Assembly (NCBI GenBank): GCA_015062245.1 | Contig: SUVA01000001.1 | Location: forward strand, 12,856 to 76,855 | Reading direction: 5' to 3' | Origin: Alphaproteobacteria bacterium | Lineage (GTDB): Bacteria; Pseudomonadota; Alphaproteobacteria; CAAHEQ01; UBA3637 | Length of the DNA stretch: 64,000 nt | In this document: positions 1 to 64,000 of the stretch, piece after piece | Layout: each line of letters starts with the position of its first letter | How positions within the stretch are numbered: the first letter of the stretch is position 1 | Program-made: the position numbers and the translations under genes | The notes under the pieces: generated by a model | What the model saw: only the letters and a program-made list of their open reading frames with translations | Database searches by the model: none | What the model was told of the DNA's origin: nothing

Positions 1-8
1 ATACAGCC

Positions 9-716
9 TTATTTAGTCGGCTCAATAACCTCTGACTTTTGTGCCAGATTCGGATTTTGTTGAGGTTGTTTTCCCGGCTGTTGTAAATTTTGTTGAGCTG
101 GCATTGTCGGCGCCTGAACAAGAGGTTGTTGCATATTCGGCATACCCCCCATTTGATTTTGACCAAAAGCAGGTTGGAAACCACCTACACCTTGCGCTCC
201 ACCACCCAAAGATGTCAGCAACGCCATATTGATATCATCAAATAATTTGGTTTTACGTAAAACAGGATTTTGTTCCATATACCACAAAATATTCCGACCC
301 TTTTCATCTGTTTGAGTTATGTCCACATTTGCTTGTTGTAAAAGTTGAATAATATATTCATTGGGTGCATAATAAGCTGCAAACAAAATTAAAGGCACCT
401 TTTTGGGAGCATCCTCAATCGGAAAATCATCCAAAGAAACAATTTGATTGGCACGTTTTAAATCCTGCGATAATAAAGCCTGTAAAACATCCCAATTACC
501 ACGACGTATCGCCAATTGCATCAATGTACCGCCACAACGGGGCACTTCATCAAAATTGACATTTTTATTGATTAAATCTTGAATCTGAGTTGCATCACGG
601 GCATCCCGAACCAATGTTTGAAGCGGTGAATAGGCACACTCTGACTTTTGTGGCGCAGCCTGAACCGGCGCAGACATTAAAATCCCCAAAGCACATGTCA
701 ATAAAAGTTTTTTCAT
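9..716 (-). CDS. Secreted ankyrin-repeat protein with Q/P/G-rich low-complexity C-terminal tail
   Basis: Sec-type signal peptide (MKKLLLTCALGILMSAPVQA); two to three ankyrin-like repeats (GGTLMQLAIRRGNWDVLQALL, GRNILWYMEQN); C-terminal about 70 aa rich in Q, P and G. Confidence 0.55.
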   Translation of the reverse strand: MKKLLLTCALGILMSAPVQAAPQKSECAYSPLQTLVRDARDATQIQDLINKNVNFDEVPRCGGTLMQLAIRRGNWDVLQALLSQDLKRANQIVSLDDFPIEDAPKKVPLILFAAYYAPNEYIIQLLQQANVDITQTDEKGRNILWYMEQNPVLRKTKLFDDINMALLTSLGGGAQGVGGFQPAFGQNQMGGMPNMQQPLVQAPTMPAQQNLQQPGKQPQQNPNLAQKSEVIEPTK

Positions 717-737
717 CGGATAACCTCCCCCAATTTT

Positions 738-1355
738 TTAATCCTTGTATGGATTATTGAACAAAAAAATCTTTTTGTCAACTAAAATATTTTGTTTTAT
801 ATCAAAAAGTGAAACAGTGGACTTGATTCCCTGAATATCCAAAATATCCCATTGTTTCAATTCCAACGTATCTTTATCAATAATCAATGTCAATTCGCCC
901 AATTCTTTTGCGTCTTTTTTGTGGGCGGTGATATAATATTCATCCAAAACATCCTGAACATCTGTTACCACAAAACCCGCATCATCAAAAACCAACTTAT
1001 CACGCAAAATCCATTCCACCGGCGTTGAATTCAATTCAAAATAATTGACCTCTTCCAAATCTTTATCATGATAGATAAAATAACCCTTTGTGGCCACAAA
1101 TTCCAAAGGCGATCCTTTTTCATATTGAAGGCGCATTTGGCCCGGACGTGAAATATAAATCGTCCCCGTTTGCAAATCGTCCTTCATTTTAGAATTGAAT
1201 TGAGCGAACTTTGCCTGTAAAGTACGCATTTTGTTATAGGCCTTTTCCACTTTATTCAAAATCGCCCGTGTTTCGGGGGTATCTATTTTTTTATCCACCA
1301 CCGCATAGGACGGCATTGAAAAAGCCAAAAGCAAAAGTAGTAAAATTTTTTTCAT
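738..1355 (-). CDS. lolA: Outer-membrane lipoprotein carrier protein LolA
   Basis: 205 aa with signal peptide; LolA-like fold signature; located downstream of ftsK as in many proteobacteria. Confidence 0.7.
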   Translation of the reverse strand: MKKILLLLLLAFSMPSYAVVDKKIDTPETRAILNKVEKAYNKMRTLQAKFAQFNSKMKDDLQTGTIYISRPGQMRLQYEKGSPLEFVATKGYFIYHDKDLEEVNYFELNSTPVEWILRDKLVFDDAGFVVTDVQDVLDEYYITAHKKDAKELGELTLIIDKDTLELKQWDILDIQGIKSTVSLFDIKQNILVDKKIFLFNNPYKD

Positions 1356-1372
1356 TTATTTTCCTTTTTAAT

Positions 1373-2179
1373 TCATAAAAATGTTATTGTCCTCACAACA
1401 AAAGGTTCTTTCATGTCTTTTTTCCCTTTTATTACACATCCTTTATATCCAAATTCACGATTCGGACATTTAGCACATTCCTCTTTTGTTCCCACAGCAT
1501 AGTCTGTATCGCATTCAAACCACTTTACTGCATGATCGTATCTTAAACTTAATGGTTTATTTGGAGGAGATTCTCTAAATTCACAAAAACCATCTTTAAA
1601 AACACGATTAGGACATTTTTGGCAATCTCGTTCCCCTATCAACTCGCTCTCCTCATAACAATCAGAACAAACATGATTATATCCTCCATCATGTCGTTCA
1701 TAAAAAACAGAAATTTGATTGTCTGGACATTTTTTATGACAATAGAACGAATGTTTTCTTTCCCCATTTCTTACATAAGATAAGTATTTATGATATTCCG
1801 CATTCGGGCAAATTGAACAATCTTCTTTTTCTAGAACTATCAATACATTTGAATCTAAATAATCACATGAATAACAGCTACCATAACTTCCTCGTAAAGG
1901 ATTTTCTTTTGGACATTCTTTTAATACACTGTAAATATACTCGCCTTGATCATAAGAAATTCGATTGGAACAAATATCAAAATCTTTTTTATATTTTTTT
2001 TCACCCAACATAAAAAGCGGATAATCGCAACCTACACAATTTCCAAGACCATCCGCAAATGGCTTATCTGCAGGACAACGATCAGAAAAGTAGAATCTTG
2101 GAGTCCAAGAATCACCATAACAATCAGTGGATATAAAAGCGAATAAAACTATTAGAAGTAATTTTCTCATCCTATTCAC
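1373..2179 (-). CDS. Cysteine-rich secreted protein with repeated C-x2-CPN/CPD modules, unknown function
   Basis: Signal peptide; about 30 Cys in 268 aa; recurring CxKCPN/CPDNQ/CPNRxF motifs; lower GC than flanking ftsK and lolA; inserted between ftsK and lolA. Confidence 0.6.
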   Translation of the reverse strand: MNRMRKLLLIVLFAFISTDCYGDSWTPRFYFSDRCPADKPFADGLGNCVGCDYPLFMLGEKKYKKDFDICSNRISYDQGEYIYSVLKECPKENPLRGSYGSCYSCDYLDSNVLIVLEKEDCSICPNAEYHKYLSYVRNGERKHSFYCHKKCPDNQISVFYERHDGGYNHVCSDCYEESELIGERDCQKCPNRVFKDGFCEFRESPPNKPLSLRYDHAVKWFECDTDYAVGTKEECAKCPNREFGYKGCVIKGKKDMKEPFVVRTITFL

Positions 2180-4355
2180 CTTTCAAAATTTCGCGTTTGC
2201 CGGCCACATTCGGGGCGGATATAATGCCTTCTTGTTCCATTTTTTCAATCAAAGTGGCCGCTTTGTTATATCCGATGGAAAGTCGTCTTTGAATATAACT
2301 GGTGGTTGGTTTTTTATCACGCAAGACGATTGCCACCGCTTGGTCATATAAACTGTCCCCGCTGGATGCACCGCCTGAACCACCGGATTCAGCGCCCGCC
2401 ATTTGGGCCGATTCTTCCACAACGGCATCCAAATATTTGGGTTCACCCTGGGCCGTCCAATGTTTCACCACATTGGCCACATCTTCATCCGATACAAAGG
2501 GACCATGCACACGGGTCGGTTTATTACCCGCCGGCATATACAACATATCACCACGACCCAATAATTGTTCGGCACCTTGTTCATCCAAAATGGTGCGAGA
2601 GTCAATTTTGTTTCTGACCTGGAATGAAATACGGGATGGGAAGTTGGATTTAATTGTACCCGTCACCACATCCACCGAAGGACGTTGTGTGGCCAAAATC
2701 AAATGAATCCCCACCGCACGGGCCATTTGAGCCAAACGTTGAATCAACGGATCGGCCTCTTTACCGCATTGGCCCATTAAATCGGCCATTTCATCAATGA
2801 TAAAGACGATATAAGGAAGCGGTGTTAAATCAAAGGCCTGATCTTCCATAATGGGCTGACCCGTGGCCGGATCAAAACCCGTTTGCACACGCCTTTTTAA
2901 GGTTAAATTCTTTTCTTTGGCCTCACGCAGTTTTTCGTTAAAGCCTTCTATATTACGCACACCCAGTTGGCTCATATTCCGATAGCGGTCCTCCATTTCA
3001 TGAACCGCCCACTTTAACGCCATCAACGATTTACCCGGCTCCGTCACCACTGGGGTCAATAAATGTGGAATACCGTTATAAACCGACAATTCCACCATCT
3101 TGGGATCCACCATGATTAAACGACATTGTTCGGGGGTGAAACGATATAATAAGGATAAAATCATCGTATTGATACCCACGGATTTACCCGAACCCGTTGT
3201 ACCGGCCACCAATAAGTGGGGCATCTTGGCCAAATCCGCAAAAACAGGTCGCCCACCGATATTTTTACCCAACACAATCGGCAAAGCACCTTTATGATTT
3301 TTAAAGCCGTCATCTTCTATCATTTCACGGATATAGACCGTTTCACGATTTTGATTGGGCATTTCAATACCAATCACATTACTGCCCGGCACCACCGCCA
3401 TACGCACGGATACCACTTTCATTTCACGGGCCACATCATCAGCCAAAGTAATCACACGGGAAATTTTAATACCGCTGGCCGGTTCAAATTCATATAAAGT
3501 CACCACAGGCCCTGGGCGCGCCCCCACAACTTGCCCCTGCACTTTAAATTGCATTAAAACACTTTCCAAGGAACGGGAAATCTGATTCATCTGATCCTTG
3601 CTTAAATGCACAGCCGAAGATTCTTTCACGGGCGCCAACAAATCCGAAGACGGCAATTGCAAACCAGATGCCGGTTTTGGCACCAAAGTTTGGGGTGTTT
3701 TTTTAACCGCTTTAATTTTGGATTTCGGGGCCGACTTTTTAATTTTTTCAACCTGATGATGAATACGTAATTTTTTAAATAAAACAGAAATTTTCGCCGG
3801 CAATCTGATTCCTGTTTTATGCAATAACCACCAACAACTTTTTCCCGTGGCACGGCTGATTTTTGCAAAAGGAATTTTTAATGCCCAAACAAATAAAGCC
3901 ATATCCAATGCCACCCATAAAATCATCCAATAGCCTTTGGGAATCATCCACCATCTGTTTAAATAACGACCGATAAAACCACCAACGCCGGCCTTGAACC
4001 AAGAACGGGCTGTTTCATATTGAAAATCGCCCAACAGCCACAGCGTCCACACAAAACCCAAACCCACCAAAAACAAACGCAATTTCAACCAAGCAACCTG
4101 ACGCCATAAAAAGAGGGCAAAAATCAAACAGACAATCGGAAAAACAAAAGCCATTACCCCCAACATTTGCAATAAAATATCCGCTGTCCATGCCCCGATT
4201 GGTCCCAAATAATTTTGCATATTATCGCTGGATGTATTCCATGAATTATCATGCGCATGATAACCCGCCAAAGCGATTATCACCAAAGCGGATATCATTA
4301 TCCAAAAAACAGAACGAACTTTCGGATGCGACCAAAAACGTTTAAACATCTTCAT
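2172..4355 (-). CDS. ftsK: DNA translocase FtsK
   Basis: N-terminal multi-TM region, P/S-rich linker, FtsK motor domain with Walker A (GTTGSGKSV) and C-terminal gamma winged-helix domain. Confidence 0.9.
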   Translation of the reverse strand: MKMFKRFWSHPKVRSVFWIMISALVIIALAGYHAHDNSWNTSSDNMQNYLGPIGAWTADILLQMLGVMAFVFPIVCLIFALFLWRQVAWLKLRLFLVGLGFVWTLWLLGDFQYETARSWFKAGVGGFIGRYLNRWWMIPKGYWMILWVALDMALFVWALKIPFAKISRATGKSCWWLLHKTGIRLPAKISVLFKKLRIHHQVEKIKKSAPKSKIKAVKKTPQTLVPKPASGLQLPSSDLLAPVKESSAVHLSKDQMNQISRSLESVLMQFKVQGQVVGARPGPVVTLYEFEPASGIKISRVITLADDVAREMKVVSVRMAVVPGSNVIGIEMPNQNRETVYIREMIEDDGFKNHKGALPIVLGKNIGGRPVFADLAKMPHLLVAGTTGSGKSVGINTMILSLLYRFTPEQCRLIMVDPKMVELSVYNGIPHLLTPVVTEPGKSLMALKWAVHEMEDRYRNMSQLGVRNIEGFNEKLREAKEKNLTLKRRVQTGFDPATGQPIMEDQAFDLTPLPYIVFIIDEMADLMGQCGKEADPLIQRLAQMARAVGIHLILATQRPSVDVVTGTIKSNFPSRISFQVRNKIDSRTILDEQGAEQLLGRGDMLYMPAGNKPTRVHGPFVSDEDVANVVKHWTAQGEPKYLDAVVEESAQMAGAESGGSGGASSGDSLYDQAVAIVLRDKKPTTSYIQRRLSIGYNKAATLIEKMEQEGIISAPNVAGKREILKGE

Positions 4356-4992
4356 CTCCCCTTAATTCTTGAATCACCTGTTTTAGAAACGGTACGGTAA
4401 TTTTACGGCCTGCTTCCAATGACAATTTATCCGCCCGCTCTATCACCTGTTGCAACAACGAAAAAGAACGTGTCAAATGCATGGACAGGTAATCCAACAC
4501 CGTATCATCCACCAAAATATGACGGTCCTTAAAGGCTTTACCGGCCACCGCCCGAATCACACTTTCATCCGGCATCATAATTTCGGCCTTGGAAATCATA
4601 TTTAATCTGGATTGCAAATCCGGTAATGTAAAGTTGGGAATTTCACGGGATGTCAACAATAAATCCCCACCCATTTCCGATACAAAGTTAAATAAGTGCA
4701 ACAGGGCTTCTTCATCATTCAATTCGTGTAAATTTTCAACCACCATCTTTTTTTGAAAAGTCGGTCTGAAATTGGCGTCCAAATCTTTGGCCTGAATCAA
4801 AGTATCACAAAACAAACTGGCCAAATGGGTTTTGCCCGAACCGGCCGGACCATAAATCAACAAAGCATGTGCCGGCCAATTGGGATAACGATCAATCCAG
4901 GTAATCGCCTCTTGATTACAGGGGGCCACCCAAAATTTTTCACGTCCATAAGCTGCCCGATGGGGCAAATCAAATACCAACTGTTCGGTCAT
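4342..4992 (-). CDS. hdaA: DnaA regulatory inactivator HdaA
   Basis: 216-aa DnaA-like AAA+ fragment (GPAGSGKTHL) without DNA-binding domain; overlaps ftsK by 14 nt. Confidence 0.7.
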   Translation of the reverse strand: MTEQLVFDLPHRAAYGREKFWVAPCNQEAITWIDRYPNWPAHALLIYGPAGSGKTHLASLFCDTLIQAKDLDANFRPTFQKKMVVENLHELNDEEALLHLFNFVSEMGGDLLLTSREIPNFTLPDLQSRLNMISKAEIMMPDESVIRAVAGKAFKDRHILVDDTVLDYLSMHLTRSFSLLQQVIERADKLSLEAGRKITVPFLKQVIQELRGDEDV

Positions 4993-6038
4993 TTTTCCCC
5001 TTGATAAAAACGTGTTGTTTTATAAAAGGCATATAAATGGCGCACAACCACTCCGATAACCGCCGCCATCGGCACTGCCACCAATACACCTAAAAATCCG
5101 AATAATGCACCGCCGGCCAATAACGCAAACAAAATCCACAACGGATGTAAACCAACACGGCGACCCACCAAATTCGGGGTTAAAATATACCCTTCCAAAA
5201 TGTTTCCGACAATAAAGACGGCCAACACCCACAACACCAAATTCCACCCCATTGTTTGAACAATGGCCAAAATGACCGAAACAACCAATCCAATTAAAAA
5301 ACCAACGTAAGGAATAAAGGACAAAATACCCGTTGTAATACCGATAACAGCGCCCAAATCCAAACCCAAAATACTTAAAGCCACAGAATAATAAAGCGCC
5401 AACAACAAACACACACAGGCCTGACCACGCAAAAAACCGGACAAGGTTTTATCCAATTCTTTTACAAAAGATTGAATTTTTTCACGATGGGGATTCGGCA
5501 AAGCCTCTTGACATTTCTTTTTCATTTTCGGTAAATCCTTTAATAAATAAAACAAAATAATCGGGCTGATAAACAACAACGCCAACACATTGACAACCGC
5601 TAAACCACCCGAAACAAGCTGATTTAACCCAACGCCCAATGTTTTTAAAACGCTGATCATTGTTTGGGTTGTAATTTCGGACAAGCGGTCAATTTGTTGA
5701 TAAGATATTTCGGGTTTTGCCCACAAAACAAACTTTTTTAAATAGCCGACAAAATTATCCGCCATCAACGGCACACGGCCGATAAAGTTTGAAATCTGGC
5801 TTTGCAAAACAGGTATCAATAAAAACACCAACAAAACGCAAAACACCACCAACAAAGTAATCATTAAACCCGAAGCAAAACTGCGACCGATTCTTTTTCC
5901 CAACCACGTAACAGACGGATTCATTAAATACGCAAAAACAAATGCCAAAACAAACGGCAATAAAACCCCCTGAATCGCATTTAAAAAGCACAATAATGCC
6001 ACAACACCAACTGTGGGTAAAATCCATTTTTTATTCAT
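4989..6038 (-). CDS. AI-2E family (PerM/YdiK-like) transporter
   Basis: 349-aa polytopic membrane protein with UPF0118/AI-2E-type topology; 4-nt overlap with hdaA. Confidence 0.75.
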   Translation of the reverse strand: MNKKWILPTVGVVALLCFLNAIQGVLLPFVLAFVFAYLMNPSVTWLGKRIGRSFASGLMITLLVVFCVLLVFLLIPVLQSQISNFIGRVPLMADNFVGYLKKFVLWAKPEISYQQIDRLSEITTQTMISVLKTLGVGLNQLVSGGLAVVNVLALLFISPIILFYLLKDLPKMKKKCQEALPNPHREKIQSFVKELDKTLSGFLRGQACVCLLLALYYSVALSILGLDLGAVIGITTGILSFIPYVGFLIGLVVSVILAIVQTMGWNLVLWVLAVFIVGNILEGYILTPNLVGRRVGLHPLWILFALLAGGALFGFLGVLVAVPMAAVIGVVVRHLYAFYKTTRFYQGEK

Positions 6039-7092
6039 AATACACCTCTTTTCTGGTTAAAGTTCCACCCGGTCCGGTTAAATCAGATTGCCATGTCCAA
6101 CCGGCTTTATCCCAATTTTCGGATAATTCTTGGGCTGTACCGATAAATGAAAACGAAAGCAAAATCTGATCCTGATAGGCCCCACGAAGCGTTAAATCTT
6201 TCAAAAATTCCAACTGTCTGAATTTTTTTTCATCCCGTGCCCACATGGCCAAAGATGATTCGGATAAACGGGCATAATAGGTATTGTCTTTTAATTCAAC
6301 GCTGTCGGCCTGACGCCAATTTTGTTCCATTTTATCCAACATTTGTTGCCACGCTTCATCCAAAGAAAGCGTGCTGTACCAATCGTCCACATCCACATTT
6401 TGATGGATAATTTTTTCATCCGGCACAACCGTTGTGGTTAAACGCCAATTCGCCTCAGTTTTGGGATTGGCAAAAACAATTAAAAGCCGATCAACCCCAT
6501 AGCGATTGGCCAAAGGCATTAAAGTTTGATATTGACCGCTTTGAAGTGCTTGATGCACCGCAACCATTTCATCCACATCCCCAACGGGCAAGACCATCTG
6601 ATAAAAATCAGACAAAATATCCTTTTGGCGTAAATATTGATAAAAAACATTATCGTCTTCCACGCCCAACATACGATTGCCGGCCATCATCACAGGAATC
6701 ACCAAATACTTGGGCGGTTCTGTTTTTAAAAAATCCTGATTATGGTTGGTTAAAAAATCCTGAACGTTCTTTTCGTTAAAATGCACATTGATTTCGGCCC
6801 AATAACTTTGTGCGGTGTTTTTTTCATTTTGAATGGAAATATCACGCACCTGATTGACAATATCCTGAATGGGCAAATCGGCCACAAAAAAATATTTATC
6901 CTGCCCCAACAACTTACGCATAACTTTTGCAAAGGCCGTTCTTTGACCTTGTTCCAAAGCCATTTGTTTGGCCTGAACCGGATTATCGGCATCAGCCTGA
7001 ACCGCAATATCGGTAGCATAGTACATATCCGCATGCACCGGAAAAGCACAAACTGACATTAAAAATATACCGCTTAAAAATTTTTTTATCAT
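6031..7092 (-). CDS. Secreted hypothetical protein
   Basis: Start placed at the in-frame ATG at 7092 (MIKKFLSGIFLMSVCAFPVHA signal peptide), not at the track start 7233; overlaps the downstream transporter start by 8 nt. Confidence 0.5.
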   Translation of the reverse strand: MIKKFLSGIFLMSVCAFPVHADMYYATDIAVQADADNPVQAKQMALEQGQRTAFAKVMRKLLGQDKYFFVADLPIQDIVNQVRDISIQNEKNTAQSYWAEINVHFNEKNVQDFLTNHNQDFLKTEPPKYLVIPVMMAGNRMLGVEDDNVFYQYLRQKDILSDFYQMVLPVGDVDEMVAVHQALQSGQYQTLMPLANRYGVDRLLIVFANPKTEANWRLTTTVVPDEKIIHQNVDVDDWYSTLSLDEAWQQMLDKMEQNWRQADSVELKDNTYYARLSESSLAMWARDEKKFRQLEFLKDLTLRGAYQDQILLSFSFIGTAQELSENWDKAGWTWQSDLTGPGGTLTRKEVYYE

Positions 7093-7174
7093 TTTTTTGT
7101 TGCCCTTTTTACTGAATATGTGTATTTTAGCATAAAATTTTGTTAAAACGCAACTGAAAAAAGGAGAAAAAATC

Positions 7175-7528
7175 ATGTATGATGCAAATAATGTTTTTGC
7201 CAAAATTTTACGTGGAGAAATTCCATGCAACAAAATCTATGAAGATGAAAAGGTTTTAGCCTTTTACGACATCAATCCAAAGGCCAAAATTCACGCTTTG
7301 GTCATCACCAAAGGAATGTATGCAAATTTTCAGGATTTTTTGGAACATTCATCCGATAAAGAAATCACCGATTTTTTCCGTGCCATTGTGCATGTCGTCA
7401 ATATATTGGGATTAAAAGAAGACGGTTATCGCATTGTGATGAATACGGGCAAAAATTCAGGACAGGAAGTCCCCCACTTGCACGCCCATATTTTGGGTGG
7501 CGAAGTATTGCCGACCGACAGTTTATAA
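7175..7528 (+). CDS. HIT-family (histidine triad) nucleotide-binding protein
   Basis: HxHxHxx motif (PHLHAHILGGE); RBS AAAGGAGAA 7 nt upstream. Confidence 0.85.
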   Translation: MYDANNVFAKILRGEIPCNKIYEDEKVLAFYDINPKAKIHALVITKGMYANFQDFLEHSSDKEITDFFRAIVHVVNILGLKEDGYRIVMNTGKNSGQEVPHLHAHILGGEVLPTDSL

Positions 7529-7543
7529 AAAATTAAATTTAAA

Positions 7544-7573
7544 AAGACGCCCGATTCAAGGCGTCTTTTTTTT
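7544..7573. terminator. Bidirectional rho-independent terminator between HIT gene and nagZ
   Basis: Hairpin AAGACGCC-8 nt loop-GGCGTCTT followed by a T-run and preceded by an A-run. Confidence 0.6.
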
Positions 7574-7612
7574 ATTTGTTTTTGGCCCAATCTTCCATAT
7601 AATCAAGACCTT

Positions 7613-8707
7613 TTATCTGGACTTGATTACCTTGCGCAAATTGGCCCAATTTTCCGTACAATCTGGACCATTTGTTTGGGCTTGATTACTCTGCACTAAA
7701 TCGTTATAACGCCCCGCCAAAAACGATATATCTTTTGCCTGATACGGTTGTTTGATAACCTGAACCACCTTTTGCAAACGCTCATACGTTTTATCCGAAA
7801 TTACAGGACACGCCTTTAAAACCGAAATATTTTCTGCCACCATTTCGGGATTATTTTGATCATGGCCCGAACAATAACAAACAACATCACAACCGGCATC
7901 CAAACTGGCCCGAGCTCTTTCAACCAAAGAACCGGATAAAGCCTTCATTTCAATAGCATCGGTTATCAATAAACCGTCAAAGCCGATTTCGTTTCGGATA
8001 AAATCTATCCCTTTTTTGGATTGCGTTATCGGTTTATCATCAATCATCGGCAACACAACATGGGCCGTCATCCCAAAGGGCACAAAATTGGCCATTTGTT
8101 GAAAGGGTAAAAAATCCCTTTGAATCAAATCCATCGGCGCATCAATAACCGGCAAACCGATATGCGAATCCGTATTGGCCAAACCATGCCCCGGTAAATG
8201 TTTGATGCACGGACAAATACCGTTTTCCATATAAGTTTTAGCCAATAAAGAAGCATATTTTCCCACCACAGATGAATCCGTTGAAAAACAACGTGAAGCA
8301 ATCGCCCCTGTTGTATCGGGATGTAAAGTATCAGACACCGGTGAAAAATTGACATTGATTCCCATAGATTGTAAATCATCAGAAATTAAATCAGCGTGCA
8401 ATTTTATCGCCTCTTGTGCCAAAGGCTCATCCAATAATCCCAATTGTTGTTGACTGACATATTCACGCCAATGGGGCGGACGCATACGACGTACCAATCC
8501 GCCTTCTTGATCAATGGCAATTAAAAAATCGTCCCGTCCAACCGCTGTTTTAATATCATCGGTCAGTTTTTTTAATTGTTGCGGATTATCTATATTGCGT
8601 TTGAACAAAGTCAAACCCATCGGATTGTATGTGCGCAAAAAATCCGCCTCATCTTTTTGTAATTCAAAACCTTTTAAACAAACAAAAGCTGATTTAATCC
8701 CCATCAT
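7613..8707 (-). CDS. nagZ: Beta-N-acetylhexosaminidase NagZ (GH3)
   Basis: GH3 N-terminal domain motifs (IDQEGG, KHLPGHG). Confidence 0.8.
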   Translation of the reverse strand: MMGIKSAFVCLKGFELQKDEADFLRTYNPMGLTLFKRNIDNPQQLKKLTDDIKTAVGRDDFLIAIDQEGGLVRRMRPPHWREYVSQQQLGLLDEPLAQEAIKLHADLISDDLQSMGINVNFSPVSDTLHPDTTGAIASRCFSTDSSVVGKYASLLAKTYMENGICPCIKHLPGHGLANTDSHIGLPVIDAPMDLIQRDFLPFQQMANFVPFGMTAHVVLPMIDDKPITQSKKGIDFIRNEIGFDGLLITDAIEMKALSGSLVERARASLDAGCDVVCYCSGHDQNNPEMVAENISVLKACPVISDKTYERLQKVVQVIKQPYQAKDISFLAGRYNDLVQSNQAQTNGPDCTENWANLRKVIKSR

Positions 8708-8715
8708 AAAACTCC

Positions 8716-10014
8716 TTATCCCAAAAATTGACGAACGATAGCAACCACATCCGATACAGGCACAAACACCTGTTCTTTATTGGTCAGATTTTTAACCATC
8801 ACAACACCTTGATTGAGTTCGTTTTCACCGATATAGACGGCCACCTTTGCCCCACGTTTATCGGCACGGCCCAAAAATTTACCCGGGGCAGATGATTTAA
8901 AATCATAATCCAAGGTATAGGTCGTTTCATCCAAGCCGGCCACCAATTTTAACAATGTTGCATGCGCCTGATCACCAAAACCACCCAGCGCCACATCAAC
9001 GCCTTCGGCCTTTTCGGGGATACCGAATTTATCTTTGTATAATTCTTCCACCACAACATCACCAAAGCCCAAACCAACGGCCGAACAAGCTTTACCCGTC
9101 AAACGTTCAAACAAATGATTATAACGACCGCCACCAAAGATGGCACGGAACTTGCCCTTGGTATCAAAGCATTCAAAGACAATGCCTGTATAATAGGCCA
9201 AACCACGCACAATGGCTGTGTCAATATCCACATAATCGGTTAAATCCAAGGCCTGACAATAATCCCAAAATTGTTTTAAATCCTTCAATCCCTGACAATC
9301 CGCCGGCACAAAAGTTTCAATTGTTTGTAAATCTTTGGACAACATAAAGGCATTTATGCGTTCAATTTGAGCCTCATTGATGCCGATTTCTTTTAACATT
9401 TCGGTAAAAACTTCAGCGGGGACTTTTTCTTTTTTATCCATCACCCCCATCACAGCCAACGCATTTTCGCCCGTAATTTGCAAAGTATTTAAAAAATCAG
9501 CAACCAACACACGGTTGTTCACACGCACACGAAATTCGCCCTTTTCAAAGCCCAATCGTTTCATGGCCAAGACAGCCGTTTGAATCAAATAAGCCTCGCA
9601 AATAACACTGTCTTCCCCGACAATATCTATGTTCCATTGAAAGTGTTCACGCTTGCGTCCCAAAGAGGCACGTTCATAGCGAAAACATTGACCGATGGAA
9701 TAAACTTTACCCGTAGATGGGAAAGCTTCACGATTGCCCGAAACGATACGCACCATAGACGGTGTAATTTCGGGACGCAACGCAATGGCACGACCGGATT
9801 TATCTTCGAAATTGTAAATTTGGTCCGAAATTTCTTCACCGGCTTTACGTTCCAATAACGAAAGCGATTCCACAATCGGTGTTTCATAACGCACAAAGCC
9901 GTTTTGTTCGGCCGTTTCAGACCACACCTGCATCAATTTTTTACGAAAAATCCAATCTTTCGGTAAAAAATCACGCATACCACGCAACGGTTGAGTTTCA
10001 ATACAGTCTTTCAT
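8716..10014 (-). CDS. hisS: Histidine--tRNA ligase
   Basis: Class II aaRS motifs and HisS anticodon-binding domain. Start is probably the ATG at 10014 (MKDCIETQPLRGMRDF), which overlaps the stop of the upstream small ORF as TAATG; the track start is 10047. Confidence 0.9.
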   Translation of the reverse strand: MKDCIETQPLRGMRDFLPKDWIFRKKLMQVWSETAEQNGFVRYETPIVESLSLLERKAGEEISDQIYNFEDKSGRAIALRPEITPSMVRIVSGNREAFPSTGKVYSIGQCFRYERASLGRKREHFQWNIDIVGEDSVICEAYLIQTAVLAMKRLGFEKGEFRVRVNNRVLVADFLNTLQITGENALAVMGVMDKKEKVPAEVFTEMLKEIGINEAQIERINAFMLSKDLQTIETFVPADCQGLKDLKQFWDYCQALDLTDYVDIDTAIVRGLAYYTGIVFECFDTKGKFRAIFGGGRYNHLFERLTGKACSAVGLGFGDVVVEELYKDKFGIPEKAEGVDVALGGFGDQAHATLLKLVAGLDETTYTLDYDFKSSAPGKFLGRADKRGAKVAVYIGENELNQGVVMVKNLTNKEQVFVPVSDVVAIVRQFLG

Positions 10015-10226
10015 TATCTTCCCCTTTCTAGTTGTTCCAAACGCCATTTTATTTCGCTGGTTCTGTTTGATTTTTGTAAATCACTCAAAGAATCATCCGT
10101 ACGAATACATTCCATGCGAAACTTCAAATAAGAAATTCTTTCCTTATTTAATCTTTCAATCAATTCTTCACGGGAAATTTTATCCCCTTTAATCACAATT
10201 CTTTTTCTTTTTTTCATAGTGGGCAT
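10014..10226 (-). CDS. Small coiled-coil protein (possibly DUF465/YdcH-like), translationally coupled to hisS
   Basis: 70-aa ORF whose TAA stop overlaps the hisS ATG; charged helical sequence. Confidence 0.35.
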   Translation of the reverse strand: MPTMKKRKRIVIKGDKISREELIERLNKERISYLKFRMECIRTDDSLSDLQKSNRTSEIKWRLEQLERGR

Positions 10227-10402
10227 TATAGCATAAAAAAATCATTTTTTCAACGGCTTTTTCCAAAGCAAAATATGACTTTTGTATAACCTGAAACGCC
10301 AAAATATACAAAAAACATAAACCAGACGCTTAAAAGCCGATTTTTATCAAGAATATCAACCCGTTATATTAAAATATAACCGTTCCAACAAAGGAGGACA
10401 TT

Positions 10403-11323
10403 ATGAGAAAGCATAAAATTTTAAAAACTTTGGCCGTTATCGGTGCTTTATTTGGCACAACGCCCAAGGCAAAAGCCGCAGGTGCCGAAGATAAACAATT
10501 GGATATCAATGCGGTTGCCGAAGCCACTTTATTCGTCAACGGTGAAAAAACATCCGGTAAAGATGCTTTTGGCGATATAACAGTCCAACCCAAATTTTAT
10601 TTGGAACATGCGGATAATAAAATCGGTTATGAAGGCTCTTTTTATAACGCCAAAACAGAAGGGGTAAAAGCCGGTGATTGGATGACTTTTGTCAGTAAAA
10701 TCAACTTTGAAACAGAAAATTGGGCTGGTTTTATCGGCCGTGACTGTACCCGTTTTAAAACGGCCGGTTATGTAAACTGTCCCAGCACGACGGCTTTTTC
10801 TAATGAGGCACGTTTAAACGGAACCAGCCGTATGATGACCGGTGCCAACCTGACCTATAAACCCTGGGGTTTGGAATTGGGTTACATGGCCAATGACGGT
10901 CGTATGAGCTTTGACCACTGGGATACCGTTATGTTGGGATATAAAAAACAATTTAACGATACTTGGGGCGTTCAGTTCCAGGCCGGCGGCGGCGCCAAAC
11001 CCTTGACCTTCGGTGGTTTAACGGTGGCCTATACCCCCAATAAAGACAATGCCATTGTGGGTGAAGTGATTTACAAAAATCACAAAACAACCGGTGTCTT
11101 AACCGCCAAACACAATTTGACAGACAAATTGGCCCTGTTTGCCGGTATTGAAGTGGGTAAAAAAAGCCATGGTAAAATCGGTGGTATGGCCGAAGCCGGT
11201 ATCCACTATACAATCGGCAAAGGCTTCAGCTTGGTGGGTGCCATCCAACAGGATATCGGTGGCAAACACGCAACCCACGGAGTTATCGGATTACAATACG
11301 TCGGTAACTTTACCACCCGATAA
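10403..11323 (+). CDS. Outer-membrane beta-barrel (porin-like) protein
   Basis: Signal peptide; alternating amphipathic beta-strand pattern rich in G, Y and T; RBS AAAGGAGGA. Confidence 0.55.
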   Translation: MRKHKILKTLAVIGALFGTTPKAKAAGAEDKQLDINAVAEATLFVNGEKTSGKDAFGDITVQPKFYLEHADNKIGYEGSFYNAKTEGVKAGDWMTFVSKINFETENWAGFIGRDCTRFKTAGYVNCPSTTAFSNEARLNGTSRMMTGANLTYKPWGLELGYMANDGRMSFDHWDTVMLGYKKQFNDTWGVQFQAGGGAKPLTFGGLTVAYTPNKDNAIVGEVIYKNHKTTGVLTAKHNLTDKLALFAGIEVGKKSHGKIGGMAEAGIHYTIGKGFSLVGAIQQDIGGKHATHGVIGLQYVGNFTTR

Positions 11324-11439
11324 CCAGCAAAAAAGTTCCCCGTCATTTCGGCGGGGATTTTTTGTTGACAACAAAAAATAATTTGTATATGATGAAACCA
11401 TTATAATGTTTTTAATTTATCAAATTCGGGAGGTATTTT

Positions 11440-12831
11440 ATGAAGCATTTGTCACTATTGACAACATTGTTATTGTCATCATCTATGGTTTATGCGGGAT
11501 GGCTAACCGAAGATTATAAAGGTGATTGCTTGGAAATGATGTGTGATTGTGTGGAAAAAGACGGAATTGGATATTGTTGTCCGTCAGGGACTTCGTTTAA
11601 CGGAAAAGGAGATGCCCATATTGAATATACGCCCTGCAAGTGTTTGGGCGCAAATACATACTATAACACGACCAGCCAAAAGTGTTTATCAAAACCCACA
11701 TGCAATCCATGTCAAAAATTGAATGTAGCCACCGGTACTTGTGTGCCGGATACCTCCAAGAACAATCTGGCAGTCGGCACATGTGGAAAGTGCAACAATG
11801 GTTCGGTTATTACAGATATGACAAAGGTAACCCCCTGTAAGACCTGTAATACCACAAACTGGACATTGACAAATAGAGCCAATGGTCAGGCAGTCGGCAC
11901 ATGTGGAAAGTGCAACAATGGTTCGGTTATTACAGATATGACAAAGGTAACCCCCTGTAAGACCTGTGATACTACAAACTGGACATTGACAAATAGAGCC
12001 AACGAAACACAGGTTCAGGATGTTTGTCATATGTGCAAAGACGGCAATGTTGTATTGAAGGATTCAACAAAACAATTTATTTCCAATAATACTTGTGTTG
12101 AATGTTTGGCTGATTATGGAACAGGTAAATCCGGTGCCTGTACAACTGAAGCAAAGCCATTGTGTCAAAATAATGTATGTCAAGCATGCCCGGCCGGACA
12201 AATTTGGAATGGAACCTCTTGCGCAACACCAAGAATTTGTACTATTTTGTATAAACAAAAAAATAAAGTTGGAAATTCTAGTTACATATCTGGCGAATGT
12301 TGTAGCCCTGATCAAAAACTTGTATCAAGTACAGGTAATACACTTTTTAATGGTTATGATTTAAATAAGACAAAATACGGATGTTGTTCTGCCGATAAAG
12401 CTTATGGAGATAGCAAATGTTGCTCTTCAAGTCAAGAACCAACAAATGATGGTTGTTGTTCTTCAAGTAAAGTGTATACCAAAAACGGCATTAAAAAATG
12501 CTGTGATGGAACGGTGTCTAATAATAAAACAGTGTGTTGTACGAATAAAATAATTACTGTTGATTTTCAGGAAAGTTACACTTTTAAGTTTGATGGAAAA
12601 GTCCATGTTAAAACATATTCTGTTGGTGGAAAACATCACAGCGGTTATTGTCGTGTTTATTTAAATGGAAAACAGATAAATAAACTAGACACAGGTGGAC
12701 ACCAAGAAACAACGATAAATAAAGAAGCAGATATAACTGTCAAAAACGGCGATCGTATTTCTGTCGATGGTCATCGTGGCAGAGGCTGGCAAGAATACAT
12801 AAAAATCACATATCCCGTTTGCGACGGATAA
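11440..12831 (+). CDS. Cysteine-rich secreted protein with CC doublets, an internal 40-aa tandem repeat and a Cys-poor C-terminal beta-rich domain
   Basis: Signal peptide (MKHLSLLTTLLLSSSMVYA); many CxxC and CC motifs (CCSSSQEPTNDGCCSSSK); C-terminal about 100 aa lacks Cys. Confidence 0.65.
   Translation: MKHLSLLTTLLLSSSMVYAGWLTEDYKGDCLEMMCDCVEKDGIGYCCPSGTSFNGKGDAHIEYTPCKCLGANTYYNTTSQKCLSKPTCNPCQKLNVATGTCVPDTSKNNLAVGTCGKCNNGSVITDMTKVTPCKTCNTTNWTLTNRANGQAVGTCGKCNNGSVITDMTKVTPCKTCDTTNWTLTNRANETQVQDVCHMCKDGNVVLKDSTKQFISNNTCVECLADYGTGKSGACTTEAKPLCQNNVCQACPAGQIWNGTSCATPRICTILYKQKNKVGNSSYISGECCSPDQKLVSSTGNTLFNGYDLNKTKYGCCSADKAYGDSKCCSSSQEPTNDGCCSSSKVYTKNGIKKCCDGTVSNNKTVCCTNKIITVDFQESYTFKFDGKVHVKTYSVGGKHHSGYCRVYLNGKQINKLDTGGHQETTINKEADITVKNGDRISVDGHRGRGWQEYIKITYPVCDG
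11769..12002 (+). repeat. Near-perfect 120-bp tandem duplication (2 copies, 2 mismatches) inside the Cys-rich gene
   Basis: ggcagtcggcacatgtggaaagtgcaacaatggttcggttattacagatatgacaaaggtaaccccctgtaagacctgt... recurs at 11769 and 11889; encodes AVGTCGKCNNGSVITDMTKVTPCKTC(N/D)TTNWTLTNRAN. Confidence 0.9.
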
Positions 12832-12870
12832 ATCCATCAGGTCTATTTTGTATGATAGATGTTCTGGTGA

Positions 12871-12897
12871 AACACAAAAAACGGACGCTTTTGACGG
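12871..12897. terminator. Bidirectional rho-independent terminator
   Basis: ACGGACGC-loop-GCGTCCGT hairpin flanked by an A-run and a T-run. Confidence 0.6.
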
Positions 12898-12925
12898 CGT
12901 CCGTTTTGATTTATCCGACGGGTTA

Positions 12926-13510
12926 TTAAAAATAATAACGGGCGGATAACAACACATCATGCGAACGGATATTGTCCTTGACGTGTTCGCCTGTTGCCTT
13001 TAATTTGGAACGGCCTTCGCCCAAATCAACATAGCGATAGCCTAAATCCAAGCTCCAACAATCATTTAAGCGGTAATCAAAACCGGCACCCAAAGTCCAA
13101 GCAAATTCCATTTTGTCATCACCTTTGGTATGTGAATTGCTGTCGGTTTTGTTATAGCTCATACCCAAACCGCCCATCGCATACATTCCCATTTTTTGCC
13201 ATGGAATATTGACATACACATTGGCCAAAGCCGGAATAGACCATGTATCGGCTTCGTGTCCGTCCTGTTTAATTTTACCCCATCCACGCATACCAACGGT
13301 AATATCACCACGCAAATACGGATTCATATGGTAACCGCCACCAACGGCAAACACGCCGGATTCTTTATAATCTTTATGACCAAAGCCAAAACCGGCCTGC
13401 ATAACGGCATAACCATGATGCATACCCATTTTATAATCTTCGGCCTGGGCCCCAAAAGACGTACCAATTAAGCCCACAACAGCCAAACTTGATAATAATA
13501 ATTTCTTCAT
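12926..13510 (-). CDS. Small outer-membrane beta-barrel protein (OmpW/OmpA-N-like)
   Basis: Start at 13510 (MKKLLLSSLAVVGLIGTSFGAQA) with RBS GAAAGGAGAA; C-terminal ...SARYYF ends in aromatic F as in OMPs. Confidence 0.6.
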   Translation of the reverse strand: MKKLLLSSLAVVGLIGTSFGAQAEDYKMGMHHGYAVMQAGFGFGHKDYKESGVFAVGGGYHMNPYLRGDITVGMRGWGKIKQDGHEADTWSIPALANVYVNIPWQKMGMYAMGGLGMSYNKTDSNSHTKGDDKMEFAWTLGAGFDYRLNDCWSLDLGYRYVDLGEGRSKLKATGEHVKDNIRSHDVLLSARYYF

Positions 13511-13715
13511 TTGATTTCTCCTTTCGTTTTTTATCAGTTGAAGCAAGATTACACTGGGGTGCCAAACAAATAAATTCCAGCCTTTTGTTCCATTTTTTTT
13601 AAAAAAAATATCCTTTTATGTCAGATACATATACATGTATTGGCTTTGATAAAAAATAGTTCTTGATTTTTAAGATAAATATATTTAAACTGACAAAAGA
13701 ACAAAAGGATATAAA

Positions 13716-15187
<1,472 letters not shown>

Positions 15188-15249
15188 TTAAAAGTCAATC
15201 TTTGTCTTTTGGCTTGCAATTTTGTTTAAATTTCTTTACCCTAAAACAG

Positions 15250-16377
15250 ATGGAAAAAATTATTTGTAAAAACTGCGGGGCGACCGAATTTAAAAAAAAC
15301 GGATTTGTTTTTGGGGTTCAACGGTACCAATGCAAAAAATGTGGCTTACAGTTCACCAAAACAACGCCCCACGGCAAAGACGCCCGTGATAAAGCCACCG
15401 CTTTGGCACTGTGTCAATTGGGTGTTTCGCAAAATCAAACGGCTCAGATTTTATCTTTAACCCCCACCACTATTGCCCGATGGGTAAAGGATTTTCCAAA
15501 AAACATCCCCTACTCTTTTAACAATAATTCCAAAACAAAAGAAACGGATGAAACCACTTTGCGTGCCTATATCCGCCAGCTGTATATTGAAAACAGGGAT
15601 AGTTTCTGGGTATCTCAAAACAACTTTGCCAACGGCTATGAAGTGGATATCTTGATAAAAAACAGAAGGGTTGACCCACAAAAGAAAAAACAAACGCTTA
15701 CTTTATGCGGTTTTGGCGATTCCATTTTACAGGGTATCATTCATGATGCCCAAACAAATCAATATAAGATATTAAAAGACAGCTTTGTGAACATATCCAA
15801 AGAAAAGCTGAATATCGTTTGGCGGAATTTTGCCCGACACGGCTCAACTGTTATAGAAGGCGAAAAAGCCTTTTTATCCCACCAAATGCATGTTAAAGAA
15901 TGTGATTATGTTGTTTTTTCGTTTGGTTCCAACGAATGCAACCACGATTGGGATAAGGTTTCACAAAACCCCAATTTACCCCATCGGCCACGTCTGTCTT
16001 TGGATGAATTTCACGAAAAATATATCCACCTGATTCATTTGGCGCAAAAAAAGGGGAAAGTGCCTTTGTTGTTGTCATTACCCCCGATTGATCCGGAACG
16101 CTTTTTTAACGGCATTGTGCAAGGACGCAACAAAGAAAACCTGTTAAAAGCCATGAACGGTCAAATCAATAAAATCTATACCTGGCACAGCATGTATAAT
16201 TTGGAAGTTTTCAAAATCGCATCCGAAGCCAACGTCCCCATTATTGATATCACCACTTACTTTTTAAAACAGACCGATTATCGGGACTTTTTGTGTGATG
16301 ACGGCACCCATCCCAACCACCAAGGACACATGCTGATTGCGAGGGCTTTGAGTGATTTTTACAAAAAGTATGTATAA
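15250..16377 (+). CDS. Fusion of a transposase-derived zinc-ribbon/HTH domain (IS1 InsA / IS1595 Zn_Tnp-like) with an SGNH/GDSL hydrolase domain
   Basis: N-terminus CKNCGATEFKKNGFVFGVQRYQCKKCGLQF then HTH (GVSQNQTAQILSLTPTTIARWVK); C-terminal half has GDS(I/L) block (CGFGDSILQG) and DxxH block (DDGTHPNHQGH). Start placed at the ATG at 15250. Confidence 0.6.
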   Translation: MEKIICKNCGATEFKKNGFVFGVQRYQCKKCGLQFTKTTPHGKDARDKATALALCQLGVSQNQTAQILSLTPTTIARWVKDFPKNIPYSFNNNSKTKETDETTLRAYIRQLYIENRDSFWVSQNNFANGYEVDILIKNRRVDPQKKKQTLTLCGFGDSILQGIIHDAQTNQYKILKDSFVNISKEKLNIVWRNFARHGSTVIEGEKAFLSHQMHVKECDYVVFSFGSNECNHDWDKVSQNPNLPHRPRLSLDEFHEKYIHLIHLAQKKGKVPLLLSLPPIDPERFFNGIVQGRNKENLLKAMNGQINKIYTWHSMYNLEVFKIASEANVPIIDITTYFLKQTDYRDFLCDDGTHPNHQGHMLIARALSDFYKKYV

Positions 16378-16506
16378 TGCTTTCATAAAACGATATACGA
16401 AATGCCCATATAAACAAAACAAAAGACCAGCATTAAAAAAGTTAAATGTGATATGCATACAATTGCATTATCCTGAATATGTTTTTTAATAACCAAGGAG
16501 AAAAAC

Positions 16507-17730
16507 ATGAAAAAACTTTTTGCTGTTTCAGCGCTTTTATTAACATCAACTTTGGCCCAAGCCGGTGGCTATCAATTACAGGAATATTCCACCGCTAATA
16601 TGGGCCGCGCCTTTGCCGGTGCCGGTATTGTCGGTGATGACTATTCGGCCATTGCCTTTAACCCCGCTGGTATGGAATTGAAAAATGATGGTTTGCAAAT
16701 GGGCGTCAATTTGATTAAAATTCACTCGGTTTTAACCGGTTCTTTGAGCACAGGTAAAAGCGGTCAAGGAGAAATCCGCACACACAAAGCATTACCGCAC
16801 TTTTTTGGTCAAAAACGCATCAACGACCGTTGGACAGTCGGTGCCGGTTTTTATACCCCGTTTGGCATGGGCACATATTACACCAACAAACAATGGTTTG
16901 CAGCCAATCACGCCATCAATTCAGAAATCACAACCATGGATTTGGCCTTGGCCTCATCATATAAATTGACCGATACTTTAACCGTTGGTGGCAGCGTTTT
17001 TGCCGAATATATGGAAGCCCGTTTAACCAGTCGTGCTTTAAACGGCATGGATAACGATTTGAACGCAAACGACAATACTGCCCCCGGTTATACTTTGGGT
17101 TTAATGTATCGTCCGACACAAGATACACGCTTTGGTATCACTTATCGCAGCAAAACAACACATAAAATCCGTGGACCGCATTATATTGACAACCATCCGC
17201 TTTTAGGTTCTATTTATGGTATGGTTGGCACAAAATTGGTCATGCCTGAACATGTATTATTGTCCGCCCATCAAAAAGTGGGTAAATTCGGCTTATCCGC
17301 CAGTGCCCGTTGGACACGTTGGAGCCGTTTTGACAAATTAGATATGGATTCTTCCGCTTATTACAAAGCAACAGGCAGTGCAACATCCAAAATTCCAACT
17401 GTCAATGAAGATTGGAAAAATGCATGGATGATTGGCGTTGGTGTGGATTATTATCATAATGAAAACTGGACATTCCGTGCGGGTGTGGCCCATGATGAAG
17501 GCGCCGTCAAACGCCCTGTCACCAGAACGGCCCGTATTCCTGATTCCAATCGTTGGTTGACCACCATTGGTGCCAGCTATAAATCAGGCAATTGGCAATT
17601 GGATTTGTCCTATGGACACATGTTCTGGAAAAAAGGACGCATGAGCAATGAAGCCAGCGGAACCACATTGAACGGCGAGTTCAAAACAGGTTTGGATTTG
17701 GCCGGTGTATCCTTACAGTATAATTTCTAA
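16507..17730 (+). CDS. FadL/OmpP1-family outer-membrane hydrophobic-compound transporter
   Basis: Signal peptide; conserved N-terminal hatch motif (ANMGRAFAGAGIVGDDYSAIAFNPAG); terminal ...LQYNF. Confidence 0.75.
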   Translation: MKKLFAVSALLLTSTLAQAGGYQLQEYSTANMGRAFAGAGIVGDDYSAIAFNPAGMELKNDGLQMGVNLIKIHSVLTGSLSTGKSGQGEIRTHKALPHFFGQKRINDRWTVGAGFYTPFGMGTYYTNKQWFAANHAINSEITTMDLALASSYKLTDTLTVGGSVFAEYMEARLTSRALNGMDNDLNANDNTAPGYTLGLMYRPTQDTRFGITYRSKTTHKIRGPHYIDNHPLLGSIYGMVGTKLVMPEHVLLSAHQKVGKFGLSASARWTRWSRFDKLDMDSSAYYKATGSATSKIPTVNEDWKNAWMIGVGVDYYHNENWTFRAGVAHDEGAVKRPVTRTARIPDSNRWLTTIGASYKSGNWQLDLSYGHMFWKKGRMSNEASGTTLNGEFKTGLDLAGVSLQYNF

Positions 17731-17750
17731 TTCATACTGTCAATACGAAA

Positions 17751-17778
17751 AGAGGCTCGTTCAGGGCCTCTTTTTTTT
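17751..17778 (+). terminator. Rho-independent terminator after the FadL-like gene
   Basis: AGAGGC-loop-GCCTCT hairpin plus T8. Confidence 0.55.
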
Positions 17779-17840
17779 ATAAAAATCACTTGCATAAACC
17801 GACATAATCTGATACAACAAATAATTATAAGGAGGCAAAA

Positions 17841-18632
17841 ATGACCGAAAAGTATAACGTTATCTGTATTAAATGGGGCTCAGGTTATCCGTCCGAAGAT
17901 GCCAATAAATTATGCTCCATGATTAAACGCAATACATCATTTGATATTGATTTTTATTGTTTTACGGACAACCCCGAAGGTTTAAGTCCGGATATTATCG
18001 TAAAACCTCTGCCCGTTATGCATGTCGCACCCGAAGACAACAAATACGCCTATCGCAAAGAGGCGGGCTTATGTGATGATAATCTGGGCGGACTGACCGG
18101 TCAACGTGTCTTTTTCTTTGATTTGGATTCACTGATTGTCGGCAATCTGGATGAATTTTTCCGCTATCCCGAAGGCGATAAATTTTATATCATCAATGAT
18201 TGGAATACACGGGGCAACCACGTGGGACAGGCCAGTTGCTATTCTTTTGTGGTCGGCACTTTGGGATATGTAAAAGAATACTTTGAAGCTCACCCCAAAG
18301 AAGTGGTGGATAAATTTTATACAGCATCCCAAGAATATTTATCATCCAAAGTGATTGAAAAATACGGTCCTTTGAATTTTTGGCCGGACAATTGGTTTTG
18401 TTCTTTCAGATTCCACTGTATCCCCAAATGGCCGTTGCGCTTTTTTATGGAACCCAAAATCCCAAAACAAGAAGGGTTAAAGATGATTGCGTTCCACGGA
18501 TTGCCCGGTTTGGATGAAGCATCAAAAGGCATTTGGTGTATGAACAAAAACGATCGAAAATATCCAAGGGGTGTAAAAAAATTATACAAATATGTTCGCC
18601 CCACCACATGGGTAGATAAATATTGGAAATAA
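17841..18632 (+). CDS. Putative glycosyltransferase-like protein (nucleotide-sugar transferase fold with DxD motif), no signal peptide
   Basis: FFFDLDSLIVGNLDEFF contains a DxD-type motif; RBS AAGGAGG; cytoplasmic by sequence. Confidence 0.35.
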   Translation: MTEKYNVICIKWGSGYPSEDANKLCSMIKRNTSFDIDFYCFTDNPEGLSPDIIVKPLPVMHVAPEDNKYAYRKEAGLCDDNLGGLTGQRVFFFDLDSLIVGNLDEFFRYPEGDKFYIINDWNTRGNHVGQASCYSFVVGTLGYVKEYFEAHPKEVVDKFYTASQEYLSSKVIEKYGPLNFWPDNWFCSFRFHCIPKWPLRFFMEPKIPKQEGLKMIAFHGLPGLDEASKGIWCMNKNDRKYPRGVKKLYKYVRPTTWVDKYWK

Positions 18633-18699
18633 GGTCTTGACATTTAAAAAACAGACGTTAAAATAAAACATATTATTTTATGTTTAACGGAGTTTTGCT

Positions 18700-19359
18700 A
18701 TGTTTTTAAGCGTTCAGGAAAAAGAAATTTTTCTCACATTAACACGTTGGTTGGCATATTTGCTTATCACAATATCGGCCAGTTTTTCTTTATGGGGATT
18801 CGGTCATATTTTTCATGATACTGCCTTTGCCGAACACGGGTTGGTGGAAAATCTGCAACTGACCACTTTAAGCGCCACAATACTTTCGTTTTTACTTATG
18901 GCCGGCCGTAAAACACCCTATCGTGCCTTATGCATTTTATTTGGAACATTGTGTTTAACGGCCTTTTGTCGTGAATTGGATGCTTGGTTTGACAATCTGT
19001 GGGTGTTGGGGTGGCAATTTGCCCTGTTGTTTCCCGTTATCGCAATATTTTATATTGCCCGACATTTGACCGATTTTCGTAAAACAGTTATTGTATTTTG
19101 TCAATCTCCCGCCTTCTTTTTAATGTATTGCGCCACAATTGTATTCGGACCGATTGCCCAATGTATCGGGCATCGTGATTTTTTTGTGGATGTTTTGGGT
19201 GTTGAAACCGACAACCGATTGGTGCGCCGTTTATTGGAAGAATCCGTTGAATATATCGGCTATATTCTGTTATTGCTGTCGGCCTTTGAATTTTATTGGA
19301 TATTCATCCGTTCAAAGGGGACTTTAAACAAACAAAAACGTAAAATTAAAAGAAAATAA
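18700..19359 (+). CDS. Hypothetical polytopic membrane protein with K/R-rich C-terminus
   Basis: Five to six hydrophobic segments; lysine-rich tail KQKRKIKRK. Confidence 0.45.
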   Translation: MFLSVQEKEIFLTLTRWLAYLLITISASFSLWGFGHIFHDTAFAEHGLVENLQLTTLSATILSFLLMAGRKTPYRALCILFGTLCLTAFCRELDAWFDNLWVLGWQFALLFPVIAIFYIARHLTDFRKTVIVFCQSPAFFLMYCATIVFGPIAQCIGHRDFFVDVLGVETDNRLVRRLLEESVEYIGYILLLLSAFEFYWIFIRSKGTLNKQKRKIKRK

Positions 19360-19368
19360 AAAAAAGAC

Positions 19369-19397
19369 TTGCTTTTTAATAAAAAAAGGTGTATAAT
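19369..19397 (+). promoter_or_regulatory. Sigma70-like promoter for rpmE
   Basis: TTGCTT-17 nt-TATAAT about 35 nt upstream of the rpmE ATG. Confidence 0.5.
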
Positions 19398-19430
19398 CCG
19401 CCCAAACAATTTTAACAACTGGAGCTAACA

Positions 19431-19658
19431 ATGAAAAAAAATATACACCCTGATTATCACGAAATCACCGTTACAATGACAGACGGAACTCAATTCAAAA
19501 CACGTTCCACAATGGGTAAAGCCGGTGATACAGTGCGTTTGGATATTGATCCATTATCACATCCCGCCTGGACCGGTGTGTATCGCTTGATTGATACAGG
19601 TGGTCAGTTGGCCAAATTTAATAAACGTTTTGCGACTTTCAAAAAGAAAAGCGCCTAA
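19431..19658 (+). CDS. rpmE: 50S ribosomal protein L31 (non-zinc type)
   Basis: [27 protein letters not shown]...FNKRF; lacks the Cys zinc ligands. Confidence 0.85.
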
Positions 19659-19673
19659 TTAAAAAAGAATCAG

Positions 19674-19708
19674 AAAAAAGCGGTTTTAAAACCGCTTTTT
19701 TTATTTAC
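19674..19708. terminator. Bidirectional rho-independent terminator (rpmE / tolC-like gene)
   Basis: AAAAGCGGTTTT/AAAACCGCTTTT palindrome with flanking A- and T-runs. Confidence 0.6.
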
Positions 19709-19719
19709 GAAAAACTTGA

Positions 19720-21063
19720 TTAAAACTGACCGATAGCACGGTAAAGCTTTGCTTTGGCGGTTAAAACACCGTAAAAAGAAACAGCCAATCCTTGTCGGGC
19801 ATCTGCCAATTGTGCCTGAGCCGTCAGCAAGTTTAAGATACTTTCTTTGCCCGCCTGATAAGATACAAATGTTACACGTTCACTTTCTTTGGCCGATTTC
19901 AAAACTTCACGATTGACTTTATATGAAGAAACGGCTGTTGTATAATCTTGATAGGCCGAAAAAACCTCTTTTTGAATATTTTCTTTGATATCCTGAACAC
20001 TAGCTTCGGCTTTTTGGTATTGGAAGCGTGCCTTTTGAACACCATAGGTTGTTTTAAAGCCGTCAAAAATCGGCACATTTAAAGACAGACCGGCATTGGC
20101 CGACATTTGATAGGGACGACTATCCTGCCATGAATCATTATAGCCGGCCGAACCTTTGGCCGAAATAGTAGGATAATGGCCGGATTTGGCAATGTCTATA
20201 CCATAACGGGCGGCTTGCTGTGAAGCAAGAGCGCTTTTCATTTCAGGGCGCAATTGAACGGCTGTTTCCATCATCTGCTGAATAGTCATATCGGTTTGCA
20301 ATTTTGTAATATCGTCATCTTTATCCCTTTGGGGCAAAACCAAATTAAACTTGGTATCGGCCGGCAAATTCAACAATGTGGCCAAAGTCGCCGCCGATTT
20401 TTCAATAGCATTTTGCGCCTGTAAAACAGCCAACTCTGATTTTTGATAGGTTGTTTGCGCCAACAATTTATCGCTTAAAGAAACCATCCCCAATTGATAA
20501 CGCTTGGACGTTTCTTCATATGATTTTTTATAGGATTTAACCGATTCTTGGGCCGATTTTAAAACTTCCTGATTGGACAGCAAATCAAAATAAGCCTGAT
20601 TGACATTTAAAACCAATTCCTGCAAAGAGGCATTATAGGTAAAAGATTCCGATTCCAAATAAGCACGCATTTGATCGGTGGTGGCCCCACGGCGACCAAA
20701 ATCATAAATCAACCAACCGATACCGACATTGGCCGAATAAGGGTTAGATTTTTCCGTTTTATCGTCATCTTGATTTTTATTAAAGTTTTTTTCGGCACCG
20801 GCCGAAGCACTGACAGTGGGCAGATATTCCGATTTTGTGGCGCCTAAATCGGCCTCACGTGATTTAACCGACATAAAATCACGATTCAACGCCGGATTAT
20901 TACAAATGGCAATTTGAATTAAATTGGCCAAATCCACTTCTTTATTCATATCCAAATCGGATACACAGCCTTCGGGGGCATTTTGCGAATACACGGAAAA
21001 CGGATCCATCGCAAAGGCCGAAGCGGACAACATCAAAGAAAAAATTAAAATTTTAAACCGCAT
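19720..21063 (-). CDS. TolC-family outer-membrane efflux channel
   Basis: 447 aa with signal peptide; two OEP-repeat halves with coiled-coil segments. Confidence 0.8.
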   Translation of the reverse strand: MRFKILIFSLMLSASAFAMDPFSVYSQNAPEGCVSDLDMNKEVDLANLIQIAICNNPALNRDFMSVKSREADLGATKSEYLPTVSASAGAEKNFNKNQDDDKTEKSNPYSANVGIGWLIYDFGRRGATTDQMRAYLESESFTYNASLQELVLNVNQAYFDLLSNQEVLKSAQESVKSYKKSYEETSKRYQLGMVSLSDKLLAQTTYQKSELAVLQAQNAIEKSAATLATLLNLPADTKFNLVLPQRDKDDDITKLQTDMTIQQMMETAVQLRPEMKSALASQQAARYGIDIAKSGHYPTISAKGSAGYNDSWQDSRPYQMSANAGLSLNVPIFDGFKTTYGVQKARFQYQKAEASVQDIKENIQKEVFSAYQDYTTAVSSYKVNREVLKSAKESERVTFVSYQAGKESILNLLTAQAQLADARQGLAVSFYGVLTAKAKLYRAIGQF

Positions 21064-21199
21064 TTTCCCCTCTTTTTTTTACCAGTTTAGATAAAAATAA
21101 ATTTTTTTTCAACAATAAAATACCATACTTTCCGACAATTGAAAAATTATTTTTTAAAAGCCAGATAAAAAGTGTTACATAAAAAAGGGGGATAAATCC

Positions 21200-21376
21200 A
21201 TGAAAGATAAAAGCAAAGAACAAATCATACGGGAAACAGCCTATTATATGTGGCTGGATGCCGGCAAACCCATGGGGCAACCGGATGCGTTTTGGTATCA
21301 GGCCATTGTCAAAGTCAATGACAAACCCAAAAAGAATATGAAAGCATTAAAACAAAGACGTAGCCGTTCCCGATAG
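21200..21376 (+). CDS. DUF2934-family small protein (58 aa; not in the ORF track because it is under 60 aa)
   Basis: In-frame ORF MKDKSKEQIIRETAYYMWLDAGKPMGQPDAFWYQAIVKV...; RBS AAGGGGGA 8 nt upstream; matches the DUF2934 core (I-R-E-x-AY-x-W-x-x-G-x-P-x-G). Confidence 0.5.
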   Translation: MKDKSKEQIIRETAYYMWLDAGKPMGQPDAFWYQAIVKVNDKPKKNMKALKQRRSRSR

Positions 21377-21391
21377 TTTTTATTCATTTTA

Positions 21392-21418
21392 AAAGCCCCG
21401 AAAATCGGGGCTTTTTGT
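21392..21418. terminator. Bidirectional terminator (DUF2934 gene / rne)
   Basis: AGCCCCG-AAAAT-CGGGGCT hairpin plus T-run. Confidence 0.6.
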
Positions 21419-23350
21419 TTATCCCATCAAACGGTTCCACCATCCGCCTTTTTTGGGGGCTTCGGGTTGTTTTTCCTCTTTAACCTCAACTTTGACCTCA
21501 GCAGGTTTATTCTGCTTGACGGATTTTTCTTTTGGCGATTTTTCTTCATTCAAATTGGCACTTTCAACCACTTTGAATTTTTCTTCGCCTTTGTTGTTTT
21601 GGTTATTGCCACGATGACGATGGCGTTTATGATGATTTTGATTGTTTTGTTCTTCTTTGGGTTGTTCGGGCAACACCACCGGTTCAATTTTGAATTTCGG
21701 CATAGGGGCCGGTTGGACAATAACTTTCACACCGTCCGCACGCAAATATTCCATTTTAGAATCATCCAAACGAATCATTGTGGCATCGGCCAAAACATGA
21801 ACTTCTATACCATATTGGGCTTCCACCGCTGTCAAATAAGAACGTTTTTGATTCAAAATATAAGACGCCACCTCGGGATTGACCGTTAAAAACAAGCTTG
21901 TTTTTCCCAAACGGGCCCCGGCTTCTTCCATCAAACGAATACAGTGCGTCGCACACGATTCCACCGAACGTATAACACCTTTACCACGACAACAAGGACA
22001 CGGATGATAGCTGGATTCCAAAAAGCTGGAATGCAAACGTTGGCGTGACATTTCAATCAAACCAAAACCGGACATACGGCCCACTTGAATACGGGCACGG
22101 TCTTTACGCAAAACCTCCTTTAACCGGCGTTCCACAGCGGCATTGTTTTTGGGTTCATCCATATCAATAAAATCAATCACAATCAAACCGGCCATATCAC
22201 GCAAACGCAACTGACGAGCCAATTCATCACAGGTTTCCAAATTGGTGCGCAAGGCGGTTTCTTCTATGTTGTGTTCACGTGTGGAACGCCCTGAGTTCAC
22301 ATCCACAGCCACCAAAGCTTCCGTTTGATCAATCACCAAATAACCGCCCGAAGGTAATTGGGCAATGTTATTGTGAATGGATTCCAATTGAGCTTCCACC
22401 TGATATTCTTGGAACAAAGTTTTTTTGCCTTTATATTGTTTGACTTTTTTCACATGGGTCGGCATCAACAATTTTACAAAATCACGGGCGGATTTAAAAA
22501 CATTGTTTCCGTCAATTAAAATTTCATCAATATCCGGTGTAAAAACATCACGCAAAGAACGTTTGATGATATCGCCTTCTTGATGAATCAATTTCGGGGC
22601 AATGGATTTTAATGTCAATTCACGGATATTGTTCCATGTTTTCATTAAATAATCCACGTCACGTTTGATTTCCGTTTTTGTTTTACCCAAACCGGCCGTG
22701 CGGATAATCACACTCATCCCTTCGGGAATGTTTAACTTATCCAAAATGGCACGCAATGCTTTGCGATCTTTTTGATTGGAAATTTTGCGTGAAATACCCG
22801 AGCCATGATGATTGTTGGGCATTAAAACCGAACAACGACCCGCCAAAGAAATATAAGTTGTCATGGCGGCCCCTTTGTTGCCACGTTCTTCTTTAACCAC
22901 TTGCAACAACATCACTTGACCGGCATGAATAACTTCCTGAATTTTATATTTTTTCAGCATGTGGGGACGCAGGCGTAAATTTTCTTCCGCTTCATGCACC
23001 ACTTCCACATCCGAAGCGCTTTCCTTTTGCGGTTGGACAACTTCATTTTCATCCGACTTGTTGGCCTCTAACATTTGCTTTTTCAATTCTTCACGATCGG
23101 CCACAGGAATTTGGTAATAATCCGGATTGATTTCGCCAAAGGCCAAAAAGCCATGACGGTTTCCGCCATATTCCACAAAGCAAGCCTGCAAAGACGGTTC
23201 AACCCGCACAACCTTTGCCAGATAGATATTTCCTTTTATTTGTTTTTTGTTTTGAGTATCAACGTCCAGTTCTTCTACACGTCCATTCTCCAACACGACG
23301 ACGCGTGTTTCTTCGGGATGCACTGCATCGATAAGCATTTTTTTTGACAT
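21419..23350 (-). CDS. rne: Ribonuclease E (short alphaproteobacterial type)
   Basis: N-terminal S1 domain with a roughly 100-aa insertion, as in alphaproteobacterial RNase E; DNase I-like and Zn-link (CPCCRGKG) regions; basic K/E-rich C-terminal tail; 228-bp 5' leader. Confidence 0.85.
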   Translation of the reverse strand: MSKKMLIDAVHPEETRVVVLENGRVEELDVDTQNKKQIKGNIYLAKVVRVEPSLQACFVEYGGNRHGFLAFGEINPDYYQIPVADREELKKQMLEANKSDENEVVQPQKESASDVEVVHEAEENLRLRPHMLKKYKIQEVIHAGQVMLLQVVKEERGNKGAAMTTYISLAGRCSVLMPNNHHGSGISRKISNQKDRKALRAILDKLNIPEGMSVIIRTAGLGKTKTEIKRDVDYLMKTWNNIRELTLKSIAPKLIHQEGDIIKRSLRDVFTPDIDEILIDGNNVFKSARDFVKLLMPTHVKKVKQYKGKKTLFQEYQVEAQLESIHNNIAQLPSGGYLVIDQTEALVAVDVNSGRSTREHNIEETALRTNLETCDELARQLRLRDMAGLIVIDFIDMDEPKNNAAVERRLKEVLRKDRARIQVGRMSGFGLIEMSRQRLHSSFLESSYHPCPCCRGKGVIRSVESCATHCIRLMEEAGARLGKTSLFLTVNPEVASYILNQKRSYLTAVEAQYGIEVHVLADATMIRLDDSKMEYLRADGVKVIVQPAPMPKFKIEPVVLPEQPKEEQNNQNHHKRHRHRGNNQNNKGEEKFKVVESANLNEEKSPKEKSVKQNKPAEVKVEVKEEKQPEAPKKGGWWNRLMG

Positions 23351-23578
23351 AAATAATTCTCCAATTTATAAGGCTTGAACACCTTTCTTTGTTTAACCAT
23401 CAATGAACACAGGCCAAGCATGGTCAGCCCCATAAGAACATAAAAATAATTACAATCAAAGTTCATTTTATACATTCCTGTTCATTAAAAAAATTTTTTT
23501 GGGCAATTTTTTAATTGCACTTTTTATTATAACAGGTTATAAATAAATAAGCAAGAAAATTTTACAGGGGAATTTTAA

Positions 23579-24706
23579 ATGCGACTTTTGAAATATCTGT
23601 TATTCATATGTTTTTTTATGATAAACAGTATTTGTTTTGCCCAAACGATCCAAGATATTCGTTTGGCCACCACCCCCAATGACGGGGTACGCTTTGTGGC
23701 TGAATTGGATAAACAGGCCGATGTATCTGTTTCCAAGTTATCCAATCCGCCCCGTTTGGTTTTGGATTTCAAAAAAGCGCAATTTGATGCTCAGGTATTG
23801 CAAAAAAAATGGCCAACGGTCGGTTTTGTCAACGCCTGTCGCACAGGAAACCCTTCCAATCAATTGTCCAGAATCGTTTTGGATTTTCCCGACAACTGCC
23901 AATGGGAAGAAAAACATTTTTCATTGGAACCCCAAAGCGCCAAAAACTGGCGTTTCGTGGTGGATTTAAAACAAACAAATTCTTCAAAAACACAAACAAA
24001 GACCTCAACAAACACTCAAACAGTTAAAAAGAAAAAAATCATTGTATTGGATCCCGGTCATGGCGGGCGGGACCCCGGTGCTATATCCAGATCGGGAAAA
24101 TACGAAAAAGATTTGGTGTTAAAAATGGCCAAAGAAACAAAAGAGTTTTTGGAAAAAGCCGGTTATAAAGTTGTTTTAACACGCAGTAAAGATGTTTTTA
24201 TCTCTTTACGGGGGCGCATTAAAAAAGCCCATGAAGCCAACGGTGATTTATTCATATCCATTCATGCGGACAGCGCCAAAAATTCATCAGCAAAAGGATT
24301 ATCTATTTACACTATTTCTGAAAAAGCATCCGACAAAGAGGCAGAGGCTTTGGCCGAGCGGGAAAACAAAGCCGATATTTTATACGGCATGGATTTGGGT
24401 GATTATCAACAAGAAGTCAGCGATATCTTAATTGATTTGGCCAAAACGGATACCATGAATAAATCTTCCCAATATGCCGATAATGTTGTCAAAGAAATGA
24501 AAAAGAAAATTCAATTATTACCTAATGCGCATCGTTTTGCCGGCTTTGTGGTTTTAAAATCCCCCAACATTCCGTCTGTTTTATTGGAAATGGGTTATTT
24601 ATCCAATCGGGGCGAAGAAAAATTGATGTGGCAAAAATCATATCGCAACAAACTGTCCAAAGCATTGGTGGATGCTGTTGATAAATATTTTAAAGATAAT
24701 CCTTAA
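23579..24706 (+). CDS. amiC: N-acetylmuramoyl-L-alanine amidase (AmiC-like: AMIN domain + Amidase_3)
   Basis: Signal peptide; N-terminal AMIN-like domain; catalytic IVLDPGHGGRDPGA ... E ... H motifs. Confidence 0.8.
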   Translation: MRLLKYLLFICFFMINSICFAQTIQDIRLATTPNDGVRFVAELDKQADVSVSKLSNPPRLVLDFKKAQFDAQVLQKKWPTVGFVNACRTGNPSNQLSRIVLDFPDNCQWEEKHFSLEPQSAKNWRFVVDLKQTNSSKTQTKTSTNTQTVKKKKIIVLDPGHGGRDPGAISRSGKYEKDLVLKMAKETKEFLEKAGYKVVLTRSKDVFISLRGRIKKAHEANGDLFISIHADSAKNSSAKGLSIYTISEKASDKEAEALAERENKADILYGMDLGDYQQEVSDILIDLAKTDTMNKSSQYADNVVKEMKKKIQLLPNAHRFAGFVVLKSPNIPSVLLEMGYLSNRGEEKLMWQKSYRNKLSKALVDAVDKYFKDNP

Positions 24707-24966
24707 CGGCCCATTGCATGGGTTAAAATTTCCAAAGCCATTTTTTCATTGACATCACTTTCACCTTGGTGATTTTCATCTTCCGTTAAAATTTTAATAC
24801 CCTCACCGGCCATAGATTTGCCCATTTTTTTCACAATACCGGAGGTAACAGCTTGACCCGCCACCGGCATCAAGGTATTTAAAGCCACACCCATCATCGC
24901 CCCTTGAACAGAGGCGATTTCCAATCGGTCTGTCATCGTTTCTTTGGATTGTTTTTTATGTTCCAT
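24703..24966 (-). CDS. Small hypothetical protein (87 aa)
   Basis: Start at 24966 with strong RBS TAAGGAGG; Gly/Ala/Met-rich central segment. Confidence 0.4.
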   Translation of the reverse strand: MEHKKQSKETMTDRLEIASVQGAMMGVALNTLMPVAGQAVTSGIVKKMGKSMAGEGIKILTEDENHQGESDVNEKMALEILTHAMGR

Positions 24967-25059
24967 GTTCGCCTCCTTACATATATTATACCACAATTTT
25001 GAAATTTGTCATAAAAAACTTTCTTTTTGGCAAAAAATATGATAAAATAAGACTGTTAT

Positions 25060-25365
25060 CTGATGATAACTATGATACTAAACGGCAAGTGGAATAGATG
25101 TTGTGGACTCGGGGGCAGTACCCGACGCCTCCACCAAAAAAATTATGGGGGCGACACAGATTCGACACGCATAGTAAAGATTTGACCTTGTATCCGGTAT
25201 GGTAGCACCGTTATCGCGCTGAAAAAAATAGATGCAAACGATAATTTTGCACCTGTTGCAATGGCCGCCTAATTTAGGCGTCTGATGTGACGAATGATTC
25301 TGAAACTATTTGTACGTTTCAGTGGGGTTTGGGGTGAACCTAGCAACAGAATCACCCCACTTTTA
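25060..25365 (+). ncRNA. ssrA: tmRNA (ssrA), two-piece circularly permuted form
   Basis: Acceptor piece ends ...TCGGG-GGCAGTA-CCCGA-CGCCTCC-A-CCA at about 25136. Ten nt later the coding piece begins GGGGGCG (pairs with CGCCUCC), then ACACAGATTCGACA. Tag reading frame GCA AAC GAT AAT TTT GCA CCT GTT GCA ATG GCC GCC TAA (ANDNFAPVAMAA*) at 25234..25272; terminal hairpin GTGGGGT...ACCCCAC plus TTTT at about 25322..25364. Ends approximate. Confidence 0.75.
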
Positions 25366-25523
25366 TGTTTAAAATCAACAAGTTATAAAAAAAATAAAAA
25401 AAACTTGCACGTTGCACCGTTTTATGCTAGACTACATATCGTTCGTTCCCAAAACGGGAACCTGTTAAATTAAACAAACCGCCTTTAATTGAAAGGTTCA
25501 AGGCGATTAAGAAAGGAAGTAAA

Positions 25524-25763
25524 ATGACAGACAACAATGTAGCTGAACGTGTAAAAAAGATTATCGTTGAACATTTGGGTGTGGAAGCTGACAAAGTCCA
25601 AGATGGCGCCAGCTTTATCGATGATCTGGGTGCTGACAGCTTGGATACAGTTGAACTCGTAATGGCTTTTGAAGAAGAGTTCGGTTGTTCCATTCCAGAT
25701 GATGCAGCGGAAAAAATTCGCACGGTAAAAGATGCAGTTGACTTTATTGCAAAGCAAGTTTAA
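25524..25763 (+). CDS. acpP: Acyl carrier protein
   Basis: [20 protein letters not shown] phosphopantetheine attachment motif. Confidence 0.9.
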
Positions 25764-25784
25764 TTGACAACTTTTTCATTTCAT

Positions 25785-25834
25785 AAAGCGTTTTTGGCTC
25801 TTTGCATTTCATAAGAACCTTAAACGCTTTTTTT
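25785..25834 (+). terminator. acpP-fabF intergenic hairpin / partial terminator
   Basis: AAAGCGTTT ... AAACGCTTT arms followed by T7. Confidence 0.4.
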
Positions 25835-25849
25835 ATCAGGAGTTTTAAT

Positions 25850-27091
25850 ATGCGACGGGTTGTTATAACTGGTTTGGGGTGTGTATCCCCTTTGGGATGC
25901 GGAATTGAAAAAAACTTATCGGCCTTGAAAAACGGTGTTTCGGGCATCCGAAAGATTGACCGTTTTGATACATCGGATTTATCCGTTAAAATTGCCGGTC
26001 AAATTCCCATGGGAAAAAATGACGGAGATTTGGATTTAGATACCGTTGCTTCCCCTAAAGAACAACGCCATTATGACAATGTCGCTTTGTATGCTTTTGC
26101 CGCCGCCAAACAGGCCATGGATGATTGCGGATTCATCCCACAAACCGAGGACGAAAAAAATGCCTTTGGCGTTTATTTTGGTTCAGGACAAGGCGGTGTT
26201 AAAAGTTTTTGCGATGGTATCATCACGGTTGAACAACGTGGTCCATCACGTATTTCGCCCTTTTTTATCCCATCCATTATGATCAATCAGGCCGCCGGAT
26301 TGTTATCCATTAAATACGGATTACAAGGCCCAAATATCGCCGTTTCCACCGCCTGCGCCACAGGAACGCATGCCGTTGGTGAAGCTTATCGTTTAATTAA
26401 AGAGGGCCGTGCTGATATGATGTTGGCCGGCAGCAGTGAAGCCCCGATTTTAAAACCGGCGGTGGCCGGCTTTGGCCAATTAAGAGCTCTGTCCACCCGT
26501 GCTGATGAGCCGGAAAAAGCCTCACGCCCATGGGATAAAAACCGTGACGGTTTTGTTATGTCCGAAGGGGCCGGCGCTTTGATTTTGGAAGAATATAATC
26601 ATGCCGTGGCCAGAGGTGCCAAAATTTATGCCGAAGTAGCCGGCTATGGTATCACAGGCGATGCCTATCACATTACAGCCCCCGGCGGAACAGGCGCTTT
26701 GCGTGCCATGAAAATGGCTTTAAAAGATGCCGATATGCAACCCAAAGACATTGACTATATCAATGCCCACGGCACATCAACCCCAACGGGCGATATTATG
26801 GAATTAAAAGCGGTTAAAGAATTGTTTGATACGGATATTGCCATGTCGTCCACAAAATCCATGACAGGTCATATGCTGGGGGCTTCCGGTTCGGTGGAGG
26901 CTGTATTCAGCGTCTTAGCCATTCAAAACAATTTTATTCCGCCCACCATCAACTTGGAAAATCCGGAAGATGAAGCCGAAGGTATGAATTTAGTGCCCAA
27001 TGTGGCCCAAGAAAAACAAGTCAATGCCGTTTTAAGCAACTCTTTCGGTTTTGGCGGAACAAACGCTTGTTTAATTTTTAAAAAGGTATAA
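25850..27091 (+). CDS. fabF: 3-oxoacyl-[ACP] synthase II
   Basis: Start at 25850 (MRRVVITGLGCVSPLG) with RBS CAGGAG; active-site Cys (VSTACATG) and His motifs. Confidence 0.9.
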   Translation: MRRVVITGLGCVSPLGCGIEKNLSALKNGVSGIRKIDRFDTSDLSVKIAGQIPMGKNDGDLDLDTVASPKEQRHYDNVALYAFAAAKQAMDDCGFIPQTEDEKNAFGVYFGSGQGGVKSFCDGIITVEQRGPSRISPFFIPSIMINQAAGLLSIKYGLQGPNIAVSTACATGTHAVGEAYRLIKEGRADMMLAGSSEAPILKPAVAGFGQLRALSTRADEPEKASRPWDKNRDGFVMSEGAGALILEEYNHAVARGAKIYAEVAGYGITGDAYHITAPGGTGALRAMKMALKDADMQPKDIDYINAHGTSTPTGDIMELKAVKELFDTDIAMSSTKSMTGHMLGASGSVEAVFSVLAIQNNFIPPTINLENPEDEAEGMNLVPNVAQEKQVNAVLSNSFGFGGTNACLIFKKV

Positions 27092-27092
27092 A

Positions 27093-28091
27093 ATGCGTCA
27101 TCGTGTTTTTGTATATTTTTTATTGATTTTTGTGGCTGTTTCCTTGGTGGGGGGCAGTGTTTTATCCACCTATAATCAATTTATTTCAGAAGGACCGCTG
27201 ACCGAACAGCGTGAAATTTTAATTCAATCCGGTGAACCTTTGCGCAAAATTGCCCATCGCCTGCACCAAGAAGGCGTTATCGCCAGCCCGACTGTCTTTG
27301 AATTGGGCGTGCGTGCCATGGGCCATGGAACGGATATCAAAGTGGGCGAATACGCCATTCCCCGCCATGCCAGCATGAAATTGGTGGCCACTTTATTGAC
27401 CAGCGGGCAAACCTATGTGCGCCGTTTGGTGATTCCCGAAGGTTTAACATCATCTCAGGTGGTGGATTCAATGGAAAATATGAAAGGCCTAATGGGACAG
27501 GTTGTTCAAGTCCCAAAGAACGGAACACTATTGCCCGATACCTATCATTATTCCTATGGCGACACAAAAGAAGGGATGTTGCAACGCATGAAAAACGCCA
27601 TGACAACCACTTTGGATGAATTGTGGGCCGGCCGTGATACTTCCATTTCCATAAAAGACAAAAAGCAGGCTTTGGTGATGGCCTCTATCATTGAAAAAGA
27701 AACATCCAAAGACAGCGAACGGGCGCATATTGCATCCGTTTTTTATAATCGGATGAAGCAAGGAATCCGCCTGCAATCCGATCCAACTGTGATTTATGCC
27801 ATTACCAACGGTCAGGTGGAAAACAAAAAGCGTGTGTTTTATGAAGATTTAAAATTCCAAAGCCCTTATAATACTTATGTGATTTACGGATTGCCCCCTT
27901 CACCGATTGCCAATCCGGGGCGGGCATCCATTTATGCCGTTTTACACCCCATGAAAACGGATGATTTATATTTTGTGGCCGATGGCACAGGCGGACATGT
28001 GTTTGCCAAAACATACAAAGAACACCAAAAAAATGTTCAAAAATGGCGCCAGATTATGAAAGCCAACAAAACAAAGCCAATTACTAAATAA
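27093..28091 (+). CDS. mltG: Endolytic murein transglycosylase MltG (YceG-like)
   Basis: N-terminal TM anchor plus YceG-like domain; conserved acpP-fabF-mltG order. Confidence 0.85.
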   Translation: MRHRVFVYFLLIFVAVSLVGGSVLSTYNQFISEGPLTEQREILIQSGEPLRKIAHRLHQEGVIASPTVFELGVRAMGHGTDIKVGEYAIPRHASMKLVATLLTSGQTYVRRLVIPEGLTSSQVVDSMENMKGLMGQVVQVPKNGTLLPDTYHYSYGDTKEGMLQRMKNAMTTTLDELWAGRDTSISIKDKKQALVMASIIEKETSKDSERAHIASVFYNRMKQGIRLQSDPTVIYAITNGQVENKKRVFYEDLKFQSPYNTYVIYGLPPSPIANPGRASIYAVLHPMKTDDLYFVADGTGGHVFAKTYKEHQKNVQKWRQIMKANKTKPITK

Positions 28092-28152
28092 GGGCTCCAC
28101 TCAGATATAGAAATCCGATAATCAATGATGAAACGTTGAAGTATGAATAAAA

Positions 28153-28177
28153 AATCCCCCACACAAGGCGGGGGATT
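28153..28177 (-). terminator. Rho-independent terminator of the hydCBA operon
   Basis: AATCCCCC-loop-GGGGGATT hairpin followed on the minus strand by TTTTTT. Confidence 0.55.
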
Positions 28178-28184
28178 GTCTGTT

Positions 28185-29942
28185 TTACTTCTTATATAAC
28201 GGACGGGGTTGATAACTTGTATGCAACAAGTGGTGCGACCGTTCGGACAAAGGCTTACCCAAAAATTCGTCATATAATTTCTTTACATCCGGATTTTGGT
28301 GTGAGCAACGTTGTTTTGACCCACGATCATCCTGCATCAAACCGGCCATACGGGCCTGACGGATTTCGTCTGTCACACCCAAAGGCTGACCGCCACCACC
28401 GACACAACCGCCATCACAGGCCATCACCTCAATAAAGTGATAGGGCGGTTCTTCGCCTTTTTGTTCGGCTTCACGGACTTTTTCCAACAACGCCTGAACA
28501 TGGCCGATACCATGGGCAACGGCAATGCGGACTTCTTTACCCGCTAAATTCAAGGTCATTTCTTTAATACCTTTATCCAAGCCCAAAATCGGTTTGATTT
28601 CCAAAGCGTCTTCGGGCATTTCTTCACCCGTCACAACGGCATGAACGGTACGCAAAGCAGCCTCCATCACGCCACCTGTGAAACCAAAGACCGTGGCAGC
28701 CCCCGTATAAGAACCCAAGGGGCTGTCGGCCTGTTCTTCGGGCAGATTGACAAAGTCAATGCCGGCCTGTTTAATCATGCGGGCCAATTCTCGGGTGGTC
28801 AAAGACACATCCACATCTTGAAAGCCCGAGGAGAACATTTCTTCCGAACGCAGGATTTCAAATTTCTTCGCCGTACAGGGCATAATTGAAATCACACGCA
28901 TATTTTTGGCTTCCACACCGATTTTATCGGCATAGTAGGTCTTGCTTAAAGCACCCACAATTTCGTGCGGGGATTTGCAAGATGAAAAGTGCGGAATCAT
29001 ATCGCTATAGTATTTTTCCATATAATCCACCCATGCCGGACAGCAGGATGTAATCATCGGTAAAACACCTTTACCATTTACAAAGCGTTCAATAAATTCC
29101 GTGCCTTCTTCCATAATAGTGACATCTGCCCCAAAGTTGGTATCAAACACGGCATTAAAGCCCAAACGGCGCAAGGCGGCATATAACTTACCCGTTGTGA
29201 TTTCCCCCGGTTTATAGCCAAAGGCTTCACCGATAGCCACACGAACGGCTGGTGCAATTTGAACCACACAGTATTTGTCTTTATCCTGCAACATATTCCA
29301 CACATATTGTGTGTCATCACGTTCGGTTAAAGCCCCAGTCGGACAGTGGGCTGTACATTGACCGCACTTGATACAGGGGCTATTGCCCAATTTTTCATCC
29401 GCCGCCGGTGAAATATGTGTATTGATACCACGTTTTAACATGGACAAAGCCCACACATTTTGGGTGTTTTGACAAACTTCCACACAGCGACCGCAAAGGA
29501 TACATTTGCGCGGATCCAACACGATACTTTTGGTGGAATCATCCACGGGCAATTCTTCCTTGGTGGGTGTAATATCGGCAAATTCCGTATCACGAATACC
29601 AAAGTCGGCCGATAATTTTCTCAATTCGCAGGTATCGTTTTTCAAACAGGTCAAACATTCGTTCGGATGTTTGCTGAGTGTCAGTTTCAATACTGTGCGA
29701 CGAGCCTCAATAATATCGGGATCACGGGTAATGACTTCCATCCCTTCGGCAACCGGCGTACAACAAGAACGCACCATACGGCCATTGGATTTGACAATAC
29801 AAATACCACAGGCAGCAGTCGGAGGTAAATCCGGATGATGACACAGTGTCGGGATTTTAATTTGAACGGATTTGGCTGCATCCAAAATGGTTGTACCGGC
29901 CGGCACTTCCACGGTTTGAGAATCAATTGTTAATTTTACCAT
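28185..29942 (-). CDS. hydA: [FeFe]-hydrogenase catalytic subunit HydA (M3-type with N-terminal 2Fe-2S and three 4Fe-4S accessory clusters)
   Basis: H-cluster signatures L1 ITSCCPAWV, L2 MPCTAKKFE, L3 EVMACDGGCVGGGGQP; N-terminal CxxxxxxxxxxCxxC 2Fe-2S, H/C-ligated cluster (HPNECLTCLKNDTC), CILCGRCVEVC and CIKCGQCTAHCP ferredoxin motifs. Confidence 0.85.
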   Translation of the reverse strand: MVKLTIDSQTVEVPAGTTILDAAKSVQIKIPTLCHHPDLPPTAACGICIVKSNGRMVRSCCTPVAEGMEVITRDPDIIEARRTVLKLTLSKHPNECLTCLKNDTCELRKLSADFGIRDTEFADITPTKEELPVDDSTKSIVLDPRKCILCGRCVEVCQNTQNVWALSMLKRGINTHISPAADEKLGNSPCIKCGQCTAHCPTGALTERDDTQYVWNMLQDKDKYCVVQIAPAVRVAIGEAFGYKPGEITTGKLYAALRRLGFNAVFDTNFGADVTIMEEGTEFIERFVNGKGVLPMITSCCPAWVDYMEKYYSDMIPHFSSCKSPHEIVGALSKTYYADKIGVEAKNMRVISIMPCTAKKFEILRSEEMFSSGFQDVDVSLTTRELARMIKQAGIDFVNLPEEQADSPLGSYTGAATVFGFTGGVMEAALRTVHAVVTGEEMPEDALEIKPILGLDKGIKEMTLNLAGKEVRIAVAHGIGHVQALLEKVREAEQKGEEPPYHFIEVMACDGGCVGGGGQPLGVTDEIRQARMAGLMQDDRGSKQRCSHQNPDVKKLYDEFLGKPLSERSHHLLHTSYQPRPLYKK

Positions 29943-29954
29943 CGTTTTATTTCC

Positions 29955-31715
29955 TTATCTTTTTGTGTTGATATTACAGGCATTGATTTCTTTTTCGGTT
30001 TCAACCGCATCCGGTTCATTCCCGTCAATCAATAACGCATCATATTCTTCTTTAAAGAACTTCATGGTTGACAAAACCGGATTGGGGGCTGTTTGGCCTA
30101 AACCACACAAAGAAGCCTTTTGCATGGCGTTTCCGATTTCCTTGATTTTGGCCACATCCGCTTTGGTGCCTTTGCCATCGGCAATTTTGTTCATTAATTG
30201 CAACATTTGATATCCACCAATACGGCATGGCGCACACTTACCACAGGATTCATCCACCGTAAAGCCCAAATAGAACTTGGCAATTTCAACCATACTGTCG
30301 TCTTCATCCATGATAATCATACCGCCTGAGCCCATCATAGAACCGATTTTTTTCAATTCTTCATAGCATAACGGCATATGCAGTTCGCTGGCCGGTATCA
30401 CACCACCGGAAGGACCGCCCGTTTGAACGGCCTTAAAGGGCTTACCGGAACTGGTCCCGCCACCGACGTCGTTCACCATTTCACCAACGGTTGTTCCCAT
30501 CGGCACTTCCACAAGACCTGAATGTTTCACTTTACCGGTGATGGCAAAAACTTTTGTGCCTTTGGACGTTTCGGTGCCAACTTCGCTGAACCATTCGGGA
30601 CCGTTGACCATAATCGGTGCAATATTGGCCAAAGTTTCCACGTTGTTGATGGCCGTCGGCTTATCAAACAATCCTTTTTGTGTCGGGAATGGTGGACGGG
30701 GACGTGGTGTACCGCGCTTACCTTCCACAGACGACATCAGGGCTGTTTCTTCACCACACACAAAGGCCCCAGCCCCATAACGGATATCCGCCATAAAGTT
30801 AAAGTCTGTGCCAAAAATGTTGCGGCCCAAAATACCATAGCGTTTGGCCTGTTTAATTGCCAATTCCATCCGCTGAATCGCCAAAGGATATTCGGCACGG
30901 ATATAGAACCATCCGTTGGTGGCCCCTGTCGCATAGGCACCAATCATCATCCCTTCCAATACGGCATGGGAACCACCACCTAAAATACACGAATCCATAT
31001 AGGCGCCCGGATCGCCTTCATCACCGTTACAAATCATAAACTTTTCACCGTCAACCAAGGGCGATTTGGCCAGCATTTCCCACTTGACACCTGTGGGGAA
31101 TCCGCCACCGCCACGACCACGCAAGCCGGACTTTTTAATCACTTCCAACACTTCTTCGGGTTTCATGGTCAAAGCCTTCATCAACCCCTGATAACCACCG
31201 TTGGCAATATATTCGCCCAAATCTTCGGGATCCGAATGGCCCAACAAACGCAATACGATTTTACGTTGTTTTTGGAAAAACGGCAAATCCAAAGAAAGTT
31301 CTTGTTGTTTCAAATAATCCGAAGTATTGATTTCGCCTTCTGATTTCAACGCCGGTGCCACATGCTCGGCCACAATCAATCGGGCCATATCGGGCGTTAC
31401 ATGTTGATATAATACAGGCTTTTGACCTTTAATTTCCACACGGGCCAAAGGACCGGAGGCACACAACCCCATACAACCGGTGCAAACCATACGCACATCG
31501 GCTTCTATACCGGCCGATTTTAAAGCTTCTTTAAAAGTATCAATCACACTGGATGCACCACCTGAATGACAGCTGGTGGCATTACAGGTGTAAATGGACG
31601 CCTTAAAATGGGCCACACGTTCTTTAAATTCATCACCCAATTTTAACAATGTTTCTTTTTGGGTGCGCCCCAAAGCTTTTAATTTTTCAACTTGTTCTTG
31701 TGACAATTCTACCAT
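29955..31715 (-). CDS. hydB: NuoF-like flavoprotein subunit HydB (FMN/NAD(P)H-binding, 2Fe-2S + 4Fe-4S clusters)
   Basis: GRGGGGFPTG FMN motif; N-terminal thioredoxin-like 2Fe-2S domain (CTGCMGLCASGP); C-terminal CGKCAPCR-type ferredoxin motifs; 586 aa as in trimeric bifurcating hydrogenases. Confidence 0.8.
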   Translation of the reverse strand: MVELSQEQVEKLKALGRTQKETLLKLGDEFKERVAHFKASIYTCNATSCHSGGASSVIDTFKEALKSAGIEADVRMVCTGCMGLCASGPLARVEIKGQKPVLYQHVTPDMARLIVAEHVAPALKSEGEINTSDYLKQQELSLDLPFFQKQRKIVLRLLGHSDPEDLGEYIANGGYQGLMKALTMKPEEVLEVIKKSGLRGRGGGGFPTGVKWEMLAKSPLVDGEKFMICNGDEGDPGAYMDSCILGGGSHAVLEGMMIGAYATGATNGWFYIRAEYPLAIQRMELAIKQAKRYGILGRNIFGTDFNFMADIRYGAGAFVCGEETALMSSVEGKRGTPRPRPPFPTQKGLFDKPTAINNVETLANIAPIMVNGPEWFSEVGTETSKGTKVFAITGKVKHSGLVEVPMGTTVGEMVNDVGGGTSSGKPFKAVQTGGPSGGVIPASELHMPLCYEELKKIGSMMGSGGMIIMDEDDSMVEIAKFYLGFTVDESCGKCAPCRIGGYQMLQLMNKIADGKGTKADVAKIKEIGNAMQKASLCGLGQTAPNPVLSTMKFFKEEYDALLIDGNEPDAVETEKEINACNINTKR

Positions 31716-31732
31716 CTTTTATCTCCTTACGC

Positions 31733-32218
31733 TTACATTGCCATTGTTTCACGCCATTCGGCAATAATTTTCGGCACTTCCAACGGGGTTACACGGCCGT
31801 ATGTTTTGCCATTGACAACCACAACGGGGGCCAAACCGCAACACCCTAAACAACGCACCACCTGAATATAAAACAAACCGTCATCTGTTGTAATACCGGC
31901 CTTCACACCCAATTCGGATTCAAATGCATCAATAACGGATTGGCTTCCCTTAATATGACAGGCTGTACCATCACAAATAGAAATAACAACTTTTCCCGGC
32001 GGATTTAATTTAAAGTGATTATAAAACGTTAAAACGGAATAAATTTGAGCCATCGGAATCTTTAATTCTTCGGCCACCACTTCCATGGAACACCACGGCA
32101 CATAACCAAATGCCCCTTGGATTTCGTGCAAAGCCATGATTAAAGAACCACGTTTGCTTTTCCACTTGACCATCATTTTTTTGGTCTCTTCTTGTATTTT
32201 TGCTTTATCTTCGGACAT
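31733..32218 (-). CDS. hydC: NuoE-like thioredoxin-fold 2Fe-2S subunit HydC
   Basis: CDGTACHIKG ... VRCLGCCGLAP motif; start at 32218 (MSEDKAKIQ) with RBS AAGGAGAA. Confidence 0.75.
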   Translation of the reverse strand: MSEDKAKIQEETKKMMVKWKSKRGSLIMALHEIQGAFGYVPWCSMEVVAEELKIPMAQIYSVLTFYNHFKLNPPGKVVISICDGTACHIKGSQSVIDAFESELGVKAGITTDDGLFYIQVVRCLGCCGLAPVVVVNGKTYGRVTPLEVPKIIAEWRETMAM

Positions 32219-32252
32219 TATATTCTCCTTTTTTGTTTTAAAGATATTTTCG

Positions 32253-32280
32253 TTATAACATATATTAAAATAATACGCAA
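32253..32280 (-). promoter_or_regulatory. Candidate sigma70-like promoter for hydCBA
   Basis: On the minus strand, TTGCGT-16 nt-TATAAC about 30 nt upstream of the hydC RBS. Confidence 0.4.
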
Positions 32281-32300
32281 GAATTTTTGAACAAATAAAA

Positions 32301-32325
32301 ACCACCGTTTTATCGGTGGTTTTTA
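32301..32325. terminator. Bidirectional terminator downstream of tyrS
   Basis: ACCACCG-TTTTAT-CGGTGGT hairpin with flanking A5 and T5. Confidence 0.55.
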
Positions 32326-32329
32326 ATGT

Positions 32330-33589
32330 TTATTTTAAAATCAACCTTAGGAAATTCTTTTTGCCTTTTTGTAACAAAATGGCACCATCTTGAACATCAT
32401 CCAAAGTGATTTGTTGTTCAACAACGGATACTTTTTTCCCATTCACGGATAAACCGGATTGTTGAATCAAACGGCGGGCTTCGCCTTTGGAAGCAATAAA
32501 GCCGACAGATGTGACCAAATCCAAAATACCGATACCGTTTTGCAAATCGGATTGATTAAATTCTTGGGTCGGAACATCGGCCATATTGGTGCCTTTTTCA
32601 AACAAAGCTTTGGCGGCTTCAATGGCTTTATTGGCCTCTTCTTCACCATGCACCAACTTTGTGACTTCAAAGGCCATACGCTTTTTGGCGGCAACAATAT
32701 CGGATTTACACAAAGCATCAATTTCGGATGTTGGAATATCCGTGAACAATTTCAACAACATTTCGGTGTTTTCATCGGCGATATTGTAAAAGTATTGATA
32801 AAAGGCAAACGGCGTGGTGCGATCACGGGCCACCCACAAAGTGCCACTTTCTGTTTTGCCCATTTTTTTACCTTCTTTGGTCATTAAAAGCGGACATGTC
32901 AAACCAAAAGTATCCGGGCGGTCTTCATGTGATTTTCCTTCATCATGGATATTCATTTTGCGACTGAGTTCCGTTCCCGCTACAATATTTCCCCATTGGT
33001 CAGACCCCCCAATTTCCAAAGTACATCCATATTTGCGATTTAAGTACACAAAATCATAAGCCTGCATCAACATATAGCCCATTTCCAAAAAGGTAAGACC
33101 ACCACTTGCCATACGTGATGAATAGGCTTCACTTGCTAACATCTTATTCACGTTAAAGTGTATTCCCACCATACGCAAAAAGTCCACATAGGTATGGGCA
33201 TTAATCCATTCAGAATTATCCAAAATAATGGCCGGATTTTCACCATCTGTTTTAACAAAGCGCTTGGCCAACTCTTTGACTTCGGCAACATTATGGGTCA
33301 CGGTTTCTTTGGTCATCATTTTACGCATATCGGATTTGCCGGTCGGATCCCCCACCAAAGCCGTGGCGCCCCCAATCACCAAGATACCTTTATGACCTTG
33401 GCGTTGCAAAAGACGAAACATCATCAATGCAAAAAAGTGCCCGATATGCAAACTGTCGGCTGTCGGATCAATCCCCAAATAAAAGGTTATCGGTTTATCC
33501 CCATCAATGTTTTTACGAACCTGTTCTTCATTTGTGACCTGATACACATAGCCACGTTCTTTTAAATAATCAAAAAAACTGTTTTGCAT
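32330..33589 (-). CDS. tyrS: Tyrosine--tRNA ligase
   Basis: HIGH (SLHIGHF) and KMSKS-like (KMGKT) motifs; C-terminal S4 domain; start at 33589. Confidence 0.9.
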   Translation of the reverse strand: MQNSFFDYLKERGYVYQVTNEEQVRKNIDGDKPITFYLGIDPTADSLHIGHFFALMMFRLLQRQGHKGILVIGGATALVGDPTGKSDMRKMMTKETVTHNVAEVKELAKRFVKTDGENPAIILDNSEWINAHTYVDFLRMVGIHFNVNKMLASEAYSSRMASGGLTFLEMGYMLMQAYDFVYLNRKYGCTLEIGGSDQWGNIVAGTELSRKMNIHDEGKSHEDRPDTFGLTCPLLMTKEGKKMGKTESGTLWVARDRTTPFAFYQYFYNIADENTEMLLKLFTDIPTSEIDALCKSDIVAAKKRMAFEVTKLVHGEEEANKAIEAAKALFEKGTNMADVPTQEFNQSDLQNGIGILDLVTSVGFIASKGEARRLIQQSGLSVNGKKVSVVEQQITLDDVQDGAILLQKGKKNFLRLILK

Positions 33590-33689
33590 TTTATACCTTT
33601 CATTTATACGGTGGATTTTAATACAAAACAATTAAAAAATCAAGATTTTTCTGATAGAAAACCTGAAAGTGTTTTTTTTATTTTTTCCT

Positions 33690-33718
33690 TGCATATGTTT
33701 TCAAAGTTTATTAAAATA
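33690..33718 (+). promoter_or_regulatory. Candidate promoter about 220 nt upstream of the ParB-like gene (long structured leader)
   Basis: TTGCAT-17 nt-TAAAAT; leader contains hairpin CCAAC-TGTTCGAATCG-GTTGG. Confidence 0.35.
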
Positions 33719-33935
33719 TCCGTGCATACAGTGATTCTGTGTGTAGGCCTAGAAAACCTATGCGTTTGGCGTCTTGATTATCAAGATGATATTTTCCAAC
33801 TGTTCGAATCGGTTGGAAGGTTGTAAAATAAGGGAATAAATCCCAAATATACAACACTATTCCAAACGATAGTTTTCTAGCTTCCAACCGCCTCTCATCA
33901 AGGCGATATTTTAATTTTGAAAGGAAATCTAGAAA

Positions 33936-34493
33936 ATGAATTTTATAAAATTAAAAAAGAAAAAAGATCGGTTTGAATTTTATTTGTTTGGACATAAAAT
34001 TGTTTTTTACCGATATCTTCGTATTCTCAGGGAAATTTTTTTAATGGTTCACTATAACCAACTTAAAGAAACCCTGAAAACAAAATTTAACATCACACTG
34101 CCCAAAGAAGCCTATCATCATTTATCCGGAAATGTGGAAATTGTAAAACTTGCCTTAAAAGATTTACATGTCCCATGCGGACACAGAAAAACATGCCCCA
34201 TTGATGAAACACAAACCTATAAATATTTAAAGAATAAGAGCGCTAATTACACCTATCGCAACAAAGATTTTTATTGTGAAGCCGATGTATTTTTACCGGT
34301 TGATGAAAGTGACACTGCTAAAAGAATGTTAGAGCTGGTTAAATCATTAACACAAAAAGACGAATATGATCCATCAAAATGTGTGATTGTTGTTCGCAAA
34401 AACAATGCCATTATAGACGGCCAACATCGTGCCGCTGTTTTATATCATAAATACGGACCAAACCACAAAGTTTTGGTTGTTCGTGAAAGATAA
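33936..34493 (+). CDS. ParB/Srx-like N-terminal domain protein
   Basis: C-terminal VVRKNNAIIDGQHRAAVL resembles the ParB-type catalytic/CTP-binding motif; RBS GAAAGGAAA. Confidence 0.45.
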   Translation: MNFIKLKKKKDRFEFYLFGHKIVFYRYLRILREIFLMVHYNQLKETLKTKFNITLPKEAYHHLSGNVEIVKLALKDLHVPCGHRKTCPIDETQTYKYLKNKSANYTYRNKDFYCEADVFLPVDESDTAKRMLELVKSLTQKDEYDPSKCVIVVRKNNAIIDGQHRAAVLYHKYGPNHKVLVVRER

Positions 34494-34535
34494 AAAAATC
34501 CCCTTGTTTTCACAAGGGGGGATTTTAAAATTTAC

Positions 34536-35018
34536 TTATTTTTTTATTTTTAATTCGCTGGTACAATTGGGGCAACGGGTTGCCTTAACGGAAATCTGGG
34601 TACAGCAATAAGGACAAGTTTTTTCCGTTTTTGGGGCCGGCGCAGCCGCTTCGGCTTTATCCATTTTTTCACGCAAAGTGTTGATGGCTTTTACCAACAA
34701 AAACACCGCAAACGCCACAATTGTAAAGCTGATTAAAGCATTTAAAAATAAACCGTAATTGATGGTAACGGCACCGGCTTTTTGGGCGGCATCCAAGCTG
34801 GCATACGGACCGGCCACAGAACCATCCATCAATTTGATGTACAGATTGGTAAAATCCACTTTACCCAACAACAATCCCAACGGTGGCATCAAAATATCTT
34901 TGACCAAAGAATCAACGATTTTACCGAAACTGGCACCGATGATAATACCGATAGCCATATCCAGCACATTACCACGCAAAGCAAATTTTTTAAATTCACC
35001 AATAACATTTTTAAACAT
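34536..35018 (-). CDS. mscL: Large-conductance mechanosensitive channel MscL with C-terminal zinc-ribbon extension
   Basis: MscL TM1 signature ([35 protein letters not shown]); extra C-terminus CPYCC...CPNC. Confidence 0.85.
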
Positions 35019-35038
35019 TTTATTTTCCTTTCATTTTA

Positions 35039-35893
35039 TTATAAATCAAATAAATCGGCATACTTTAATTGCAAGCCAACCATCAAGTTTGTCCCCACTT
35101 TATCAGTACCTCTGGCCTGTCCACGGCGATAACTGACATAAGGGGCAAAAGCCAAAGTATCCGTCAAGGCGACTTCCATTTTGGCGGTTAAATCCAAATC
35201 ATATCTTAAATCTGTCGGCACAAATTCGCTGAAATGGACATAGTCGGTGTACTTGGCCGAACCCGATAACTTCACACCTTCACGAATGGGATATTCAGCA
35301 CGCAACCCGATTTCCCAACCGTGCTTCATTGTCTTTTTATCGGAATAGGTAAAATCATATTCTTGCATAGCGGCCAAATATAAATCTTTTACAAACTTAC
35401 CTTCAAATAATTTCAAACCTTCACGACCCGAAAAAGCTTTATAACGGGGCGAATCCTGATTGGCGGTAAATTCCGTTTGAAAAGCCAACTGAGCAAAAGG
35501 CCCGATATCGGCATCTTTATACTTCCACAATTTTAACGCATAGTCTGTGGATAACCAGATTTTATCGGCACTTTCGCTGGTTTCTTCCTCTTCATCCACG
35601 GGCTTGATTTTTAATTTACCATAGTTTAGCATCAAATTATTTGACCAAAAACTTTTTTCATCACTGCGGTTCAAAAAAGCATCCAATTTGCCAACGATAT
35701 TGTATTGGCTGTCCGCACTGTATGCTGAAATGGGTGAATCACTGTATTCACGGGCATTACCAACGGTTGTGTTGGAATAGCTGAGAGATATTTCACGCAC
35801 ATCCAACTGCCATGTTGGGGCTGTTTCTTCGGCCAAAGCCAACGCCGGCACAAAAGCCACACCCAATAATAAAGATTTAAAAAGTGTTTTCAT
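35039..35893 (-). CDS. Outer-membrane beta-barrel protein, family unclear (MipA/DUF481-like?)
   Basis: Signal peptide MKTLFKSLLLGVAFVPALALA; alternating beta-strand pattern rich in Y and G. Confidence 0.5.
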   Translation of the reverse strand: MKTLFKSLLLGVAFVPALALAEETAPTWQLDVREISLSYSNTTVGNAREYSDSPISAYSADSQYNIVGKLDAFLNRSDEKSFWSNNLMLNYGKLKIKPVDEEEETSESADKIWLSTDYALKLWKYKDADIGPFAQLAFQTEFTANQDSPRYKAFSGREGLKLFEGKFVKDLYLAAMQEYDFTYSDKKTMKHGWEIGLRAEYPIREGVKLSGSAKYTDYVHFSEFVPTDLRYDLDLTAKMEVALTDTLAFAPYVSYRRGQARGTDKVGTNLMVGLQLKYADLFDL

Positions 35894-36018
35894 ATTTTCT
35901 CCTTACATAAAACCTTATGTAGGATAAACAAGTTGATACAAAAAAGCAAGGAAAAATTTTATACTGGACAAACATACAAAATAATGCTATCTTCTGTCTG
36001 ATTTTAAGGAGATTCTTT

Positions 36019-36603
36019 ATGCGTTTTTTCACTTTTGTTTCGGGATTATTTATCGCCCTACCCCTTTGGGCAAATGATTTGATGAATTTAAGAAGTTACG
36101 GCAATGATTCGCCCAACAAACTATATTTATTTTCGTCATTGGCCTGTCCGCACTGTGCCCACTTTCATCAGGATGTTTTACCTGAAATTGAAAAAAACTA
36201 TGTAAAACCCGGCAAAGCAAAAATCGTGATGGTAGATATGGTTATGAACAATGCCAGCTTATTGGGTGCCATATTGTTGCGTTGCGCCCCAAAAGAAAAA
36301 CAACACGAAATTGAAAAAGAATTATACCAAGAACAAAAACAGTGGGCCTTTGATGAAAAAAAAGCCAAAATATTTTTGGCTGATATTGCCCATAAATACG
36401 GAATTTCCGCCGGTGAATTTGAAACGTGCATTCAAAATAAAGATTTACAAAAAACAATTATTACCGACCAAAAAAAATTATCCGCTACTTATGGCATCAC
36501 CCATATGCCAACCCTTATGTTTCGCAAAAATGAACAGGTGTTTTTATGGAAAGGAAGCGAAAAAGACGAAATTATGACAGGCCTTTCCCAAGCTTTTGAA
36601 TAA
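36019..36603 (+). CDS. dsbA: DsbA-family thiol:disulfide oxidoreductase
   Basis: Signal peptide; thioredoxin-fold CxxC active site (LACPHCAHF). Confidence 0.7.
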   Translation: MRFFTFVSGLFIALPLWANDLMNLRSYGNDSPNKLYLFSSLACPHCAHFHQDVLPEIEKNYVKPGKAKIVMVDMVMNNASLLGAILLRCAPKEKQHEIEKELYQEQKQWAFDEKKAKIFLADIAHKYGISAGEFETCIQNKDLQKTIITDQKKLSATYGITHMPTLMFRKNEQVFLWKGSEKDEIMTGLSQAFE

Positions 36604-36620
36604 AATTCGTTATAAAAGAC

Positions 36621-36649
36621 TTGCATTTTTTTAAAAAATTGGATATACT
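36621..36649 (+). promoter_or_regulatory. Promoter of tRNA-Ser
   Basis: TTGCAT-17 nt-TATACT ending 9 nt before the tRNA 5' end. Confidence 0.55.
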
Positions 36650-36658
36650 TACAATCAA

Positions 36659-36748
36659 GGATAGGTGGCCGAGTGGTTGAAGGCGCACGCCTGGAAAGTG
36701 TGTTTAGGGGCAACTCTAACGGAGGTTCGAATCCTCTCCTATCCGCCA
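36659..36748 (+). tRNA. tRNA-Ser (anticodon GGA), CCA encoded
   Basis: GGATAGG acceptor stem, long variable arm, anticodon loop CUGGAAA, T-arm GGAGGTTCGAATCCTCT, 3' CCTATCC-G-CCA. Confidence 0.9.
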
Positions 36749-36754
36749 GTTTTA

Positions 36755-36778
36755 GCACCCTGCGGGGTGTTTTTTTTT
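36755..36778 (+). terminator. tRNA-Ser terminator
   Basis: CACCC-TGCG-GGGTG hairpin plus T9. Confidence 0.6.
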
Positions 36779-36794
36779 ATGAGAGGATGAGAAC

Positions 36795-36937
36795 CGACAA
36801 GGAGGTTCGTTTGCGAATAAAATGAGCAGACGCCGTCAGGCGGTCCGAGTTTACGAGGACGAGGGCTTGCCCCGAGCAATCCTCTCCTATCCGCCAGTTT
36901 TAACACCCTTTTGGGTGTTTTTTTATGAGAGGATGAA
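36795..36937 (+). repeat. Partial duplicate of the tRNA-Ser 3' end plus its terminator, interrupted by about 65 bp (att-like scar or tRNA pseudogene fragment)
   Basis: GGAGGTTCG at 36801, a 65-nt insertion, then AATCCTCTCCTATCCGCCAGTTTTAACACCCTTTTGGGTGTTTTTTTATGAGAGGATGA, which repeats 36729..36793 almost exactly. Each copy is flanked by the inverted pair ATCCTCTC / GAGAGGAT. Confidence 0.6.
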
Positions 36938-37068
36938 ATTTCAAACGACTTCTGTTACTTTCTTCAACCTTTAAGCGTGCTTTAAATAATATTTAATATT
37001 TTTAGTTGTAATATGTATGAAATATATCTATAAGTATAAAACAAACAATTTAAAAAAAAGGAGAAAAA

Positions 37069-37350
37069 ATGTTAGTTTGTAAAAATGTTATTGTCAATGG
37101 GCGCAGAACCAGTATGCGCTTGGATCGTGAAACGTGGATATCTTTATCGGATATTTGCCAAAGGGAGGGGATCACAATCCACGAATTGTGTTCTAAAATT
37201 GATGCGACAAAGGGGGTGTCGGGTTTGTCATCGGCCACACGCTTGTTTGTGCTAACTTATTTTCGGTTTTTATTGAATCAATATGAACACCATAATATCA
37301 TGCAAAATAAAACCTTTAATCCCGAAGCGGTGTTAAAGCAAACGGTATAA
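37069..37350 (+). CDS. Ribbon-helix-helix DNA-binding protein (RHH_4-like)
   Basis: NVIVNGRRTSMRLDRETWISLSDICQREG matches the alphaproteobacterial RHH family; RBS AAGGAGAAAAAATG. Confidence 0.6.
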   Translation: MLVCKNVIVNGRRTSMRLDRETWISLSDICQREGITIHELCSKIDATKGVSGLSSATRLFVLTYFRFLLNQYEHHNIMQNKTFNPEAVLKQTV

Positions 37351-37411
37351 AGATGGATATCAATATAAAAATCCCCCCTGTAACAAACAGGAGGGATAAT
37401 ACACAAGAAAA

Positions 37412-38605
37412 TTACTTACATAACACACTGCTCAGCGTGAAATCCCATCCATCACGACCTTGTTGAGAACCTGTTCCGTTCATATACATCGGATAATTAC
37501 AATCCGAATATATAGTATTTATGCAAGAAACCCAACCATGCGCAGCTATTGAACAGGATCCAAATAATTCTGCACAACCCAATTCTTCGGGTTTGACCAT
37601 TTTCTCTTTTCCACCACATATGGCCACGCCATCACTGAAAGAAACTCCTCCGGAAATATTAACTTGAGTTCCTATCCGATTCCCTTCAGAATCTTTTATT
37701 TCTGTACAAGAAGATGGATTTTCAGCACAATAATCCTCATATTTTGGAAGCTCTTTGTTCGGATTTAAACAAATACATTTTTCCAAACTATTATCACAAA
37801 CTGCATACGCACCAGCACGCATTTCTTCCGCTGTGCATTCTGCGCAATCATACACACCACATGCAACAGCATTGCTGGATACAGCACAAGACCAACTACC
37901 ATTTACTGATTGATACCAATATCCCTTTAAAGCATTACAGCATTCTTCACCTGTACAGTCTTTTGTTCCAAATTCACATTTGCCATTCGAACAAGTGGTT
38001 GTTTTACCATCGGCGGTGGTGCAAGAATCTGTTGATGAAATATCACCTGTTTCAGAATCACAACATTGAGAGTCATATCCCACACAACAATCTTTTTTAC
38101 ATTCACCGCCACACCATTTATAGCCGGCAGCTTCGCACTTTCCACCTGTTGCGTCATCGTTATAATCAGCGGCGACTTTGTCGCTGGATAAATTATTATT
38201 ATAGGTTAAGGTCAATGTTGTTTCATTACATTCGGCTTTGCGAACCATGCCGCCTGACATCTTTTCCATTTGCTCACATACGGCCGAATCCATACCGGTG
38301 ATTTCCATTTTAAATTGTTCGTCATTGACTTTTTCCGGTGTGCCAAATGTTCCATATTTACCATTGCCAAAATCTTGAACATTTAGGGGTTTATCGGTTA
38401 GAATTTGGGAGGATATGGTGGTGGCAAGCATACTGGCCTGATGTAATAATTCATTCGCTTTGTGTTTTTTCATGGCGACACCATAACCATATACACCACC
38501 CACGGACAAGACACCCACGATGGCCAGTACGCCCAGCATTTCAACCATACTGCGCCCCTTTTGGCTTCTTTTATAGTTTTTGTTTGTTTTATTTTTTACT
38601 GACAT
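37412..38605 (-). CDS. Type IVb prepilin-like protein with large cysteine-rich C-terminal domain (candidate minor pilin / tip adhesin)
   Basis: Start at 38605 with RBS GAAAGGAGTC. 17-aa basic leader ending in Gly (MSVKNKTNKNYKRSQKG), then RSMVEMLGVLAIVGVLSVGG with Glu at +5, resembling TcpA/CofA N-terminal helices. About 380-aa mature part has some 40 Cys including CC doublets. Confidence 0.6.
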   Translation of the reverse strand: MSVKNKTNKNYKRSQKGRSMVEMLGVLAIVGVLSVGGVYGYGVAMKKHKANELLHQASMLATTISSQILTDKPLNVQDFGNGKYGTFGTPEKVNDEQFKMEITGMDSAVCEQMEKMSGGMVRKAECNETTLTLTYNNNLSSDKVAADYNDDATGGKCEAAGYKWCGGECKKDCCVGYDSQCCDSETGDISSTDSCTTADGKTTTCSNGKCEFGTKDCTGEECCNALKGYWYQSVNGSWSCAVSSNAVACGVYDCAECTAEEMRAGAYAVCDNSLEKCICLNPNKELPKYEDYCAENPSSCTEIKDSEGNRIGTQVNISGGVSFSDGVAICGGKEKMVKPEELGCAELFGSCSIAAHGWVSCINTIYSDCNYPMYMNGTGSQQGRDGWDFTLSSVLCK

Positions 38606-38650
38606 TTTTTGACTCCTTTCTTTTATTTGTTCAGACAGTAAATACCTTTT

Positions 38651-38740
38651 GTCATTCCCCACTTGATGGGGCATCCATAAGGATTTAATTCTATGGATCT
38701 TCGTGTCAAGCACGAAGATGACAGTGATGGGGTGGAATGA
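38651..38740. repeat. MITE-like element of about 90 bp with terminal inverted repeats (GTCATTCCCCAC ... GGGGTGGAATGAC), copy 1
   Basis: The 5' 27 nt GTCATTCCCCACTTGATGGGGCATCCA and the terminal GGAATGAC recur at 63489..63575; internal hairpin CTTCGTG-tcaag-CACGAAG. Confidence 0.45.
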
Positions 38741-38754
38741 CAAATACAGTTTAA

Positions 38755-38797
38755 CCCACTGTAATCATACAGTGGGTCGGTTGTGCGTTCGCACAAC
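38755..38797. promoter_or_regulatory. Two adjacent perfect 8-bp-stem hairpins upstream of the pilin-like gene
   Basis: CCCACTGT-aatcat-ACAGTGGG and GTTGTGCG-tt-CGCACAAC. Confidence 0.4.
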
Positions 38798-38815
38798 TTA
38801 ATATTCAAAATTAAA

Positions 38816-38832
38816 TGTGTGTGTGTGTGTGT
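38816..38832. repeat. (TG)8 dinucleotide tract about 210 nt upstream of the pilin-like gene start
   Basis: atgtgtgtgtgtgtgtgtgtac seen directly; a candidate slipped-strand site. Confidence 0.9.
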
Positions 38833-39002
38833 ACAAAGTACATCTATTTTCCCCTTTACCGTGGTTTAAACACATTTTAAATAGCCTCCTATTTCCTTTA
38901 CCTATCCCCACACTAGCATAAATCACCACCCTTGTCAAGCAGATTATTCGGATTTAAAAAATCCCCCGCACGGCACGGGAGATAATAGGAGACATTTTTA
39001 AA

Positions 39003-39079
<77 letters not shown>

Positions 39080-39120
39080 ACAGCTATATTATACGCTATT
39101 TTAATCTCTTGGTCAAGTGT

Positions 39121-41064
39121 TTATTCTGATAAAGTTTCAATCTCTATGCGATTTTTATGGATATAAATAAAATAAATCTTATTTCCTTGGGGGATTAGTT
39201 TATCAATTCGGCAATGCCCACTTTGAATCGGTAAAACGGCAAAATCGGCATTTGCGCAATAATCCGGTGATAAAGCAATCCGTTTACTTTTTATTTCAAC
39301 TATATTATCCTTTATTTTTTCCGACCGATAAAAGCCCAGTTTGTTTTGCCATAAAGTTTGTATCCAATCTTGACCATTTTCATTCGCATAGAAACGGCCA
39401 TTTTGAATATAAGCGATACTTTGGCCTTTATCCGCCACCATCATTATGGGATAATCTGAGTTAAATGCCGTCAATGTGCCCATTAAAATAAGAATGACAC
39501 CCATGATTTTACCCCAGTATTGCCAAAGACAAATAAAGATAATGCCAAAAATGATAAGGCTTAAACCGACCACGCTGAATGAAGGAAGGCTGATTTCGGC
39601 AAAGGGTAATTTTGAAATCCAATCTGCCATCTGTTCAATCCATTCAATAACTGTTCCCGCCCATTGAAAAAGGGCTGAATCCATTTCAAAGGGCATCAAC
39701 AAACATCCGATAAACAATAACGGCATAATAATCAGGGAAAATAAAAAGCTGAACGCAAGATTGCCCAAAATACCATAAGGTGTTATTTGATTAAAGTGCC
39801 ATATAATCAATGGTGTCAATCCCAATGAAATAGCCACACCCAAGGCGCAAAATTCACAAAAATGACGGATATATTTATTTTGGTTGGGCATAAATTGTTT
39901 GAATTTTTCATGAACGCTGACTAAAATTAAAACCGATAAAAAGGAAAGTTGAAAGCTGATAGACATTAAATTTTCCGGCCTGAATATCAACATACAAAAA
40001 CCGGCCAAAATAATTGTTCTGACAGAAAACGTTTTGCGATTGACCAATATCCCCAAAAACACCAAAGCAATCATTAAATAAGAACGAACGGCCGGAATTT
40101 GAAAGCCTGACAACGCCAAATAAAAGCCTGTGCCAATCAATGCAAAAACAGCGGCAATCTTTTTGGTATTCACATACAATGTTAAACGACCACACACAAC
40201 ACCCAATCCCCGAATCAAGAAAAACAAAAATCCCGCCAACAAAGCCATATGAAAGCCGGAAACAGATAAGACATGGACAATCCCTGAACGGCGATAAATT
40301 TGATATAATTCAGGGCTGACCAATCTTTGTTCACCGGTAATCAAAGGTGTGATGATACGGGCCTGATTTTCGGGTAGTATTTGAAAGACATGTTCGGTAA
40401 TTTGATGGCGCAAGCGTTGAAAAATGGTTGGCTTTGCATTTATATCCCGAATATCCAAAACCTGAACAACTTTGCCGATAGCACCGATTTTTTCAAAATA
40501 TAATCTTTTGGCCTGAGAGGTATGAAAGGGTGCTTTAATGCTTACGGGTGGCACCAAATTGACCTTTAATTTGACCCGTTGACCAACCTTTAACAACGGT
40601 TCCAAATTATCGTAATGCAGACGAATTTTATCGGGTTGCTTGATAACGCCCATCGGATAAGAGATGTTATTTAAAATCAAAATCTGTTTATCGGGTAAAA
40701 CAGTATTATCCGTAATTGTGGCTACAATAATTGTATTGGAAAGTTTTTGATTTAAAACTGGATGTGCCACCATCTGATAACGCAAATGACATATTGAACA
40801 ACCCAGCATCACAAATGTTATAAAAAGCATAAAACAAAAGACAAAATCTTTCTTATAAAATAAAATCAATCCCAGCACGGCCAAAGGTAAAATAATTATA
40901 CTTAAAATCGTGGGGAAGTGATAAAAGTATAACAATATCCCCGTCATAAATGCCAAGAAAGACCATATCAGGTGTTCCTGAAACATAGATTTAATTTCTG
41001 CTTTTAACTGTTTAATTTTGGGATGATACAGGGACAACATGGGGGATATTATTTTGAATTTCAT
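39121..41064 (-). CDS. comEC: DNA internalization competence protein ComEC/Rec2 (no C-terminal metallo-beta-lactamase domain)
   Basis: Polytopic membrane protein with Competence domain motif (ITGEQRL ... HVLSVSGFHMALLAG). True start may be an internal Met (e.g. 40986), since the track start overlaps the upstream lipoprotein gene. Confidence 0.8.
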   Translation of the reverse strand: MKFKIISPMLSLYHPKIKQLKAEIKSMFQEHLIWSFLAFMTGILLYFYHFPTILSIIILPLAVLGLILFYKKDFVFCFMLFITFVMLGCSICHLRYQMVAHPVLNQKLSNTIIVATITDNTVLPDKQILILNNISYPMGVIKQPDKIRLHYDNLEPLLKVGQRVKLKVNLVPPVSIKAPFHTSQAKRLYFEKIGAIGKVVQVLDIRDINAKPTIFQRLRHQITEHVFQILPENQARIITPLITGEQRLVSPELYQIYRRSGIVHVLSVSGFHMALLAGFLFFLIRGLGVVCGRLTLYVNTKKIAAVFALIGTGFYLALSGFQIPAVRSYLMIALVFLGILVNRKTFSVRTIILAGFCMLIFRPENLMSISFQLSFLSVLILVSVHEKFKQFMPNQNKYIRHFCEFCALGVAISLGLTPLIIWHFNQITPYGILGNLAFSFLFSLIIMPLLFIGCLLMPFEMDSALFQWAGTVIEWIEQMADWISKLPFAEISLPSFSVVGLSLIIFGIIFICLWQYWGKIMGVILILMGTLTAFNSDYPIMMVADKGQSIAYIQNGRFYANENGQDWIQTLWQNKLGFYRSEKIKDNIVEIKSKRIALSPDYCANADFAVLPIQSGHCRIDKLIPQGNKIYFIYIHKNRIEIETLSE

Positions 41065-41575
41065 TTTCCAAATGCTTTAACATTTGATTGTATAATTTGG
41101 CGTATTCTTTTTCCTTTTGCGCCAAAGATGTTTTTTTGTTCATTTTTACATAATGTTTACCACCCACTTTTAACCGATAAGGCGAAGCACCATTTTTGCG
41201 TTGCACCAATTCAATTTCATAATTTAAAGTATCCTGAATCATATCGGGTTGCCACCAATGTTGGGCAGGTAATTCTTGACGGATAATTTCTGTTTTATGC
41301 AAGATAATATATAAATCTGAATCAAGGTTTTGGGTAATAAAAGTATTATCTATCCAATTTTGCACAATTTGAACAGGTGATAAAGAAAGCCTGTTTTCAA
41401 TGTGGTGGGTTGAATCAAACTTTTTTAAATTGGATATCAACGTTATTTTTTGAACGGGAACCTGATATTGATTTTCCATCTTAAAAAACGAAGCAAAATG
41501 ATTGACAGGCGCAATCATACAAGCGCTTAAAAACAATAAAAAAGAAATTTTTTGTAATTGATTTTTTATACTCAT
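41012..41575 (-). CDS. Hypothetical lipoprotein
   Basis: Start at 41575 (MSIKNQLQKISFLLFLSAC, lipobox LSAC). Confidence 0.5.
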   Translation of the reverse strand: MSIKNQLQKISFLLFLSACMIAPVNHFASFFKMENQYQVPVQKITLISNLKKFDSTHHIENRLSLSPVQIVQNWIDNTFITQNLDSDLYIILHKTEIIRQELPAQHWWQPDMIQDTLNYEIELVQRKNGASPYRLKVGGKHYVKMNKKTSLAQKEKEYAKLYNQMLKHLENEIQNNIPHVVPVSSQN

Positions 41576-41603
41576 TGATATATTATGATTGAAATAAAGG
41601 ATT

Positions 41604-42092
41604 TTGTCAATCATGAAAAAGATAACACCGCAAAGATTAAAAAATATGGCCATTTATTATTTGCAACGTTATGATGCCGGTTCCCATAAACTGCGCACGG
41701 TTTTAATCCGAAAAATCAAAAAAGCACAAATGGAAATGCCTGTTTCAAATGAAGCTTTTATCTGGGTTGAACAGGTGATTGAACAAATGCAAAATTTGGG
41801 CTATATAAATGATGAACGTTATGGCGAAAATGTGGTCAGGCGATTATCTCAATCGGGAAAATCAACAGCCTTTATCAAAAACAAATTGAAAACGGAAGGC
41901 TTTTCACAAGGGCAAATTGATTCTTTGATTTCGGATACGGATGAATTGGCTCAGGCACGGTTATTTGTTCGCAAAAAACGTTTGGGACAGGATTTAAAAA
42001 AAGATTTGGGTAAATTGGCCCGTGCCGGATTTTCCTATGAAATTGCACGCCAAGCCCTGAATCAACCGGAATCAGATGAATTTTTTGATTGA
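41604..42092 (+). CDS. recX: RecA regulator RecX
   Basis: 162 aa; repeated three-helix modules typical of RecX. Confidence 0.6.
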   Translation: MSIMKKITPQRLKNMAIYYLQRYDAGSHKLRTVLIRKIKKAQMEMPVSNEAFIWVEQVIEQMQNLGYINDERYGENVVRRLSQSGKSTAFIKNKLKTEGFSQGQIDSLISDTDELAQARLFVRKKRLGQDLKKDLGKLARAGFSYEIARQALNQPESDEFFD

Positions 42093-42714
42093 AAAAAATG
42101 ATAAAAAAAGGTATAAAGAAAATATGTTTGAAGAATTAGAAAAAATTAAATCAGAATGTCAAAATTGTATGCGTTGCCCTTTGGGGAAAACACGCACAAA
42201 TGTTGTTTTTTCGGCCGGTGTCCCCAATTCGGATATCGTTTTAATCGGTGAAGCGCCCGGCTATAACGAAGATATGACAGGTGAACCTTTTGTGGGGCGT
42301 GCCGGTCAGTTGCTGGATAAGATTTTGGAATCGGTCGGTTTTTCACGCAAAGAAAACATTTATATTTGCAACACAATTAAATGTCGTCCGCCCGATAACC
42401 GTGATCCTTTGCCCGAAGAAAAATCGGCCTGCCGTGAATATTTAAACAGGCAGTTGGATTGTTTGAAGCCCAAAATTATCTTATTGTGCGGTCGGGTGGC
42501 TTTAACATCATTTATTGAAACAAAGCAGGGTATTTCAAAAATACGGGGCCATTGGTTTGACGGGCCCAACGGCGCCAAGATGATGCCGATTTTTCATCCG
42601 TCCTATTTGCTCAGAAATCCGTCCCATAAAGAAGGTTCGCCCAAATGGTTGATGTGGCAGGATATGAAAGAAATCCGCCGTGTTTATGATGAACTTAAAA
42701 CAGGTTTGGCATAA
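42076..42714 (+). CDS. Family 4 uracil-DNA glycosylase (4Fe-4S type)
   Basis: GEAPGYNEDMTGEPFVGRAGQLLD motif; Cys ligands (CQNCMRCPL ... CNTIKCRPP); HPSYLLRNP near C-terminus. Confidence 0.8.
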   Translation: MNFLIEKNDKKRYKENMFEELEKIKSECQNCMRCPLGKTRTNVVFSAGVPNSDIVLIGEAPGYNEDMTGEPFVGRAGQLLDKILESVGFSRKENIYICNTIKCRPPDNRDPLPEEKSACREYLNRQLDCLKPKIILLCGRVALTSFIETKQGISKIRGHWFDGPNGAKMMPIFHPSYLLRNPSHKEGSPKWLMWQDMKEIRRVYDELKTGLA

Positions 42715-43130
42715 AAATGCAAAACATCCGTCAATCGTGGTAATTTAATAATCACATCAAAGGTATATCTGTCCACAATATGATATTCTTTTAAATCAGA
42801 ACGATATAAAATCAATTCTTCACAAAACCGACCGACAATTAAAGCCTTTGCAAATAATTGTTTTAATGAATATTCCATTTGATAGGCCAACAAAGTCGGT
42901 TGGCCAAAAACAGAATCCCGTCTTTCGTGTTCATGGATGGAAAACAACTCCAATCCGTTCCACGATAAACCGTCTGTAATATGTAAAAATTGAATGTAAT
43001 CTGATGGTATTTGAATCCAACCTTTTTTAACCAAAGAAATAGAGGTTCGTTGAATGTCCATCATTTGCGCCGGCGAAAAAAATTGAGCGTAATTTTGATA
43101 AAGGGTATTCAAGATGGTGTTGATGCTCAT
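42684..43130 (-). CDS. Hypothetical protein, last gene of the T4CP operon
   Basis: 148 aa; start ATG overlaps the upstream stop as TAATG; no recognisable motif. Confidence 0.45.
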   Translation of the reverse strand: MSINTILNTLYQNYAQFFSPAQMMDIQRTSISLVKKGWIQIPSDYIQFLHITDGLSWNGLELFSIHEHERRDSVFGQPTLLAYQMEYSLKQLFAKALIVGRFCEELILYRSDLKEYHIVDRYTFDVIIKLPRLTDVLHFYAKPVLSSS

Positions 43131-43807
43131 TATCGTCCCCCTGTTTTGACGGCAATTTGTTGCAAATTGGCACTGCTTAAACCGGCCTGAGTGGAACGGT
43201 CTGATTTTTTCTTGCCCCCTGAACCTGTCATTTCACCGTTGGGAATGTAAATTTTACCCAAAGGCACAGGAATGTATAAAGTTTGCGGATGGCCCACACC
43301 GGCCGAAGTTAAAATTTGTTGATTGATATATTTGTGAATCAATTCATGAAAGGGGTGAATGGGAATCAAAACCAAATTATCCATATCCAAATTGCCCCCA
43401 TATAACAACGGATATTTTAAATGCACCGTCCAATTGGTGGGTAAAATCCCCTTGGACATATAAAAGATACTTTCTTCGGATATATCAGCACTGCGTAAAT
43501 CGTTCACATATTGGGCGACTAAATCTTTTAAAAAAAAGTGTTTAAGTTTTTCCAGTTTTTGATGAAATTCAGCTTCATTTATCGTATGCGGATAATAATT
43601 GGCCGACATCAATTCCATGCCAGCAAAATTTTCCTGTTGAAATAAATCCACCCAATAATCTTGATTTTTTATATCCGAATCCAACCCCTCCATCAAACCA
43701 TCCAAACCAATGGAATCCGTTTGTGTTTTGGGTGCCGAATTATCCATCAACTGGTCCCAGTTGTCATAAATTTCATTGCCGTCCAATTCTGTCAGATTTT
43801 CATCCAT
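43130..43807 (-). CDS. Acidic hypothetical protein co-operonic with the T4CP (candidate adaptor/chaperone)
   Basis: 225 aa; D/E-rich N-terminal half; Cys-free; overlaps the T4CP stop by 8 nt. Confidence 0.45.
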   Translation of the reverse strand: MDENLTELDGNEIYDNWDQLMDNSAPKTQTDSIGLDGLMEGLDSDIKNQDYWVDLFQQENFAGMELMSANYYPHTINEAEFHQKLEKLKHFFLKDLVAQYVNDLRSADISEESIFYMSKGILPTNWTVHLKYPLLYGGNLDMDNLVLIPIHPFHELIHKYINQQILTSAGVGHPQTLYIPVPLGKIYIPNGEMTGSGGKKKSDRSTQAGLSSANLQQIAVKTGGR

Positions 43808-46088
43808 TTAAATCATCCTTGGGTAGTGGTGGTTGAAAAGTCGGTGCTGAGGTCGGTGGTGCAAAAACCCCCTGACCCTGAGGCGGTAAAATTGCCTGAA
43901 CGGGTTGCGCATTATTTTGAAGTTGAATTTGTTGTTCTGTACTTTCTTGCGGTTGAGGTTCTTCCGATTTTTGTTGTTGGTTTTCCGGCGCCCGTCTGTC
44001 CACAATCCATTGGGGAATATATGGGGCGGTCGGAATCTGAGTCTTTTTCAAAAAGCCTTTATCCAAATAATACCGTGGTGCATCGGCCAAAATCGGATGC
44101 GATAAGAACCCTTGGAACAAAACATACTGTTTTAACATATCCAAACTTAAAATATCCGAAGCACTGACCACATCTGATTTTTGCAATTGACGGGATACGT
44201 TTTGCGAAAAGTCAAACATTTTTTGTCCTCCGCCTTCTTGTTTGGATGTGCTTTTAACTTCAATCGTTTTGGAACCAATCATTTTTACAAAACGTTCGGC
44301 TGTTTGTTCGTTGTTTTGGGATAAAATAACTTTTGCCGCCGTTGTTGAAATAATTGTTTCCAAATCGTCTTTACCGTATTGGCCGGAAATTTGGCCTAAA
44401 TCCTGCCCGATTAACAAATAGGCCACCTTTTGTCCACGACCAACAGCCGGACCGTTTTTCACACAATCCAGTTTTGGCATTTGCGGGAATTCGTCCAACA
44501 CGAACAAAACAGGACAAGGCCCACATTTTTTGCCGTCATTACCCACATACCCCGGCGGATTAGCAATTAAAAATGAACTGACCAATTCCACAAAGATACC
44601 CGTAATCACGTTCAAAGCACGGGCATCCACTTGGTTAATGGACAAATAAACGGAAATCGGTTTGATTTTGCCGTCCGCCGGATCCACCATACCACGCAAA
44701 TCACGGAAAGTAAAATCACTGAATTTGGTTCGTTCTTTTACAGCCGCATTTTTAAAAATACTGATACCTGACAAAGCGGTTGATAAAATTGACCCACGTT
44801 CTTTATCGGGCGTACTGGATAACTGATTTAATTCGGCAATAGCCCGACGGGCATAAGCAAAGCGATTACTTTCATTCACGGCCGCATCCAACACGTCCTT
44901 CATGGGATCGGCCATCATGGCCATTTGATCGCCTTCATCGGAACGGCGTTTAATATCGGCGGCGATTTTCATCTGCATATCGGTCAGCCATTCCAAAATC
45001 ATGGCAATACACGGTTCATGCCCGTGCCAGATTTCAGGCAAACCTTCCCACGTACCGACAGGCGCATAGTTATTTAAATTCAGCTGTCCTTTTTTCAAAG
45101 CATCCAAAGCAATCAAGGCACTGTTATCGGACATATCGGCATAATAGGTGGCCAAAACATTGGCGTCTTCTTGATCAAAAGAACCTTCGGATAACTTGTT
45201 GATAAAATAATCGTTGGCACGGGCCCGTTCGCATTTGCTGGCAATAAAGTGCAAAAAACCACTCATGGCATTACGACCTGTTTTACACCAGTGCGGATCT
45301 GCTCCCCCTTTGGGTTCTTCCACCAACACGGCCACCATAGAGTCAATATACATATCTCGGGCCGGTCCCAACGGGGGCAATGCCGTGGGCGATAAAGGAT
45401 TCCAGCTGGGATAAAAGACACCGTTTTGCGGTTCGTCTTGGGCGCCCCAGTTGATGATAAAAACAGGGCCTATTTTATTACGATAACCTGATGTTTGATA
45501 GCATAATTCGGGTTTCACGTCATTGACAATAATACTTAAAGAATCAGATTCAAAAATCGTGGGAATAACCACGCCGGCGGTTTTACCCGTTCCCGGCGGT
45601 GCCACCACCAAGGCGGATAAAGTGTTGGGCATTTTTAACAAACGCCCCTTAAAACGCCCCAAAACGCAACAGAATCCATCAAACAGCCCCATCTTTTTAA
45701 TATCCTGATAGGAGGCCAAACGGCCACTGCCAAAAACGGTGGACAGATTGGAATATGGGTTCGTATACAATCCGACAAAAATAATAATAGGAATAACGGC
45801 AATCGGAATAAACGGCAAAAACATTGCCACAGGCACAGGGGAAATTTCACGAAATTGTTTTATCCAATTGGCATAGGTAATAATAATTTTGCTGGGATGT
45901 AAAAATGCCTTTGACCAAAAATCCCAAGCAATGCCAACCAACGAAATATCCCCCGATAACAACCAATGTGTGATTGGTAAAATCAACAAAGACAATATCC
46001 ACGAACAAAACAATGCAAAAAGAACAGAAAGTATAACATGAGAAATATACTTATTTTTTTCTTTATATTGATCGTCTGCCATTTTCAT
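43800..46088 (-). CDS. Type IV secretion coupling protein (VirD4/TraG/DotL family ATPase)
   Basis: Two N-terminal TM helices, then FGSGRLASYQDIKKMGLF. Walker A VVAPPGTGKTAGVVIPT (compare VirD4/TraG APTRSGKGVGxVIPT) and Walker B VLFVLDEFPQMPKL. About 60-aa Q/P-rich disordered C-terminal tail. Confidence 0.8.
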   Translation of the reverse strand: MKMADDQYKEKNKYISHVILSVLFALFCSWILSLLILPITHWLLSGDISLVGIAWDFWSKAFLHPSKIIITYANWIKQFREISPVPVAMFLPFIPIAVIPIIIFVGLYTNPYSNLSTVFGSGRLASYQDIKKMGLFDGFCCVLGRFKGRLLKMPNTLSALVVAPPGTGKTAGVVIPTIFESDSLSIIVNDVKPELCYQTSGYRNKIGPVFIINWGAQDEPQNGVFYPSWNPLSPTALPPLGPARDMYIDSMVAVLVEEPKGGADPHWCKTGRNAMSGFLHFIASKCERARANDYFINKLSEGSFDQEDANVLATYYADMSDNSALIALDALKKGQLNLNNYAPVGTWEGLPEIWHGHEPCIAMILEWLTDMQMKIAADIKRRSDEGDQMAMMADPMKDVLDAAVNESNRFAYARRAIAELNQLSSTPDKERGSILSTALSGISIFKNAAVKERTKFSDFTFRDLRGMVDPADGKIKPISVYLSINQVDARALNVITGIFVELVSSFLIANPPGYVGNDGKKCGPCPVLFVLDEFPQMPKLDCVKNGPAVGRGQKVAYLLIGQDLGQISGQYGKDDLETIISTTAAKVILSQNNEQTAERFVKMIGSKTIEVKSTSKQEGGGQKMFDFSQNVSRQLQKSDVVSASDILSLDMLKQYVLFQGFLSHPILADAPRYYLDKGFLKKTQIPTAPYIPQWIVDRRAPENQQQKSEEPQPQESTEQQIQLQNNAQPVQAILPPQGQGVFAPPTSAPTFQPPLPKDDLNG

Positions 46089-46094
46089 CTCCCC

Positions 46095-47237
46095 TTATGA
46101 TAAAATTTGTTTTATTTGTTGAATGGTATCTTCCGGCAACGGTTCATATTGTTTGTTTAAAATCTCACCCAGTGTTTTTAATTCCACCGGTCCGCCAATA
46201 TCCGTTCGGCATACAATAACCCCTAAATCATTCCAAGTTCTGAGCATATCTTCGGCATTTATCAGATTCCCTTTGCGTTCAATCAACATCGGTTGAACCT
46301 TTAAATCAAAACCGGCTGAGGTCAGTTTTTGGCCAACGGCCTTCGTTTGTTGAATCAATTCAAAAACAGGCGATACCCGATGATCCGTTTCCGAAAACCA
46401 CAAAGGATCTTCGTCATTAAACGCTTCTTCATCGGCCAACCAATCCCCCTCAATATCGTCATAAATTGCCCACAACATTTGCCCCTGACAAACGGCCACC
46501 AAATCAGGCTTTTTATTGCCCAAATCAATATCCGATAAAATGGTCCACCCTGTATTTATTAAAAGTTCATGGGCGTTTTCTTCAACCGCCTGATGTGTGG
46601 GTAATTGAATTTCATCCAACGGCATATCGGCCATTTGTTTCAAATCGGGTTCAATCGGATTCCACACATTATCCGGCATAGACGGCGTTGGCGAAAAATC
46701 TTGATGATTTGTTGCGGGCGCATTTGCATAAGATGGCATTTCAGTCGACATCGGATTGGATTGCGCAAAACTTTGTTGTTGAACGGGTTGCGCACGCATT
46801 GTGGGGCCCATTGTCGGCATCGGCATCGGGCGTTGCGCCGAAATCGGTGGCGCCTTAACCGTTTTATGTGATGAATGCGACCGATTTTTGTGTTCAGAAT
46901 GTTTTGAGGCAGGGGTTATTTTTTTCTTGATATGTTGGATATGCTTTTGGGGCAACGTTCCCACCTTTTTTGCCGAAGAACGCCACTGTATCTTATTGGC
47001 CCAATACCAAATTCCCAAATACATGGGAATAACCAAAATAAAGGAAATTAAAAAAATCCAATCCCCAACGCTGGATACACGCCATCCGGCGTTTATTTCC
47101 TGAAACAAAAAACGCCACGATTCACTTGAAAAAAGGTTAAAATTCCAATTGATTTGCAAAAAACCACGGAACCACCACCCAAAAAACAGCAGTGCCACAA
47201 CAAAACCAATCAATAAAGTCCTTTTCGGATTTTGCAT
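46095..47237 (-). CDS. Two-TM inner-membrane protein with large cytoplasmic domain, first gene of the T4CP operon (DotM/IcmP-like by size and architecture?)
   Basis: Start at 47237 (MQNPKRTLLIGFVVALLFFGWWF) with RBS AAAGGAAATAAA, giving 380 aa. Two TM segments, a P/Q/M-rich linker and an acidic C-terminal domain. Ends 6 nt before the T4CP start. Confidence 0.5.
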   Translation of the reverse strand: MQNPKRTLLIGFVVALLFFGWWFRGFLQINWNFNLFSSESWRFLFQEINAGWRVSSVGDWIFLISFILVIPMYLGIWYWANKIQWRSSAKKVGTLPQKHIQHIKKKITPASKHSEHKNRSHSSHKTVKAPPISAQRPMPMPTMGPTMRAQPVQQQSFAQSNPMSTEMPSYANAPATNHQDFSPTPSMPDNVWNPIEPDLKQMADMPLDEIQLPTHQAVEENAHELLINTGWTILSDIDLGNKKPDLVAVCQGQMLWAIYDDIEGDWLADEEAFNDEDPLWFSETDHRVSPVFELIQQTKAVGQKLTSAGFDLKVQPMLIERKGNLINAEDMLRTWNDLGVIVCRTDIGGPVELKTLGEILNKQYEPLPEDTIQQIKQILS

Positions 47238-47325
47238 TTTATTTCCTTTTTCTGATGTTATTATACACAAAACAAAAGCATTTGACCAGCAAAAAATGCG
47301 ATAATTAAAAAAAATAGGAACAGAC

Positions 47326-47354
47326 TTGTAAAACAAACAAAAATAAGGTATAAT
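47326..47354 (+). promoter_or_regulatory. Sigma70-like promoter of the J-domain gene (divergent from the T4CP operon)
   Basis: TTGTAA-17 nt-TATAAT. Confidence 0.45.
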
Positions 47355-47378
47355 TTAACTTTAATTCGGAATGAAAAA

Positions 47379-47912
47379 ATGAGACGCAAAACAGAACCCA
47401 AAAAACGATTACATGATTGCGACTTCCCCGGCTGTCCCGAGGCAGGTGAATACCGTGCCCCAAAGGACAGAACGTTGCGTTCACATTATTGGTTTTGCCA
47501 AAAGCATGTGGCTGAATATAATAAAAAATGGGATTTTTTAAAAGGTCTTTCCCCCGAAGAAATAGAAGAACAATTGCGTAATGATACAACATGGCAACGC
47601 CCCCGTTGGAAGTTGGGGTCAAATATCGGCGGTATGCCCCGATTTAAAGATTCCATGAATGTTTTTTCGGAAGAACGGTTGGGGATGGACGGCGGTTATA
47701 ATCCCCCAACACAATCTTTAAAATATCCGCCCAAAGTGCAACGGGCGATTGCCTTTATGGATTTAAATGTTCCCCTTCAATTATCGGATATAAAAAAGCA
47801 ATATAAGGTCTTGGCCAAAAAGTATCATCCGGATGTCAGCAAAGCGGATGCCTCACTTTTTCAACGCCTGACCCAAGCATACGAAACTTTATTGGATTAT
47901 CTGAAAGGATAA
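47379..47912 (+). CDS. J-domain protein with N-terminal Cys/His cluster
   Basis: C-terminal J domain (KKQYKVLAKKYHPD); N-terminal CDFPGCPEAGEY ... FCQKH. Confidence 0.7.
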   Translation: MRRKTEPKKRLHDCDFPGCPEAGEYRAPKDRTLRSHYWFCQKHVAEYNKKWDFLKGLSPEEIEEQLRNDTTWQRPRWKLGSNIGGMPRFKDSMNVFSEERLGMDGGYNPPTQSLKYPPKVQRAIAFMDLNVPLQLSDIKKQYKVLAKKYHPDVSKADASLFQRLTQAYETLLDYLKG

Positions 47913-47915
47913 AAA

Positions 47916-49163
47916 ATGTCCATTTTGTTAAAAAATGTTACTTTAAATAATCAAAAAACGGATATTTTAATCAAAAATAATTACTTTGAAAAAATCACCC
48001 CTGATATCAATCAACCCGCCGACAAAGTTCTGGATTGTCAAAATTTGGCGATTTTGCCGGCTTTTTACAATTGTCATTCCCATGCACCGATGAGTATCTT
48101 TCGTGGTATCAGTGATGATAAAAATCTGTTTGATTGGTTAAACAATGATATATGGCCACGGGAAGCCAAACTGACCGAAGATATGATTTACACCGCCACC
48201 AAATTTTCCATTTTGGAAATGATTAAAACAGGTACTGTCTTTTTTTCGGATATGTACTTTGGCATGTCCGCCATGATACAGGCAGTGGCCGATATGGGGA
48301 TTCGCTCGGCTCTTTCCTGTGGTGCATTAGATTTATTTGACTCACAAAAACGGCAAAACGAAATCAAACAAATTCGTGATTTTTTTGAAATGCCCAATCC
48401 AAACCCTGATTTAATTCAAAAAACACTTTCAATCCATGCTGTTTATTCTGTTTCAAAAGAATTGATTCGCTATAATGTGGATATGGCCAAAGAACATCAA
48501 ACATATTTACATATTCATGCCTGCGAAACAAAAAAAGAAGTGGATGATTGTTGGCGTGATAATGGTTGCAGTCCGATTCAATATCTGGATATGTTAGGGG
48601 CGCTAAGCGATAAAACAATTTTGGCCCACAGTGTTTGGTTGGATGATAAAGATATTGACATTTTGGCCGAAAAGGGCGTATGGCTTTGCACCAATCCTTC
48701 ATCCAATTATAAACTCAATTCAGGCGTCTTTATGCTTCAAAAATTACTGGATAAAGGTTGCAAAATAACACTGGGAACAGACGGCGCCGCCTCAAATAAT
48801 TCATTAAATATGATGACTGAGATGAAATTATGCGCTTTATCGGCCAAAATTCAAGCCGATAATCCGACCGCCGGCAACGCCCAAGATGTATTTAAAATAG
48901 CCACCCAAAACGGGGCCAAAGCCTTTGGTTTAAACGCCGGTGAAATTGCCGAAGGAAAATTGGCCGATTGCATCTTGGTTGATTTAAAGAATCACTTTTT
49001 GACACCCAATTATAATTTGATTTCAAATATGGTCTATTCAGCCGATAGTTCCTGCATTGATACAGTTATTTGCAACGGTCAGATTTTAATGCAAAACCAT
49101 TTTATTGATGGCGAAGAAGACTTGATTGACCAGATACAACAATTCAGCCGAAAAATGATTTAA
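47916..49163 (+). CDS. Amidohydrolase-family deaminase (MtaD/SsnA/guanine deaminase-like)
   Basis: N-terminal metal ligands (NCHSHAPMS); family-typical internal H and HxH and C-terminal Asp. Confidence 0.7.
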   Translation: MSILLKNVTLNNQKTDILIKNNYFEKITPDINQPADKVLDCQNLAILPAFYNCHSHAPMSIFRGISDDKNLFDWLNNDIWPREAKLTEDMIYTATKFSILEMIKTGTVFFSDMYFGMSAMIQAVADMGIRSALSCGALDLFDSQKRQNEIKQIRDFFEMPNPNPDLIQKTLSIHAVYSVSKELIRYNVDMAKEHQTYLHIHACETKKEVDDCWRDNGCSPIQYLDMLGALSDKTILAHSVWLDDKDIDILAEKGVWLCTNPSSNYKLNSGVFMLQKLLDKGCKITLGTDGAASNNSLNMMTEMKLCALSAKIQADNPTAGNAQDVFKIATQNGAKAFGLNAGEIAEGKLADCILVDLKNHFLTPNYNLISNMVYSADSSCIDTVICNGQILMQNHFIDGEEDLIDQIQQFSRKMI

Positions 49164-49166
49164 AAA

Positions 49167-49736
49167 CTATTTTTGTATCAAGTGTTTGGCAATATCCTGA
49201 CTCAGCTTTTCCCATAATTTTGAATAACCGATAACCAAATCATCATAGGTTTTTGCGATTTCAATTTTATCGGAAAATTTTTGGCGGATAATCGTTTTGC
49301 CGTCTTTATTTTTTATTGTGTACCATGCTGTCAATTCGGCCTGATTGCCCAAAATGCCGTCCATTTGAATCACCTGAACCCAAACACGACGGTCAAATTT
49401 TTCACTGCCTATCGTGCGAATTTTGGCTTCGGATTTTGGTAATAAATTATTTAAGTTTTGCGTCAAAATACGTGTACATAAAACAGACGGCGATTCAATC
49501 CAACGATTGTATTCGGATATAAAAACTTCCGTATCATTTTTGTTTTGGGTTACAATTTGGGCCCTGTCCATATATTTGGGTAAATCAACTTTGTCCACAC
49601 CAATAAACAAATCGGCCGATTGTGAAACGCTTTTTGATTCAATAGGAGTTAAAGAATAAAACTTGGAAGTTTGAGAAACACCAAAAACACAGCCCGATAA
49701 AAGCAAACACCAAAAAGCATATTTGATTTTTTTCAT
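49167..49736 (-). CDS. PqiC/YmbA-like ABC-transport auxiliary lipoprotein
   Basis: Lipobox LLSGC; DUF330-like; last gene of an MCE-type ABC operon. Confidence 0.6.
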   Translation of the reverse strand: MKKIKYAFWCLLLSGCVFGVSQTSKFYSLTPIESKSVSQSADLFIGVDKVDLPKYMDRAQIVTQNKNDTEVFISEYNRWIESPSVLCTRILTQNLNNLLPKSEAKIRTIGSEKFDRRVWVQVIQMDGILGNQAELTAWYTIKNKDGKTIIRQKFSDKIEIAKTYDDLVIGYSKLWEKLSQDIAKHLIQK

Positions 49737-49737
49737 T

Positions 49738-50532
49738 TTATTCTCCTTTTTTGCCTTTGATTAAAGATTCCGGATGACGTTCCAAATAATCGGCCAAATT
49801 TTGCACCGATCGGGCCGCATCGGAAATATCCGTCAGGGCTTTATTGGCGTTAAAAATCACTTCATCGGTATTATCGGCTATTTTTTCCAAGGCCTTATTC
49901 AGGGTTTGGCTTGTATGCGTCAATGAAGGCAATAAAACCGGCAATTGAGTATTTAAAACATGAACAATATGATCAAATTGTTCCACCGTTTTTTGTAATT
50001 TTAAATTATCAATTCCCTGTGTTAAAGCTTCCGTCTTTGACAAAACGGTTGGGATTTGGACAAATTGGGAAAAGCCTTCTTCGGCAACGGTTTTTATTTC
50101 ACTTTCGGGCAACATAACCAACTCAATCATCAATTGTCCCGTCAAATAACTTTGGGTGGCCAAGCGCGCCCTTAACCCCCGTTGGATTAAACCTTCCAAT
50201 ACATTTTTTCGGCTCCATAAATTAGTCCATGAACTGTCGTCTTTTAACAATCCCATCGGTTTAATGCGCACATAAACCGGCACTTGAAAGGTCATATCTT
50301 GGGTATCGGCCACTAATTTTATATTGATGACCTTGCCGATTTCAACCCCACGAAAAACAATCGGCGCACCCACGGAAAGACCTTTGATGGACTCATCAAA
50401 GTACATCACAAAGACATTTTTCTTATCCTGCACAACCTTATGCCAAACGGATTGTCCGATTAAAACGAACAAGACAAGAAAACCAAGCATCAAAAACAAA
50501 CCGATGGCTTTTTTATTGGGTTCTTTTTTCAT
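49738..50532 (-). CDS. MCE-domain (MlaD/PqiB-like) periplasmic substrate-binding protein
   Basis: N-terminal TM anchor plus MCE domain. Confidence 0.75.
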   Translation of the reverse strand: MKKEPNKKAIGLFLMLGFLVLFVLIGQSVWHKVVQDKKNVFVMYFDESIKGLSVGAPIVFRGVEIGKVINIKLVADTQDMTFQVPVYVRIKPMGLLKDDSSWTNLWSRKNVLEGLIQRGLRARLATQSYLTGQLMIELVMLPESEIKTVAEEGFSQFVQIPTVLSKTEALTQGIDNLKLQKTVEQFDHIVHVLNTQLPVLLPSLTHTSQTLNKALEKIADNTDEVIFNANKALTDISDAARSVQNLADYLERHPESLIKGKKGE

Positions 50533-51286
50533 GAAAAACTCCTCTGGTTAAAAATTCATAAACACGTTCATTGGGCGGATTTTTTAATAACTCTTTCGGG
50601 TTACCTTTGGCCGAAATCGTTTGAATGGTATTATCCAAAAAGACGGCATTCTTACCAATGGCAAAAATAGATGCCAATTCATGGGTAACAATCACTATTG
50701 TTGTTTTGAATGTTTCATTGATTTGCAAAATTAAATCGTCCAAATTTTTGGAACTGACCGGATCCAATCCCGCCGATGGTTCATCAAAGTACACTATTTC
50801 TGGATTTAGCGCCAAGGCCCGTGCCAAACCAGCCCGCTTTCGCATACCGCCACTGATTTGACTGGGATAATAATCTTCAAAGCCTGCCAATCCCACCAAA
50901 GCCAATTTAAAAGCCACAATATCCTTTATTTGTTGGGCGGTATTTTGAGTATATAGTTGTAAAGGTAAAGCGATATTTTCCGCCAAAGTCATTGAGCTGA
51001 ACAAAGCCCCACTTTGATATAAAATCCCCGAATGTTTCATAAGCTCTTTTTTCTGTGATTCTGTGGCTTTTTTTAAATTGATATCCTGAATAAAGACATC
51101 GCCTTTTTGGATGGGAATCAAACCGGTCAAAGTGCGCAATAATGTACTTTTACCACAACCCGAACCACCCATAATGACAAAAATATCGCCCTTTTGAATT
51201 TCAAAATTTAAATCCTTCATAACGGTATTATCATCATAACCGATACTTAAATTTTTGGCCTGAATAATGGGCATATTTTTCATCAA
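50513..51286 (-). CDS. ABC transporter ATP-binding protein (MlaF-like)
   Basis: Walker A GGSGCGKST, signature LSGGMRKRAGLARAL, Walker B VYFDEP. Confidence 0.85.
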   Translation of the reverse strand: MMKNMPIIQAKNLSIGYDDNTVMKDLNFEIQKGDIFVIMGGSGCGKSTLLRTLTGLIPIQKGDVFIQDINLKKATESQKKELMKHSGILYQSGALFSSMTLAENIALPLQLYTQNTAQQIKDIVAFKLALVGLAGFEDYYPSQISGGMRKRAGLARALALNPEIVYFDEPSAGLDPVSSKNLDDLILQINETFKTTIVIVTHELASIFAIGKNAVFLDNTIQTISAKGNPKELLKNPPNERVYEFLTRGVFHEKRTQ

Positions 51287-52365
51287 ACACCCAACCCTTC
51301 ACAGGCCAAAGTAATCAAGCCTGTCATCACAATCATCCACACAATGGCATAAACAACGGCGTTGGTGGTTGATTTACCGACACTGTCGGCATTACGACCG
51401 CAAGTTAAACCGAAATAACATCCGCACAGCGCTATTACAACAGCAAAAACAACACCATGAAACAACCCCACCAAAAAATTGGTTATATCAAAGGAAGATG
51501 TTGTGTATTTAATGTATTCGGATAAAGGCACATCCCAAAACAAAACACAAACAAAGCAACCGCCCAAAATGCCCATAATATCCGAAATCAAAACCAAAAT
51601 CGGCATAGACAACAACAGGGCATTTATTCGTGGCAAAACCAAAAAGTCCGTCCGTGAAACGCCCATGGTTTTCAAGGCATCCAATTCTTCATTGACCTGC
51701 ATGGTGCCGATAGTGGCCGCATAAGAAGAACCCGTGCGACCGGCCATAATAATCCCCGTCATAATGGCCCCCATAATGCGTGTCATCCCGATGGTTACCA
51801 AGCTGGCCACATAAATTTGAGCCCCAAAAGTTTTTAATTGTAGCGCCCCCACAAAGGCCAAAATCAATCCCACCATAAAGCTGATTAAAGAGACGATTAA
51901 AATGGCCTTTGGTCCGCAATCACCCAAAGCGGTCCAAAAATCTTTTGACCGATACACGGCTTTGCCCGTTATTTGTCGCCCCCATCCCGATACAGATTTA
52001 ATAACAAAGTTTAATCCTTTTTGAAAACGCTCCCTGATATATAACGCTTTACCGCCCAAACGTTCCAATAAGTTTTCTTTCTTTTCCTGTTCAGCCAAAA
52101 CTTTATTTTGGGTTTGAAAGGCCAATTTAATCAACTTATCCATGTCCTTTGGTAAATGATGGGTTGAAATACTTTGTTTCGGGATATGCTTTAATCGGGC
52201 GTATAAAAAAGCAACAAAATTCATATCCCATTTTTCAATGCCGTCATTTTGAATTTGAATTTTTTTATTTTCACCACTGATATCTTTAAAGGTTGAATTT
52301 TTGGTTAAATCCCCTTTTAATAAAATCTGAATCACATGGTTGTTTTGTTTTATTTGAATCATCAT
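51283..52365 (-). CDS. MlaE-family ABC permease with roughly 100-aa N-terminal STAS-like extension
   Basis: C-terminal about 260 aa is the MlaE permease; N-terminal soluble domain. Confidence 0.75.
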   Translation of the reverse strand: MMIQIKQNNHVIQILLKGDLTKNSTFKDISGENKKIQIQNDGIEKWDMNFVAFLYARLKHIPKQSISTHHLPKDMDKLIKLAFQTQNKVLAEQEKKENLLERLGGKALYIRERFQKGLNFVIKSVSGWGRQITGKAVYRSKDFWTALGDCGPKAILIVSLISFMVGLILAFVGALQLKTFGAQIYVASLVTIGMTRIMGAIMTGIIMAGRTGSSYAATIGTMQVNEELDALKTMGVSRTDFLVLPRINALLLSMPILVLISDIMGILGGCFVCVLFWDVPLSEYIKYTTSSFDITNFLVGLFHGVVFAVVIALCGCYFGLTCGRNADSVGKSTTNAVVYAIVWMIVMTGLITLACEGLGV

Positions 52366-52495
52366 CCCACCTTATTTTGAACTGTAATATCTTTGGGATA
52401 AAAAGTCAAGCATTTTTCCAGTTTAAAACCTGATTTTTTTCTTGCATTTTTATGCATTCTTGATTAAACTGAAAACAATTATCCAAGGAGTTTTC

Positions 52496-53281
52496 ATGCA
52501 ACAATTTTTAACTTTTTTAAATACATTGGGCGGTGTAATGACCCGATTTTTTTATGCCACCGGTGAATTGGCCATTTTTACAGGTAAAGTTATCGGGGCC
52601 TGCGTAAAAAGACCTTTTTATTTTAAAGAATTGATACGCCAGTTGGTTGAAATCGGCTTTTATTCTTTACCTGTTGTGGCATTGACCACGTTGTTTTCGG
52701 GGATGGTGATTGCGATTCAAACATATGAAGCCGTATCAAAATTTTCGGCCGAAGGGGCTGTATCTATGGTGGTATTGGTGGCGGTTACACGTGAGCTGGC
52801 CCCTGTGATGGCGGCCTTGATGGTGGCCGGACGTATCGGGGCGGCAATGGCGGCCGAAATCGGCACCATGCAGGTAACCGAACAAATTGATGCCCTGACA
52901 ACATTGAACACAAATCCTTTTAAATATCTGATAGCACCACGGGTTTTGGCCGGTGTTTTGATGATGCCTGTTTTGGTTTTAATCGGGGATGTCTTGGGCG
53001 TTTGTGGCGGTTATATGGTCGGTGTGTATAAAATGGACTTTAATGCGACCACTTATTTGGTCAATACATGGAATTATTTAAGACCCATGGATATTATTTC
53101 AGGCATGACAAAAGCAGCCGTCTTCGGGTTTATTATTGCTTTGATGGGATGTTATAATGGTTTTAAATCAAAAGGTGGGGCCCAAGGCGTGGGGCAAGCC
53201 ACAACAAACGCCGTTGTGTCGGCCAGCATTTTAATTTTAATCTTCAACTATTTGCTGACAGAAGCATTCTTTAATATGTGA
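52496..53281 (+). CDS. mlaE: MlaE-family ABC permease
   Basis: Start at 52496 (MQQFLTF) with RBS AAGGAG; five to six TM segments. Confidence 0.8.
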   Translation: MQQFLTFLNTLGGVMTRFFYATGELAIFTGKVIGACVKRPFYFKELIRQLVEIGFYSLPVVALTTLFSGMVIAIQTYEAVSKFSAEGAVSMVVLVAVTRELAPVMAALMVAGRIGAAMAAEIGTMQVTEQIDALTTLNTNPFKYLIAPRVLAGVLMMPVLVLIGDVLGVCGGYMVGVYKMDFNATTYLVNTWNYLRPMDIISGMTKAAVFGFIIALMGCYNGFKSKGGAQGVGQATTNAVVSASILILIFNYLLTEAFFNM

Positions 53282-53288
53282 GGTCAAA

Positions 53289-54020
53289 ATGAAATCAGTT
53301 CAAATTGAATTAAAAAATGTACATAAAGCTTTTGGAAAAAAGGTTGTTTTGGACGGTGTGGATTTAACGGTTCACAAAGGTGAATCGGTTGTGATTATCG
53401 GGGGCTCCGGAACAGGTAAATCGGTTACATTGAAATGCATTTTGGGATTGTTAAAACCGGATAAAGGTTCGGTCAAATTTAACGGCAATCAAATTGGTAT
53501 GTTGTTCCAAGGGGCGGCTTTATTTGACAGTTTATCCGTTTGGGAAAATGTGGCTTTTGCCGTTTTGCAACAATCGGGGATGACACGTGAAAAGGCCAAA
53601 AAAATTGCCATTCAAAACTTGGCCGAAGTCGGATTAAAACCGGAGGTCGCTGATGTTTATCCGGCCGATTTATCGGGCGGTATGAAAAAACGGGTGGGAT
53701 TGGCCCGTGCCATTGCCACAAAACCCGATACATTGTTCTTTGACGAACCGACCACAGGGTTGGATCCCATTATGTCAGATGTCATCAACGATTTAATCGT
53801 GAATTCCGTGAAAAAATTGGGGGCAACAGCACTGACCATTACACATGATATGCAAAGTGCCAAAAAAATTGCCGATCGGATTGCCATGTTGTATGAAGGC
53901 AAAATTATTTGGATGGGTACAGTTAAAGAATTGGAAAAAACAAAAAATCCTTATGTGCGTCAATTTGTGGCGGGGTCTTCCAAAGGCCCCATCCAAATGC
54001 AAGTAAAGGCAGATGAATGA
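53289..54020 (+). CDS. mlaF: ABC transporter ATP-binding protein MlaF
   Basis: GGSGTGKSV, LSGGMKKRVGLARAI, FFDEPTTGLDP. Confidence 0.85.
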   Translation: MKSVQIELKNVHKAFGKKVVLDGVDLTVHKGESVVIIGGSGTGKSVTLKCILGLLKPDKGSVKFNGNQIGMLFQGAALFDSLSVWENVAFAVLQQSGMTREKAKKIAIQNLAEVGLKPEVADVYPADLSGGMKKRVGLARAIATKPDTLFFDEPTTGLDPIMSDVINDLIVNSVKKLGATALTITHDMQSAKKIADRIAMLYEGKIIWMGTVKELEKTKNPYVRQFVAGSSKGPIQMQVKADE

Positions 54021-54637
54021 TAATTAAAATTTTAGTCTTTTTATGGATTTTTATTCTTCCTATATTGTCTTTTTTATGGGAAGTTTTTTATGGAAAAACA
54101 AACCCTGTTCCCGTTTTAAATTCAAAAGGAAAAAAAGAATTTCAAAAATATTTTGGTATTTCTTTTATTGTTTCAATATTTATTTTCGTAACCGCTTATG
54201 GGTTGATATACACAAATTCAATTTCCGAATTTATAGAAAAAATAATCATTTTTTTTAAACAGCCTCTGTGGGTATTATGTGTTGTTGAAATTATGTATAT
54301 AGATACGTTTATTGCTGTGACATTTGAATTTTTGATGGGAAGGCACAAAGAAAAAAAATATTTTAATTGGAAATGGATAAAAAATAATTGGCCAATGATA
54401 AAGGCTTCTTTACCCAATATGCGGATTTTATGGTATATCCATCTTTTGGTTGTTTTCTTATCGGTTCGTAATATTTCAGATCAAGAAAGTATCTTTATAT
54501 TGTTGGTTTATCCGATAACATCGTATCTTTATGCTAAAAACGTTTATGCTTATTATATTTTTAAAAACAAAGGTTTTTGCGACTTAAACAGCGAAGAAAC
54601 CCAAAGTGAACAGAAATTCTTTTTAAAAGGCAGATAA
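54017..54637 (+). CDS. Hypothetical polytopic membrane protein (very AT-rich)
   Basis: 206 aa rich in F, I, K and Y; start overlaps the mlaF stop (ATGA); GC clearly below flanking genes. Confidence 0.4.
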   Translation: MIIKILVFLWIFILPILSFLWEVFYGKTNPVPVLNSKGKKEFQKYFGISFIVSIFIFVTAYGLIYTNSISEFIEKIIIFFKQPLWVLCVVEIMYIDTFIAVTFEFLMGRHKEKKYFNWKWIKNNWPMIKASLPNMRILWYIHLLVVFLSVRNISDQESIFILLVYPITSYLYAKNVYAYYIFKNKGFCDLNSEETQSEQKFFLKGR

Positions 54638-54967
54638 ATGATTAAATTTAATCTGATTTTACTTACAATTAAAAGGATTATTTTTGAGACAAAACAATTG
54701 CGTGAAATCTGTCCCAAATATAAAAAACATGTTTATTTTTATTTTATAGCTCTGTGGGTATTGGCATTCTCTACACCTTTTATTCCATTTCAATATGTCT
54801 TTTTATATTTGGTTTCACTTGTTGTAATTATTTTATTTTGGATGTGTTGTGAAAAAGAAACCAGAATAAAAGTATTTAGATTTATAGTAAGATTATTGCT
54901 GGCTCTTATATTATTAAGTATATTATTTATCTTTTTAGGACAATGGTTTTCTGGAGGGAAATTTTAA
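54638..54967 (+). CDS. Hypothetical small membrane protein (very AT-rich)
   Basis: 109 aa; begins at the TAAATG junction with the preceding ORF; three hydrophobic segments. Confidence 0.35.
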   Translation: MIKFNLILLTIKRIIFETKQLREICPKYKKHVYFYFIALWVLAFSTPFIPFQYVFLYLVSLVVIILFWMCCEKETRIKVFRFIVRLLLALILLSILFIFLGQWFSGGKF

Positions 54968-56346
54968 TGAAAAAAACAACGCACTTTGTTTGTCAAAATT
55001 GTGGGGCGGTTTATGGCCGATGGGCCGGTCAATGTTCGGCCTGTCATGAATGGAACACTATTCAGGAAGAAGAAATTCAAAAGCCCGACAGCCCGACAGC
55101 CACAGGCGGGCAAAACGGACGCAAAATTGAATTTTTGGATTTAAGGGGATCGCCCGAAACTTTGTTTCGTTTAAAATCCAACATTGGCGAATTGGATCGG
55201 GTGGCTGGCGGTGGCTTGGTCCCCGGTTCTGTGATTTTGGTGGGCGGGGACCCCGGTATTGGTAAATCCACACTTTTATTGCAAACGGTTTCAGCTCTGA
55301 CCAAAGGTGTGAACAAAGACGGTCGTCCCACACGTTGCGTTTATATTTCGGGCGAAGAATCGGTGGATCAGGTGCGTTTACGTGCCATGCGCTTGTCTTT
55401 GGCTGACAATCCTGTGGAATTGGCATCTGAAACACGCATGCGTGATATTGTGGCCACCTTGGATGACGACAAAGCCCCCGATATTGTGGTAATAGATTCC
55501 ATTCAAACTATGTATTCCGATATGATAGAATCGGCCCCCGGTACAGTGGGACAGGTGCGGGCCTGCGGTCATGAATTGATACGTTTGGCCAAAAAGCGGG
55601 GTTTTGTTTTATTTTTGGTGGGACACGTAACCAAAGAGGGAACTTTAGCCGGCCCCAGAGTTTTGGAACATATGGTGGATACCGTTTTATATTTTGAAGG
55701 TGACAGAGGCCATCACTTCCGAATTTTGCGTTCGGTTAAAAACCGTTTTGGTGCGACCGATGAAATCGGTGTATTTGAAATGACGGATAAAGGTTTAATG
55801 GAAGTGCCAAACCCCTCGGCTTTGTTTTTGGCCGATCGTCAAGGAAATGTATCGGGCAGTTGTGTTTTTGCCGGTATTGAAGGCACCCGTCCCATGTTGG
55901 TGGAAATTCAATCTTTGGTGGCCCCGATGGCGGGGACTAATCCACGGCGTTCTGTGGTGGGATGGGATAATAACCGATTAAATATGTTGTTGGCGGTATT
56001 AGAGGCTAGATGTGGTGTTTCTTTGGCCAATAAAGACATCTTTGTCAATGTAGCCGGTGGTATGCGATTAAGCGAACCGGCGGTGGATTTAGCGGTTGTA
56101 ATGGCTATTTTATCCTGTGCTTTTAATCATCCGTTGCCGGCCGATATGGTCTTTTTTGGCGAAATCGGTTTATCAGGGGAAATCCGTAATGTGCCTCAAT
56201 CGGATTTACGGTTAAAAGAAGCCGGTAAGTTGGGCTTTAAAAAAGCCCTGGTTCCGCCCAACAAAAACAAAAAAACAACTTTTAAAACCATGGATATCGG
56301 TAATTTAAAAACATTATTGACTTTTTTTAATAAAGGCGATAATTAA
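54967..56346 (+). CDS. radA: DNA repair protein RadA/Sms
   Basis: Start at 54967 (MKKTTHFVCQNCG) with RBS GGAGGG; C4 zinc finger; RecA-like Walker A GGDPGIGKST; KNRFG motif; Lon-protease-like C-terminal domain. Confidence 0.9.
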   Translation: MKKTTHFVCQNCGAVYGRWAGQCSACHEWNTIQEEEIQKPDSPTATGGQNGRKIEFLDLRGSPETLFRLKSNIGELDRVAGGGLVPGSVILVGGDPGIGKSTLLLQTVSALTKGVNKDGRPTRCVYISGEESVDQVRLRAMRLSLADNPVELASETRMRDIVATLDDDKAPDIVVIDSIQTMYSDMIESAPGTVGQVRACGHELIRLAKKRGFVLFLVGHVTKEGTLAGPRVLEHMVDTVLYFEGDRGHHFRILRSVKNRFGATDEIGVFEMTDKGLMEVPNPSALFLADRQGNVSGSCVFAGIEGTRPMLVEIQSLVAPMAGTNPRRSVVGWDNNRLNMLLAVLEARCGVSLANKDIFVNVAGGMRLSEPAVDLAVVMAILSCAFNHPLPADMVFFGEIGLSGEIRNVPQSDLRLKEAGKLGFKKALVPPNKNKKTTFKTMDIGNLKTLLTFFNKGDN

Positions 56347-56402
56347 AAATTATTGGACAGAAGTAAAAAAAGTTGTTATGATAATTTAAAAAGGAGAAAC
56401 AA

Positions 56403-57005
56403 ATGGGATTGGTTGATATTATCGTTTTGGCAACAATAATCGTTTCGGTATTATTTGCATTATATCGTGGATTATTGCGTGAATTATTGGGAATTACCAG
56501 TTGGATTTTTGCCGCTGCCACAGCATTGTATTCCTATCAACCGGTCAACGGTTTGTTGGTAGGACAGGTGGAAAATGTTAAAATGTGGACTTTGATTATC
56601 ACGGGATTGTTGGCCTTGGTTGTTTTAATTGTTATGACCATTGTCAATGCCCGTATTACCCACAGTTTACGCAAAAGTTCTTTATCCGGATTGGACAGAA
56701 CACTTGGCCTTGCCTTTGGTGTATTTCGGGCGGTGTTGTTGATTGTCTTGGTATGGTTGTTTGCCCGTCAAATAGCGTGGGGTCCCAAACAGGTAGAACG
56801 TATGCAGGAAAATAACTTCACCGTAAAGTATATTCAAAAATCGGCTGATTGGGCGGAAAAATTGTTGCCCGAAGGTGTACAAAAGGATATGCAACGACCT
56901 GAAAGAAAAGAAATGCCCAAATTACCCGAAGTGGAATATAAAGACGTGGACAGAGAAGCTTTGGATGAAATGATTGAAGACATTGTGGATATTGAGGAGT
57001 TTTAA
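56403..57005 (+). CDS. cvpA: Colicin V production protein CvpA
   Basis: N-terminal four-TM CvpA region; RBS AAAGGAGAAA. Confidence 0.8.
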   Translation: MGLVDIIVLATIIVSVLFALYRGLLRELLGITSWIFAAATALYSYQPVNGLLVGQVENVKMWTLIITGLLALVVLIVMTIVNARITHSLRKSSLSGLDRTLGLAFGVFRAVLLIVLVWLFARQIAWGPKQVERMQENNFTVKYIQKSADWAEKLLPEGVQKDMQRPERKEMPKLPEVEYKDVDREALDEMIEDIVDIEEF

Positions 57006-57416
57006 ATGACAAAAATCACAACCCAAAATTTGGTGGATATGGCCAAAGATTTGATTGAGGCCAGATATCAAAAAGAAGGTCATCATTCGGTGGTGGCGGC
57101 CACCCTTTTAACAAAATCAGGTCATGTTTATCAGGCATTAAATACCGGCACTAATCAACCGTCTGTGGCAACTTGTGCCGAAATTATCGCCATTGGTATG
57201 GCCCATACGGCCGAAAAAGATATGCAAATTGATACCATTGTGGCGGTGCGTGATGTACCCAGCTATGTGATATCCCCTTGTGGTAAATGCCGTGAATATA
57301 TTTCCGATTACGGCCCCAAGGCCAAAGTTGTTTTGCCGGCCAAAAACAAATGGGGATGGACAATTGGCAATATCGGTGATTTATTGCCGTGTAAATATGA
57401 AAAGAAAATAAAATGA
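57006..57416 (+). CDS. cdd: Cytidine deaminase (tetrameric type)
   Basis: Zinc ligands CAEIIAI and PCGKCREYI. Confidence 0.75.
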   Translation: MTKITTQNLVDMAKDLIEARYQKEGHHSVVAATLLTKSGHVYQALNTGTNQPSVATCAEIIAIGMAHTAEKDMQIDTIVAVRDVPSYVISPCGKCREYISDYGPKAKVVLPAKNKWGWTIGNIGDLLPCKYEKKIK

Positions 57417-57868
57417 TTCAAATTCGTTGTATCGGTAAATTAAAGCTTTCAGACCCTGAATCAAAATTGATTGAGGGATATTTAAAAAAAACACGTGAAA
57501 AAATAGAAATACGTGAATATGTTGAAAAAAAGAATTTGCCTGATGCTGATTTAAAAGAGGCCGAAGCCAAACTGTTGTTATCGGATTTACCCAATAACGC
57601 CTATGTAGTGGCATTGGATGAACATGGTCAGACGCTTTCTTCACGTGAATTTGCCGACCAATTAAAGCTTGCCAAAGATAAAGCTAACCCTATTGTTTTA
57701 ATGATCGGCGGTGCCAACGGACACGGTAAAAGCGTTTTAAATCGGGCTAATTTAAAGTTATCCTTTGGCCGAATGACTTTACCCCATTTTTTGATAAGGG
57801 TTGTCTTGGCCGAACAACTTTATCGTGCCACAACCATTTGGAATAATCACCCTTATCACAGGGATTAA
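57413..57868 (+). CDS. rlmH: 23S rRNA (pseudouridine1915-N3)-methyltransferase RlmH
   Basis: SPOUT fold; 151 aa; ...LMIGGANGHG ... LPHFLIRVVLAEQLYRA. Confidence 0.8.
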   Translation: MIQIRCIGKLKLSDPESKLIEGYLKKTREKIEIREYVEKKNLPDADLKEAEAKLLLSDLPNNAYVVALDEHGQTLSSREFADQLKLAKDKANPIVLMIGGANGHGKSVLNRANLKLSFGRMTLPHFLIRVVLAEQLYRATTIWNNHPYHRD

Positions 57869-57871
57869 ATT

Positions 57872-58537
57872 TTAATCGTCCATATATTGACGGCCGGATT
57901 TCCAATAATCATAACCGGTCATAATTGTCAAAATGGCTGCCCCCCAAAAGAAAATGGTCCCCAAGAATGTGAAGAAACCATTGGCAATACCGGCTTCGTT
58001 TGAAATCATCAACATCGGCAAAGCCATCATTTGACAGGCTGTTTTCCATTTGGCCAAACGGGTAACAGGACAACCGACTTTGATTTCGGCCAAAAATTCA
58101 CGCAAACCCGAAACCAAAATTTCACGACATAAAATAATAACAGCCGGAATCACCATAATGCCCTGCAAGCGATCTTCCCACGCCAACATCACCAAAATTG
58201 AACCGACCAACAATTTGTCGGCAATCGGATCCAACACACGGCCAAAACGGCTGAGTTGATTCCAATGGCGGGCCAAATAACCGTCCAAATAATCGGTAAT
58301 GCCGGCAATAATAAACAACACAACGCCAACCCAAGCCCACATAACAGAACTTTCCGGTGACATTTCCTTAAAGAAAAACGTTAAAACAATCAAAGGAATC
58401 GCCCACATACGCACCATTGTCAATAAATTGGGAATGTTGACTTTTTTTTCGGCTTTTTTCAAAACAGGCGCCACCTTTTTTTGAATTACAGGTGCCACTT
58501 TTGCCTTTAAGCTTTTCTTTGATTTTGTTTTTTTCAT
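57872..58537 (-). CDS. pgsA: CDP-diacylglycerol--glycerol-3-phosphate 3-phosphatidyltransferase
   Basis: CDP-alcohol phosphatidyltransferase motif DYLDGYLAR ... GRVLDPIADK; K-rich N-terminal extension; conserved uvrC-pgsA order. Confidence 0.8.
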   Translation of the reverse strand: MKKTKSKKSLKAKVAPVIQKKVAPVLKKAEKKVNIPNLLTMVRMWAIPLIVLTFFFKEMSPESSVMWAWVGVVLFIIAGITDYLDGYLARHWNQLSRFGRVLDPIADKLLVGSILVMLAWEDRLQGIMVIPAVIILCREILVSGLREFLAEIKVGCPVTRLAKWKTACQMMALPMLMISNEAGIANGFFTFLGTIFFWGAAILTIMTGYDYWKSGRQYMDD

Positions 58538-58558
58538 AAAAAACCCCTTTCGTTTTTT

Positions 58559-60367
58559 CTATGTTATAGCACTATTATGGAAAAAAGTATAGACTTTTTT
58601 TGCAATTTTTTCATTAAATCCGGGAATATTTTTAATTTGTTCCACGGAAGCCCCTGAAATGGCCCGCACGGACCCAAAGTGCAACATCAACATTTTGCGC
58701 CTTTTGGGGCCGATATCTTCAATGTCTTGCAATCGTTCATGGAAGTTTCCTTTTTCACGCTTTGCCCGATGTGAACCAATCACAAAGCGATGTGCTTCAT
58801 CACGCAAACGTTGCAACAAATGCATTAAATCGCCTTTTAAATCCAAATGAATGGGGGTATTTGGATCCGAGTTTAAATAAAAAATTTCCAAGCCTTTATC
58901 GTGTTGCCCTGCCCCTTTGGCCATCGCCAAAACTTTCATTTGAATTTGCAATTCATCCAACACCTGCATTACCGAAGACAATTGCCCCTTACCACCATCC
59001 AACAACAAAGCATCCGGCAGGCATCCGTCATTTTTGCCACGTATTAAACGCCGTTTTAACACATACCGCATCATACCAAAATCATCGCCGGCCAATTCTT
59101 GGGGAACATTATAACGGCGGTATCTGTTTTTTAAAAATCCGTCGGGACCAGCCGATACAACCGCCCCAACGGCATTTGTGCCCTGTAAATGACTGTTATC
59201 AAAAATATCCACAATTTTTAAATCACTCACACCCAATAAATCCGCAAAAGCCTGCCATGTTTTTTGTTTGTTTTCCTTGGTATTCAAGGCCCGTTCGGCC
59301 GATTGAAGCGCCTGAACCATCCAATCTTTTTTAATCTGTTTGAAGGGGGGATGATTTATTCTGATACGTTTTTGGGCAATTTCGCTGACAGCATTTGATA
59401 AAACATCATCTGTTTTCCACGAAAGACAAATCACATCCGGCGGTGGCACTTGGGTGTAAAGTTGCAAAATCAAACTGGCCAAAGTTTCATCCAATTCGTT
59501 TTCATCCACATGATTTAGGATATATTCTTGATGTCCCGTTAAACGGTCTGTTCTGTGGAAAAAGACCTGTAACGACAAAGTGTTGTTTGCATAGGCATAG
59601 GCAATTGTATCCGTATCATGATTGGGCAAAGCCTGACTGGTGCCTTGAATCCGATTGAGTGCGGCAATTTTATCACGCAAAACGGCGGCTTTTTCGTATT
59701 CCTGATTGGCGGACAGTTGCATCATTTGGGCCTGTAAATTTTCCTGAATGGTATAAGATTTTTGTGTTAGAAAATCCCTTGCCTGAGCCACTGATTTTTG
59801 ATAATCAAAAGGTGATATTTTTTGGCAACACGGTGCCGAACAACGTTTAATCTGATACATTAAACAAGGACGTGTGCGATTATTAAAATAGCTGTCTTTA
59901 CACGAACGCAACCCAAACAGTTTTTGTAATTCTATCAATGTGTGATTGACACTTTCGCCCGAATCAAAAGGCCCAAAATAATCCACGCCTTTTTGGCGTT
60001 TGCCCCGATATTTAAACAAACGGGGAAATTCATCTTTTGATAAAGCAATATACGGATAACTTTTATCGTCTTTTAATAAAATATTATAATAAGGGCGATA
60101 TTGTTTGATCAGTTCGTTTTCCAACAAAAAAGCCTCAGTTTCACCGGCTGTTTCAATCACCACAACATCTTTGACATGGGCCACCATTTCCCGAATGCGA
60201 AAAGACAATTTTTCGGGGCGTGTATAGTTGGTTAAACGATGAACTAAATCTTTGGCTTTGCCGACATATAAAACTTTGCCGTCTTCATCCAACATCCGAT
60301 AAACACCGGCTTTGTGTGAAAAAGTTTTAATTTTTTCTTTGATGATTTCGTGGCCCTGTTTCGTCAT
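58559..60367 (-). CDS. uvrC: Excinuclease ABC subunit C
   Basis: N-terminal GIY-YIG (GVYRMLDEDGKVLYVGKAKDL), UvrBC domain, RNase H-like and C-terminal HhH2 domains. Confidence 0.9.
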   Translation of the reverse strand: MTKQGHEIIKEKIKTFSHKAGVYRMLDEDGKVLYVGKAKDLVHRLTNYTRPEKLSFRIREMVAHVKDVVVIETAGETEAFLLENELIKQYRPYYNILLKDDKSYPYIALSKDEFPRLFKYRGKRQKGVDYFGPFDSGESVNHTLIELQKLFGLRSCKDSYFNNRTRPCLMYQIKRCSAPCCQKISPFDYQKSVAQARDFLTQKSYTIQENLQAQMMQLSANQEYEKAAVLRDKIAALNRIQGTSQALPNHDTDTIAYAYANNTLSLQVFFHRTDRLTGHQEYILNHVDENELDETLASLILQLYTQVPPPDVICLSWKTDDVLSNAVSEIAQKRIRINHPPFKQIKKDWMVQALQSAERALNTKENKQKTWQAFADLLGVSDLKIVDIFDNSHLQGTNAVGAVVSAGPDGFLKNRYRRYNVPQELAGDDFGMMRYVLKRRLIRGKNDGCLPDALLLDGGKGQLSSVMQVLDELQIQMKVLAMAKGAGQHDKGLEIFYLNSDPNTPIHLDLKGDLMHLLQRLRDEAHRFVIGSHRAKREKGNFHERLQDIEDIGPKRRKMLMLHFGSVRAISGASVEQIKNIPGFNEKIAKKVYTFFHNSAIT

Positions 60368-60425
60368 ACTTTATAGAATAGCCCGAAACCCGCCAAAAGT
60401 CAATTTTAAATTTTTTCCAATAATT

Positions 60426-61529
60426 TTAAAAGCGTGGGCTTAATGTTAAATTGTCCGCATAAATCCTGAACGTTTTGATATGATTTTTTTTGCCCTTTTT
60501 AACGGCACGAATCAAAACATTTTTGGCCGTATGTTCCATGGGAATAAACTCCATCACCTGAACACTGTATCCTTGGGCTTCCAATAAATTCGCCCGAACG
60601 GCATCCGTTAAAAGGGCCGAAAAACGTTCTTTAATCAAACCGTATTTTGTCATTATCGGCCAAGCATTTTTGATTTGAGAATTGATTTCATGCTGACAGC
60701 ACGGCACCGATAAAATAATCGGCACATCCCAACAAATAGCATTAAACAAAGCGTAATCCGTGGCGGTATCACAGGCATGTAAAGATACAATCATATCTAT
60801 TTGCTTTGTCGGTTTAAATCCATTGATATCACCAATTTGAAATGATAAATTTTGATAACCGTATTTTTCGGCCACAATATTGCATTTTTCAATAACTTCC
60901 GATTTTAAATCCAGTCCGATAACCGTCGCATTTAATTTTTTGATTTCGGTTAAATAATAGTATAACACAAAAGTCAAATACGATTTTCCGCAACCAAAGT
61001 CAATAACCGTGATATCAGCTTTGGACCAATTCTTTAAAGTGTCATCCACCATTTCCAAAAACTTATTTATTTGACGGAATTTATCCATTTGTGAGGCAAT
61101 AATTTTGCCCTCTTTTGTCATAACACCAATATCAATTAAAGGCGGAATTTTTTCATTTTCAGGCAACAAATAATTTTTAAGCCGGTTATGAGTTTGAATT
61201 TTTTCGTTTCTTTGTTCATGGTGATGGGTTGAAACAATCATTTTTCCTTTTTTGCTGACTTTGATTTCAATATCTTCATGCGTGGCAAAAAAATTCAATT
61301 GTTTATATTTAACATTAAATAATTCTTGGATACGATTATTTAAATCAGAAATTGTTTTGATGTTTTCCTGAAAAGCCTGTTTATCCGTATAAAGGGTCAT
61401 TTGCCACATAGATTTATTTTTAATTAAAATGGGCACAATAACCGCCTTATTATAGGCAAAAGATTTATCCTTTTTATTACTTAAAACAATTTTTGAAAAA
61501 GGCTGTTTTAAAAGTTCGTTTATTTGCAT
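60426..61529 (-). CDS. Class I SAM-dependent methyltransferase (Methyltransf_32-like) with about 150-aa N-terminal domain of unknown function
   Basis: Motif I VIDFGCGKSYL; downstream VSLHACDTATD motif. Confidence 0.65.
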   Translation of the reverse strand: MQINELLKQPFSKIVLSNKKDKSFAYNKAVIVPILIKNKSMWQMTLYTDKQAFQENIKTISDLNNRIQELFNVKYKQLNFFATHEDIEIKVSKKGKMIVSTHHHEQRNEKIQTHNRLKNYLLPENEKIPPLIDIGVMTKEGKIIASQMDKFRQINKFLEMVDDTLKNWSKADITVIDFGCGKSYLTFVLYYYLTEIKKLNATVIGLDLKSEVIEKCNIVAEKYGYQNLSFQIGDINGFKPTKQIDMIVSLHACDTATDYALFNAICWDVPIILSVPCCQHEINSQIKNAWPIMTKYGLIKERFSALLTDAVRANLLEAQGYSVQVMEFIPMEHTAKNVLIRAVKKGKKNHIKTFRIYADNLTLSPRF

Positions 61530-61624
61530 TTTTGATTGGGGCCAATTTTAAATTTGATTTGTTGTGTGTTTTGTTTTTCTGTGAATTTTAACAAAAGCCC
61601 CATGAAATGTCAAGCATTATAAAA

Positions 61625-61706
61625 AAGTCGCCCAAACGGACGACTTATCTGAACTGGTAGAGAACGTCTTGCCCCGCACGGACTGAAAAAGACAAAAAAA
61701 TAACCT
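61625..61706 (-). repeat. Conserved 3'-UTR/terminator module of the MORN-like cassette, degraded copy 1
   Basis: Shares CACGGACTGAAAAA and the terminal hairpin plus T-run with copies at 62543..62660 and 63585..63694; the first hairpin AACCTCTACC is half-lost here. Confidence 0.6.
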
Positions 61707-62324
61707 CTATCGAGCTTTTAAATCTTTTAATTTTTTCTGTCTCGCCATACGTTCGACTTTTCTTTCTGCTTTCTCCTGTTCTGTCTTTGGAAAAACTTCT
61801 CTATAGTCACGCACAAGTTCTTTTTTACGCCCTTTGCTACAAGAACTGTCCAAAAGTTTTGTCAGTGTTCTTCTTTTTCGAATGTGTCTAAATCCAAAAA
61901 TAGGGATAGAAACCCCTTTATCTATAACTTTTCCATCTCGATATCGAACAAAAGCCCCTTCAGGGCGTATACCTATACCATCATAACGCCCAACGTACTT
62001 ACATTTTATATCCTTCCCATTTGAAGCGTATATTTCTCTTAAAATTTTACCATCTGAACGAGAACTCTCCTTTGCCCAAACTTTTCCACCATCATAATAC
62101 TCTGTATAAAGCCACTTTCCATCCTTATGTACAAATTTAGACTCTATTTCACCACTTTCATCAAAATTCAAACTCTCCCCATCAAGAAGGCCATTTTTGT
62201 CTACAATACGAATTCCTTCAATCCTCCCCTTCCCCAAAAGAACATCCCAAAAACTTCTGGGGGAATAATATTCTATTTTTTGAATATGACCATCCTTTAA
62301 CTTTTTTCTAACTGTTTCACGCAT
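61707..62324 (-). CDS. MORN/YwqK-like repeat protein, paralog A
   Basis: Start at 62324 (MRETVRKKLKDGHIQ) with RBS GAAAGGAAAT. Shares N-terminal box, G-periodic repeats (YxxxG, DGK) and the C-terminal REYREVFPKTEQEKAERK...KxLKA box with 62678..63319. Confidence 0.55.
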   Translation of the reverse strand: MRETVRKKLKDGHIQKIEYYSPRSFWDVLLGKGRIEGIRIVDKNGLLDGESLNFDESGEIESKFVHKDGKWLYTEYYDGGKVWAKESSRSDGKILREIYASNGKDIKCKYVGRYDGIGIRPEGAFVRYRDGKVIDKGVSIPIFGFRHIRKRRTLTKLLDSSCSKGRKKELVRDYREVFPKTEQEKAERKVERMARQKKLKDLKAR

Positions 62325-62542
62325 TCTATTTCCTTTCAATTGAATTAAGTCATATCTCAATTAAAACAAATTTTCCCCATAAAGTCAACAGTTTTTCGAA
62401 TTAAAATTTCTGAGAGAAATTTTAGCTATCCAGATGATAAGATATTGATAAATAAGGATATTTCTTAATTACTGGTCCGTGTAAGCATCATTTTTGGCCT
62501 TCTTTGATACAACCTCACACGGACTTGTATAACTTATTGATT

Positions 62543-62660
62543 TTAAAAGAAAAAAGCGCCTTCATCAGGCGCTATCCAAGAACTGGTGGAGGAGGTCTTG
62601 CAGGACACGGACTGAAAAATCACAAAGAACAACCTCTACCATCACGCAGGTAGAGGTTAA
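62543..62660 (-). repeat. 3'-UTR module copy 2: stem-loop AACCTCTACC/GGTAGAGGTT, then 60-nt spacer, then rho-independent terminator
   Basis: Read on the minus strand after the gene B stop: AACCTCTACC-tgcgtga-TGGTAGAGGTT ... CAGTCCGTG ... AGCGCCTGATGAAGGCGCT-TTTTTT. Confidence 0.65.
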
Positions 62661-62677
62661 AATTTGAAATAATTTTT

Positions 62678-63319
62678 TTATTTTCCTTGAGCTTTTAACT
62701 CTTTTATTTTTTTCTGTCTTGCCACACGTTCGGCTTTTCTTTCTGCTTTTTCCTGTTCTGTTTTGGGAAAAACCTCTCTGTATTCCCTAACCGTGTGTTT
62801 TTTATTTCCTTTGCTAGTCACACTATCTAGAAACTCAGTCAGTCCTTTTCTATCCTTAATGGTTTTTCCATTTGTACGAACACCTTTATCCACTACCTGT
62901 TCATTCTGATCATATTCAACAAAATGTCCATCGGGTATCCATGTTGTTCTAATTGAATCCTCAAAATGCGGATCATATGAATATTTTTGATATCCTGTAA
63001 ATTCTTCTTCTTTTGTTCCGTCTGGTCTATATATATACGTTGTTCTTGCATGGTCGGATTTTTTACTGTGAAGCTTTCCTTTTGTATCATAATTTTCATC
63101 GGATATTAATAGGTTTTTCTTATACACACATCTACTAGAAATACTCCCGTCTTTTCTATAGCTAATACATTCTCCATCTTTTTTACCGTTTTTATCAAAG
63201 ATCATAATATCTTCAATTTGTCCTCTTCCCAAAAGAACATCCCAAAAACTTCTTGGATGATAATAATATGTCACCTGTATATGACCATCTTTTAACTTTT
63301 TTCTAACTGTTTCACGCAT
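62678..63319 (-). CDS. MORN/YwqK-like repeat protein, paralog B
   Basis: 213 aa; RBS GAAAGGAATATTAAATG; same N- and C-terminal boxes as paralog A with a divergent middle. Confidence 0.55.
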   Translation of the reverse strand: MRETVRKKLKDGHIQVTYYYHPRSFWDVLLGRGQIEDIMIFDKNGKKDGECISYRKDGSISSRCVYKKNLLISDENYDTKGKLHSKKSDHARTTYIYRPDGTKEEEFTGYQKYSYDPHFEDSIRTTWIPDGHFVEYDQNEQVVDKGVRTNGKTIKDRKGLTEFLDSVTSKGNKKHTVREYREVFPKTEQEKAERKAERVARQKKIKELKAQGK

Positions 63320-63488
63320 TTAATATTCCTTTCGGTTTAATCGATCTAGGTTTTTATTAAAACAAAAGTTCACCTTATAGTCAACAGTTTTTTGAAATAT
63401 ATGGGATAAATTTTTGATTTCCCGAAGCTCGGATATTGATTTCAAAGGATTTTTACACACTTGCACACGGACTTGTCCATTTTTATCT

Positions 63489-63575
63489 GTCATGCCCCAC
63501 TTGATAGGGCATCCAGTGGCTATATATTCCTTATTGTGTACTTACGCATTTGATTCCCGATCAGGTCGGGAATGA
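63489..63575. repeat. MITE-like element copy 2 (GTCATGCCCCACTTGATAGGGCATCCA ... GGGAATGAC)
   Basis: Same 27-nt 5' end and GGAATGAC terminus as 38651..38740; internal hairpin TTCCCGA-tcaggt-CGGGAA; sits about 170 nt upstream of the paralog B start. Confidence 0.45.
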
Positions 63576-63584
63576 CTCTAAGTA

Positions 63585-63694
63585 AAAAAAGCGCCGTTTT
63601 CAGGCGCTATCCAAGAACTGGTGGAGGAAGTCTTGCATAGCACGAACTAAATTTCATAAAAAATAACCTCTACCATCGCGTAGGTAGAGGTTGA
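63585..63694 (-). repeat. 3'-UTR module copy 3
   Basis: AACCTCTACC-atcgcgt-AGGTAGAGGTT hairpin, then terminator AAAGCGCC-gttttc-AGGCGCT. Confidence 0.6.
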
Positions 63695-63697
63695 AAT

Positions 63698-64000
63698 TTA
63701 TACACGCCCCTGCTTCACAGTACTTTGAATACGCATTTTTTCGGCACGGTCTTTATCAATTATTTTTTGCATTTCTTCTGCACTTATATTTTTGACTTTT
63801 TGTCTTACTCCTTTATTTATTTCAACCATCTTTCCTCCAACCATTTCAATTGTATCTGGAGAAGTAAATTGGTAAACAGGTGTTGCTTCCATAGTTGTAG
63901 AGTATACCGCATAGGAATCTAGCCCCAACAGGGAACCTTCAATCCATTCAAAAGGTTTGTTTCCCTTTTCTCTAAAAACTACTTTTCTTTCATGTTCAAT
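63698..64000 (-). CDS. Third paralog of the cassette family, 3' part only (gene runs past the window end)
   Basis: C-terminal KDRAEKMRIQSTVKQGRV* resembles the K/R/E-rich tails of paralogs A and B and is followed by the same 3' module; the reading frame stays open upstream of the track's first Met. Confidence 0.3.
   Translation of the reverse strand: MEHERKVVFREKGNKPFEWIEGSLLGLDSYAVYSTTMEATPVYQFTSPDTIEMVGGKMVEINKGVRQKVKNISAEEMQKIIDKDRAEKMRIQSTVKQGRV

Follow-up and report, generated by a model that had tools for sequence, protein, structure and literature searches.

Why should a small, exported, cysteine-rich protein be encoded between ftsK and lolA, inside an essential housekeeping operon? 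The question is raised by a 64,000-nucleotide stretch of DNA from an Alphaproteobacteria bacterium (GCA_015062245.1, SUVA01000001.1:12856-76855; the whole stretch is referred to here as the window), in which a single reading frame, orfX, separates the two genes (Table 1). A sequence-only reading of the window had taken this frame for a lineage-specific insertion of a disulfide-rich secreted protein, perhaps toxin-like or adhesin-like.

Table 1. Features of the orfX locus and of related genes in the window.
Feature	Position	Strand	Basis and remarks
ankyrin-repeat gene, downstream of lolA	9..716	-	Pfam ankyrin repeats
lolA, periplasmic lipoprotein carrier, downstream of orfX	738..1355	-	Pfam LolA 8.5e-21
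orfX-lolA spacer, 17 nt, holding the lolA ribosome-binding site AAGGAA	1356..1372	-	sequence
orfX CDS	1373..2170	-	ATG 2170, 265 aa, stop codon 1373-1375; ORF list and sequence
orfX C-terminal tail, residues 249-265	1376..1426	-	low model confidence; no conservation in allele alignment
orfX module 4, residues 201-248	1427..1570	-	four Cys, without C1 and C2; pattern ?xCCCC
orfX module 3, residues 148-200	1571..1729	-	canonical six-Cys unit CP…CxxC…CxxCPNR…C
orfX module 2, residues 86-147	1730..1915	-	six Cys; long beta-hairpin insertion before C6
orfX module 1, residues 32-85	1916..2077	-	four Cys, without C4 and C6; pattern CCCxCx
Sec-type signal peptide of orfX, residues 1-19 (MRKLLLIVLFAFISTDCYG)	2114..2170	-	read from sequence; without lipobox, without class III pilin motif
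ftsK, DNA translocase, upstream of orfX	2172..4355	-	Pfam FtsK_4TM, FtsK_alpha, FtsK_SpoIIIE (5e-69), FtsK_gamma
signal-peptide Cys-rich repeat protein	11440..12831		
DsbA-like thioredoxin-fold protein	36019..36603	+	Pfam Thioredoxin_4 2.2e-25, DSBA 1.1e-6
type IV pilin-like protein (…KG/RSMVEMLGVLAIVGVLSVGG…, slash marking the cleavage site) with Cys-rich C-terminal region	37412..38605	-	translation; Met 38605 start inferred

The minus-strand frame is uninterrupted over 1373..2179 when the GTG at 2179 is counted as an alternative start, and it was from this codon that a product of 268 residues and an 8-nt overlap with the ftsK stop had been derived. The intact frame stands, but the start codon is likelier to be the ATG at 2170, 1 nt past the ftsK stop codon TAG (2174-2172), which yields 265 residues and no overlap. 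This ATG is favored because the 265-residue product is identical to a public record (P0001, ‘MAG hypothetical protein, Alphaproteobacteria bacterium’) and because the ATG of the downstream gene has the same position (TAG-G-ATG) in all related loci, empty sites included; an exact look-up of the 268-residue product returned no record. orfX is a real, intact gene. Its DNA is present on eight contigs from different samples without a mismatch in 798 nt, a biased sample in that the contigs were picked by exact protein identity, and while all sequences compared here are metagenome assemblies, this limit is mitigated by the identical copies on many independent contigs. The low GC content that had been remarked on is confirmed (GC 32.7%, GC3 17.8%; GC3 is 38% in lolA and 45% in ftsK, and the GC of the window overall is 40%), and a GC3 deficit relative to the accompanying lolA is common to all orfX homologues at this slot. 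Upstream of ftsK lies a gene for Hda (Pfam). With either orfX start, there is no space to accommodate a promoter or terminator, and scans with consensus patterns gave matches only at the frequency expected from shuffled sequence. The orfX stop and the lolA ATG share the sequence ATGA in five related loci. Co-transcription of orfX with ftsK and lolA is plausible.

Only four orfX homologues were returned when 5.8 billion proteins were searched by word index. The best of these (P0003, 454 aa) occupies the same slot on a fully syntenic contig of the MAG UBA3768, where the neighboring genes are 76-89% identical to those of the window (61% for the ankyrin gene, 83% at the amino acid level for FtsK) as compared with 36% for orfX. 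When LolA was used to scan GTDB at one genome per species, 18 MAGs with LolA 81-98% identical at the amino acid level were obtained, originating from rumen and stomach compartments of cattle, goat, sheep and yak and from the human (Hadza) gut. In 11 of these species genomes the junction is empty, with a gap of 4-30 nt, in accordance with the earlier view that ftsK and lolA are normally adjacent. A cysteine-rich ORF with a signal peptide lies between them in the remaining seven (177, 202, 226, 248, 304, 454 and 507 aa; 12-41 Cys), and two further metagenome contigs hold, at the junction, a 247/248-residue allele that overlaps each of its neighbors by 4 nt. Every insert consists of exactly one ORF, whose reading frame is intact in all carriers (eight species and the two further contigs; 177-507 aa), and in a neighbor-joining tree of the FtsK C-terminus and LolA, carriers and non-carriers are interleaved across all three subclades.

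orfX is therefore an accessory, dispensable gene, and because carriers are scattered through all three subclades it is an old occupant of the junction rather than a private insertion. The synteny comparison thus retains one half of the sequence-only reading, namely an optional, exported, cysteine-rich gene within a conserved pair, and removes the other, its restriction to one lineage. Nor is the junction filled throughout the order by a gene of an annotated family: most of the species have it empty, and no annotated family is found there. No repeats flank orfX, no Rfam match was found, tblastn against phages and plasmids returned nothing, and the locus shows no silent cassettes, invertases, diversity-generating retroelement (DGR) or mobile-element marks by which the gene could be assigned to a mobile element or genomic island.

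With one allele class left out, identity among the alleles of the junction is 24-38% (mean 30%). The boundaries of this divergence are best seen between the window and its sister species L014 and L030, whose flanks share 84-91% DNA identity: homology stops ca. 30 nt into orfX and resumes ca. 9-16 nt before lolA, and between these breakpoints no nucleotide similarity is detectable in either comparison. By Nei-Gojobori estimates the flanks of these species have a dS of 0.21-0.33 and a dN of ca. 0.012, and orfX has a dN of 0.64-0.73 and a saturated dS (1.4 or more), so deep a divergence that it equals the one separating orfX from its counterpart in the far more distant UBA3768. Faster change in situ would leave synonymous sites unsaturated, and the alleles must therefore be older than the species; they have been replaced or sorted, presumably swapped when recombination occurred in the conserved ftsK and lolA sequences on either side. 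This pattern indicates that the ftsK-lolA junction is an old cassette slot subject to recurrent exchange and loss, rather than the site of a recent, one-off insertion.

Within an allele class, orfX is under purifying selection, 3-5 times weaker than that on ftsK and lolA (dN/dS in the L022/L036/L037 class of 0.11-0.13, versus 0.02-0.09 for the two flanking genes). For L022 and L037, the closest pair in this class, the dS of orfX exceeds that of ftsK 4.5 times (0.38 versus 0.08), which again suggests that the cassette has had a history separate from its flanks. Part of the low GC3 and strong divergence of orfX could, however, reflect weak constraint and not diversifying selection.

The signal peptide that had been claimed is borne out and reads as one of the Sec type: by eye, MRK is followed by the hydrophobic run LLLIVLFAFIS and by a plausible cleavage site, C-Y-G/D. 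An opening M-K/R-K with a hydrophobic run is common to all ten junction alleles, and in most of them the signal peptide is free of Cys. The orfX N-terminus MRKLLLIVLFAFISTDCYG contains no G-x4-E motif and hence is not that of a type IV or modular pilin. A lipobox, [LVI][ASTVI][GAS]C, is likewise absent from orfX, whose sole N-terminal Cys is preceded by S-T-D, Asp not being permitted at position -1. P0005 (LLLCSC) may be an exception in possessing a lipobox. The idea that the orfX signal peptide was borrowed from lolA (MRKLLLIVLFAF versus MKKILLLLLLAF) was dropped, as the other alleles match their own LolA leaders only generically. By itself, a plain Sec signal peptide delivers a protein only to the periplasm.

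Of the 21 Cys residues counted in the protein (ca. 30 had been given previously), one is in the signal peptide and 20 are in the mature part, which module parsing and unit-profile alignment divide into four modules of ca. 50 residues. The repeats noticed in the first reading are thus present, but its Cx2CPN and KCPDN motifs turn out to be the C- and N-terminal halves of one and the same six-Cys module, which in full reads C1-P-x-(D/E)-x-P … C2-x2-C3 … C4-x2-C5-P-N-R … C6, with the consensus CPxDKPLxxxDGxCYxCD…x10-18…CxxCPNRxxxGxxC. Module 4 closes with the family C-terminal motif EECAKCPNRE…C.IK., conserved across alleles. An AlphaFold2 (AF2) model of orfX, based on a 24-sequence family alignment (pLDDT 85.4, pTM 0.69), is built of beta-hairpins nearly throughout, the CxxC turns forming short helices; the additional hairpin of module 2 is formed by strands 124-134 and 137-146, and pLDDT falls below 50 at residues 260-265 of the tail. 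Modeled as a single unit (61 unit sequences), module 3 comprises two beta-hairpins and one short helix (pLDDT 78).

The Cys framework is invariant. Among family units without C4, C6 is also absent in 12 of 13, and among those without C2, C1 is also absent in 12 of 13, with the qualification that C1 and C6 calls (C1-only and C6-only ‘losses’) are noisy where insertions occur and partly artefacts. Because Cys residues are lost in pairs, C1 with C2 and C4 with C6, we infer disulfides C1-C2, C4-C6 and hence C3-C5. In agreement with such pairing, the number of mature Cys is even in all ten junction alleles (20, 26, 16, 40, 14, 24, 34, 12, 24 and 24), counts that rest on cleavage sites placed by eye: a fixed cut at residue 22 makes four of the ten odd and, in a larger set, gives 49 even and 24 odd counts, a procedure that is unreliable. 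With its signal peptide (by eye), its even number of mature Cys and a DsbA-like gene in the window, orfX has the attributes of a disulfide-bonded exported protein, and the DsbA-like product could be the periplasmic oxidase that introduces disulfides into orfX and into the remaining Cys-rich exported proteins.

The module is by no means confined to the junction. A profile of the ten alleles gathered 36 family proteins, all unnamed, and when 1.84 billion cluster representatives (50% identity) were searched with a profile built from 61 single units, 743 of them matched at E<=1e-3, 449 at <=1e-10 and 122 at <=1e-30. Membership of the ‘CPNR’ six-Cys family was defined by at least two units matching the profile C1-P-x-D-K-P…C2-x2-C3…C4-x2-C5-P-N-R…C6; orfX has four. 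Among the best 140 new representatives, ca. 63 have Sec-type N-termini and ca. 49 a class III-like pilin signal (…G/RSMVEMLGVLAVIGVLS…, Glu at +5). Such pilin-type members consist of the signal, a hydrophobic helix, a globular region and long arrays of units, reaching ca. 1,900 residues; pilin-like N-termini, which read G/RSMVE before the hydrophobic helix, are also found in P0009, P0015, P0016, P0019, P0031, P0033 and P0036, and the pilin-like protein of the window (Table 1), a weak match to the orfX-family profile (E 0.0045), has an N-terminus of the same type as the first four of these. No secretion or pilus machinery was identified within the 64-kb window. Other architectures include P0039, in which a signal peptide, VIT and DUF2135 precede 14 canonical units, and proteins that combine the unit with teneurin-type EGF repeats (e.g. 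P0118). Named members are all entered as ‘hypothetical protein [Alphaproteobacteria bacterium]’ from MAGs. Family members located away from ftsK-lolA are single genes amid housekeeping genes, between recF and gyrB, near groESL, near rpsB-tsf or beside secE-nusG.

Remote homology searches, which had been proposed for the CPN repeat, placed it in no family of known function. orfX has no family in Pfam-A, NCBIfam, PADLOC or PHROGs, the closest approach being noise (Ribosom_S30AE_C, E 0.049), and neither has the repeat region of its relatives. Sequence-profile searches of the PDB with the orfX family gave noise only (defensin, CopA, cytochromes c), comparison of the orfX model with PDB folds gave no match, and Pfam profiles for furin-like, TNFR, Ephrin_rec_like and EGF repeats, even with E allowed as high as 10, found nothing in orfX or in its close homologues, nor is orfX similar in structure to solved members of these families. 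On the evidence of these searches, the six-Cys ‘CPNR’ repeat is a previously undescribed family.

The reading of these data that we prefer, with a probability of roughly 0.55, is that orfX encodes an accessory ligand-binding rod of the cell envelope or the extracellular space that is under diversifying pressure and is unrelated to the functions of FtsK and LolA. After export by Sec, folding in the periplasm would turn each module into a pair of beta-hairpins held together by three disulfides, a process that the DsbA-like oxidase could catalyze, and the four modules would together form a rigid rod. This rod would finally be located in the envelope or extracellularly and might act there as an adhesin or receptor that binds a ligand. 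Recognition by phage, protists, host immunity or competitors could keep old, divergent alleles and presence/absence states in circulation, and homologous recombination across the conserved flanks would exchange the alleles. The position in the operon most likely serves as a source of expression (often with translational coupling to lolA) and as a scaffold for recombination, and does not point to a role in chromosome segregation or lipoprotein sorting.

The adhesin-like character that had been suggested receives indirect backing from the occurrence of the same repeat on pilin-like and VIT-domain relatives, and surface display of orfX itself, which has no pilin module, is suggested by association with these pilin-type relatives. 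Modular pilins are pilins that have acquired a grafted binding module, displayed on pili or at the pilus tip (PMC8179133). Modular type IV pilins such as PilB of Streptococcus sanguinis, CofB of ETEC and TcpB of V. cholerae resemble the pilin-type orfX relatives in having a class III-like signal, a helix and a bulky C-terminal part (here an array of units), and the Cys-rich pilin-like protein of the window is similar in this respect. By contrast, the signal peptide of orfX is of the common Sec type and is not followed by a pilin module, and the module grafted in this family is an unrecognized disulfide-rich repeat rather than a vWA domain, a lectin or the beta-repeat of CofB. A bolder version of the preferred reading, which we hold only tentatively, is that the module is a new disulfide-stapled beta-hairpin fold used as a general extracellular binding module by uncultured gut and rumen Alphaproteobacteria, on pilus tips or as free secreted rods, and that the junction is a dedicated recombination slot in which negative frequency-dependent selection maintains long-diverged alleles of the rod, together with the empty state, as a trans-species polymorphism within an essential operon.

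A more specific proposal is that the protein is aimed at a host or protist, as a bacterial version of furin-like, TNFR, ephrin-receptor-like or EGF repeats that engages a eukaryotic partner. Furin-like, TNFR, ephrin-receptor-like (GCC2_GCC3) and EGF repeats do share with orfX units of ca. 40-50 residues with six Cys, CxxC motifs, stacked beta-hairpin rods and extracellular use, and distant family members mix in teneurin-type EGF; in P0118 these are true EGF repeats lying beside the units. Distant members also show sub-threshold Pfam matches (Ephrin_rec_like in P0075, 6.7e-4; TNFR_ELAPOR1 in P0070, 2.6e-6), genes for ankyrin, MORN and T4SS (VirD4, VirB4) proteins occur near family members, and an R-spondin furin-repeat chain is found within the Foldseek noise (E 1.4). 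However, orfX differs from all these repeats in its CPxDKPL…CPNR signature and in its probable 1-2, 3-5, 4-6 pairing, neither it nor its close relatives match such families significantly by HMM or by structure, the named members are all bacterial, and type IV secretion effectors normally have no Sec signal peptide, so that we consider mimicry unlikely.

Still less probable is a secreted antibacterial toxin, bacteriocin-like, whose allele diversity would stem from competition between bacteria. A small, exported, Cys-rich, hypervariable and accessory product would suit this description, and an insect defensin heads the sequence matches in the PDB, with an E (0.039) that amounts to noise. In fact, the toxin-like nature that had been considered finds no support: with exactly one ORF in the slot an adjacent immunity gene is impossible, there is no toxin domain in Pfam or NCBIfam and no PADLOC match, and the long arrays of the module that follow pilin-like N-termini, or in one protein a VIT domain, suggest that it serves structure or binding.

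Should the CxxC…CxxC pairs be metal sites of the zinc-ribbon or rubredoxin type and not disulfides, orfX would be a periplasmic metal-binding protein. Each unit does contain two CxxC motifs, 10-18 residues apart and spaced much as in zinc-ribbon and rubredoxin-like knuckles, and noise-level Pfam matches include Ribosomal_L37e (0.074) and PknG_rubred (0.032). The paired loss of Cys argues against such a site, with which it is incompatible where four Cys are required: degenerate units lose C4 with C6 and C2 with C1, leaving three of four putative ligands, rather than losing whole tetrads. Together with six Cys per unit instead of four, even mature totals (on hand-placed cleavage sites), export, and the DsbA-like oxidase encoded in the window, this makes metal binding a doubtful explanation, with lower odds than a toxin.

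A partnership in the operon, in which orfX would be a periplasmic factor assisting LolA in the traffic of lipoproteins or FtsK at the site of division, is suggested by the tight packing between the two genes and the frequent ATGA coupling to lolA. It fits poorly with the absence of the gene from 11 of 18 close relatives whose LolA is nearly the same, with alleles so dissimilar beside nearly invariant LolA and FtsK, with family members at unrelated loci, and with the missing lipobox, by which orfX is not a Lol substrate; we regard it as very improbable. That orfX has no function and is just an ORF in decay, or a spurious one, in AT-rich filler between the two genes, as its very low GC3 and the absence of a known domain might suggest, is effectively refuted by a dN/dS of ca. 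0.11 within the allele class, intact frames in all carriers, the invariant Cys scaffold, the 743 related cluster representatives found with the repeat profile and a confident AF2 model.

Allele replacement at hypervariable loci with conserved flanks is known for pilin, flagellin, capsule and O-antigen genes, and the variable surface proteins (VSPs) of Giardia are rich in CXXC motifs. orfX resembles the hypervariable surface-antigen loci in its sharp flank boundaries, in alleles much older than the species, in presence/absence polymorphism and in purifying selection within an allele. It differs from them in consisting of one small gene that lies within an essential housekeeping operon and not in a dedicated island, and its surface exposure is putative; with the Giardia VSPs it has no homology (no Pfam match). 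The orfX slot is unusual and hypervariable, yet of a known general kind.

What emerges is a sizeable, nameless repeat family of 743 representatives at 50% identity, with no domain model and no structural relative, which is apparently a preferred extracellular building block of poorly known anaerobic gut and rumen Alphaproteobacteria, very large pilin-like proteins included. A solved structure of orfX might add a new small disulfide-rich fold. At the locus itself, a housekeeping operon hosts a hypervariable, dispensable gene while lolA expression is preserved, and if orfX is exposed at the surface, it would be a candidate strain-level marker and offer a handle on the interactions of these bacteria with rumen phages, protists and the host.

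The window encodes a type IV pilin-like protein whose N-terminus is of a type found in relatives of orfX, the Cys-rich exported ORF between ftsK and lolA. Its N-terminus consists of a basic leader followed by G|RSMVEMLGVLAIVGVLSVGG, with Glu at +5, and its C-terminal region is Cys-rich (30 Cys), this part being matched weakly by the orfX family profile (E 0.0045). Dozens of giant proteins carrying arrays of the orfX-type unit start with the same type of N-terminus. Three relatives recovered by the unit-profile search, P0075 (1897 aa), P0118 (1767 aa) and P0039 (1616 aa), are of very large size, either pilin-like or with a VIT domain, and contain 14-32 units or half-units. Within P0075, which also contains a poly-acidic insert, only the C-terminal half-unit (EEC.RCPNRYW) is repeated, in a higher-order super-repeat of ~100 aa.

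The pilin-like gene adjoins that of a DsbA-like thioredoxin-fold protein, a candidate for the oxidase acting on this anaerobe's many exported proteins rich in Cys. The window also encodes a second Cys-rich protein with a Sec signal peptide, which falls outside the orfX family; it contains a near-perfect internal duplication (VGTCGKCNNGSVITDMTKVTPCKTC[ND]TTNWTLTNRAN) and its C-terminal half is CC-rich. The ankyrin-repeat protein is only 61% identical to its orthologue in the related genome UBA3768, compared with 76-89% for the products of the flanking housekeeping genes, reflecting faster evolution of this gene than of its neighbors.

Elsewhere, the family member P0011, together with an unannotated gene, lies between recF and gyrB, with gyrB beginning 3 nt further downstream. 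The orfX family is here found for a second time within a classic conserved housekeeping string (dnaN-recF-gyrB). Two further members, P0006 and P0004, each directly follow a MORN-repeat gene, with a 4-nt overlap in the case of P0006, near which an ankyrin-repeat gene is also found. The association of a MORN gene with an orfX family member may be a recurrent gene pairing.

Features of the window and of contigs carrying orfX family members (L0xx).
Feature	Location	Strand	Remarks
Ankyrin-repeat protein	window 9-716	-	signal peptide, Q/P/G-rich tail; just downstream of lolA
Second exported Cys-rich protein	window 11440-12831	+	463 aa, 43 Cys; Sec signal peptide
[FeFe]-hydrogenase large subunit and adjoining NuoF-like flavoprotein	window 28185-31715	-	
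DsbA-like protein	window 36019-36603	+	Thioredoxin_4 2e-25, DSBA 1e-6
Type IV pilin-like protein	window 37412-38743	-	probable start 38605
ComEC competence channel	window 39121-41064	-	
VirD4/TraG-type coupling protein	window 43800-46088	-	T4SS-DNA_transf 1.6e-54
P0011 and unannotated gene	L033 (contig WILK20-1 scaffold_1755) 3988-5828		275 aa and 333 aa
P0006	L032 4228-6683 (region with the MORN-repeat gene)		
P0004	L011 178-2329 (region with the MORN-repeat gene)		
VirB4 homologue	L034 10782-13226		near pilin-type orfX family member

The [FeFe]-hydrogenase and its adjoining flavoprotein look like a bifurcating hydrogenase, and the pair fits with this alphaproteobacterium living anaerobically by fermentation. 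In addition, the VirD4/TraG, ComEC and VirB4 genes indicate a capacity for type IV secretion and DNA uptake in this group, which bears on a possible route of allele exchange.

Follow-up and report, generated by a model that had tools for sequence, protein, structure and literature searches.

A gene for a cysteine-rich, apparently exported protein in the 64,000-nucleotide stretch of alphaproteobacterial DNA analyzed here (the window) carries two adjacent and almost identical copies of a 120-bp unit. The locus raises the question of whether such a repeat is a very recent duplication, a module whose copy number is still changing, or a fixed structural element, and what its history says about the protein that carries it.

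RESULTS

The gene and its surroundings

The open reading frame on the + strand at 11440..12831 encodes 463 amino acids, and an exact look-up identified its product as NCBI MBE6445812.1 (locus tag E7021_00125). Cysteine makes up 9.3% of the protein (43 residues, with 8 CxxC and 7 CC motifs), and the N terminus, MKHLSLLTTLLLSSSMVYA|GW, resembles a Sec signal peptide when judged by eye. The features to which we refer below are as follows.

11365..11393, + strand: sigma-70-like promoter, TTGACA-17-TATGAT, 11 of 12 matches
11428..11433, + strand: ribosome-binding site GGGAGG, read from the sequence
11440..12831, + strand: coding sequence, 463 amino acids, equal to MBE6445812.1
11440..11502, + strand: signal peptide, amino acids 1-21, probable cleavage after VYA, read from the sequence
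11503..11649, + strand: family-defining N-terminal Cys-rich domain (W..YKGDCLEMMCDCVE..GYCCPxGT...H..YTPCKC), kept in all paralogues and species
11769..11888, + strand: repeat unit 1, a CxxC-x14-CxxC putative stalk module, from Tandem Repeats Finder and unit comparison
11889..12002, + strand: repeat unit 2, copy-2 type, from Tandem Repeats Finder and unit comparison
12003..12194, + strand: further CxxC putative stalk modules, common to type A, B, and C genes
12195..12835, + strand: exchangeable C-terminal cassette, amino acids 253-463, from the comparison of the window with locus L007
12220..12540, + strand: CC-rich linker module, amino acids 261-367, also in the VWA-like members P0017, P0019, and P0020
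12541..12828, + strand: C-terminal all-beta head of 8 strands, predicted jelly roll, best matches C1q/TNF-like
12878..12907, scored on the - strand: terminator-like hairpin between this gene and a convergent outer membrane protein (OMP) gene

Most of the other paralogues inspected are likewise preceded by a -35 box of the TTCTTGACA type. The hairpin downstream of the gene overlaps a shorter terminator-like site on the + strand (12893..12905), and another terminator-like hairpin, at 11337..11357, was assigned to the preceding gene. With promoter-like and terminator-like sites of its own, the gene looks monocistronic. The adjoining open reading frames encode OMP beta-barrels, a bPH_2 protein, and an Obg-like product, the last identical in size and position to an Obg-family GTPase called in L007. 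Most neighbors that were scanned have housekeeping functions (FtsK, Hda, HisRS, a GH3 enzyme, LolA, and ComEC), and on this ground we rejected a secretion or pilus operon context. The window DNA, at about 40% GC, also contains a permuted tmRNA.

The repeat and its history

Tandem Repeats Finder reports the array at 11769..12002 with a period of 120, 2.0 copies, 98% matches, and a score of 454. Read directly, 11769..11882 and 11889..12002 are identical at 112 of 114 bases. One mismatch (11848 A versus 11968 G) exchanges Asn for Asp, and the other (11853 C versus 11973 T) is silent. Similarity between the units stops at ...GCCAA, which is followed by GGTCAG (Gly-Gln) in unit 1 and by GAAACACAG in unit 2. 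A near-perfect repeat of this kind cannot have originated by chance. The original prediction had described the frame, the signal peptide, the 120-bp repeat with two mismatches, and the Asn/Asp change, and all of these are borne out by the repeat finder and by direct reading, the signal peptide by eye.

The age of the array was judged against the DNA of 13 related loci. Among these, L005 and L006 represent the window's own gene type (P0001, 97% identical overall), L007 represents P0002, and L002 and L004 represent P0003. In all five of these loci, units 1 and 2 differ at 14 to 17 of 111 core nucleotides, and across the arrays each unit groups with the unit of the same number in the other loci. 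The two units of L005 are separated by a dS of about 0.6 with a dN/dS of 0.12. This dS gives no date for a duplication, as the array may stem from exchange between modules that had already diverged; the two-copy array may thus have been born by unequal recombination between paralogous modules. Diverged two-copy arrays are present in gene types A, B, C, and D, and a diverged array under purifying selection is the usual state in the window's species group.

The window departs from this state in one unit. From its start up to about 11847, the body of unit 1 matches unit 2 exactly and is of the copy-2 type, while 11848, 11853, and the GGTCAG linker retain the copy-1 state. Both mismatches between the window's units therefore coincide with sites that are diagnostic of copy 1 and copy 2. 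As copy-1 bases and the GGTCAG linker survive at the 3' end of unit 1, we attribute the near identity to gene conversion and not to a fresh duplication. The two-copy state predates the near identity, with intragenic gene conversion having homogenized most of the repeat unit. The history had more than one step: L019 and L020 (type D, two copies) carry a window-type unit 1 beside a diverged unit 2, and the "ITDM" variant also occurs in L008, the positional orthologue in another species, so that we assign neither donor nor direction to the last conversion.

The homogenized array is found base for base in L017 (JGI, 53-kb contig) and in L018 (ENA), which is another paralogous locus with PGI downstream. 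Its occurrence in these independent assemblies indicates that it is not an assembly artifact.

Copy-number variation

One-copy derivatives occur in two backgrounds. Between 11545 and 12035, L001 (P0004) matches the window sequence, the only change being the absence of exactly one 120-bp unit. L016 (P0031, 423 amino acids) is an L005-type gene with unit 2 alone, and P0034 is a second example. Because the units of the array from which L016 lost one are 14% diverged, assembly collapse is an unlikely source of this form. P0036 (419 amino acids) and P0004 (379 amino acids) are the two-copy and one-copy forms of a single gene type, type D.

Family members contain the module 0, 1, or 2 times, and the window's MAG alone contains a gene with two homogenized copies (E7021_00125), one with two diverged copies (P0003, E7021_03195), and one with none (P0068, E7021_04770). 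Among the alleles compared, none has three or more copies, and two scans of metagenome contigs, one with peptide patterns and one with a 31-nt DNA pattern, returned no match. The ongoing copy-number variation that had been offered as one possibility is supported by the one-copy derivatives, by the two-copy type D gene, and by the paralogues with 0, 1, or 2 modules. The opposite outcome that had been envisaged, a fixed two-copy state under purifying selection, agrees with the data in its second half only: the two-copy state is not fixed, and the module sequence is under strong purifying selection (dN/dS 0.12). The repeat analysis gave no sign of selection on copy number.

Contingency loci are built from short repeats, in which a change in copy number shifts the reading frame or alters the promoter. 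We rejected this category for the present array, as the 120-bp unit is in frame and every copy-number variant (0, 1, or 2) keeps the reading frame.

An undescribed protein family

The first homologue search returned 28 clusters whose only common part is the N terminus, comprising a signal peptide and a Cys-rich domain of about 50 amino acids. Alignment A1 has invariant residues at W21, K27, G28, C30, E32, M33, C35, C37, V38, C46, C47, P48, G50, T51, H60, C66, K67, and C68. The window protein has both marks of the family, the signal peptide followed by the N-terminal Cys-rich domain. Beyond this domain, members contain differing combinations of small Cys modules, some with long CxxC repeat arrays. 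One member, L014 in SGB_4814, has 1997 amino acids. The C-terminal domains are mutually unrelated and of at least five beta-rich types, for which weak, sub-threshold Pfam or PDB matches are VWA-like (P0017 and P0020), Ig-like (P0002), and C-type-lectin-like (P0022). There are at least three paralogues in the window's MAG (E7021_00125, E7021_03195, and E7021_04770) and at least four in each of the representative MAGs of two other species.

No Pfam model was matched above threshold by the window protein or the ten family members scanned, and no NCBIfam model was matched by the window protein. Its one Pfam match at an E value of 0.1 or better is to DUF1451 (E 0.056; 14 bits against a cut-off of 26.1), and a PDB sequence search gave nothing significant (best, ginkbilobin, E 0.076). 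The "cysteine-rich repeats" of 10.64898/2026.06.07.730663, with the Cys spacing Cx6-9Cx5-7Cx8-11Cx7-8CC, were dismissed as a match for the window's module, which is spaced differently. On these searches the family appears to be a previously undescribed one of exported, Cys-rich, modular proteins and, within their reach, to be confined to uncultured Alphaproteobacteria that are represented only by metagenome assemblies.

Two other Cys-rich open reading frames of the window, 1373..2179 and 37412..38605, had been grouped with this gene as one set of exported proteins. That kinship does not hold, as all pairwise BLASTP E values exceed 0.1, including the comparison of the other two with each other. 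The latter frame, which we place at 37412..38743, has a type IV pilin-like N terminus, and 1373..2179 has a CxxCPN repeat module that recurs only in P0028 (E 4e-5), a distant member of the family. The protein of 36019..36603, reported as a DsbA homologue, has a thioredoxin fold and weak DsbG/DsbA-like matches, all of them below curated cut-offs. It is encoded 23 kb from 11440..12831, with no evident linkage.

The C-terminal domain

The C-terminal domain had been described as free of cysteine; in fact, C404 and C461 lie in the beta-rich domain. Single-sequence fold prediction of the last 105 amino acids gave an all-beta structure of eight strands (pLDDT 75, pTM 0.63). Foldseek searches of the PDB placed C1q/TNF-type jelly rolls first (cerebellin, E 1.3e-4, TM about 0.6), with further matches to C1QL, adiponectin, TNF ligands, the N-terminal lectin of BC2L-C, and Ena3A, and matches in the viral library were to C1q-domain, collagen-repeat, and tail-fiber proteins. 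At 10 to 18% identity, these matches reflect a generic beta-sandwich likeness, and membership of a C1q or TNF Pfam family was rejected, with no match to either at an E value of 0.1 or below.

By sequence, the head seems to be almost unique. An exhaustive HMMER search of the same 105 amino acids against 1.84 billion representatives recovered P0001, which represents the window protein's own 90%-identity cluster. The other matches were three weak, multi-stretch ones to giant Ig/cadherin-repeat adhesins, which we set aside as generic beta-strand similarity (25% identity, crossing domain borders). A ligand-binding domain at the end of a stalk would fit the predicted fold, which is compatible with that role without being proof of it. 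The proposal of a C-terminal binding module is plausible: a jelly roll is predicted, and in alleles and paralogues unrelated domains take the place of the cassette.

A full-length AF2 model from a 22-sequence alignment was unreliable (pLDDT 45). Its best block, in an otherwise poor model, is amino acids 41-100 in the N-terminal region, with 10-residue means of 63 to 83, and short hairpins are predicted for the remainder. No lipobox, beta-barrel, or known anchor motif was found in the window protein, and its chain ends within the beta domain, at PVCDG, and lacks a C-terminal hydrophobic segment. It may therefore reside in the periplasm or be released instead of being surface bound.

Exchange between paralogues

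All comparison sequences are metagenome contigs, apparently from short-read assemblies, and two family genes (L008 and P0068) sit at contig ends. Within these data, divergence is uneven. Aligned with L005, the window shows 47 differing bases over the first 684 nt and 4 over the following 1208 nt (Fisher p = 3e-17). The differences cluster in patches of 18 to 40% divergence that comprise the signal peptide, unit 1, a portion of unit 2, and 12036..12048; between the patches lie two stretches free of differences (67 and 95 nt) and one of 265 nt at 1.5%. The signal-peptide patch (11440..11502) is 24% divergent from the closest allele, and in the patch at 12036..12048, 6 of 15 bases differ from L005 and one (12040) differs from L007. 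Homology between the window gene and other alleles begins at about 11414 to 11428, near the ribosome-binding site.

The comparison with L007 delimits the cassette. Similarity runs from 11414 to 12194 and returns at 12836, just after the stop codon; the 641 nt for amino acids 253-463 are swapped for 543 unrelated nucleotides in L007, and the downstream genes are unchanged.

The flanking genes vary as well. Upstream, the window and L008, from another species, have a DUF3187-like OMP gene, L001 to L003 and L005 to L007 have RecJ, and L017 has YceD, as probably does L004 (the same upstream 34-amino-acid ORF and L005-like upstream sequence). Downstream there is either OMP_b-brl, bPH_2, and the Obg-like gene or else PGI. 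For at least 3.9 kb downstream of 11545, L017 equals the window, but upstream of that point it is entirely different. The paralogues have about 780 nt of the 5' region in common at 91 to 97% identity.

This patchy divergence, together with the differing flanks, points to recombination between paralogues. As independent samples yielded several of the same configurations (L002/L003, L005/L006, and L019/L020), we read them as real homologous exchange, although a minority of the joins could be chimeric assemblies across the shared 780-nt region.

DISCUSSION

We conclude that the two-copy array in the window is not the very recent duplication that the original prediction had put first, and we consider the part of our reading that concerns conversion and copy number, taken alone, to be highly probable. 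A de novo tandem duplication of a single-copy module, with both mismatches arising as new mutations, would account for units that are 98% identical and for the existence of L001, an otherwise identical one-copy allele. It conflicts with the sister alleles, whose copies are diverged: the mismatches and the GGTCAG linker are the ancestral copy-1 state of L002, L005, and L007, simple doubling of an L001-type unit cannot yield that linker, and diverged two-copy arrays span gene types A to D. There is, in our judgment, very little chance that the repeat arose in this way. We assign an equally slight chance to an origin of the repeat, the one-copy forms, and the varying flanks in misassembled paralogues or strains of short-read metagenomes. 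The exclusive use of metagenome contigs, the long and closely similar 5' region of the paralogues, the two family genes at contig ends, and the upstream difference of L017 speak for such artifacts, but the same array stands in three independent assemblies (the window, L017, and L018), three pairs of loci are each replicated in different samples, and L016 is missing exactly unit 1 of an array with 14% diverged units.

What the protein does is a separate matter, and here our reading as a whole, in which the gene belongs to a recombining family of Sec-exported, disulfide-rich, stalk-and-head proteins that are held at the envelope and bind ligands, is one that we favor with some reserve. The protein would be exported and stabilized by disulfides. 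Its conserved N-terminal domain would serve in export or envelope anchoring, holding the protein at the envelope or targeting it there, and the chain of CxxC...CxxC modules would form a stalk of varying content. The exchangeable head, here a CC-rich linker and the predicted C1q/TNF-like jelly roll, would bind the ligand. Homologous recombination within and between paralogues would homogenize or delete stalk modules and swap heads. In the window's lineage, intragenic conversion evened out most of the repeat unit, and an array homogenized in this way could collapse to one copy through unequal recombination. Exchange between paralogues would likewise give rise to the patchy divergence, head swapping, and strain-specific flanking genes. 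The DNA and protein comparisons themselves show the repeat and its conversion history, the polymorphism in copy number, the architecture of the family, and its mosaic divergence; from them we infer surface display, a role in ligand binding or adhesion, and any selective value that stalk length may have.

Two other functions deserve consideration. An exported Cys-rich protein that is periplasmic or released and not displayed on the surface, for example a soluble binding or metal-chelating protein, and in which module number varies neutrally, would agree with the finding of no anchor motif and with purifying selection on the module sequence but no sign of selection on copy number. The CxxC-x14-CxxC spacing, present in each repeat unit, is like that of a zinc-ribbon knuckle, and the weak DUF1451 match (14 bits, cut-off 26.1) may be counted on the same side; from the exported location, we infer disulfides over zinc binding for the CxxC pairs. 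We nevertheless think a non-surface protein unlikely, as a conserved N-terminal domain with diversified heads, some weakly VWA-like or lectin-like, is the pattern of anchored fibers and adhesins such as the MAT fibers of Bdellovibrio (PMC10769870). The same polarity, with a cassette swap bounded by the stop codon, recalls polymorphic toxins or bacteriocin-like effectors, in which an N-terminal region exports variable C-terminal toxins paired with immunity genes. But the interval from the stop codon to the convergent OMP gene contains no open reading frame and has the terminator-like hairpin at 12878..12907, other paralogues have PGI next downstream, the heads resemble beta-sandwich, VWA-like, and lectin-like binding folds and not enzymes, and no Pfam toxin domain was found in the proteins scanned. 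We therefore regard an effector function as highly improbable. The envelope-held, ligand-binding family is the interpretation that we carry forward.

Among known systems, the best architectural analogue of this family is the MAT fiber family of Bdellovibrio bacteriovorus, in which the N-terminal domain is invariant and a stalk carries C-terminal tips that are swapped (PMC10769870). MAT fibers have trimeric stalks of the beta-helix/beta-prism type that are not Cys rich (PMC10769870), in contrast to the Cys-rich CxxC modules of the putative stalk in the window family. No sequence similarity between the window family and MAT fibers was detected. A head on a stalk may also be likened to BclA of the Bacillus exosporium, the N-terminal lectin of BC2L-C, and phage collagen-repeat/C1q proteins. 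The window head differs from C1q-type heads in its low identity (10 to 18%) and lack of a Pfam C1q match, and its putative stalk consists of disulfide or CxxC modules and not of collagen.

The Vsa proteins of Mycoplasma pulmonis and Msp2/P44 of Anaplasma are size- and sequence-variable families of recombining surface proteins. The window family has in common with them a conserved 5' signal-peptide end joined to alternative 3' parts, in-frame tandem repeats of varying copy number, and segment exchange among paralogues by gene conversion. Unlike in those systems, all the paralogues seen appear to be complete, and a promoter-like -35 box precedes most of them; neither a site-specific recombinase nor silent cassettes were found, and the variation was seen between strains or samples. 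Giardia VSPs form a CXXC-rich exported family with a variable N terminus and a conserved C-terminal transmembrane segment and CRGKA tail. The window family is also large, exported, and CXXC rich with a variable ectodomain, but its polarity is the opposite, with a conserved N terminus, a variable C terminus, and no transmembrane segment. A VSP-like assignment (PF03302) was rejected, since the CxxC motifs are accompanied by neither a Pfam match nor a C-terminal hydrophobic segment. C1q/BclA, Vsa, Msp2, and Giardia VSPs each resemble one aspect of the family, and each fails as a family assignment.

It is conceivable, although we would not expect it, that the family constitutes a recombination-driven repertoire of cysteine-knuckle surface fibers, functionally like MAT or phage tail fibers, in which exchange between paralogues swaps heads, changes stalk length, and inverts or translocates chromosome segments, thereby retargeting the cell to host, protist, or bacterial ligands.

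Recombining modular families of adhesin-like proteins are already known; what is new is an undescribed family and its clear record of recombination, and the value of the locus lies there and not in the duplication itself. It is a natural example of concerted evolution of a repeat, module loss, and head swapping between paralogues acting together. The paralogues also seem to be recombination substrates that alter local gene order, which is relevant to the assembly or binning of these genomes. With a fixed N-terminal domain, a predicted disulfide stalk, interchangeable heads, and at least three to four paralogues per genome, the family is a candidate adhesion or recognition apparatus of these uncultured Alphaproteobacteria.

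Genomic setting of the Cys-rich gene

The gene for the Cys-rich exported protein with the 120-bp tandem repeat (11440..12831, plus strand) sits between two outer-membrane beta-barrel genes, one on each side:

10403..11323, plus strand, outer-membrane beta-barrel gene with a weak match to DUF3187 (E 1.9e-4)
12926..13546, minus strand, outer-membrane beta-barrel gene (OMP_b-brl, E 6e-20)

As the other paralogues have no such neighbors, we consider this bracketing to be probably a coincidence. From position 11545 on, at least 3.9 kb of L017, a related JGI metagenome contig, matches the window with no differences; 5' of this position the two are unrelated, with an OMP gene in the window versus YceD in L017 (junction region compared, window 11414..11545 versus L017 5975..6105). 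The junction represents either an assembly join or a recombination breakpoint that falls within the gene's first 105 nt.

A 31-nt segment of the 120-bp repeat, used as an exact pattern, had zero matches in the metagenome contig collection scanned, and none of the 44 stretches matched there by peptide patterns was confirmed by tblastn. JGI contigs carrying the gene were nevertheless obtained through a separate collection (by protein-to-encoding-contig lookup), which evidently does not have the same contents as the one scanned.

Other features of the window

Four further features of the window are of note:

9..716, minus strand, ankyrin-repeat protein (Pfam Ank_4, E 1.3e-6), adjoining LolA
1373..2179, minus strand, exported protein made up of CxxCPN(R)xF repeats
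25044..25363, plus strand, tmRNA of the permuted (two-piece) type, encoding the tag peptide ANDNFAPVAMAA
37412..38743, minus strand, Cys-rich protein with a type IV pilin/pseudopilin-like N-terminus, KGRSMVEMLGVLAIVGVLSVGG

The tmRNA is consistent with an alphaproteobacterial origin. Bacterial ankyrin repeats are usually discussed in connection with eukaryotic hosts.

The original prediction placed both Cys-rich open reading frames in one set with the repeat-bearing gene, a grouping that we do not uphold as one of homologues. The protein at 1373..2179 has zero similarity to the studied protein; its repeats align to the C-terminal repeat array of P0028, a distant family member (27.5% identity over 189 aa, E 4e-5). 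The protein at 37412..38743 is likewise unrelated. It has the pilin-like N-terminus, scores weakly (E 0.007) against the NCBIfam family "prepilin peptidase-dependent protein", and is probably a pilin carrying a large disulfide-rich C-terminal domain.

Cys-rich and repeat proteins in relatives

In L017, a close relative, a second Cys-rich protein (1738..2637, 299 aa, Pfam EGF_Teneurin annotation) is encoded a few kilobases upstream of the family gene. A family member of 1997 aa occurs in SGB_4814 (locus L014, JAZKXR010000007.1, 5932..11925). It shares the N-terminal domain of the rest of the family and contains about 20 CxxC...NR repeats, along with motifs that, judged by eye only, are reminiscent of lectin and VWA domains. 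Its C-terminal part carries a run of GYYCP/AGTYS repeats, which resemble eukaryotic modules of the GCC2/GCC3 type.

Follow-up and report, generated by a model that had tools for sequence, protein, structure and literature searches.

By solved structure, the closest described systems belong to the Bfu family, which is defined by a C-terminal 2x[4Fe-4S] domain and hinge Cys/His/Cys ligands in HydB, clusters that non-bifurcating homologues are described as lacking (PMC9304861). In T. kivui HydABC, ferredoxin docks on the HydB C-terminal domain, and only low bifurcating activity remains when this domain is removed by truncating HydB from P565 (PMC10021017); clusters B3 and B4 are regarded as essential for bifurcation (PMC11829005). 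A 2026 preprint, unreviewed and concerned with a [NiFe] enzyme, describes HoxEFUYH as both bifurcating and confurcating with NAD(H) and soluble ferredoxin, and a HoxF-containing enzyme is reported there to need ferredoxin for H2 production. Degli Esposti et al. (2016; PMC4967309) have already described clusters of NuoE, NuoF and M3-type HydA, together with HydEFG, both from gut Alphaproteobacteria and from Pleomorphomonas.

The window analyzed here, a 64-kb stretch of DNA, carries on its minus strand three tightly spaced open reading frames (28185-29942, 29955-31715, and 31733-32305) whose Pfam and NCBIfam domains fit what a first-pass annotation had recognized, a hydCBA operon that is complete and encodes a heterotrimeric [FeFe]-hydrogenase with NuoE/NuoF-type subunits. 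The product is probably a working cytoplasmic enzyme by which an uncultured alphaproteobacterium of the rumen or gut, living by fermentation, would connect its NAD+/NADH pool with H2. The operon type is known from related bacteria; as read from the translation, the NADH-binding subunit is here without a built-in ferredoxin module. The features are as follows.

25016-25361, plus strand: two-piece (permuted) alphaproteobacterial tmRNA (RF01849, 240.5 bits; RF04321, 144 bits; permuted tmRNA by ARAGORN)
28153-28177, minus strand: intrinsic-terminator-like hairpin 3′ of hydA, 10-bp stem with 6 G-C pairs, then TTTTTATT
28185-29942, minus strand: hydA, M3-type [FeFe]-hydrogenase catalytic subunit, 585 aa
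28203-29276, minus strand: HydA H-domain and small-subunit-like tail, aa 223-580 (Fe_hyd_lg_C, E 4e-94; Fe_hyd_SSU, E 8e-25)
29313-29942, minus strand: HydA F-domain, aa 1-210 (Pfam Fer2_4, NADH-G_4Fe-4S_3, Fer4_7, Fer4_Nqo3; Cys patterns in the translation)
29955-31715, minus strand: hydB, NuoF-like FMN/NAD(H) subunit, 586 aa
29958-30287, minus strand: HydB [4Fe-4S] B1/N3 domain, aa 477-560, and tail (PF10589, E 1e-30)
30618-31139, minus strand: HydB FMN/NAD(H)-binding domain, aa 193-366 (PF01512, E 2e-41)
31368-31604, minus strand: HydB N-terminal thioredoxin-like [2Fe-2S] domain, aa 38-116 (PF01257, 29.6 bits)
31733-32218, minus strand: hydC, NuoE/HoxE-like thioredoxin-fold [2Fe-2S] subunit, 161 aa
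32252-32280, minus strand: candidate hydCBA promoter, TTGCGT-17 nt-TATAAC, proposed by eye
32296-32325, reported for both strands: bidirectional tyrS hairpin terminator, 12-bp stem

The gaps within hydCBA are 17 and 12 nt, a ribosome-binding site (AAGGAG or AAGGAA) precedes each gene, and a strong, terminator-like hairpin with a T-run (28177-28153) begins 8 nt past the hydA stop codon, in keeping with the tight spacing and terminator annotated earlier. The promoter annotated with them is at most the by-eye candidate at 32280-32252, which has TG two bases upstream of its -10 hexamer TATAAC and was not returned by a consensus promoter scan, the matches of that scan in this AT-rich region being no more numerous than chance (16 vs 12.8 ± 4.2 expected). 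The tyrS terminator stands between tyrS and hydC. HydC is, as annotated, a NuoE/HoxE-like [2Fe-2S] protein (Pfam 2Fe-2S_thioredx, E 7e-48), but its reading frame had been extended to GTG 32305, which falls inside the tyrS hairpin; because of this, and because ATG 32218 has an AAGGAG 6 nt before it, hydC most likely starts at that ATG.

HydA combines the Pfam domains Fer2_4, NADH-G_4Fe-4S_3 (the His-ligated cluster), a 2x[4Fe-4S] dicluster, Fe_hyd_lg_C, and Fe_hyd_SSU. Its F-domain has ligands for a [2Fe-2S] cluster, a His-ligated [4Fe-4S] cluster (H92, C96, C99, C105) and two further [4Fe-4S] clusters (C147/150/153/157 and C190/193/196/200), and its H-domain contains the three diagnostic H-cluster motifs TSCCPAW, MPCTAKKFE, and EVMACDGGCVGGGGQP. 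All three are intact, as first reported, and align with those of the T. kivui and A. woodii enzymes, HDCR HydA2 and the Desulfovibrio enzyme, which are active and of known structure; no H-cluster ligand bears an inactivating substitution. The protein scores 801 bits against NCBIfam NF040763 (curated cut-off 765 bits) and 511 bits against TIGR02512 (cut-off 406 bits), the former being named by NCBI ‘NADH-dependent [FeFe] hydrogenase, group A6’.

Such complete conservation of catalytic motifs and Fe-S ligands makes it very unlikely that the locus encodes a pseudo-hydrogenase or sensor, surviving as an inactive or non-catalytic relic in a genome possibly devoid of HydE, HydF, and HydG. A relic would be in keeping with the maturase survey: none of the three genes is present in the window, as had been noted, where CX3CX2C occurs in no ORF of at least 90 aa and Pfam assigns most ORFs of at least 135 aa to housekeeping genes. 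In 22 alphaproteobacterial loci, the DNA up to 10 kb from the operon showed no maturase gene either, while most non-alphaproteobacterial relatives have HydG- and HydE-like genes linked to it. Against this, HydE, HydF, and HydG are unlinked in related gut Alphaproteobacteria (PMC4967309), and dN/dS against three orthologous operons is 0.04-0.07 for hydA, hydB, and hydC at saturating dS (>1), a mark of strong purifying selection on all three genes. Ferredoxin, PFOR, and Rnf genes are likewise absent from the 64-kb window and none turned up in alphaproteobacterial relatives to a distance of 10 kb from the operon; holoenzyme maturation and ferredoxin supply are assumed.

HydB consists of an N-terminal 2Fe-2S_thioredx domain, Complex1_51K (Nuo51 FMN-binding), SLBB, and NADH_4Fe-4S. 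The FMN motif and extra 2Fe-2S domain ascribed to this NuoF homologue are borne out, but the extra 4Fe-4S domain is not: a Pfam search and inspection of the tail revealed no Fer4 motif or domain, the sole 4Fe-4S cluster being of the NuoF N3 type (Cys491, 494, 497, and 537), and Pfam does find Fer4 in HydB of one domain-bearing relative, taken as a positive control. Alignment with Bfu HydB chains stops at the end of the Bfu core, and the protein ends ∼20 residues further on; a 26-residue tail with one Cys stands where hinge and 2x[4Fe-4S] domain would be. The hinge ligand columns hold S474, L561, and E567, in place of the Cys/His/Cys of 45/45 domain-bearing relatives; among the 31 HydB sequences without the domain, Cys or His hardly ever occurs in these columns. 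Since all close relatives likewise lack it, the absence is not an assembly artefact. Without C-terminal 2x[4Fe-4S] domain and hinge ligands, HydB therefore falls outside the published Bfu family definition.

These absences refute, for HydB, the canonical bifurcating architecture of A3-group HydABC enzymes, the main reading of the first-pass annotation, which we consider highly improbable. It drew on the T. maritima and Firmicute enzymes, whose HydB possesses both elements missing here, and the defining Fer4 domain (IPR017896; clusters B3/B4) has no space left, because hydA begins 12 nt past the hydB stop. In its favour, all three subunits find their best solved matches among T. kivui and A. 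woodii HydABC and the NiFe-Bfu enzyme (615 bits for HydA, to T. kivui HydA1; 620 for HydB; 145 for HydC, to T. kivui HydC), and the FMN-pocket motifs are of the bifurcating type. A HydDB-style rule, by which a group A HydA beside a NuoF-like gene is classed as A3, would presumably place this operon there too. By its predicted domains, the enzyme cannot operate exactly as those of T. maritima, T. kivui, or A. woodii do, and the published Bfu definition, with the view that B3/B4 are essential, predicts no bifurcation whatever (PMC9304861; PMC11829005).

By homology with solved structures, a hydride from NADH would pass to the FMN of HydB and electrons would travel through cluster B1 of HydB and the accessory clusters of HydA to the H-cluster, where protons would be converted to H2; the [2Fe-2S] clusters of HydC and of the HydB N-terminus would lie on either side of the flavin. 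The enzyme would be of HydABC/Bfu-lineage descent with the ferredoxin branch (C-terminal 2x[4Fe-4S] and hinge metal site) absent, acting as an H2-evolving NADH oxidase that serves fermentation, a direction (evolution rather than uptake) that we infer from lifestyle only.

On balance, soluble reduced ferredoxin may also be needed as a co-donor, docked away from the canonical domain in Hox-like confurcation; NADH as sole donor, the alternative, has an appreciable chance, somewhat below even. There are signs in the sequence that flavin-site gating has been kept. The FMN-domain motifs GRGGGGFPTG, G-A238-Y-M240-D, and GAGA-F318-VCGEE, with GGPSG, occupy columns invariant in 76/76 aligned HydB, and the N-terminal [2Fe-2S] ligands (Cys44, 49, 81, and 85) are retained in 24-29 of the 31 sequences without the C-terminal domain, although conservation of the pocket motifs may be merely ancestral. 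Residues such as A238/M240, F318, and GGPSG are of the bifurcating type (Losey, 2020), whereas non-bifurcating beta subunits have Thr or Ser, Lys/Ser/Ala, and Tyr in place of Ala, Met, and Phe. Cyanobacterial HoxF, by a likeness drawn otherwise than from direct alignment, has the same architecture and motifs as HydB and no C-terminal domain. No characterized enzyme of this subtype without the C-terminal domain was found in the literature.

The same gaps in HydB can be read as loss of the ferredoxin branch from a Bfu-type ancestor, leaving a strictly NADH-dependent, non-bifurcating enzyme that would function like Syntrophomonas wolfei Hyd1ABC, a simple NADH:H+ oxidoreductase that works just where H2 consumers hold H2 low. 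Methanogens of the rumen and gut do consume H2, and no ferredoxin-like gene lies in the operon or window. This tentative reading also agrees with the description of non-bifurcating homologues without these clusters (PMC9304861), with the low bifurcating activity of C-terminally deleted T. kivui HydB, and with the ‘NADH-dependent’ name of the HydA family, although that name was probably taken over from earlier publications and does not amount to a test. It is opposed by the bifurcating-type Ala/Met, Phe, and GGPSG residues, by the N-terminal [2Fe-2S] domain, which S. wolfei-type beta subunits do not have, and by the reported ferredoxin requirement of a HoxF enzyme of the same architecture. Moreover, NADH-only enzymes are reported to reach just 2-40 Pa H2 in vitro (PMC7311640), which would be low for gut conditions.

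The operon, predicted here to encode an NADH-linked hydrogenase that may also draw on ferredoxin, lies 3 kb from the alphaproteobacterial two-piece tmRNA, in a housekeeping region with RNase E/G, a Hda lid domain, fabF, mltG, and tyrS (Pfam), so it is not a contaminant; the tmRNA models, RNase E/G and Hda domain uphold the original assignment of the genome to Alphaproteobacteria. Foreign origin, whether through contamination by a Firmicute contig or through horizontal insertion in recent times, is effectively refuted by this contiguity, GC3, and the trees, and its probability is close to negligible. The overall GC of hydA and hydB (0.47) does exceed the window mean (0.395), and the neighbours of the operon differ in its closest relatives (L004, L005, and L006). 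The surplus, however, resides in codon positions 1 and 2, GC3 (0.46-0.47; z = +1.2 to +1.3) being native, inside the spread of the housekeeping genes nearby and like that of mltG and fabF, and the intergenic spaces around the operon are too short (93 and 111 bp) to accommodate a mobile element.

In neighbour-joining trees the operon groups with those of other alphaproteobacterial MAGs from gut and rumen, its nearest relatives, in a clade with strong support (bootstraps 199/200 for HydA and 200/200 for HydB), and the 80 closest species loci include no Firmicute save one probably misbinned ‘Lactobacillus’ MAG contig. The Pleomorphomonas enzymes are placed elsewhere, indicating at least two acquisitions in Alphaproteobacteria. 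An ancient transfer into the ancestor of the gut clade is likely, with vertical inheritance since. The suggested bearing on hydrogenosome and mitochondrion evolution receives no special support from the operon, since HydB and HydC are far nearer to Bfu-type proteins (620 bits for HydB) than to complex I NuoF/NuoE (270-384 bits). The rarity of [FeFe]-hydrogenases in Alphaproteobacteria was overstated: among the 80 best species-representative loci, ∼24 come from Alphaproteobacteria, and proteins of this type already carry NCBI annotation in MAGs of that class.

The [FeFe]-hydrogenase genes form a compact minus-strand operon, the members of which are as follows:

28185-32305, minus strand: three co-oriented ORFs in the order hydC-hydB-hydA
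31733-32218, minus strand: HydC, 161 aa from its most likely start codon
29955-31715, minus strand: HydB, 586 aa, with thioredoxin-like [2Fe-2S], Nuo51 FMN-binding, SLBB and NuoF [4Fe-4S] domains
28185-29942, minus strand: HydA, 585 aa, domains assigned with Pfam and NCBIfam

The genes are separated by gaps of 17 and 12 nt, in keeping with the tight spacing described in the first-pass annotation, and each is preceded by an AAGGAG or AAGGAA ribosome-binding site. The terminator proposed there is likewise evident as a strong hairpin followed by a T-run downstream of hydA (28177-28153). The same hydC-hydB-hydA arrangement is present in at least 70 related loci, and the co-oriented NuoF-like (FMN, NADH, 4Fe-4S) and NuoE-like (2Fe-2S) genes adjacent to hydA place the enzyme in HydDB group A3 in the broad sense.

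The 5′ end of the operon requires revision. The GTG at 32305, initially given as the hydC start, lies inside the bidirectional tyrS terminator, a perfect 12-bp hairpin (32296-32325) with A-runs and T-runs at its flanks that can serve both strands; since the longest possible hydC ORF has its 5′ end within this hairpin, the mechanically assigned start is misleading. Translation most likely begins at the ATG at 32218, which has AAGGAG 6 nt upstream and yields a HydC of normal length. The suggestion that the operon has its own promoter survives as a candidate picked out by eye (TTGCGT-17-TATAAC with an upstream TG, 32280-32252); a consensus promoter scan did not recover it, and the matches of that scan around the hydC start region were not above chance.

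HydA is a complete group A, M3-type catalytic subunit, as indicated by its motifs, the curated profiles and the N-terminal F-domain. Its Pfam domains comprise, in order, an N-terminal [2Fe-2S] domain (Fer2_4), a His-ligated NuoG-type [4Fe-4S] domain (NADH-G_4Fe-4S_3), a 2x[4Fe-4S] dicluster, Fe_hyd_lg_C (E 4e-94) and an Fe_hyd_SSU small-subunit-like tail, and it scores 511 bits against TIGR02512 (cut-off 406) and 801 bits against NF040763, "NADH-dependent [FeFe] hydrogenase, group A6" (cut-off 765). The H-cluster was assessed with the motifs L1 TSCCP, L2 MPCxxKxxE and L3 ExMxCxxGCxxGGGQP, which include the four Cys ligands. The three motifs reported originally, TSCCPAW, MPCTAKKFE and EVMACDGGCVGGGGQP, were all recovered, and they align column by column with those of structurally solved, active enzymes, namely HydA1 of Thermoanaerobacter kivui and Acetobacterium woodii, HydA2 of HDCR and the Desulfovibrio enzyme. 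HydC is a NuoE/HoxE-like [2Fe-2S] protein that matches PF01257 and for which the best NCBIfam family is HoxE; its score against NF005747 (HoxE; 150.8 bits) is under the cut-off of 224, as is that of the HydA N-terminus against NF005745 (HoxU; 157.5 bits, cut-off 333), so that any resemblance to Hox is one of architecture only.

Among solved structures, the best matches of all three subunits are electron-bifurcating (Bfu) enzymes, those of T. kivui (8A6T), A. woodii (7Q4V) and Thermotoga maritima (7P5H), and HydB and HydC match Bfu-type subunits far better than those of complex I (620 vs 270-384 bits). The HydA cluster set is that of the T. kivui enzyme. Also held in common are C1 in HydC (the BfuC [2Fe-2S] site) and, in HydB, the N-terminal [2Fe-2S] cluster of BfuB (C44/C49/C81/C85), the FMN site, the B1 [4Fe-4S] cluster (C491/C494/C497/C537) and the flavin-proximal residues Ala-x-Met (A238/M240), Phe (F318) and GGPSG (433-437). 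The "extra 4Fe-4S domains" that had been ascribed to HydB are absent, however, its sole [4Fe-4S] site being the NuoF N3/B1 cluster. A Pfam search of HydB gave no Fer4 match, and its tail, which extends ∼20 residues past the core and holds a single Cys, has no CxxCxxCxxxC motif. Alignments to bifurcating HydB chains stop where the core of the latter ends (query 35-569 to residues 2-535 of 599 in A. woodii; query 23-566 to residues 10-563 of 630 in T. kivui). A domain concealed by a frameshift is not present, because hydA begins 12 nt past the hydB stop codon.

This form of HydB is not peculiar to the window. When the 76 HydB proteins encoded beside the closest HydA homologues were compared, a C-terminal extension of ∼70 residues with two CxxCxxCxxxC motifs was found in 45, from Omnitrophota, Spirochaetota, Fibrobacter and PVC phyla, and was missing from 31, which include all of the Alphaproteobacteria (gut lineages and Pleomorphomonas among them) as well as some Chloroflexi, Acidobacteria and Sumerlaeota. 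As a control, Pfam detected Fer4 in a domain-bearing homologue (locus L011) and in none of four HydB proteins devoid of the extension. Columns corresponding to the ligands of the hinge metal site, named B2 or Zn in structural papers, were located as a Cys before the B1 motif followed by a His and a Cys after the four-helix bundle; they are Cys, His and Cys in 45/45 domain-bearing proteins, whereas proteins without the domain have Ser/Asp/Asn, Lys/Arg/Leu and Glu or a gap, and the window HydB has S474, L561 and E567. With both the domain and the hinge ligands absent, the ferredoxin-branch module is wholly and coherently missing from the window HydB. The flavin-proximal Ala-x-Met, Phe and GGPSG are invariant in 76/76 proteins, and the four Cys of the N-terminal [2Fe-2S] site are kept in 24-29 of the 31 that have no C-terminal domain. 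In the HydB tree, proteins with and without the domain part at one split with moderate support (109/200). One Spirochaetales MAG (L021; hydB 1167-2882) falls within the domain-bearing clade, yet its HydB ends in a tail of 44 residues that has 4 Cys but lacks a complete Fer4 motif; the protein may be truncated or frameshifted, or may have lost part of the domain independently.

Published rules for predicting bifurcation disagree on such a protein. The Bfu family has been defined by the Fer4 domain in BfuB, non-bifurcating homologues being without B2-B5 (Schut et al., 2022, PMC9304861). Ferredoxin docks on the HydB C-terminal domain, and deletion from P565 leaves low bifurcating activity (Katsyv et al., 2023, PMC10021017); the window HydB ends at the cut position of that T. 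kivui deletion variant. The B3 and B4 clusters of this domain have also been called essential (Li et al., 2025). The window HydB lacks the C-terminal Fer4 domain (IPR017896; B3/B4) and the B2/Zn hinge ligands, and by these three accounts the enzyme is therefore not a member of the Bfu family; a canonical Bfu enzyme was accordingly rejected and its mechanism is excluded by architecture. For the same reason, the original assignment to the bifurcating A3-group architecture of Firmicutes and Thermotogae could not be upheld. Residue-based rules point the other way. Losey et al. (2020) propose that a non-bifurcating beta subunit lacks GGPSG and, in T. maritima HydB numbering, carries Thr/Ser at 232, Lys/Ser/Ala at 234 and Tyr at 367. 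With these positions mapped by motif context, and the mapping checked against A202 and M204 of the A. mobile chain, the window HydB departs from the non-bifurcating pattern at every one, having Ala and Met, Phe, and GGPSG, and so looks "bifurcating" by its residues. By Fe-S domain count, a criterion that Losey et al. (2020) themselves call unreliable, the C-terminal clusters are missing and the N-terminal [2Fe-2S] is kept. The two rule sets thus conflict for the HydB subtype without the C-terminal domain, domain content indicating a non-bifurcating enzyme and flavin-pocket residues a bifurcating one, and no characterized enzyme of this subtype was found in the literature.

Two further known systems bear comparison. 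The Syntrophomonas wolfei-type enzymes (Hyd1ABC), which are non-bifurcating and NADH-dependent, are also NuoE/NuoF-coupled [FeFe]-hydrogenases with a beta subunit that offers no route to ferredoxin; their beta subunits, however, have Thr/Ser, Lys and Tyr at the diagnostic positions, no GGPSG and no N-terminal [2Fe-2S], and the window HydB is the opposite at each, so that membership of that family was rejected. Cyanobacterial HoxF, compared here through its description in a 2026 preprint (bioRxiv 10.64898/2026.06.25.734504), shares the layout of the window HydB: an N-terminal [2Fe-2S] is followed by an FMN/NADH domain and a single [4Fe-4S], the C-terminal ferredoxin domain is absent, and the motifs AFM, Phe and GGPSG are present. 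HoxEFUYH is reported to bifurcate and confurcate with NAD(H) and soluble ferredoxin (same preprint), although its partner is the [NiFe] pair HoxYH, reached via HoxU, whereas that of the window is the [FeFe] subunit HydA.

As judged from the encoded proteins, all of the cofactor sites are present for a path from NADH through FMN, B1 and the HydA clusters to the H-cluster, and the enzyme would dispose of fermentative reducing equivalents as H2. By analogy with Hox, the reading favored by a narrow margin is that reduced ferredoxin is a required co-donor, acting at a non-canonical site. The main rival is a plain NADH-dependent enzyme, a reading that agrees with the domain content of HydB and is at odds with its flavin-pocket residues; it is somewhat less likely. 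We put forward tentatively that HydB proteins devoid of the C-terminal domain and hinge, yet retaining the bifurcating-type flavin-pocket motifs and the N-terminal [2Fe-2S], could represent a HydABC class of its own in mechanism, as yet uncharacterized biochemically, which would then be the [FeFe] counterpart of HoxEFUYH. Should members of this class still confurcate NADH and soluble ferredoxin without B3/B4, the view that these clusters are essential would be contradicted; should they use NADH only despite their "bifurcating" residues, motif-based predictors applied to metagenome hydrogenases would be invalidated. Since the rules disagree for this subtype, metagenomic surveys in which every such operon is called "group A3, bifurcating" may place a sizeable group wrongly.

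Gene context is of no help on ferredoxin coupling, because no gene for ferredoxin or PFOR is linked to the operon: neither small 2x[4Fe-4S] ORFs nor very large ORFs were found near it in the window or in 23 alphaproteobacterial loci, and no ferredoxin, PFOR or Rnf genes were found in the window. Maturase genes are similarly unlinked. As the first-pass annotation stated, the window contains no HydE, HydF or HydG, a motif scan having found no ORF of at least 90 aa with CX3CX2C, in agreement with the Pfam annotation, and in 22 alphaproteobacterial loci the 10 kb on either side of the operon likewise showed none. A motif scan for radical-SAM ORFs across 84 fetched loci revealed that most non-alphaproteobacterial relatives have HydG- and HydE-like genes beside the operon, and that the alphaproteobacterial loci hold no such genes but a single unrelated RlmN-like one. 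In domain-bearing relatives, HydG-like (∼460-540 aa) and HydE-like (∼330-390 aa) genes lie within 10 kb of hydA (L011, L020, L023-L025, L028, L031, L035, L045, L050, L061, L062, L065, L066, L069-L071, L075 and L081), downstream of it except in L045 and L070, where they are upstream. In the domain-bearing operons that were inspected, either a gene for a small thioredoxin-like [2Fe-2S] protein is present between hydC and hydB or the gap is wide enough for one (tetrameric type); the gene was confirmed in L011, with a similar gap in others; neither this gene nor linked radical-SAM maturase-like genes were seen in alphaproteobacterial operons. A search of 5.8 billion proteins with HydG of the acidobacterial locus L033 returned Acidobacteria and other phyla among the best 120 matches and none labelled alphaproteobacterial, and is uninformative on the window lineage.

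Clusters of this kind are already on record. Degli Esposti et al. (2016, PMC4967309) described a NuoE/NuoF/M3-HydA cluster from Pleomorphomonas and from Alphaproteobacteria of the gut, and proteins of this type in alphaproteobacterial MAGs are already annotated as such by NCBI. The hymABC-like clusters of "Azospirillum sp. CAG:239," "Acetobacter sp. CAG:977" and Pleomorphomonas have the gene set and order of the window (NuoE-like, NuoF-like, long M3 [FeFe]-hydrogenase), and the gut organisms among them share its host type, uncultured gut. Unlinked HydE, HydF and HydG are listed for those related gut Alphaproteobacteria (PMC4967309).

That the host is alphaproteobacterial, as first proposed, is supported by a two-piece (permuted) tmRNA on the same contiguous sequence, 3 kb from the operon (25016-25361; RF01849, 240.5 bits against a gathering score of 50; RF04321, 144 bits; ARAGORN agrees), and by the nearest HydA loci, all of which are alphaproteobacterial MAGs. 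Pfam annotation, which covered most ORFs of at least 135 aa, shows the surroundings to be a housekeeping chromosomal region (FtsK, Hda, HisS, Obg, RNase E, AmiC, FabF, MltG, TyrS, MscL, ComEC, UDG, Mla transporters, RadA, PgsA and UvrC). HydA sequences identical to that of the window are present in two metagenomes from JGI and one from ENA. The nearest species-level sequences are from "Alphaproteobacteria bacterium UBA3637" (91%) and a yak-rumen MAG (88%), followed by other ruminant, chicken and human gut alphaproteobacterial MAGs (60-70%). UBA3637 is named as a rumen taxon in one paper, and ruminant gut Alphaproteobacteria of the order RF32 have reduced genomes of ∼1.6 Mb (PMC8199421); for the window genome we infer an RF32-like placement.

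Within this genome the operon appears native. The composition check suggested at the outset gave GC3 values for hydA and hydB (0.46-0.47; z = +1.2 to +1.3) like those of neighboring mltG (0.456) and fabF (0.428), and the higher overall GC of the two genes stems from codon positions 1 and 2. All three genes are under strong purifying selection, with dN/dS of 0.04-0.07 against three orthologous operons (dS >1). With intact ligands and low dN/dS, a pseudogene was rejected and a relic is unlikely. The neighbors of the closest operons (L004, 84%; L005, 91%; L006, 88%) are entirely different from those in the window, and the tyrS/mltG position of the operon is specific to this genome.

Neighbor-joining trees of HydA and HydB (numpy implementation, 200 bootstraps) placed all gut and rumen alphaproteobacterial sequences in one clade (199/200 and 200/200, respectively) with two congruent subclades. 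That of the window consists of ruminant MAGs, UBA3637 and the yak-rumen MAG among them, and has only 60-65% HydA identity to its sister, made up of MAGs labelled Azospirillum, Scatocola or Alphaproteobacteria, in all of which HydB has no C-terminal domain. The operon thus looks old and vertically inherited within the gut lineage. Sequences of the free-living Alphaproteobacteria Pleomorphomonas (L019, L022, L040) and a Rhodobacterales MAG (L047) group with acidobacterial Terracidiphilus (L033; 200/200), and neither their HydA nor their HydB joins the gut clade in any of 200 replicates; Alphaproteobacteria have therefore acquired the operon at least twice, horizontally. Of the Firmicute or horizontal origin raised by the first-pass annotation, separate acquisitions by the class are upheld, and contamination and recent transfer were rejected on contiguity, composition and phylogeny. 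A hydB-hydA pair from a "Lactobacillus sp." MAG (L017; JAISFX010000163.1, 61-3375), with HydB likewise without the C-terminal domain, is nested in the gut alphaproteobacterial clade in both trees, and its contig is probably misbinned.

To the debate on hydrogenosome and mitochondrion evolution, for which the operon had been considered of interest, little is added. The cluster was known from gut Alphaproteobacteria since 2016, and the lineage of HydB and HydC is HydBC/Bfu and not complex I. The enzyme trees do not unite the Alphaproteobacteria, a polyphyly indicating horizontal acquisition instead of alphaproteobacterial ancestry; given this polyphyly and the Bfu-type match scores, no new support emerges for an alphaproteobacterial origin of hydrogenosomal enzymes. 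What the operon does add is a rumen lineage of small-genome Alphaproteobacteria among the H2 producers or consumers feeding methanogens, and the uncharacterized HydB subtype without the C-terminal domain, on which annotation rules disagree, is the one useful lead.

Several other features of the window were recorded. A VirD4/TraG-type T4SS coupling protein is encoded at 43800-46088 (minus strand; T4SS-DNA_transf E 2e-54, TraG-D_C, TrwB), flanked by ORFs at 42684-43807 and 46095-47336 (both minus strand), with three ORFs around it having no Pfam match, whereas the rest of the region is made up of housekeeping genes; the coupling protein may belong to a T4SS or conjugative element, or be left over from one. 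Tandem paralogues at 61707-62360 and 62678-63319 (both minus strand; 50% identical, E 2e-58) have the N-terminus MRETVRKKLKDGHIQ in common, as well as a C-terminus rich in Lys and Glu, show GC3 of 0.22-0.24 (z about -2.1 to -2.5) and a weak MORN-repeat hint as their only Pfam signal, and may be foreign or effector-like. Two small ORFs at 54017-54967 (plus strand), between a Mla-type ABC ATPase gene and radA, have no Pfam match and are a composition outlier within the window (GC 0.25-0.27, GC3 0.19-0.25). An ORF at 9-716 (minus strand) has an N-terminal signal-like sequence and an ankyrin match (Ank_4, E 1e-6); host-associated bacteria typically encode such proteins. Between tyrS and mscL, a 185-aa ORF (33936-34493, plus strand; GC3 0.27, no Pfam match) contains an IIDGQHR motif that is, by eye, reminiscent of ParB-like nuclease domains.

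Follow-up and report, generated by a model that had tools for sequence, protein, structure and literature searches.

PilV of the R64/IncI1-IncI2 systems is both a minor pilin and an adhesin (PMC5430464, PMC9045228). CofB of the ETEC CFA/III pilus and TcpB of the V. cholerae TCP are tip proteins from which pilus assembly starts (PMC5207764, PMC6048534). Modular pilins have been documented, and large ones are thought to be tip-located (PMC8179133). Here we describe a gene, found in a 64-kb stretch of DNA (the window), that belongs to a very large paralogue family in which the C-termini vary, and whose N-terminal module is a pilin by fold and homology. On balance, we favor a modular minor pilin, cut at Gly17/Arg18, that belongs to an R64-like type IVb pilus and carries a disulfide-rich binding module likely positioned at the tip. 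An earlier note on the same DNA had arrived at a tip-adhesin-like minor pilin, or else a secreted adhesin with a borrowed prepilin helix, adjacent to and possibly cooperating with comEC; that reading is supported in part, and the comEC link is not supported.

The gene is ORF 37412-38605(-) and encodes 397 aa. The translation start at 38605, chosen in the earlier note for its ribosome-binding site, holds. The same note had counted about 40 Cys in a single disulfide-rich domain of 380 aa. The whole protein has 30 Cys, and the single domain resolves into a pilin module (approximately residues 18-150) followed by a Cys-rich stretch of about 230 aa. The CC doublets it had seen are present, three in number, at residues 173, 181 and 222. 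From the ribosome-binding site to the terminator, the gene comprises the following features.

38611..38619 (-): Shine-Dalgarno region, AAAGGAGTC, with the AAAGGAG core at 38613-38619 and the ATG 5 nt further on
38555..38605 (-): 17-aa basic leader, MSVKNKTNKNYKRSQKG, with an invariant Gly (-1) as its last residue
38111..38554 (-): type IV pilin module, residues 18-165, ending with the linker NNNLSSDKVAADYN
37760..38110 (-): Cys-rich middle, residues 166-282, with 18 Cys and the three CC doublets, common to some paralogues
37415..37759 (-): C-terminal module without relatives, residues 283-397, with 8 Cys, ending ...SSVLCK
37371..37397 (-): intrinsic-terminator-like hairpin with a T-run, 15 nt past the stop codon

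The protein is a mosaic in which residues 1-165, 166-290 and 283-397 differ in their spread among relatives. It is not an assembly artefact, because six other metagenome contigs encode exactly this protein, without a single nucleotide difference across the CDS. A tblastn search revealed no paralogue elsewhere within the window.

The N-terminus reads MSVKNKTNKNYKRSQKG/RSMVEMLGVLAIVGVLSVGG (the slash marks the predicted cut), with Gly at -1 and Glu at +5 as first described. A short basic leader, Gly-1, Glu+5 and about 20 hydrophobic residues together make up the features of a class III signal. The string G/RSMVEMLG is identical in 100 of 100 family ORFs from the first set of retrieved loci, while the leaders that precede the Gly vary in length (about 7-18 aa) as well as sequence; the signal site is thus not a chance occurrence. 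A TIGR02532-like methylation motif, for which the earlier note had suggested a scan, was not recovered above threshold by curated HMMs. The window protein scored 15.7 with PF07963 (cut-off 21.2) and 12.9 with TIGR02532 (cut-off 16.3), scores lowered by the unusual Arg+1/Ser+2, and 45 of 109 relatives matched N_methyl at E <= 0.01. Arg+1, previously called unusual, is indeed non-canonical, yet it is invariant throughout the family, including the major pilins encoded within pilus clusters (see below), and is no anomaly in this setting. The +1 residue of R64 PilS and PilV is Trp.

The pilin module is ordered as a hydrophobic N-terminal helix with Glu+5, a long helix extending to residue 69, a beta-sheet, and a C110-C126 pair, both Cys being invariant. 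Packing of the long helix on a pilin-like beta-sheet, which the earlier note had raised as a matter for structure prediction, was borne out by an AlphaFold2 model (109 relatives) with pLDDT of 82-95 for residues 41-170. In the model, helix 36-69 packs on the sheet and the C110/C126 disulfide pair is helix-flanked; residues 18-35 are of low confidence and not helical. The best structural matches of the module are CofA and TcpA. A profile of the module aligned to the in-cluster major pilins of related genomes with 99.8% probability (E 7.5e-28) over the leader, N-terminal helix and part of the globular domain; the globular part alone gave E 0.004 over 24 columns only. These major pilins pass the thresholds of PF08805 (PilS) and PF05307 (Bundlin), which are type IVb pilin families. 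The window protein itself has no Pfam PilS match, and weak ones occur in 4 of 109 relatives. An ordinary Sec-dependent protein, with residues 18-40 serving as a cleaved signal peptide or signal anchor and only a superficial likeness to pilins, would equally start with a positively charged region followed by a hydrophobic stretch, and both the sub-threshold N_methyl scores and the low model confidence of residues 18-35 agree with such a protein. We consider it very improbable, given that Gly-1 and Glu+5 are invariant, that conservation begins exactly at the Gly while leaders vary, that the helix runs into a confidently modeled pilin fold, and that profile homology to PilS-type pilins stands at 99.8%.

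Upstream on the same strand, a ComEC-like ORF (39121-41064; Pfam Competence 2.6e-65, plus DUF4131) ends 515 bp away, and tRNA-Arg(TCT) lies between the two (39003-39079), an arrangement that agrees with the earlier description. This proximity invites the proposal that the protein is a competence (DNA-uptake) pilin acting with ComEC. A terminator behind the tRNA-Arg (38961-38983) separates the genes, and the family gene has a promoter-like site of its own; because tRNA-Arg and the family gene each carry their own terminator, the latter is monocistronic. Of about 85 other family loci, only one shows a ComEC homologue at a distance of up to 10 kb, and paralogues reside amid unrelated housekeeping genes. 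Moreover, the related pilus machinery is of the R64 type IVb kind rather than Com or type IVa. A competence pilin is therefore exceedingly unlikely; the functional tie to comEC is not supported, and its adjacency is best read as coincidence. On the other side of the gene, the next ORF encodes a ribbon-helix-helix (RHH_4) protein on the opposite strand.

Membership of a large paralogue family had escaped the first reading of the sequence, as had the 5' leader with its conserved (CA)n tract. A protein search returned 417 clusters, with all named matches annotated as uncultured 'Alphaproteobacteria bacterium' MAGs. In species-representative genomes at least 530 loci were confirmed, nearly all in MAGs labelled Alphaproteobacteria, whose sources are human, goat, sheep, deer, buffalo and rabbit gut; metagenomes contributed at least 505 further confirmed loci. 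Mature proteins range from 89 to 886 aa, and 90% of family members have an even number of Cys, in keeping with exported tails. Paralogues are single genes scattered amid unrelated housekeeping genes. Several can occur on one contig, and MAG JAZRVC01 has at least 11 in the retrieved loci alone. Short N-modules also stand alone in tandem, with four copies in one locus (L013) and three in another (L111). The window itself is alphaproteobacterial, as shown by its two-piece alpha_tmRNA (240 bits); a G+C content of 40% and a HydABC-type [FeFe]-hydrogenase fit an anaerobic gut lineage. We found no literature on the family or on pili in gut Alphaproteobacteria MAGs, and the RSMVEML motif appears in no paper.

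Genes for type IV pili and Peptidase_A24 are absent from the window, as the earlier note had stated, and so are type II secretion genes: a Pfam scan of every non-overlapping ORF of at least 120 aa revealed none of them, nor did tblastn/phmmer scans with Gsp, Hof, R64 Pil and MAG-cluster proteins. That note had suggested a genome search for prepilin peptidase and pilus genes, and had named lack of the peptidase as part of what would speak against its reading. Both kinds of gene occur in related MAGs and metagenomes, and for the lineage as a whole this objection therefore fails. An R64-like type IVb cluster was found in at least 20 retrieved loci from these sources. It starts with an unknown gene, followed by TcpQ-like, lipoprotein secretin and PAP_PilO genes, another unknown gene, a T2SSE ATPase and a T2SSF platform gene; it ends with a PilS/Bundlin-like gene lacking the cleavage motif, one or two PilS/Bundlin major pilins with G/RSMVEMLG, and a second, PilT-like ATPase. 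In gene order and by homology, the cluster corresponds to R64/IncI pilL-N-O-(P)-Q-R-S (PilN 1e-54, PilQ 1e-45, PilR 1e-33, PilS 1e-11). PilT (transglycosylase), PilU (peptidase) and a large PilV/CofB-like pilin are missing from the clusters and, because the clusters have no large minor pilin of their own, the scattered family may fill the tip role. The type IVb cluster of two loci (L027, L043) shares its contig with a modular family gene at a distance of 3-5 kb; in two others (L089, L090), the cluster adjoins type IV secretion genes.

No prepilin peptidase was detected in or beside the type IVb clusters by tblastn/phmmer with GspO and R64 PilU or by a search for a GxGD-plus-transmembrane pattern. 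A24 genes of the lineage are found at L111, L171-L173 and L180-L183. The L111 metagenome contig has an A24 fragment, with LPD and GAGDVK motifs and 35% identity to GspO residues 93-219, beside three tandem G/RSMVEML pilins. Full-length A24 relatives of about 230 aa match PF01478 and occupy a conserved dnaG-yqeY-A24-rodZ-prfA-prmC locus, a housekeeping site unlinked to the type IVb clusters. One of these A24 genes is on JAZRVC010000001.1, of the MAG noted above for its family genes. In addition, the accession of MBE6446256.1 ('prepilin peptidase') lies within the range of MAG E7021, flanked by the accessions of E7021_01325 and E7021_03935, which are the paralogues nearest to the window gene; we infer that the peptidase belongs to this MAG as well. 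JGI sample 3300032167 contains both the window protein and that of E7021_01325. No methyltransferase-domain match is on record for the A24 proteins, which renders N-methylation doubtful. Counting against the minor-pilin model, the pilus cluster and peptidase are known only from related MAGs and co-occurring contigs, and the window gene lies outside the pilus operon; the sub-threshold N-methylation scores and the low-confidence, non-helical residues 18-35 of the structure model weigh on the same side.

In the model that we favor, an A24 prepilin peptidase would remove the basic leader after Gly17, and the hydrophobic helix starting RSMVE, with Glu at +5, would dock the compact pilin module into the filament. 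The filament would be built by an R64/IncI-like machine consisting of a PilN-type secretin, PilO2, PilQ ATPase, PilR platform, PilS-type pilins and a PilT-like ATPase. The C-terminal part, bulky and held together by disulfides, would most likely be exposed at the tip of the pilus and bind ligands as an adhesin. Each family gene is predicted to be its own transcription unit. The organism keeps many versions of the protein as single scattered genes, all sharing one head and differing in their Cys-rich or lectin-like tails. Alternatively, the pilin-type signal might only anchor and present Cys-rich binders at the envelope, in the manner of a short pseudopilus or archaeal 'bindosome', or feed them to a type II secretion-like piston. 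The scattering of genes unlinked to the pilus operon, the tandem short N-modules of L013 and L111, which could form a separate short filament, and the very large size of some tails (in proteins of up to 886 aa) would be consistent with this alternative. We think it unlikely: the same signal is found on bona fide PilS/Bundlin major pilins in clusters with a retraction-type ATPase, and approximately 1.8 Mb of retrieved DNA contains no separate type II secretion machinery.

Behind the pilin head, conservation declines in steps. By BLASTP, residues 1-165 match all 120 listed relatives, with identity up to 89%, and residues 166-290 match 49 of the 120. An exhaustive phmmer search found five other representative clusters only, with every match inside residues 166-282. 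Residues 283-397 have no homologue except themselves among 1.84 billion representatives searched by phmmer or among the 120 listed relatives, and pLDDT is approximately 30 for residues 325-397. The commonest tail in the family has a C-type-lectin-like fold, and an end module is shared by 49 of the 120 closest relatives (...WWSA.n.Cka...lvtl.dlG...yWt.d...nSC.A..V...R....YALCe). Similarity between the C-terminal end of the window protein and the family lectin-like profile is non-significant (hhalign). Its adhesin label accordingly derives from analogy with paralogues, its own C-terminal module being without a recognizable fold or homologue. A diversity-generating retroelement acting on the lectin-like tail was considered and rejected, as the window has neither a reverse transcriptase nor a template repeat. 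A conserved N-terminus with cassette-like C-termini is also reminiscent of polymorphic effectors or toxins, in which case the pilin head would be a trafficking module and the variable tails would be secreted or delivered to other cells; the type IVb clusters beside type IV secretion genes in L089 and L090 would accommodate such a role. We give this idea little credence. No Pfam family covers the tails and no toxin or enzyme domains were detected in them, the commonest tail is a lectin-like binding fold, and no immunity-like gene follows the window gene, the RHH_4 ORF on the opposite strand being found there instead.

The 5' leader of the gene contains the following elements.

38910..38938 (-): promoter-like site, read from sequence, with -35 TTGACA (38933-38938), a 17-nt spacer and extended -10 TGcTAGTGT (38910-38918)
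38798..38875 (-): upstream ORF of 25 codons, MCLNHGKGENRCTLYTHTHTFNFEY and stop, with AGGAGG (38885-38890) 9 nt ahead of its ATG
38816..38832 (-): (CA)8 microsatellite within the upstream ORF, encoding Thr-His repeats
38754..38797 (-): two leader hairpins, GTTGTGC-GAAC-GCACAAC (38780-38797) and ACCCACTGTA-TGAT-TACAGTGGGT (38754-38777)
38651..38741 (-): palindromic insertion, about 90 nt long and similar to a miniature transposable element (gtcattcc...ggaatgac)

Over about 320 nt, the sequence ahead of the gene shares 80-91% identity with that ahead of paralogues located in other contexts. Alignment shows that the promoter-like site is kept upstream of paralogues in four other loci, and TTGACA-17-TGcTAGTGT is a putative promoter. 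A simple promoter scanner does not report it, because TAGTGT fits 3 of 6 consensus positions. Equivalent upstream ORFs run through (CA)n in L001, L087, L004, L016, L030, L094, L108 and L119. In the retrieved DNA (about 1.8 Mb), every (CA)n tract of 6 units or more, 13 in total, precedes a family gene on its strand by approximately 110-510 nt; the tracts have 6 to 20 units, and 4 of the 13 come from a second, independent locus set. Only two other dinucleotide runs of such length occur in this DNA.

The stop codon of the upstream ORF adjoins hairpin 1. Both leader hairpins are predicted in the minimum-free-energy as well as the centroid fold, and compensatory changes occur at three hairpin pairs (6 sequences). 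The hairpins of relatives differ in sequence and are followed by U-runs, the second being terminator-like. Distant loci retain the same layout with other sequences, namely (CA)11-20, a stop right behind the repeat, and two GC-rich hairpins with a U-run after the second. The palindromic insertion forms a long hairpin in the predicted fold and is missing from most paralogue leaders; other copies are at L001 20979-21076 and, partially, at window 63488-63515. Rfam identified the tmRNA and two tRNAs only in the window, and no known RNA family in the leader. Of the six contigs with an identical CDS, five have (CA)8 and one (L178) has (CA)9 with an upstream ORF of 99 codons, which is not clean evidence of slippage since the L178 leader differs elsewhere and may reflect recombination or chimeric assembly. 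By its sequence, the leader could be a leader-peptide attenuator, a slippage-driven switch, or both. Within the sub-lineage that has it, this leader, consisting of a (CA)n upstream ORF followed by hairpins, probably gates expression.

A more speculative extension of the minor-pilin model is a repertoire of alternative tip adhesins, many per genome, with an invariant head and different disulfide-rich or C-type-lectin-like tails, at least a subset of which is switched singly by a leader of a new kind, whose hypermutable (CA)n tract supplies the Thr-His codons of a peptide encoded immediately ahead of a terminator. We offer this as a tentative possibility. If true, (CA)n slippage or His/Thr-dependent ribosome stalling would choose the adhesin capping the pilus, and the family would parallel the R64 shufflon, with multiple genes acting as contingency loci. 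As a compact and testable system, the (CA)n leader would be a model for stochastic or amino-acid-dependent adhesin choice.

Type IV pili owe part of their versatility to functional modules of minor pilins, a principle that this family takes to an extreme. One uncultured gut lineage, sampled from humans and ruminants, has hundreds of distinct heads-plus-tails, with many of the tails having eukaryote-like lectin folds. Should the tails recognize glycans of host or microbial origin, niche and partner specificity would depend in large part on the family. Pfam coverage of the family does not extend beyond the signal motif. New binding domains, small and rich in disulfides, can also be drawn from it. 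With respect to annotation, G/RSMVEMLG falls under current HMM cut-offs, with the result that these proteins are mostly labelled 'hypothetical' or wrongly assigned to type II secretion.

How the family relates to described systems can be considered in turn. Like R64/IncI1-IncI2 PilV, family proteins join a constant pilin N-terminus to alternative C-terminal binding segments, have a non-canonical +1 residue (Trp in R64, Arg here), and are associated with a PilN/O/Q/R/S-type machine. Unlike PilV, they vary by means of many separate, scattered chromosomal genes with their own promoters. Family tails are Cys-rich or lectin-like, the peptidase is outside the cluster, phmmer with PilV detects no sequence homology to any MAG ORF, and the family has no shufflon or Rci, with no recombinase seen in window Pfam scans. 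By analogy, the family would resemble the PilV shufflon in function, with one head and many tails, via separate genes rather than DNA inversions. CofB and TcpB likewise consist of an N-terminal pilin domain with extra C-terminal binding domains. In contrast to them, the window gene and its paralogues are outside the type IVb operon and not beside the major pilin, and the order of pilin domain followed by beta-repeat and beta-sandwich domains is absent. With homology, operon location and domain architecture all failing to agree, the family is a member of neither the PilV nor the CofB/TcpB group.

The modular pilins of Streptococcus sanguinis, PilB and PilC, carry a vWA and a lectin module, respectively, and are encoded by one or two genes per genome within the pil locus. 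They are type IVa pilins of a monoderm host and have modules with database signatures, whereas the window family has many paralogues per genome and tails that match no Pfam family. A paralogue (P0007), and not the window protein, matches the fibre tip of Bdellovibrio bacteriovorus (Bd2740 C-terminal domain, PDB 8oks) and eukaryotic C-type lectin-like domains; the carrier is a trimeric fibre in Bdellovibrio and a pilin in the window family.

Regulatory parallels lie in two directions. Leader-peptide attenuators are known from the his and thr operons, and repeat-driven phase variation from the (TA)n tract of H. influenzae hif and the poly-G tract of Neisseria pilC. The leader resembles the former in having a short upstream ORF rich in His/Thr codons followed by hairpins and a U-run, and the latter in having a perfect dinucleotide repeat of varying length upstream of adhesin genes. 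The regulatory codons of the family are themselves a microsatellite, and therefore attenuation and phase variation could both apply. Relative to known modular and tip-adhesin pilins, what stands out is the scale of the family, its invariant non-canonical signal, its combination of lectin-like and unmatched tails, and its (CA)n leader.

Several genes of the modular family that share the pilin-like head with the window gene (the Cys-rich open reading frame at 37412-38605, minus strand) also share a conserved 5' leader, which in the window gene carries a palindromic insertion.

38754-38938: conserved leader 5' of family genes (promoter-like site, then short upstream ORF, then two hairpins)
38651-38741: palindrome (gtcattcc...ggaatgac, approximately 90 nt) inserted in the window gene's 5' leader

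The same leader type was found in nine loci from related genomes and metagenome contigs (L001, L004, L016, L030, L087, L091, L094, L108 and L119). Thr-His codons of the upstream ORF form a (CA)6-20 microsatellite, and the second of the hairpins that follow this ORF is terminator-like. The fetched DNA, approximately 1.8 Mb, contains 13 (CA)n tracts of six units or more, every one of them in a family-gene leader. The (CA)n leader may act as an attenuator or as a phase-variation switch.

The palindrome resembles a miniature transposable element; another copy lies at L001 20979-21076 and a partial one at window 63488-63515, and most paralogue leaders are free of the insertion. Similar palindromic repeats, gtcatcc...ggaatgac, were seen in the family-gene leader of L030. 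Several family ORFs in other loci have apparent N-termini lengthened by translated upstream remnants. Metagenome contig L178 carries a coding sequence identical to that of the window gene behind a leader (L178 1-396, compared with window 38590-38985) that resembles another paralogue's and holds (CA)9 plus an extra palindromic insertion, a mismatch reflecting either recombination between paralogue leaders or chimeric assembly.

The family N-module also occurs alone, as short pilins (approximately 113-140 aa mature) arranged three or four in tandem in two loci (L013 16016-18188 and L111 2472-4680); these could act as minor pilins or make up a second filament. The lineage's A24 prepilin peptidase resides outside any pilus operon in a conserved housekeeping locus, dnaG-yqeY-A24-rodZ-prfA-prmC (approximately 10 kb around A24 in L171-L173 and L180-L182), and no methyltransferase-domain match is on record for this enzyme.

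Four other features were noted in the window.

36019-36603, plus strand: DsbA-like protein (thioredoxin fold, CPHC motif), 0.8 kb downstream of the window gene
28185-32305, minus strand: HydABC-type [FeFe]-hydrogenase, three genes (large, Nuo51-like and 2Fe-2S thioredoxin-like subunits)
9-716, minus strand, at the window edge: ankyrin-repeat protein
43800-46088, minus strand: type IV secretion coupling protein of the VirD4/TraG type

At loci L080 and L028, too, DsbA homologues are found close to family genes, a proximity that may be functional or due to chance. The presence of a HydABC-type [FeFe]-hydrogenase in this alphaproteobacterium suggests an anaerobic, fermentative lifestyle. Ankyrin-repeat proteins are frequently associated with host-interacting bacteria. 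In related loci L089 and L090 (1-3062), VirB4/TrbE and TrbC (VirB2-like) genes directly adjoin the type IVb pilus cluster, an arrangement that recalls IncI plasmids, where a thin pilus is paired with conjugation genes.
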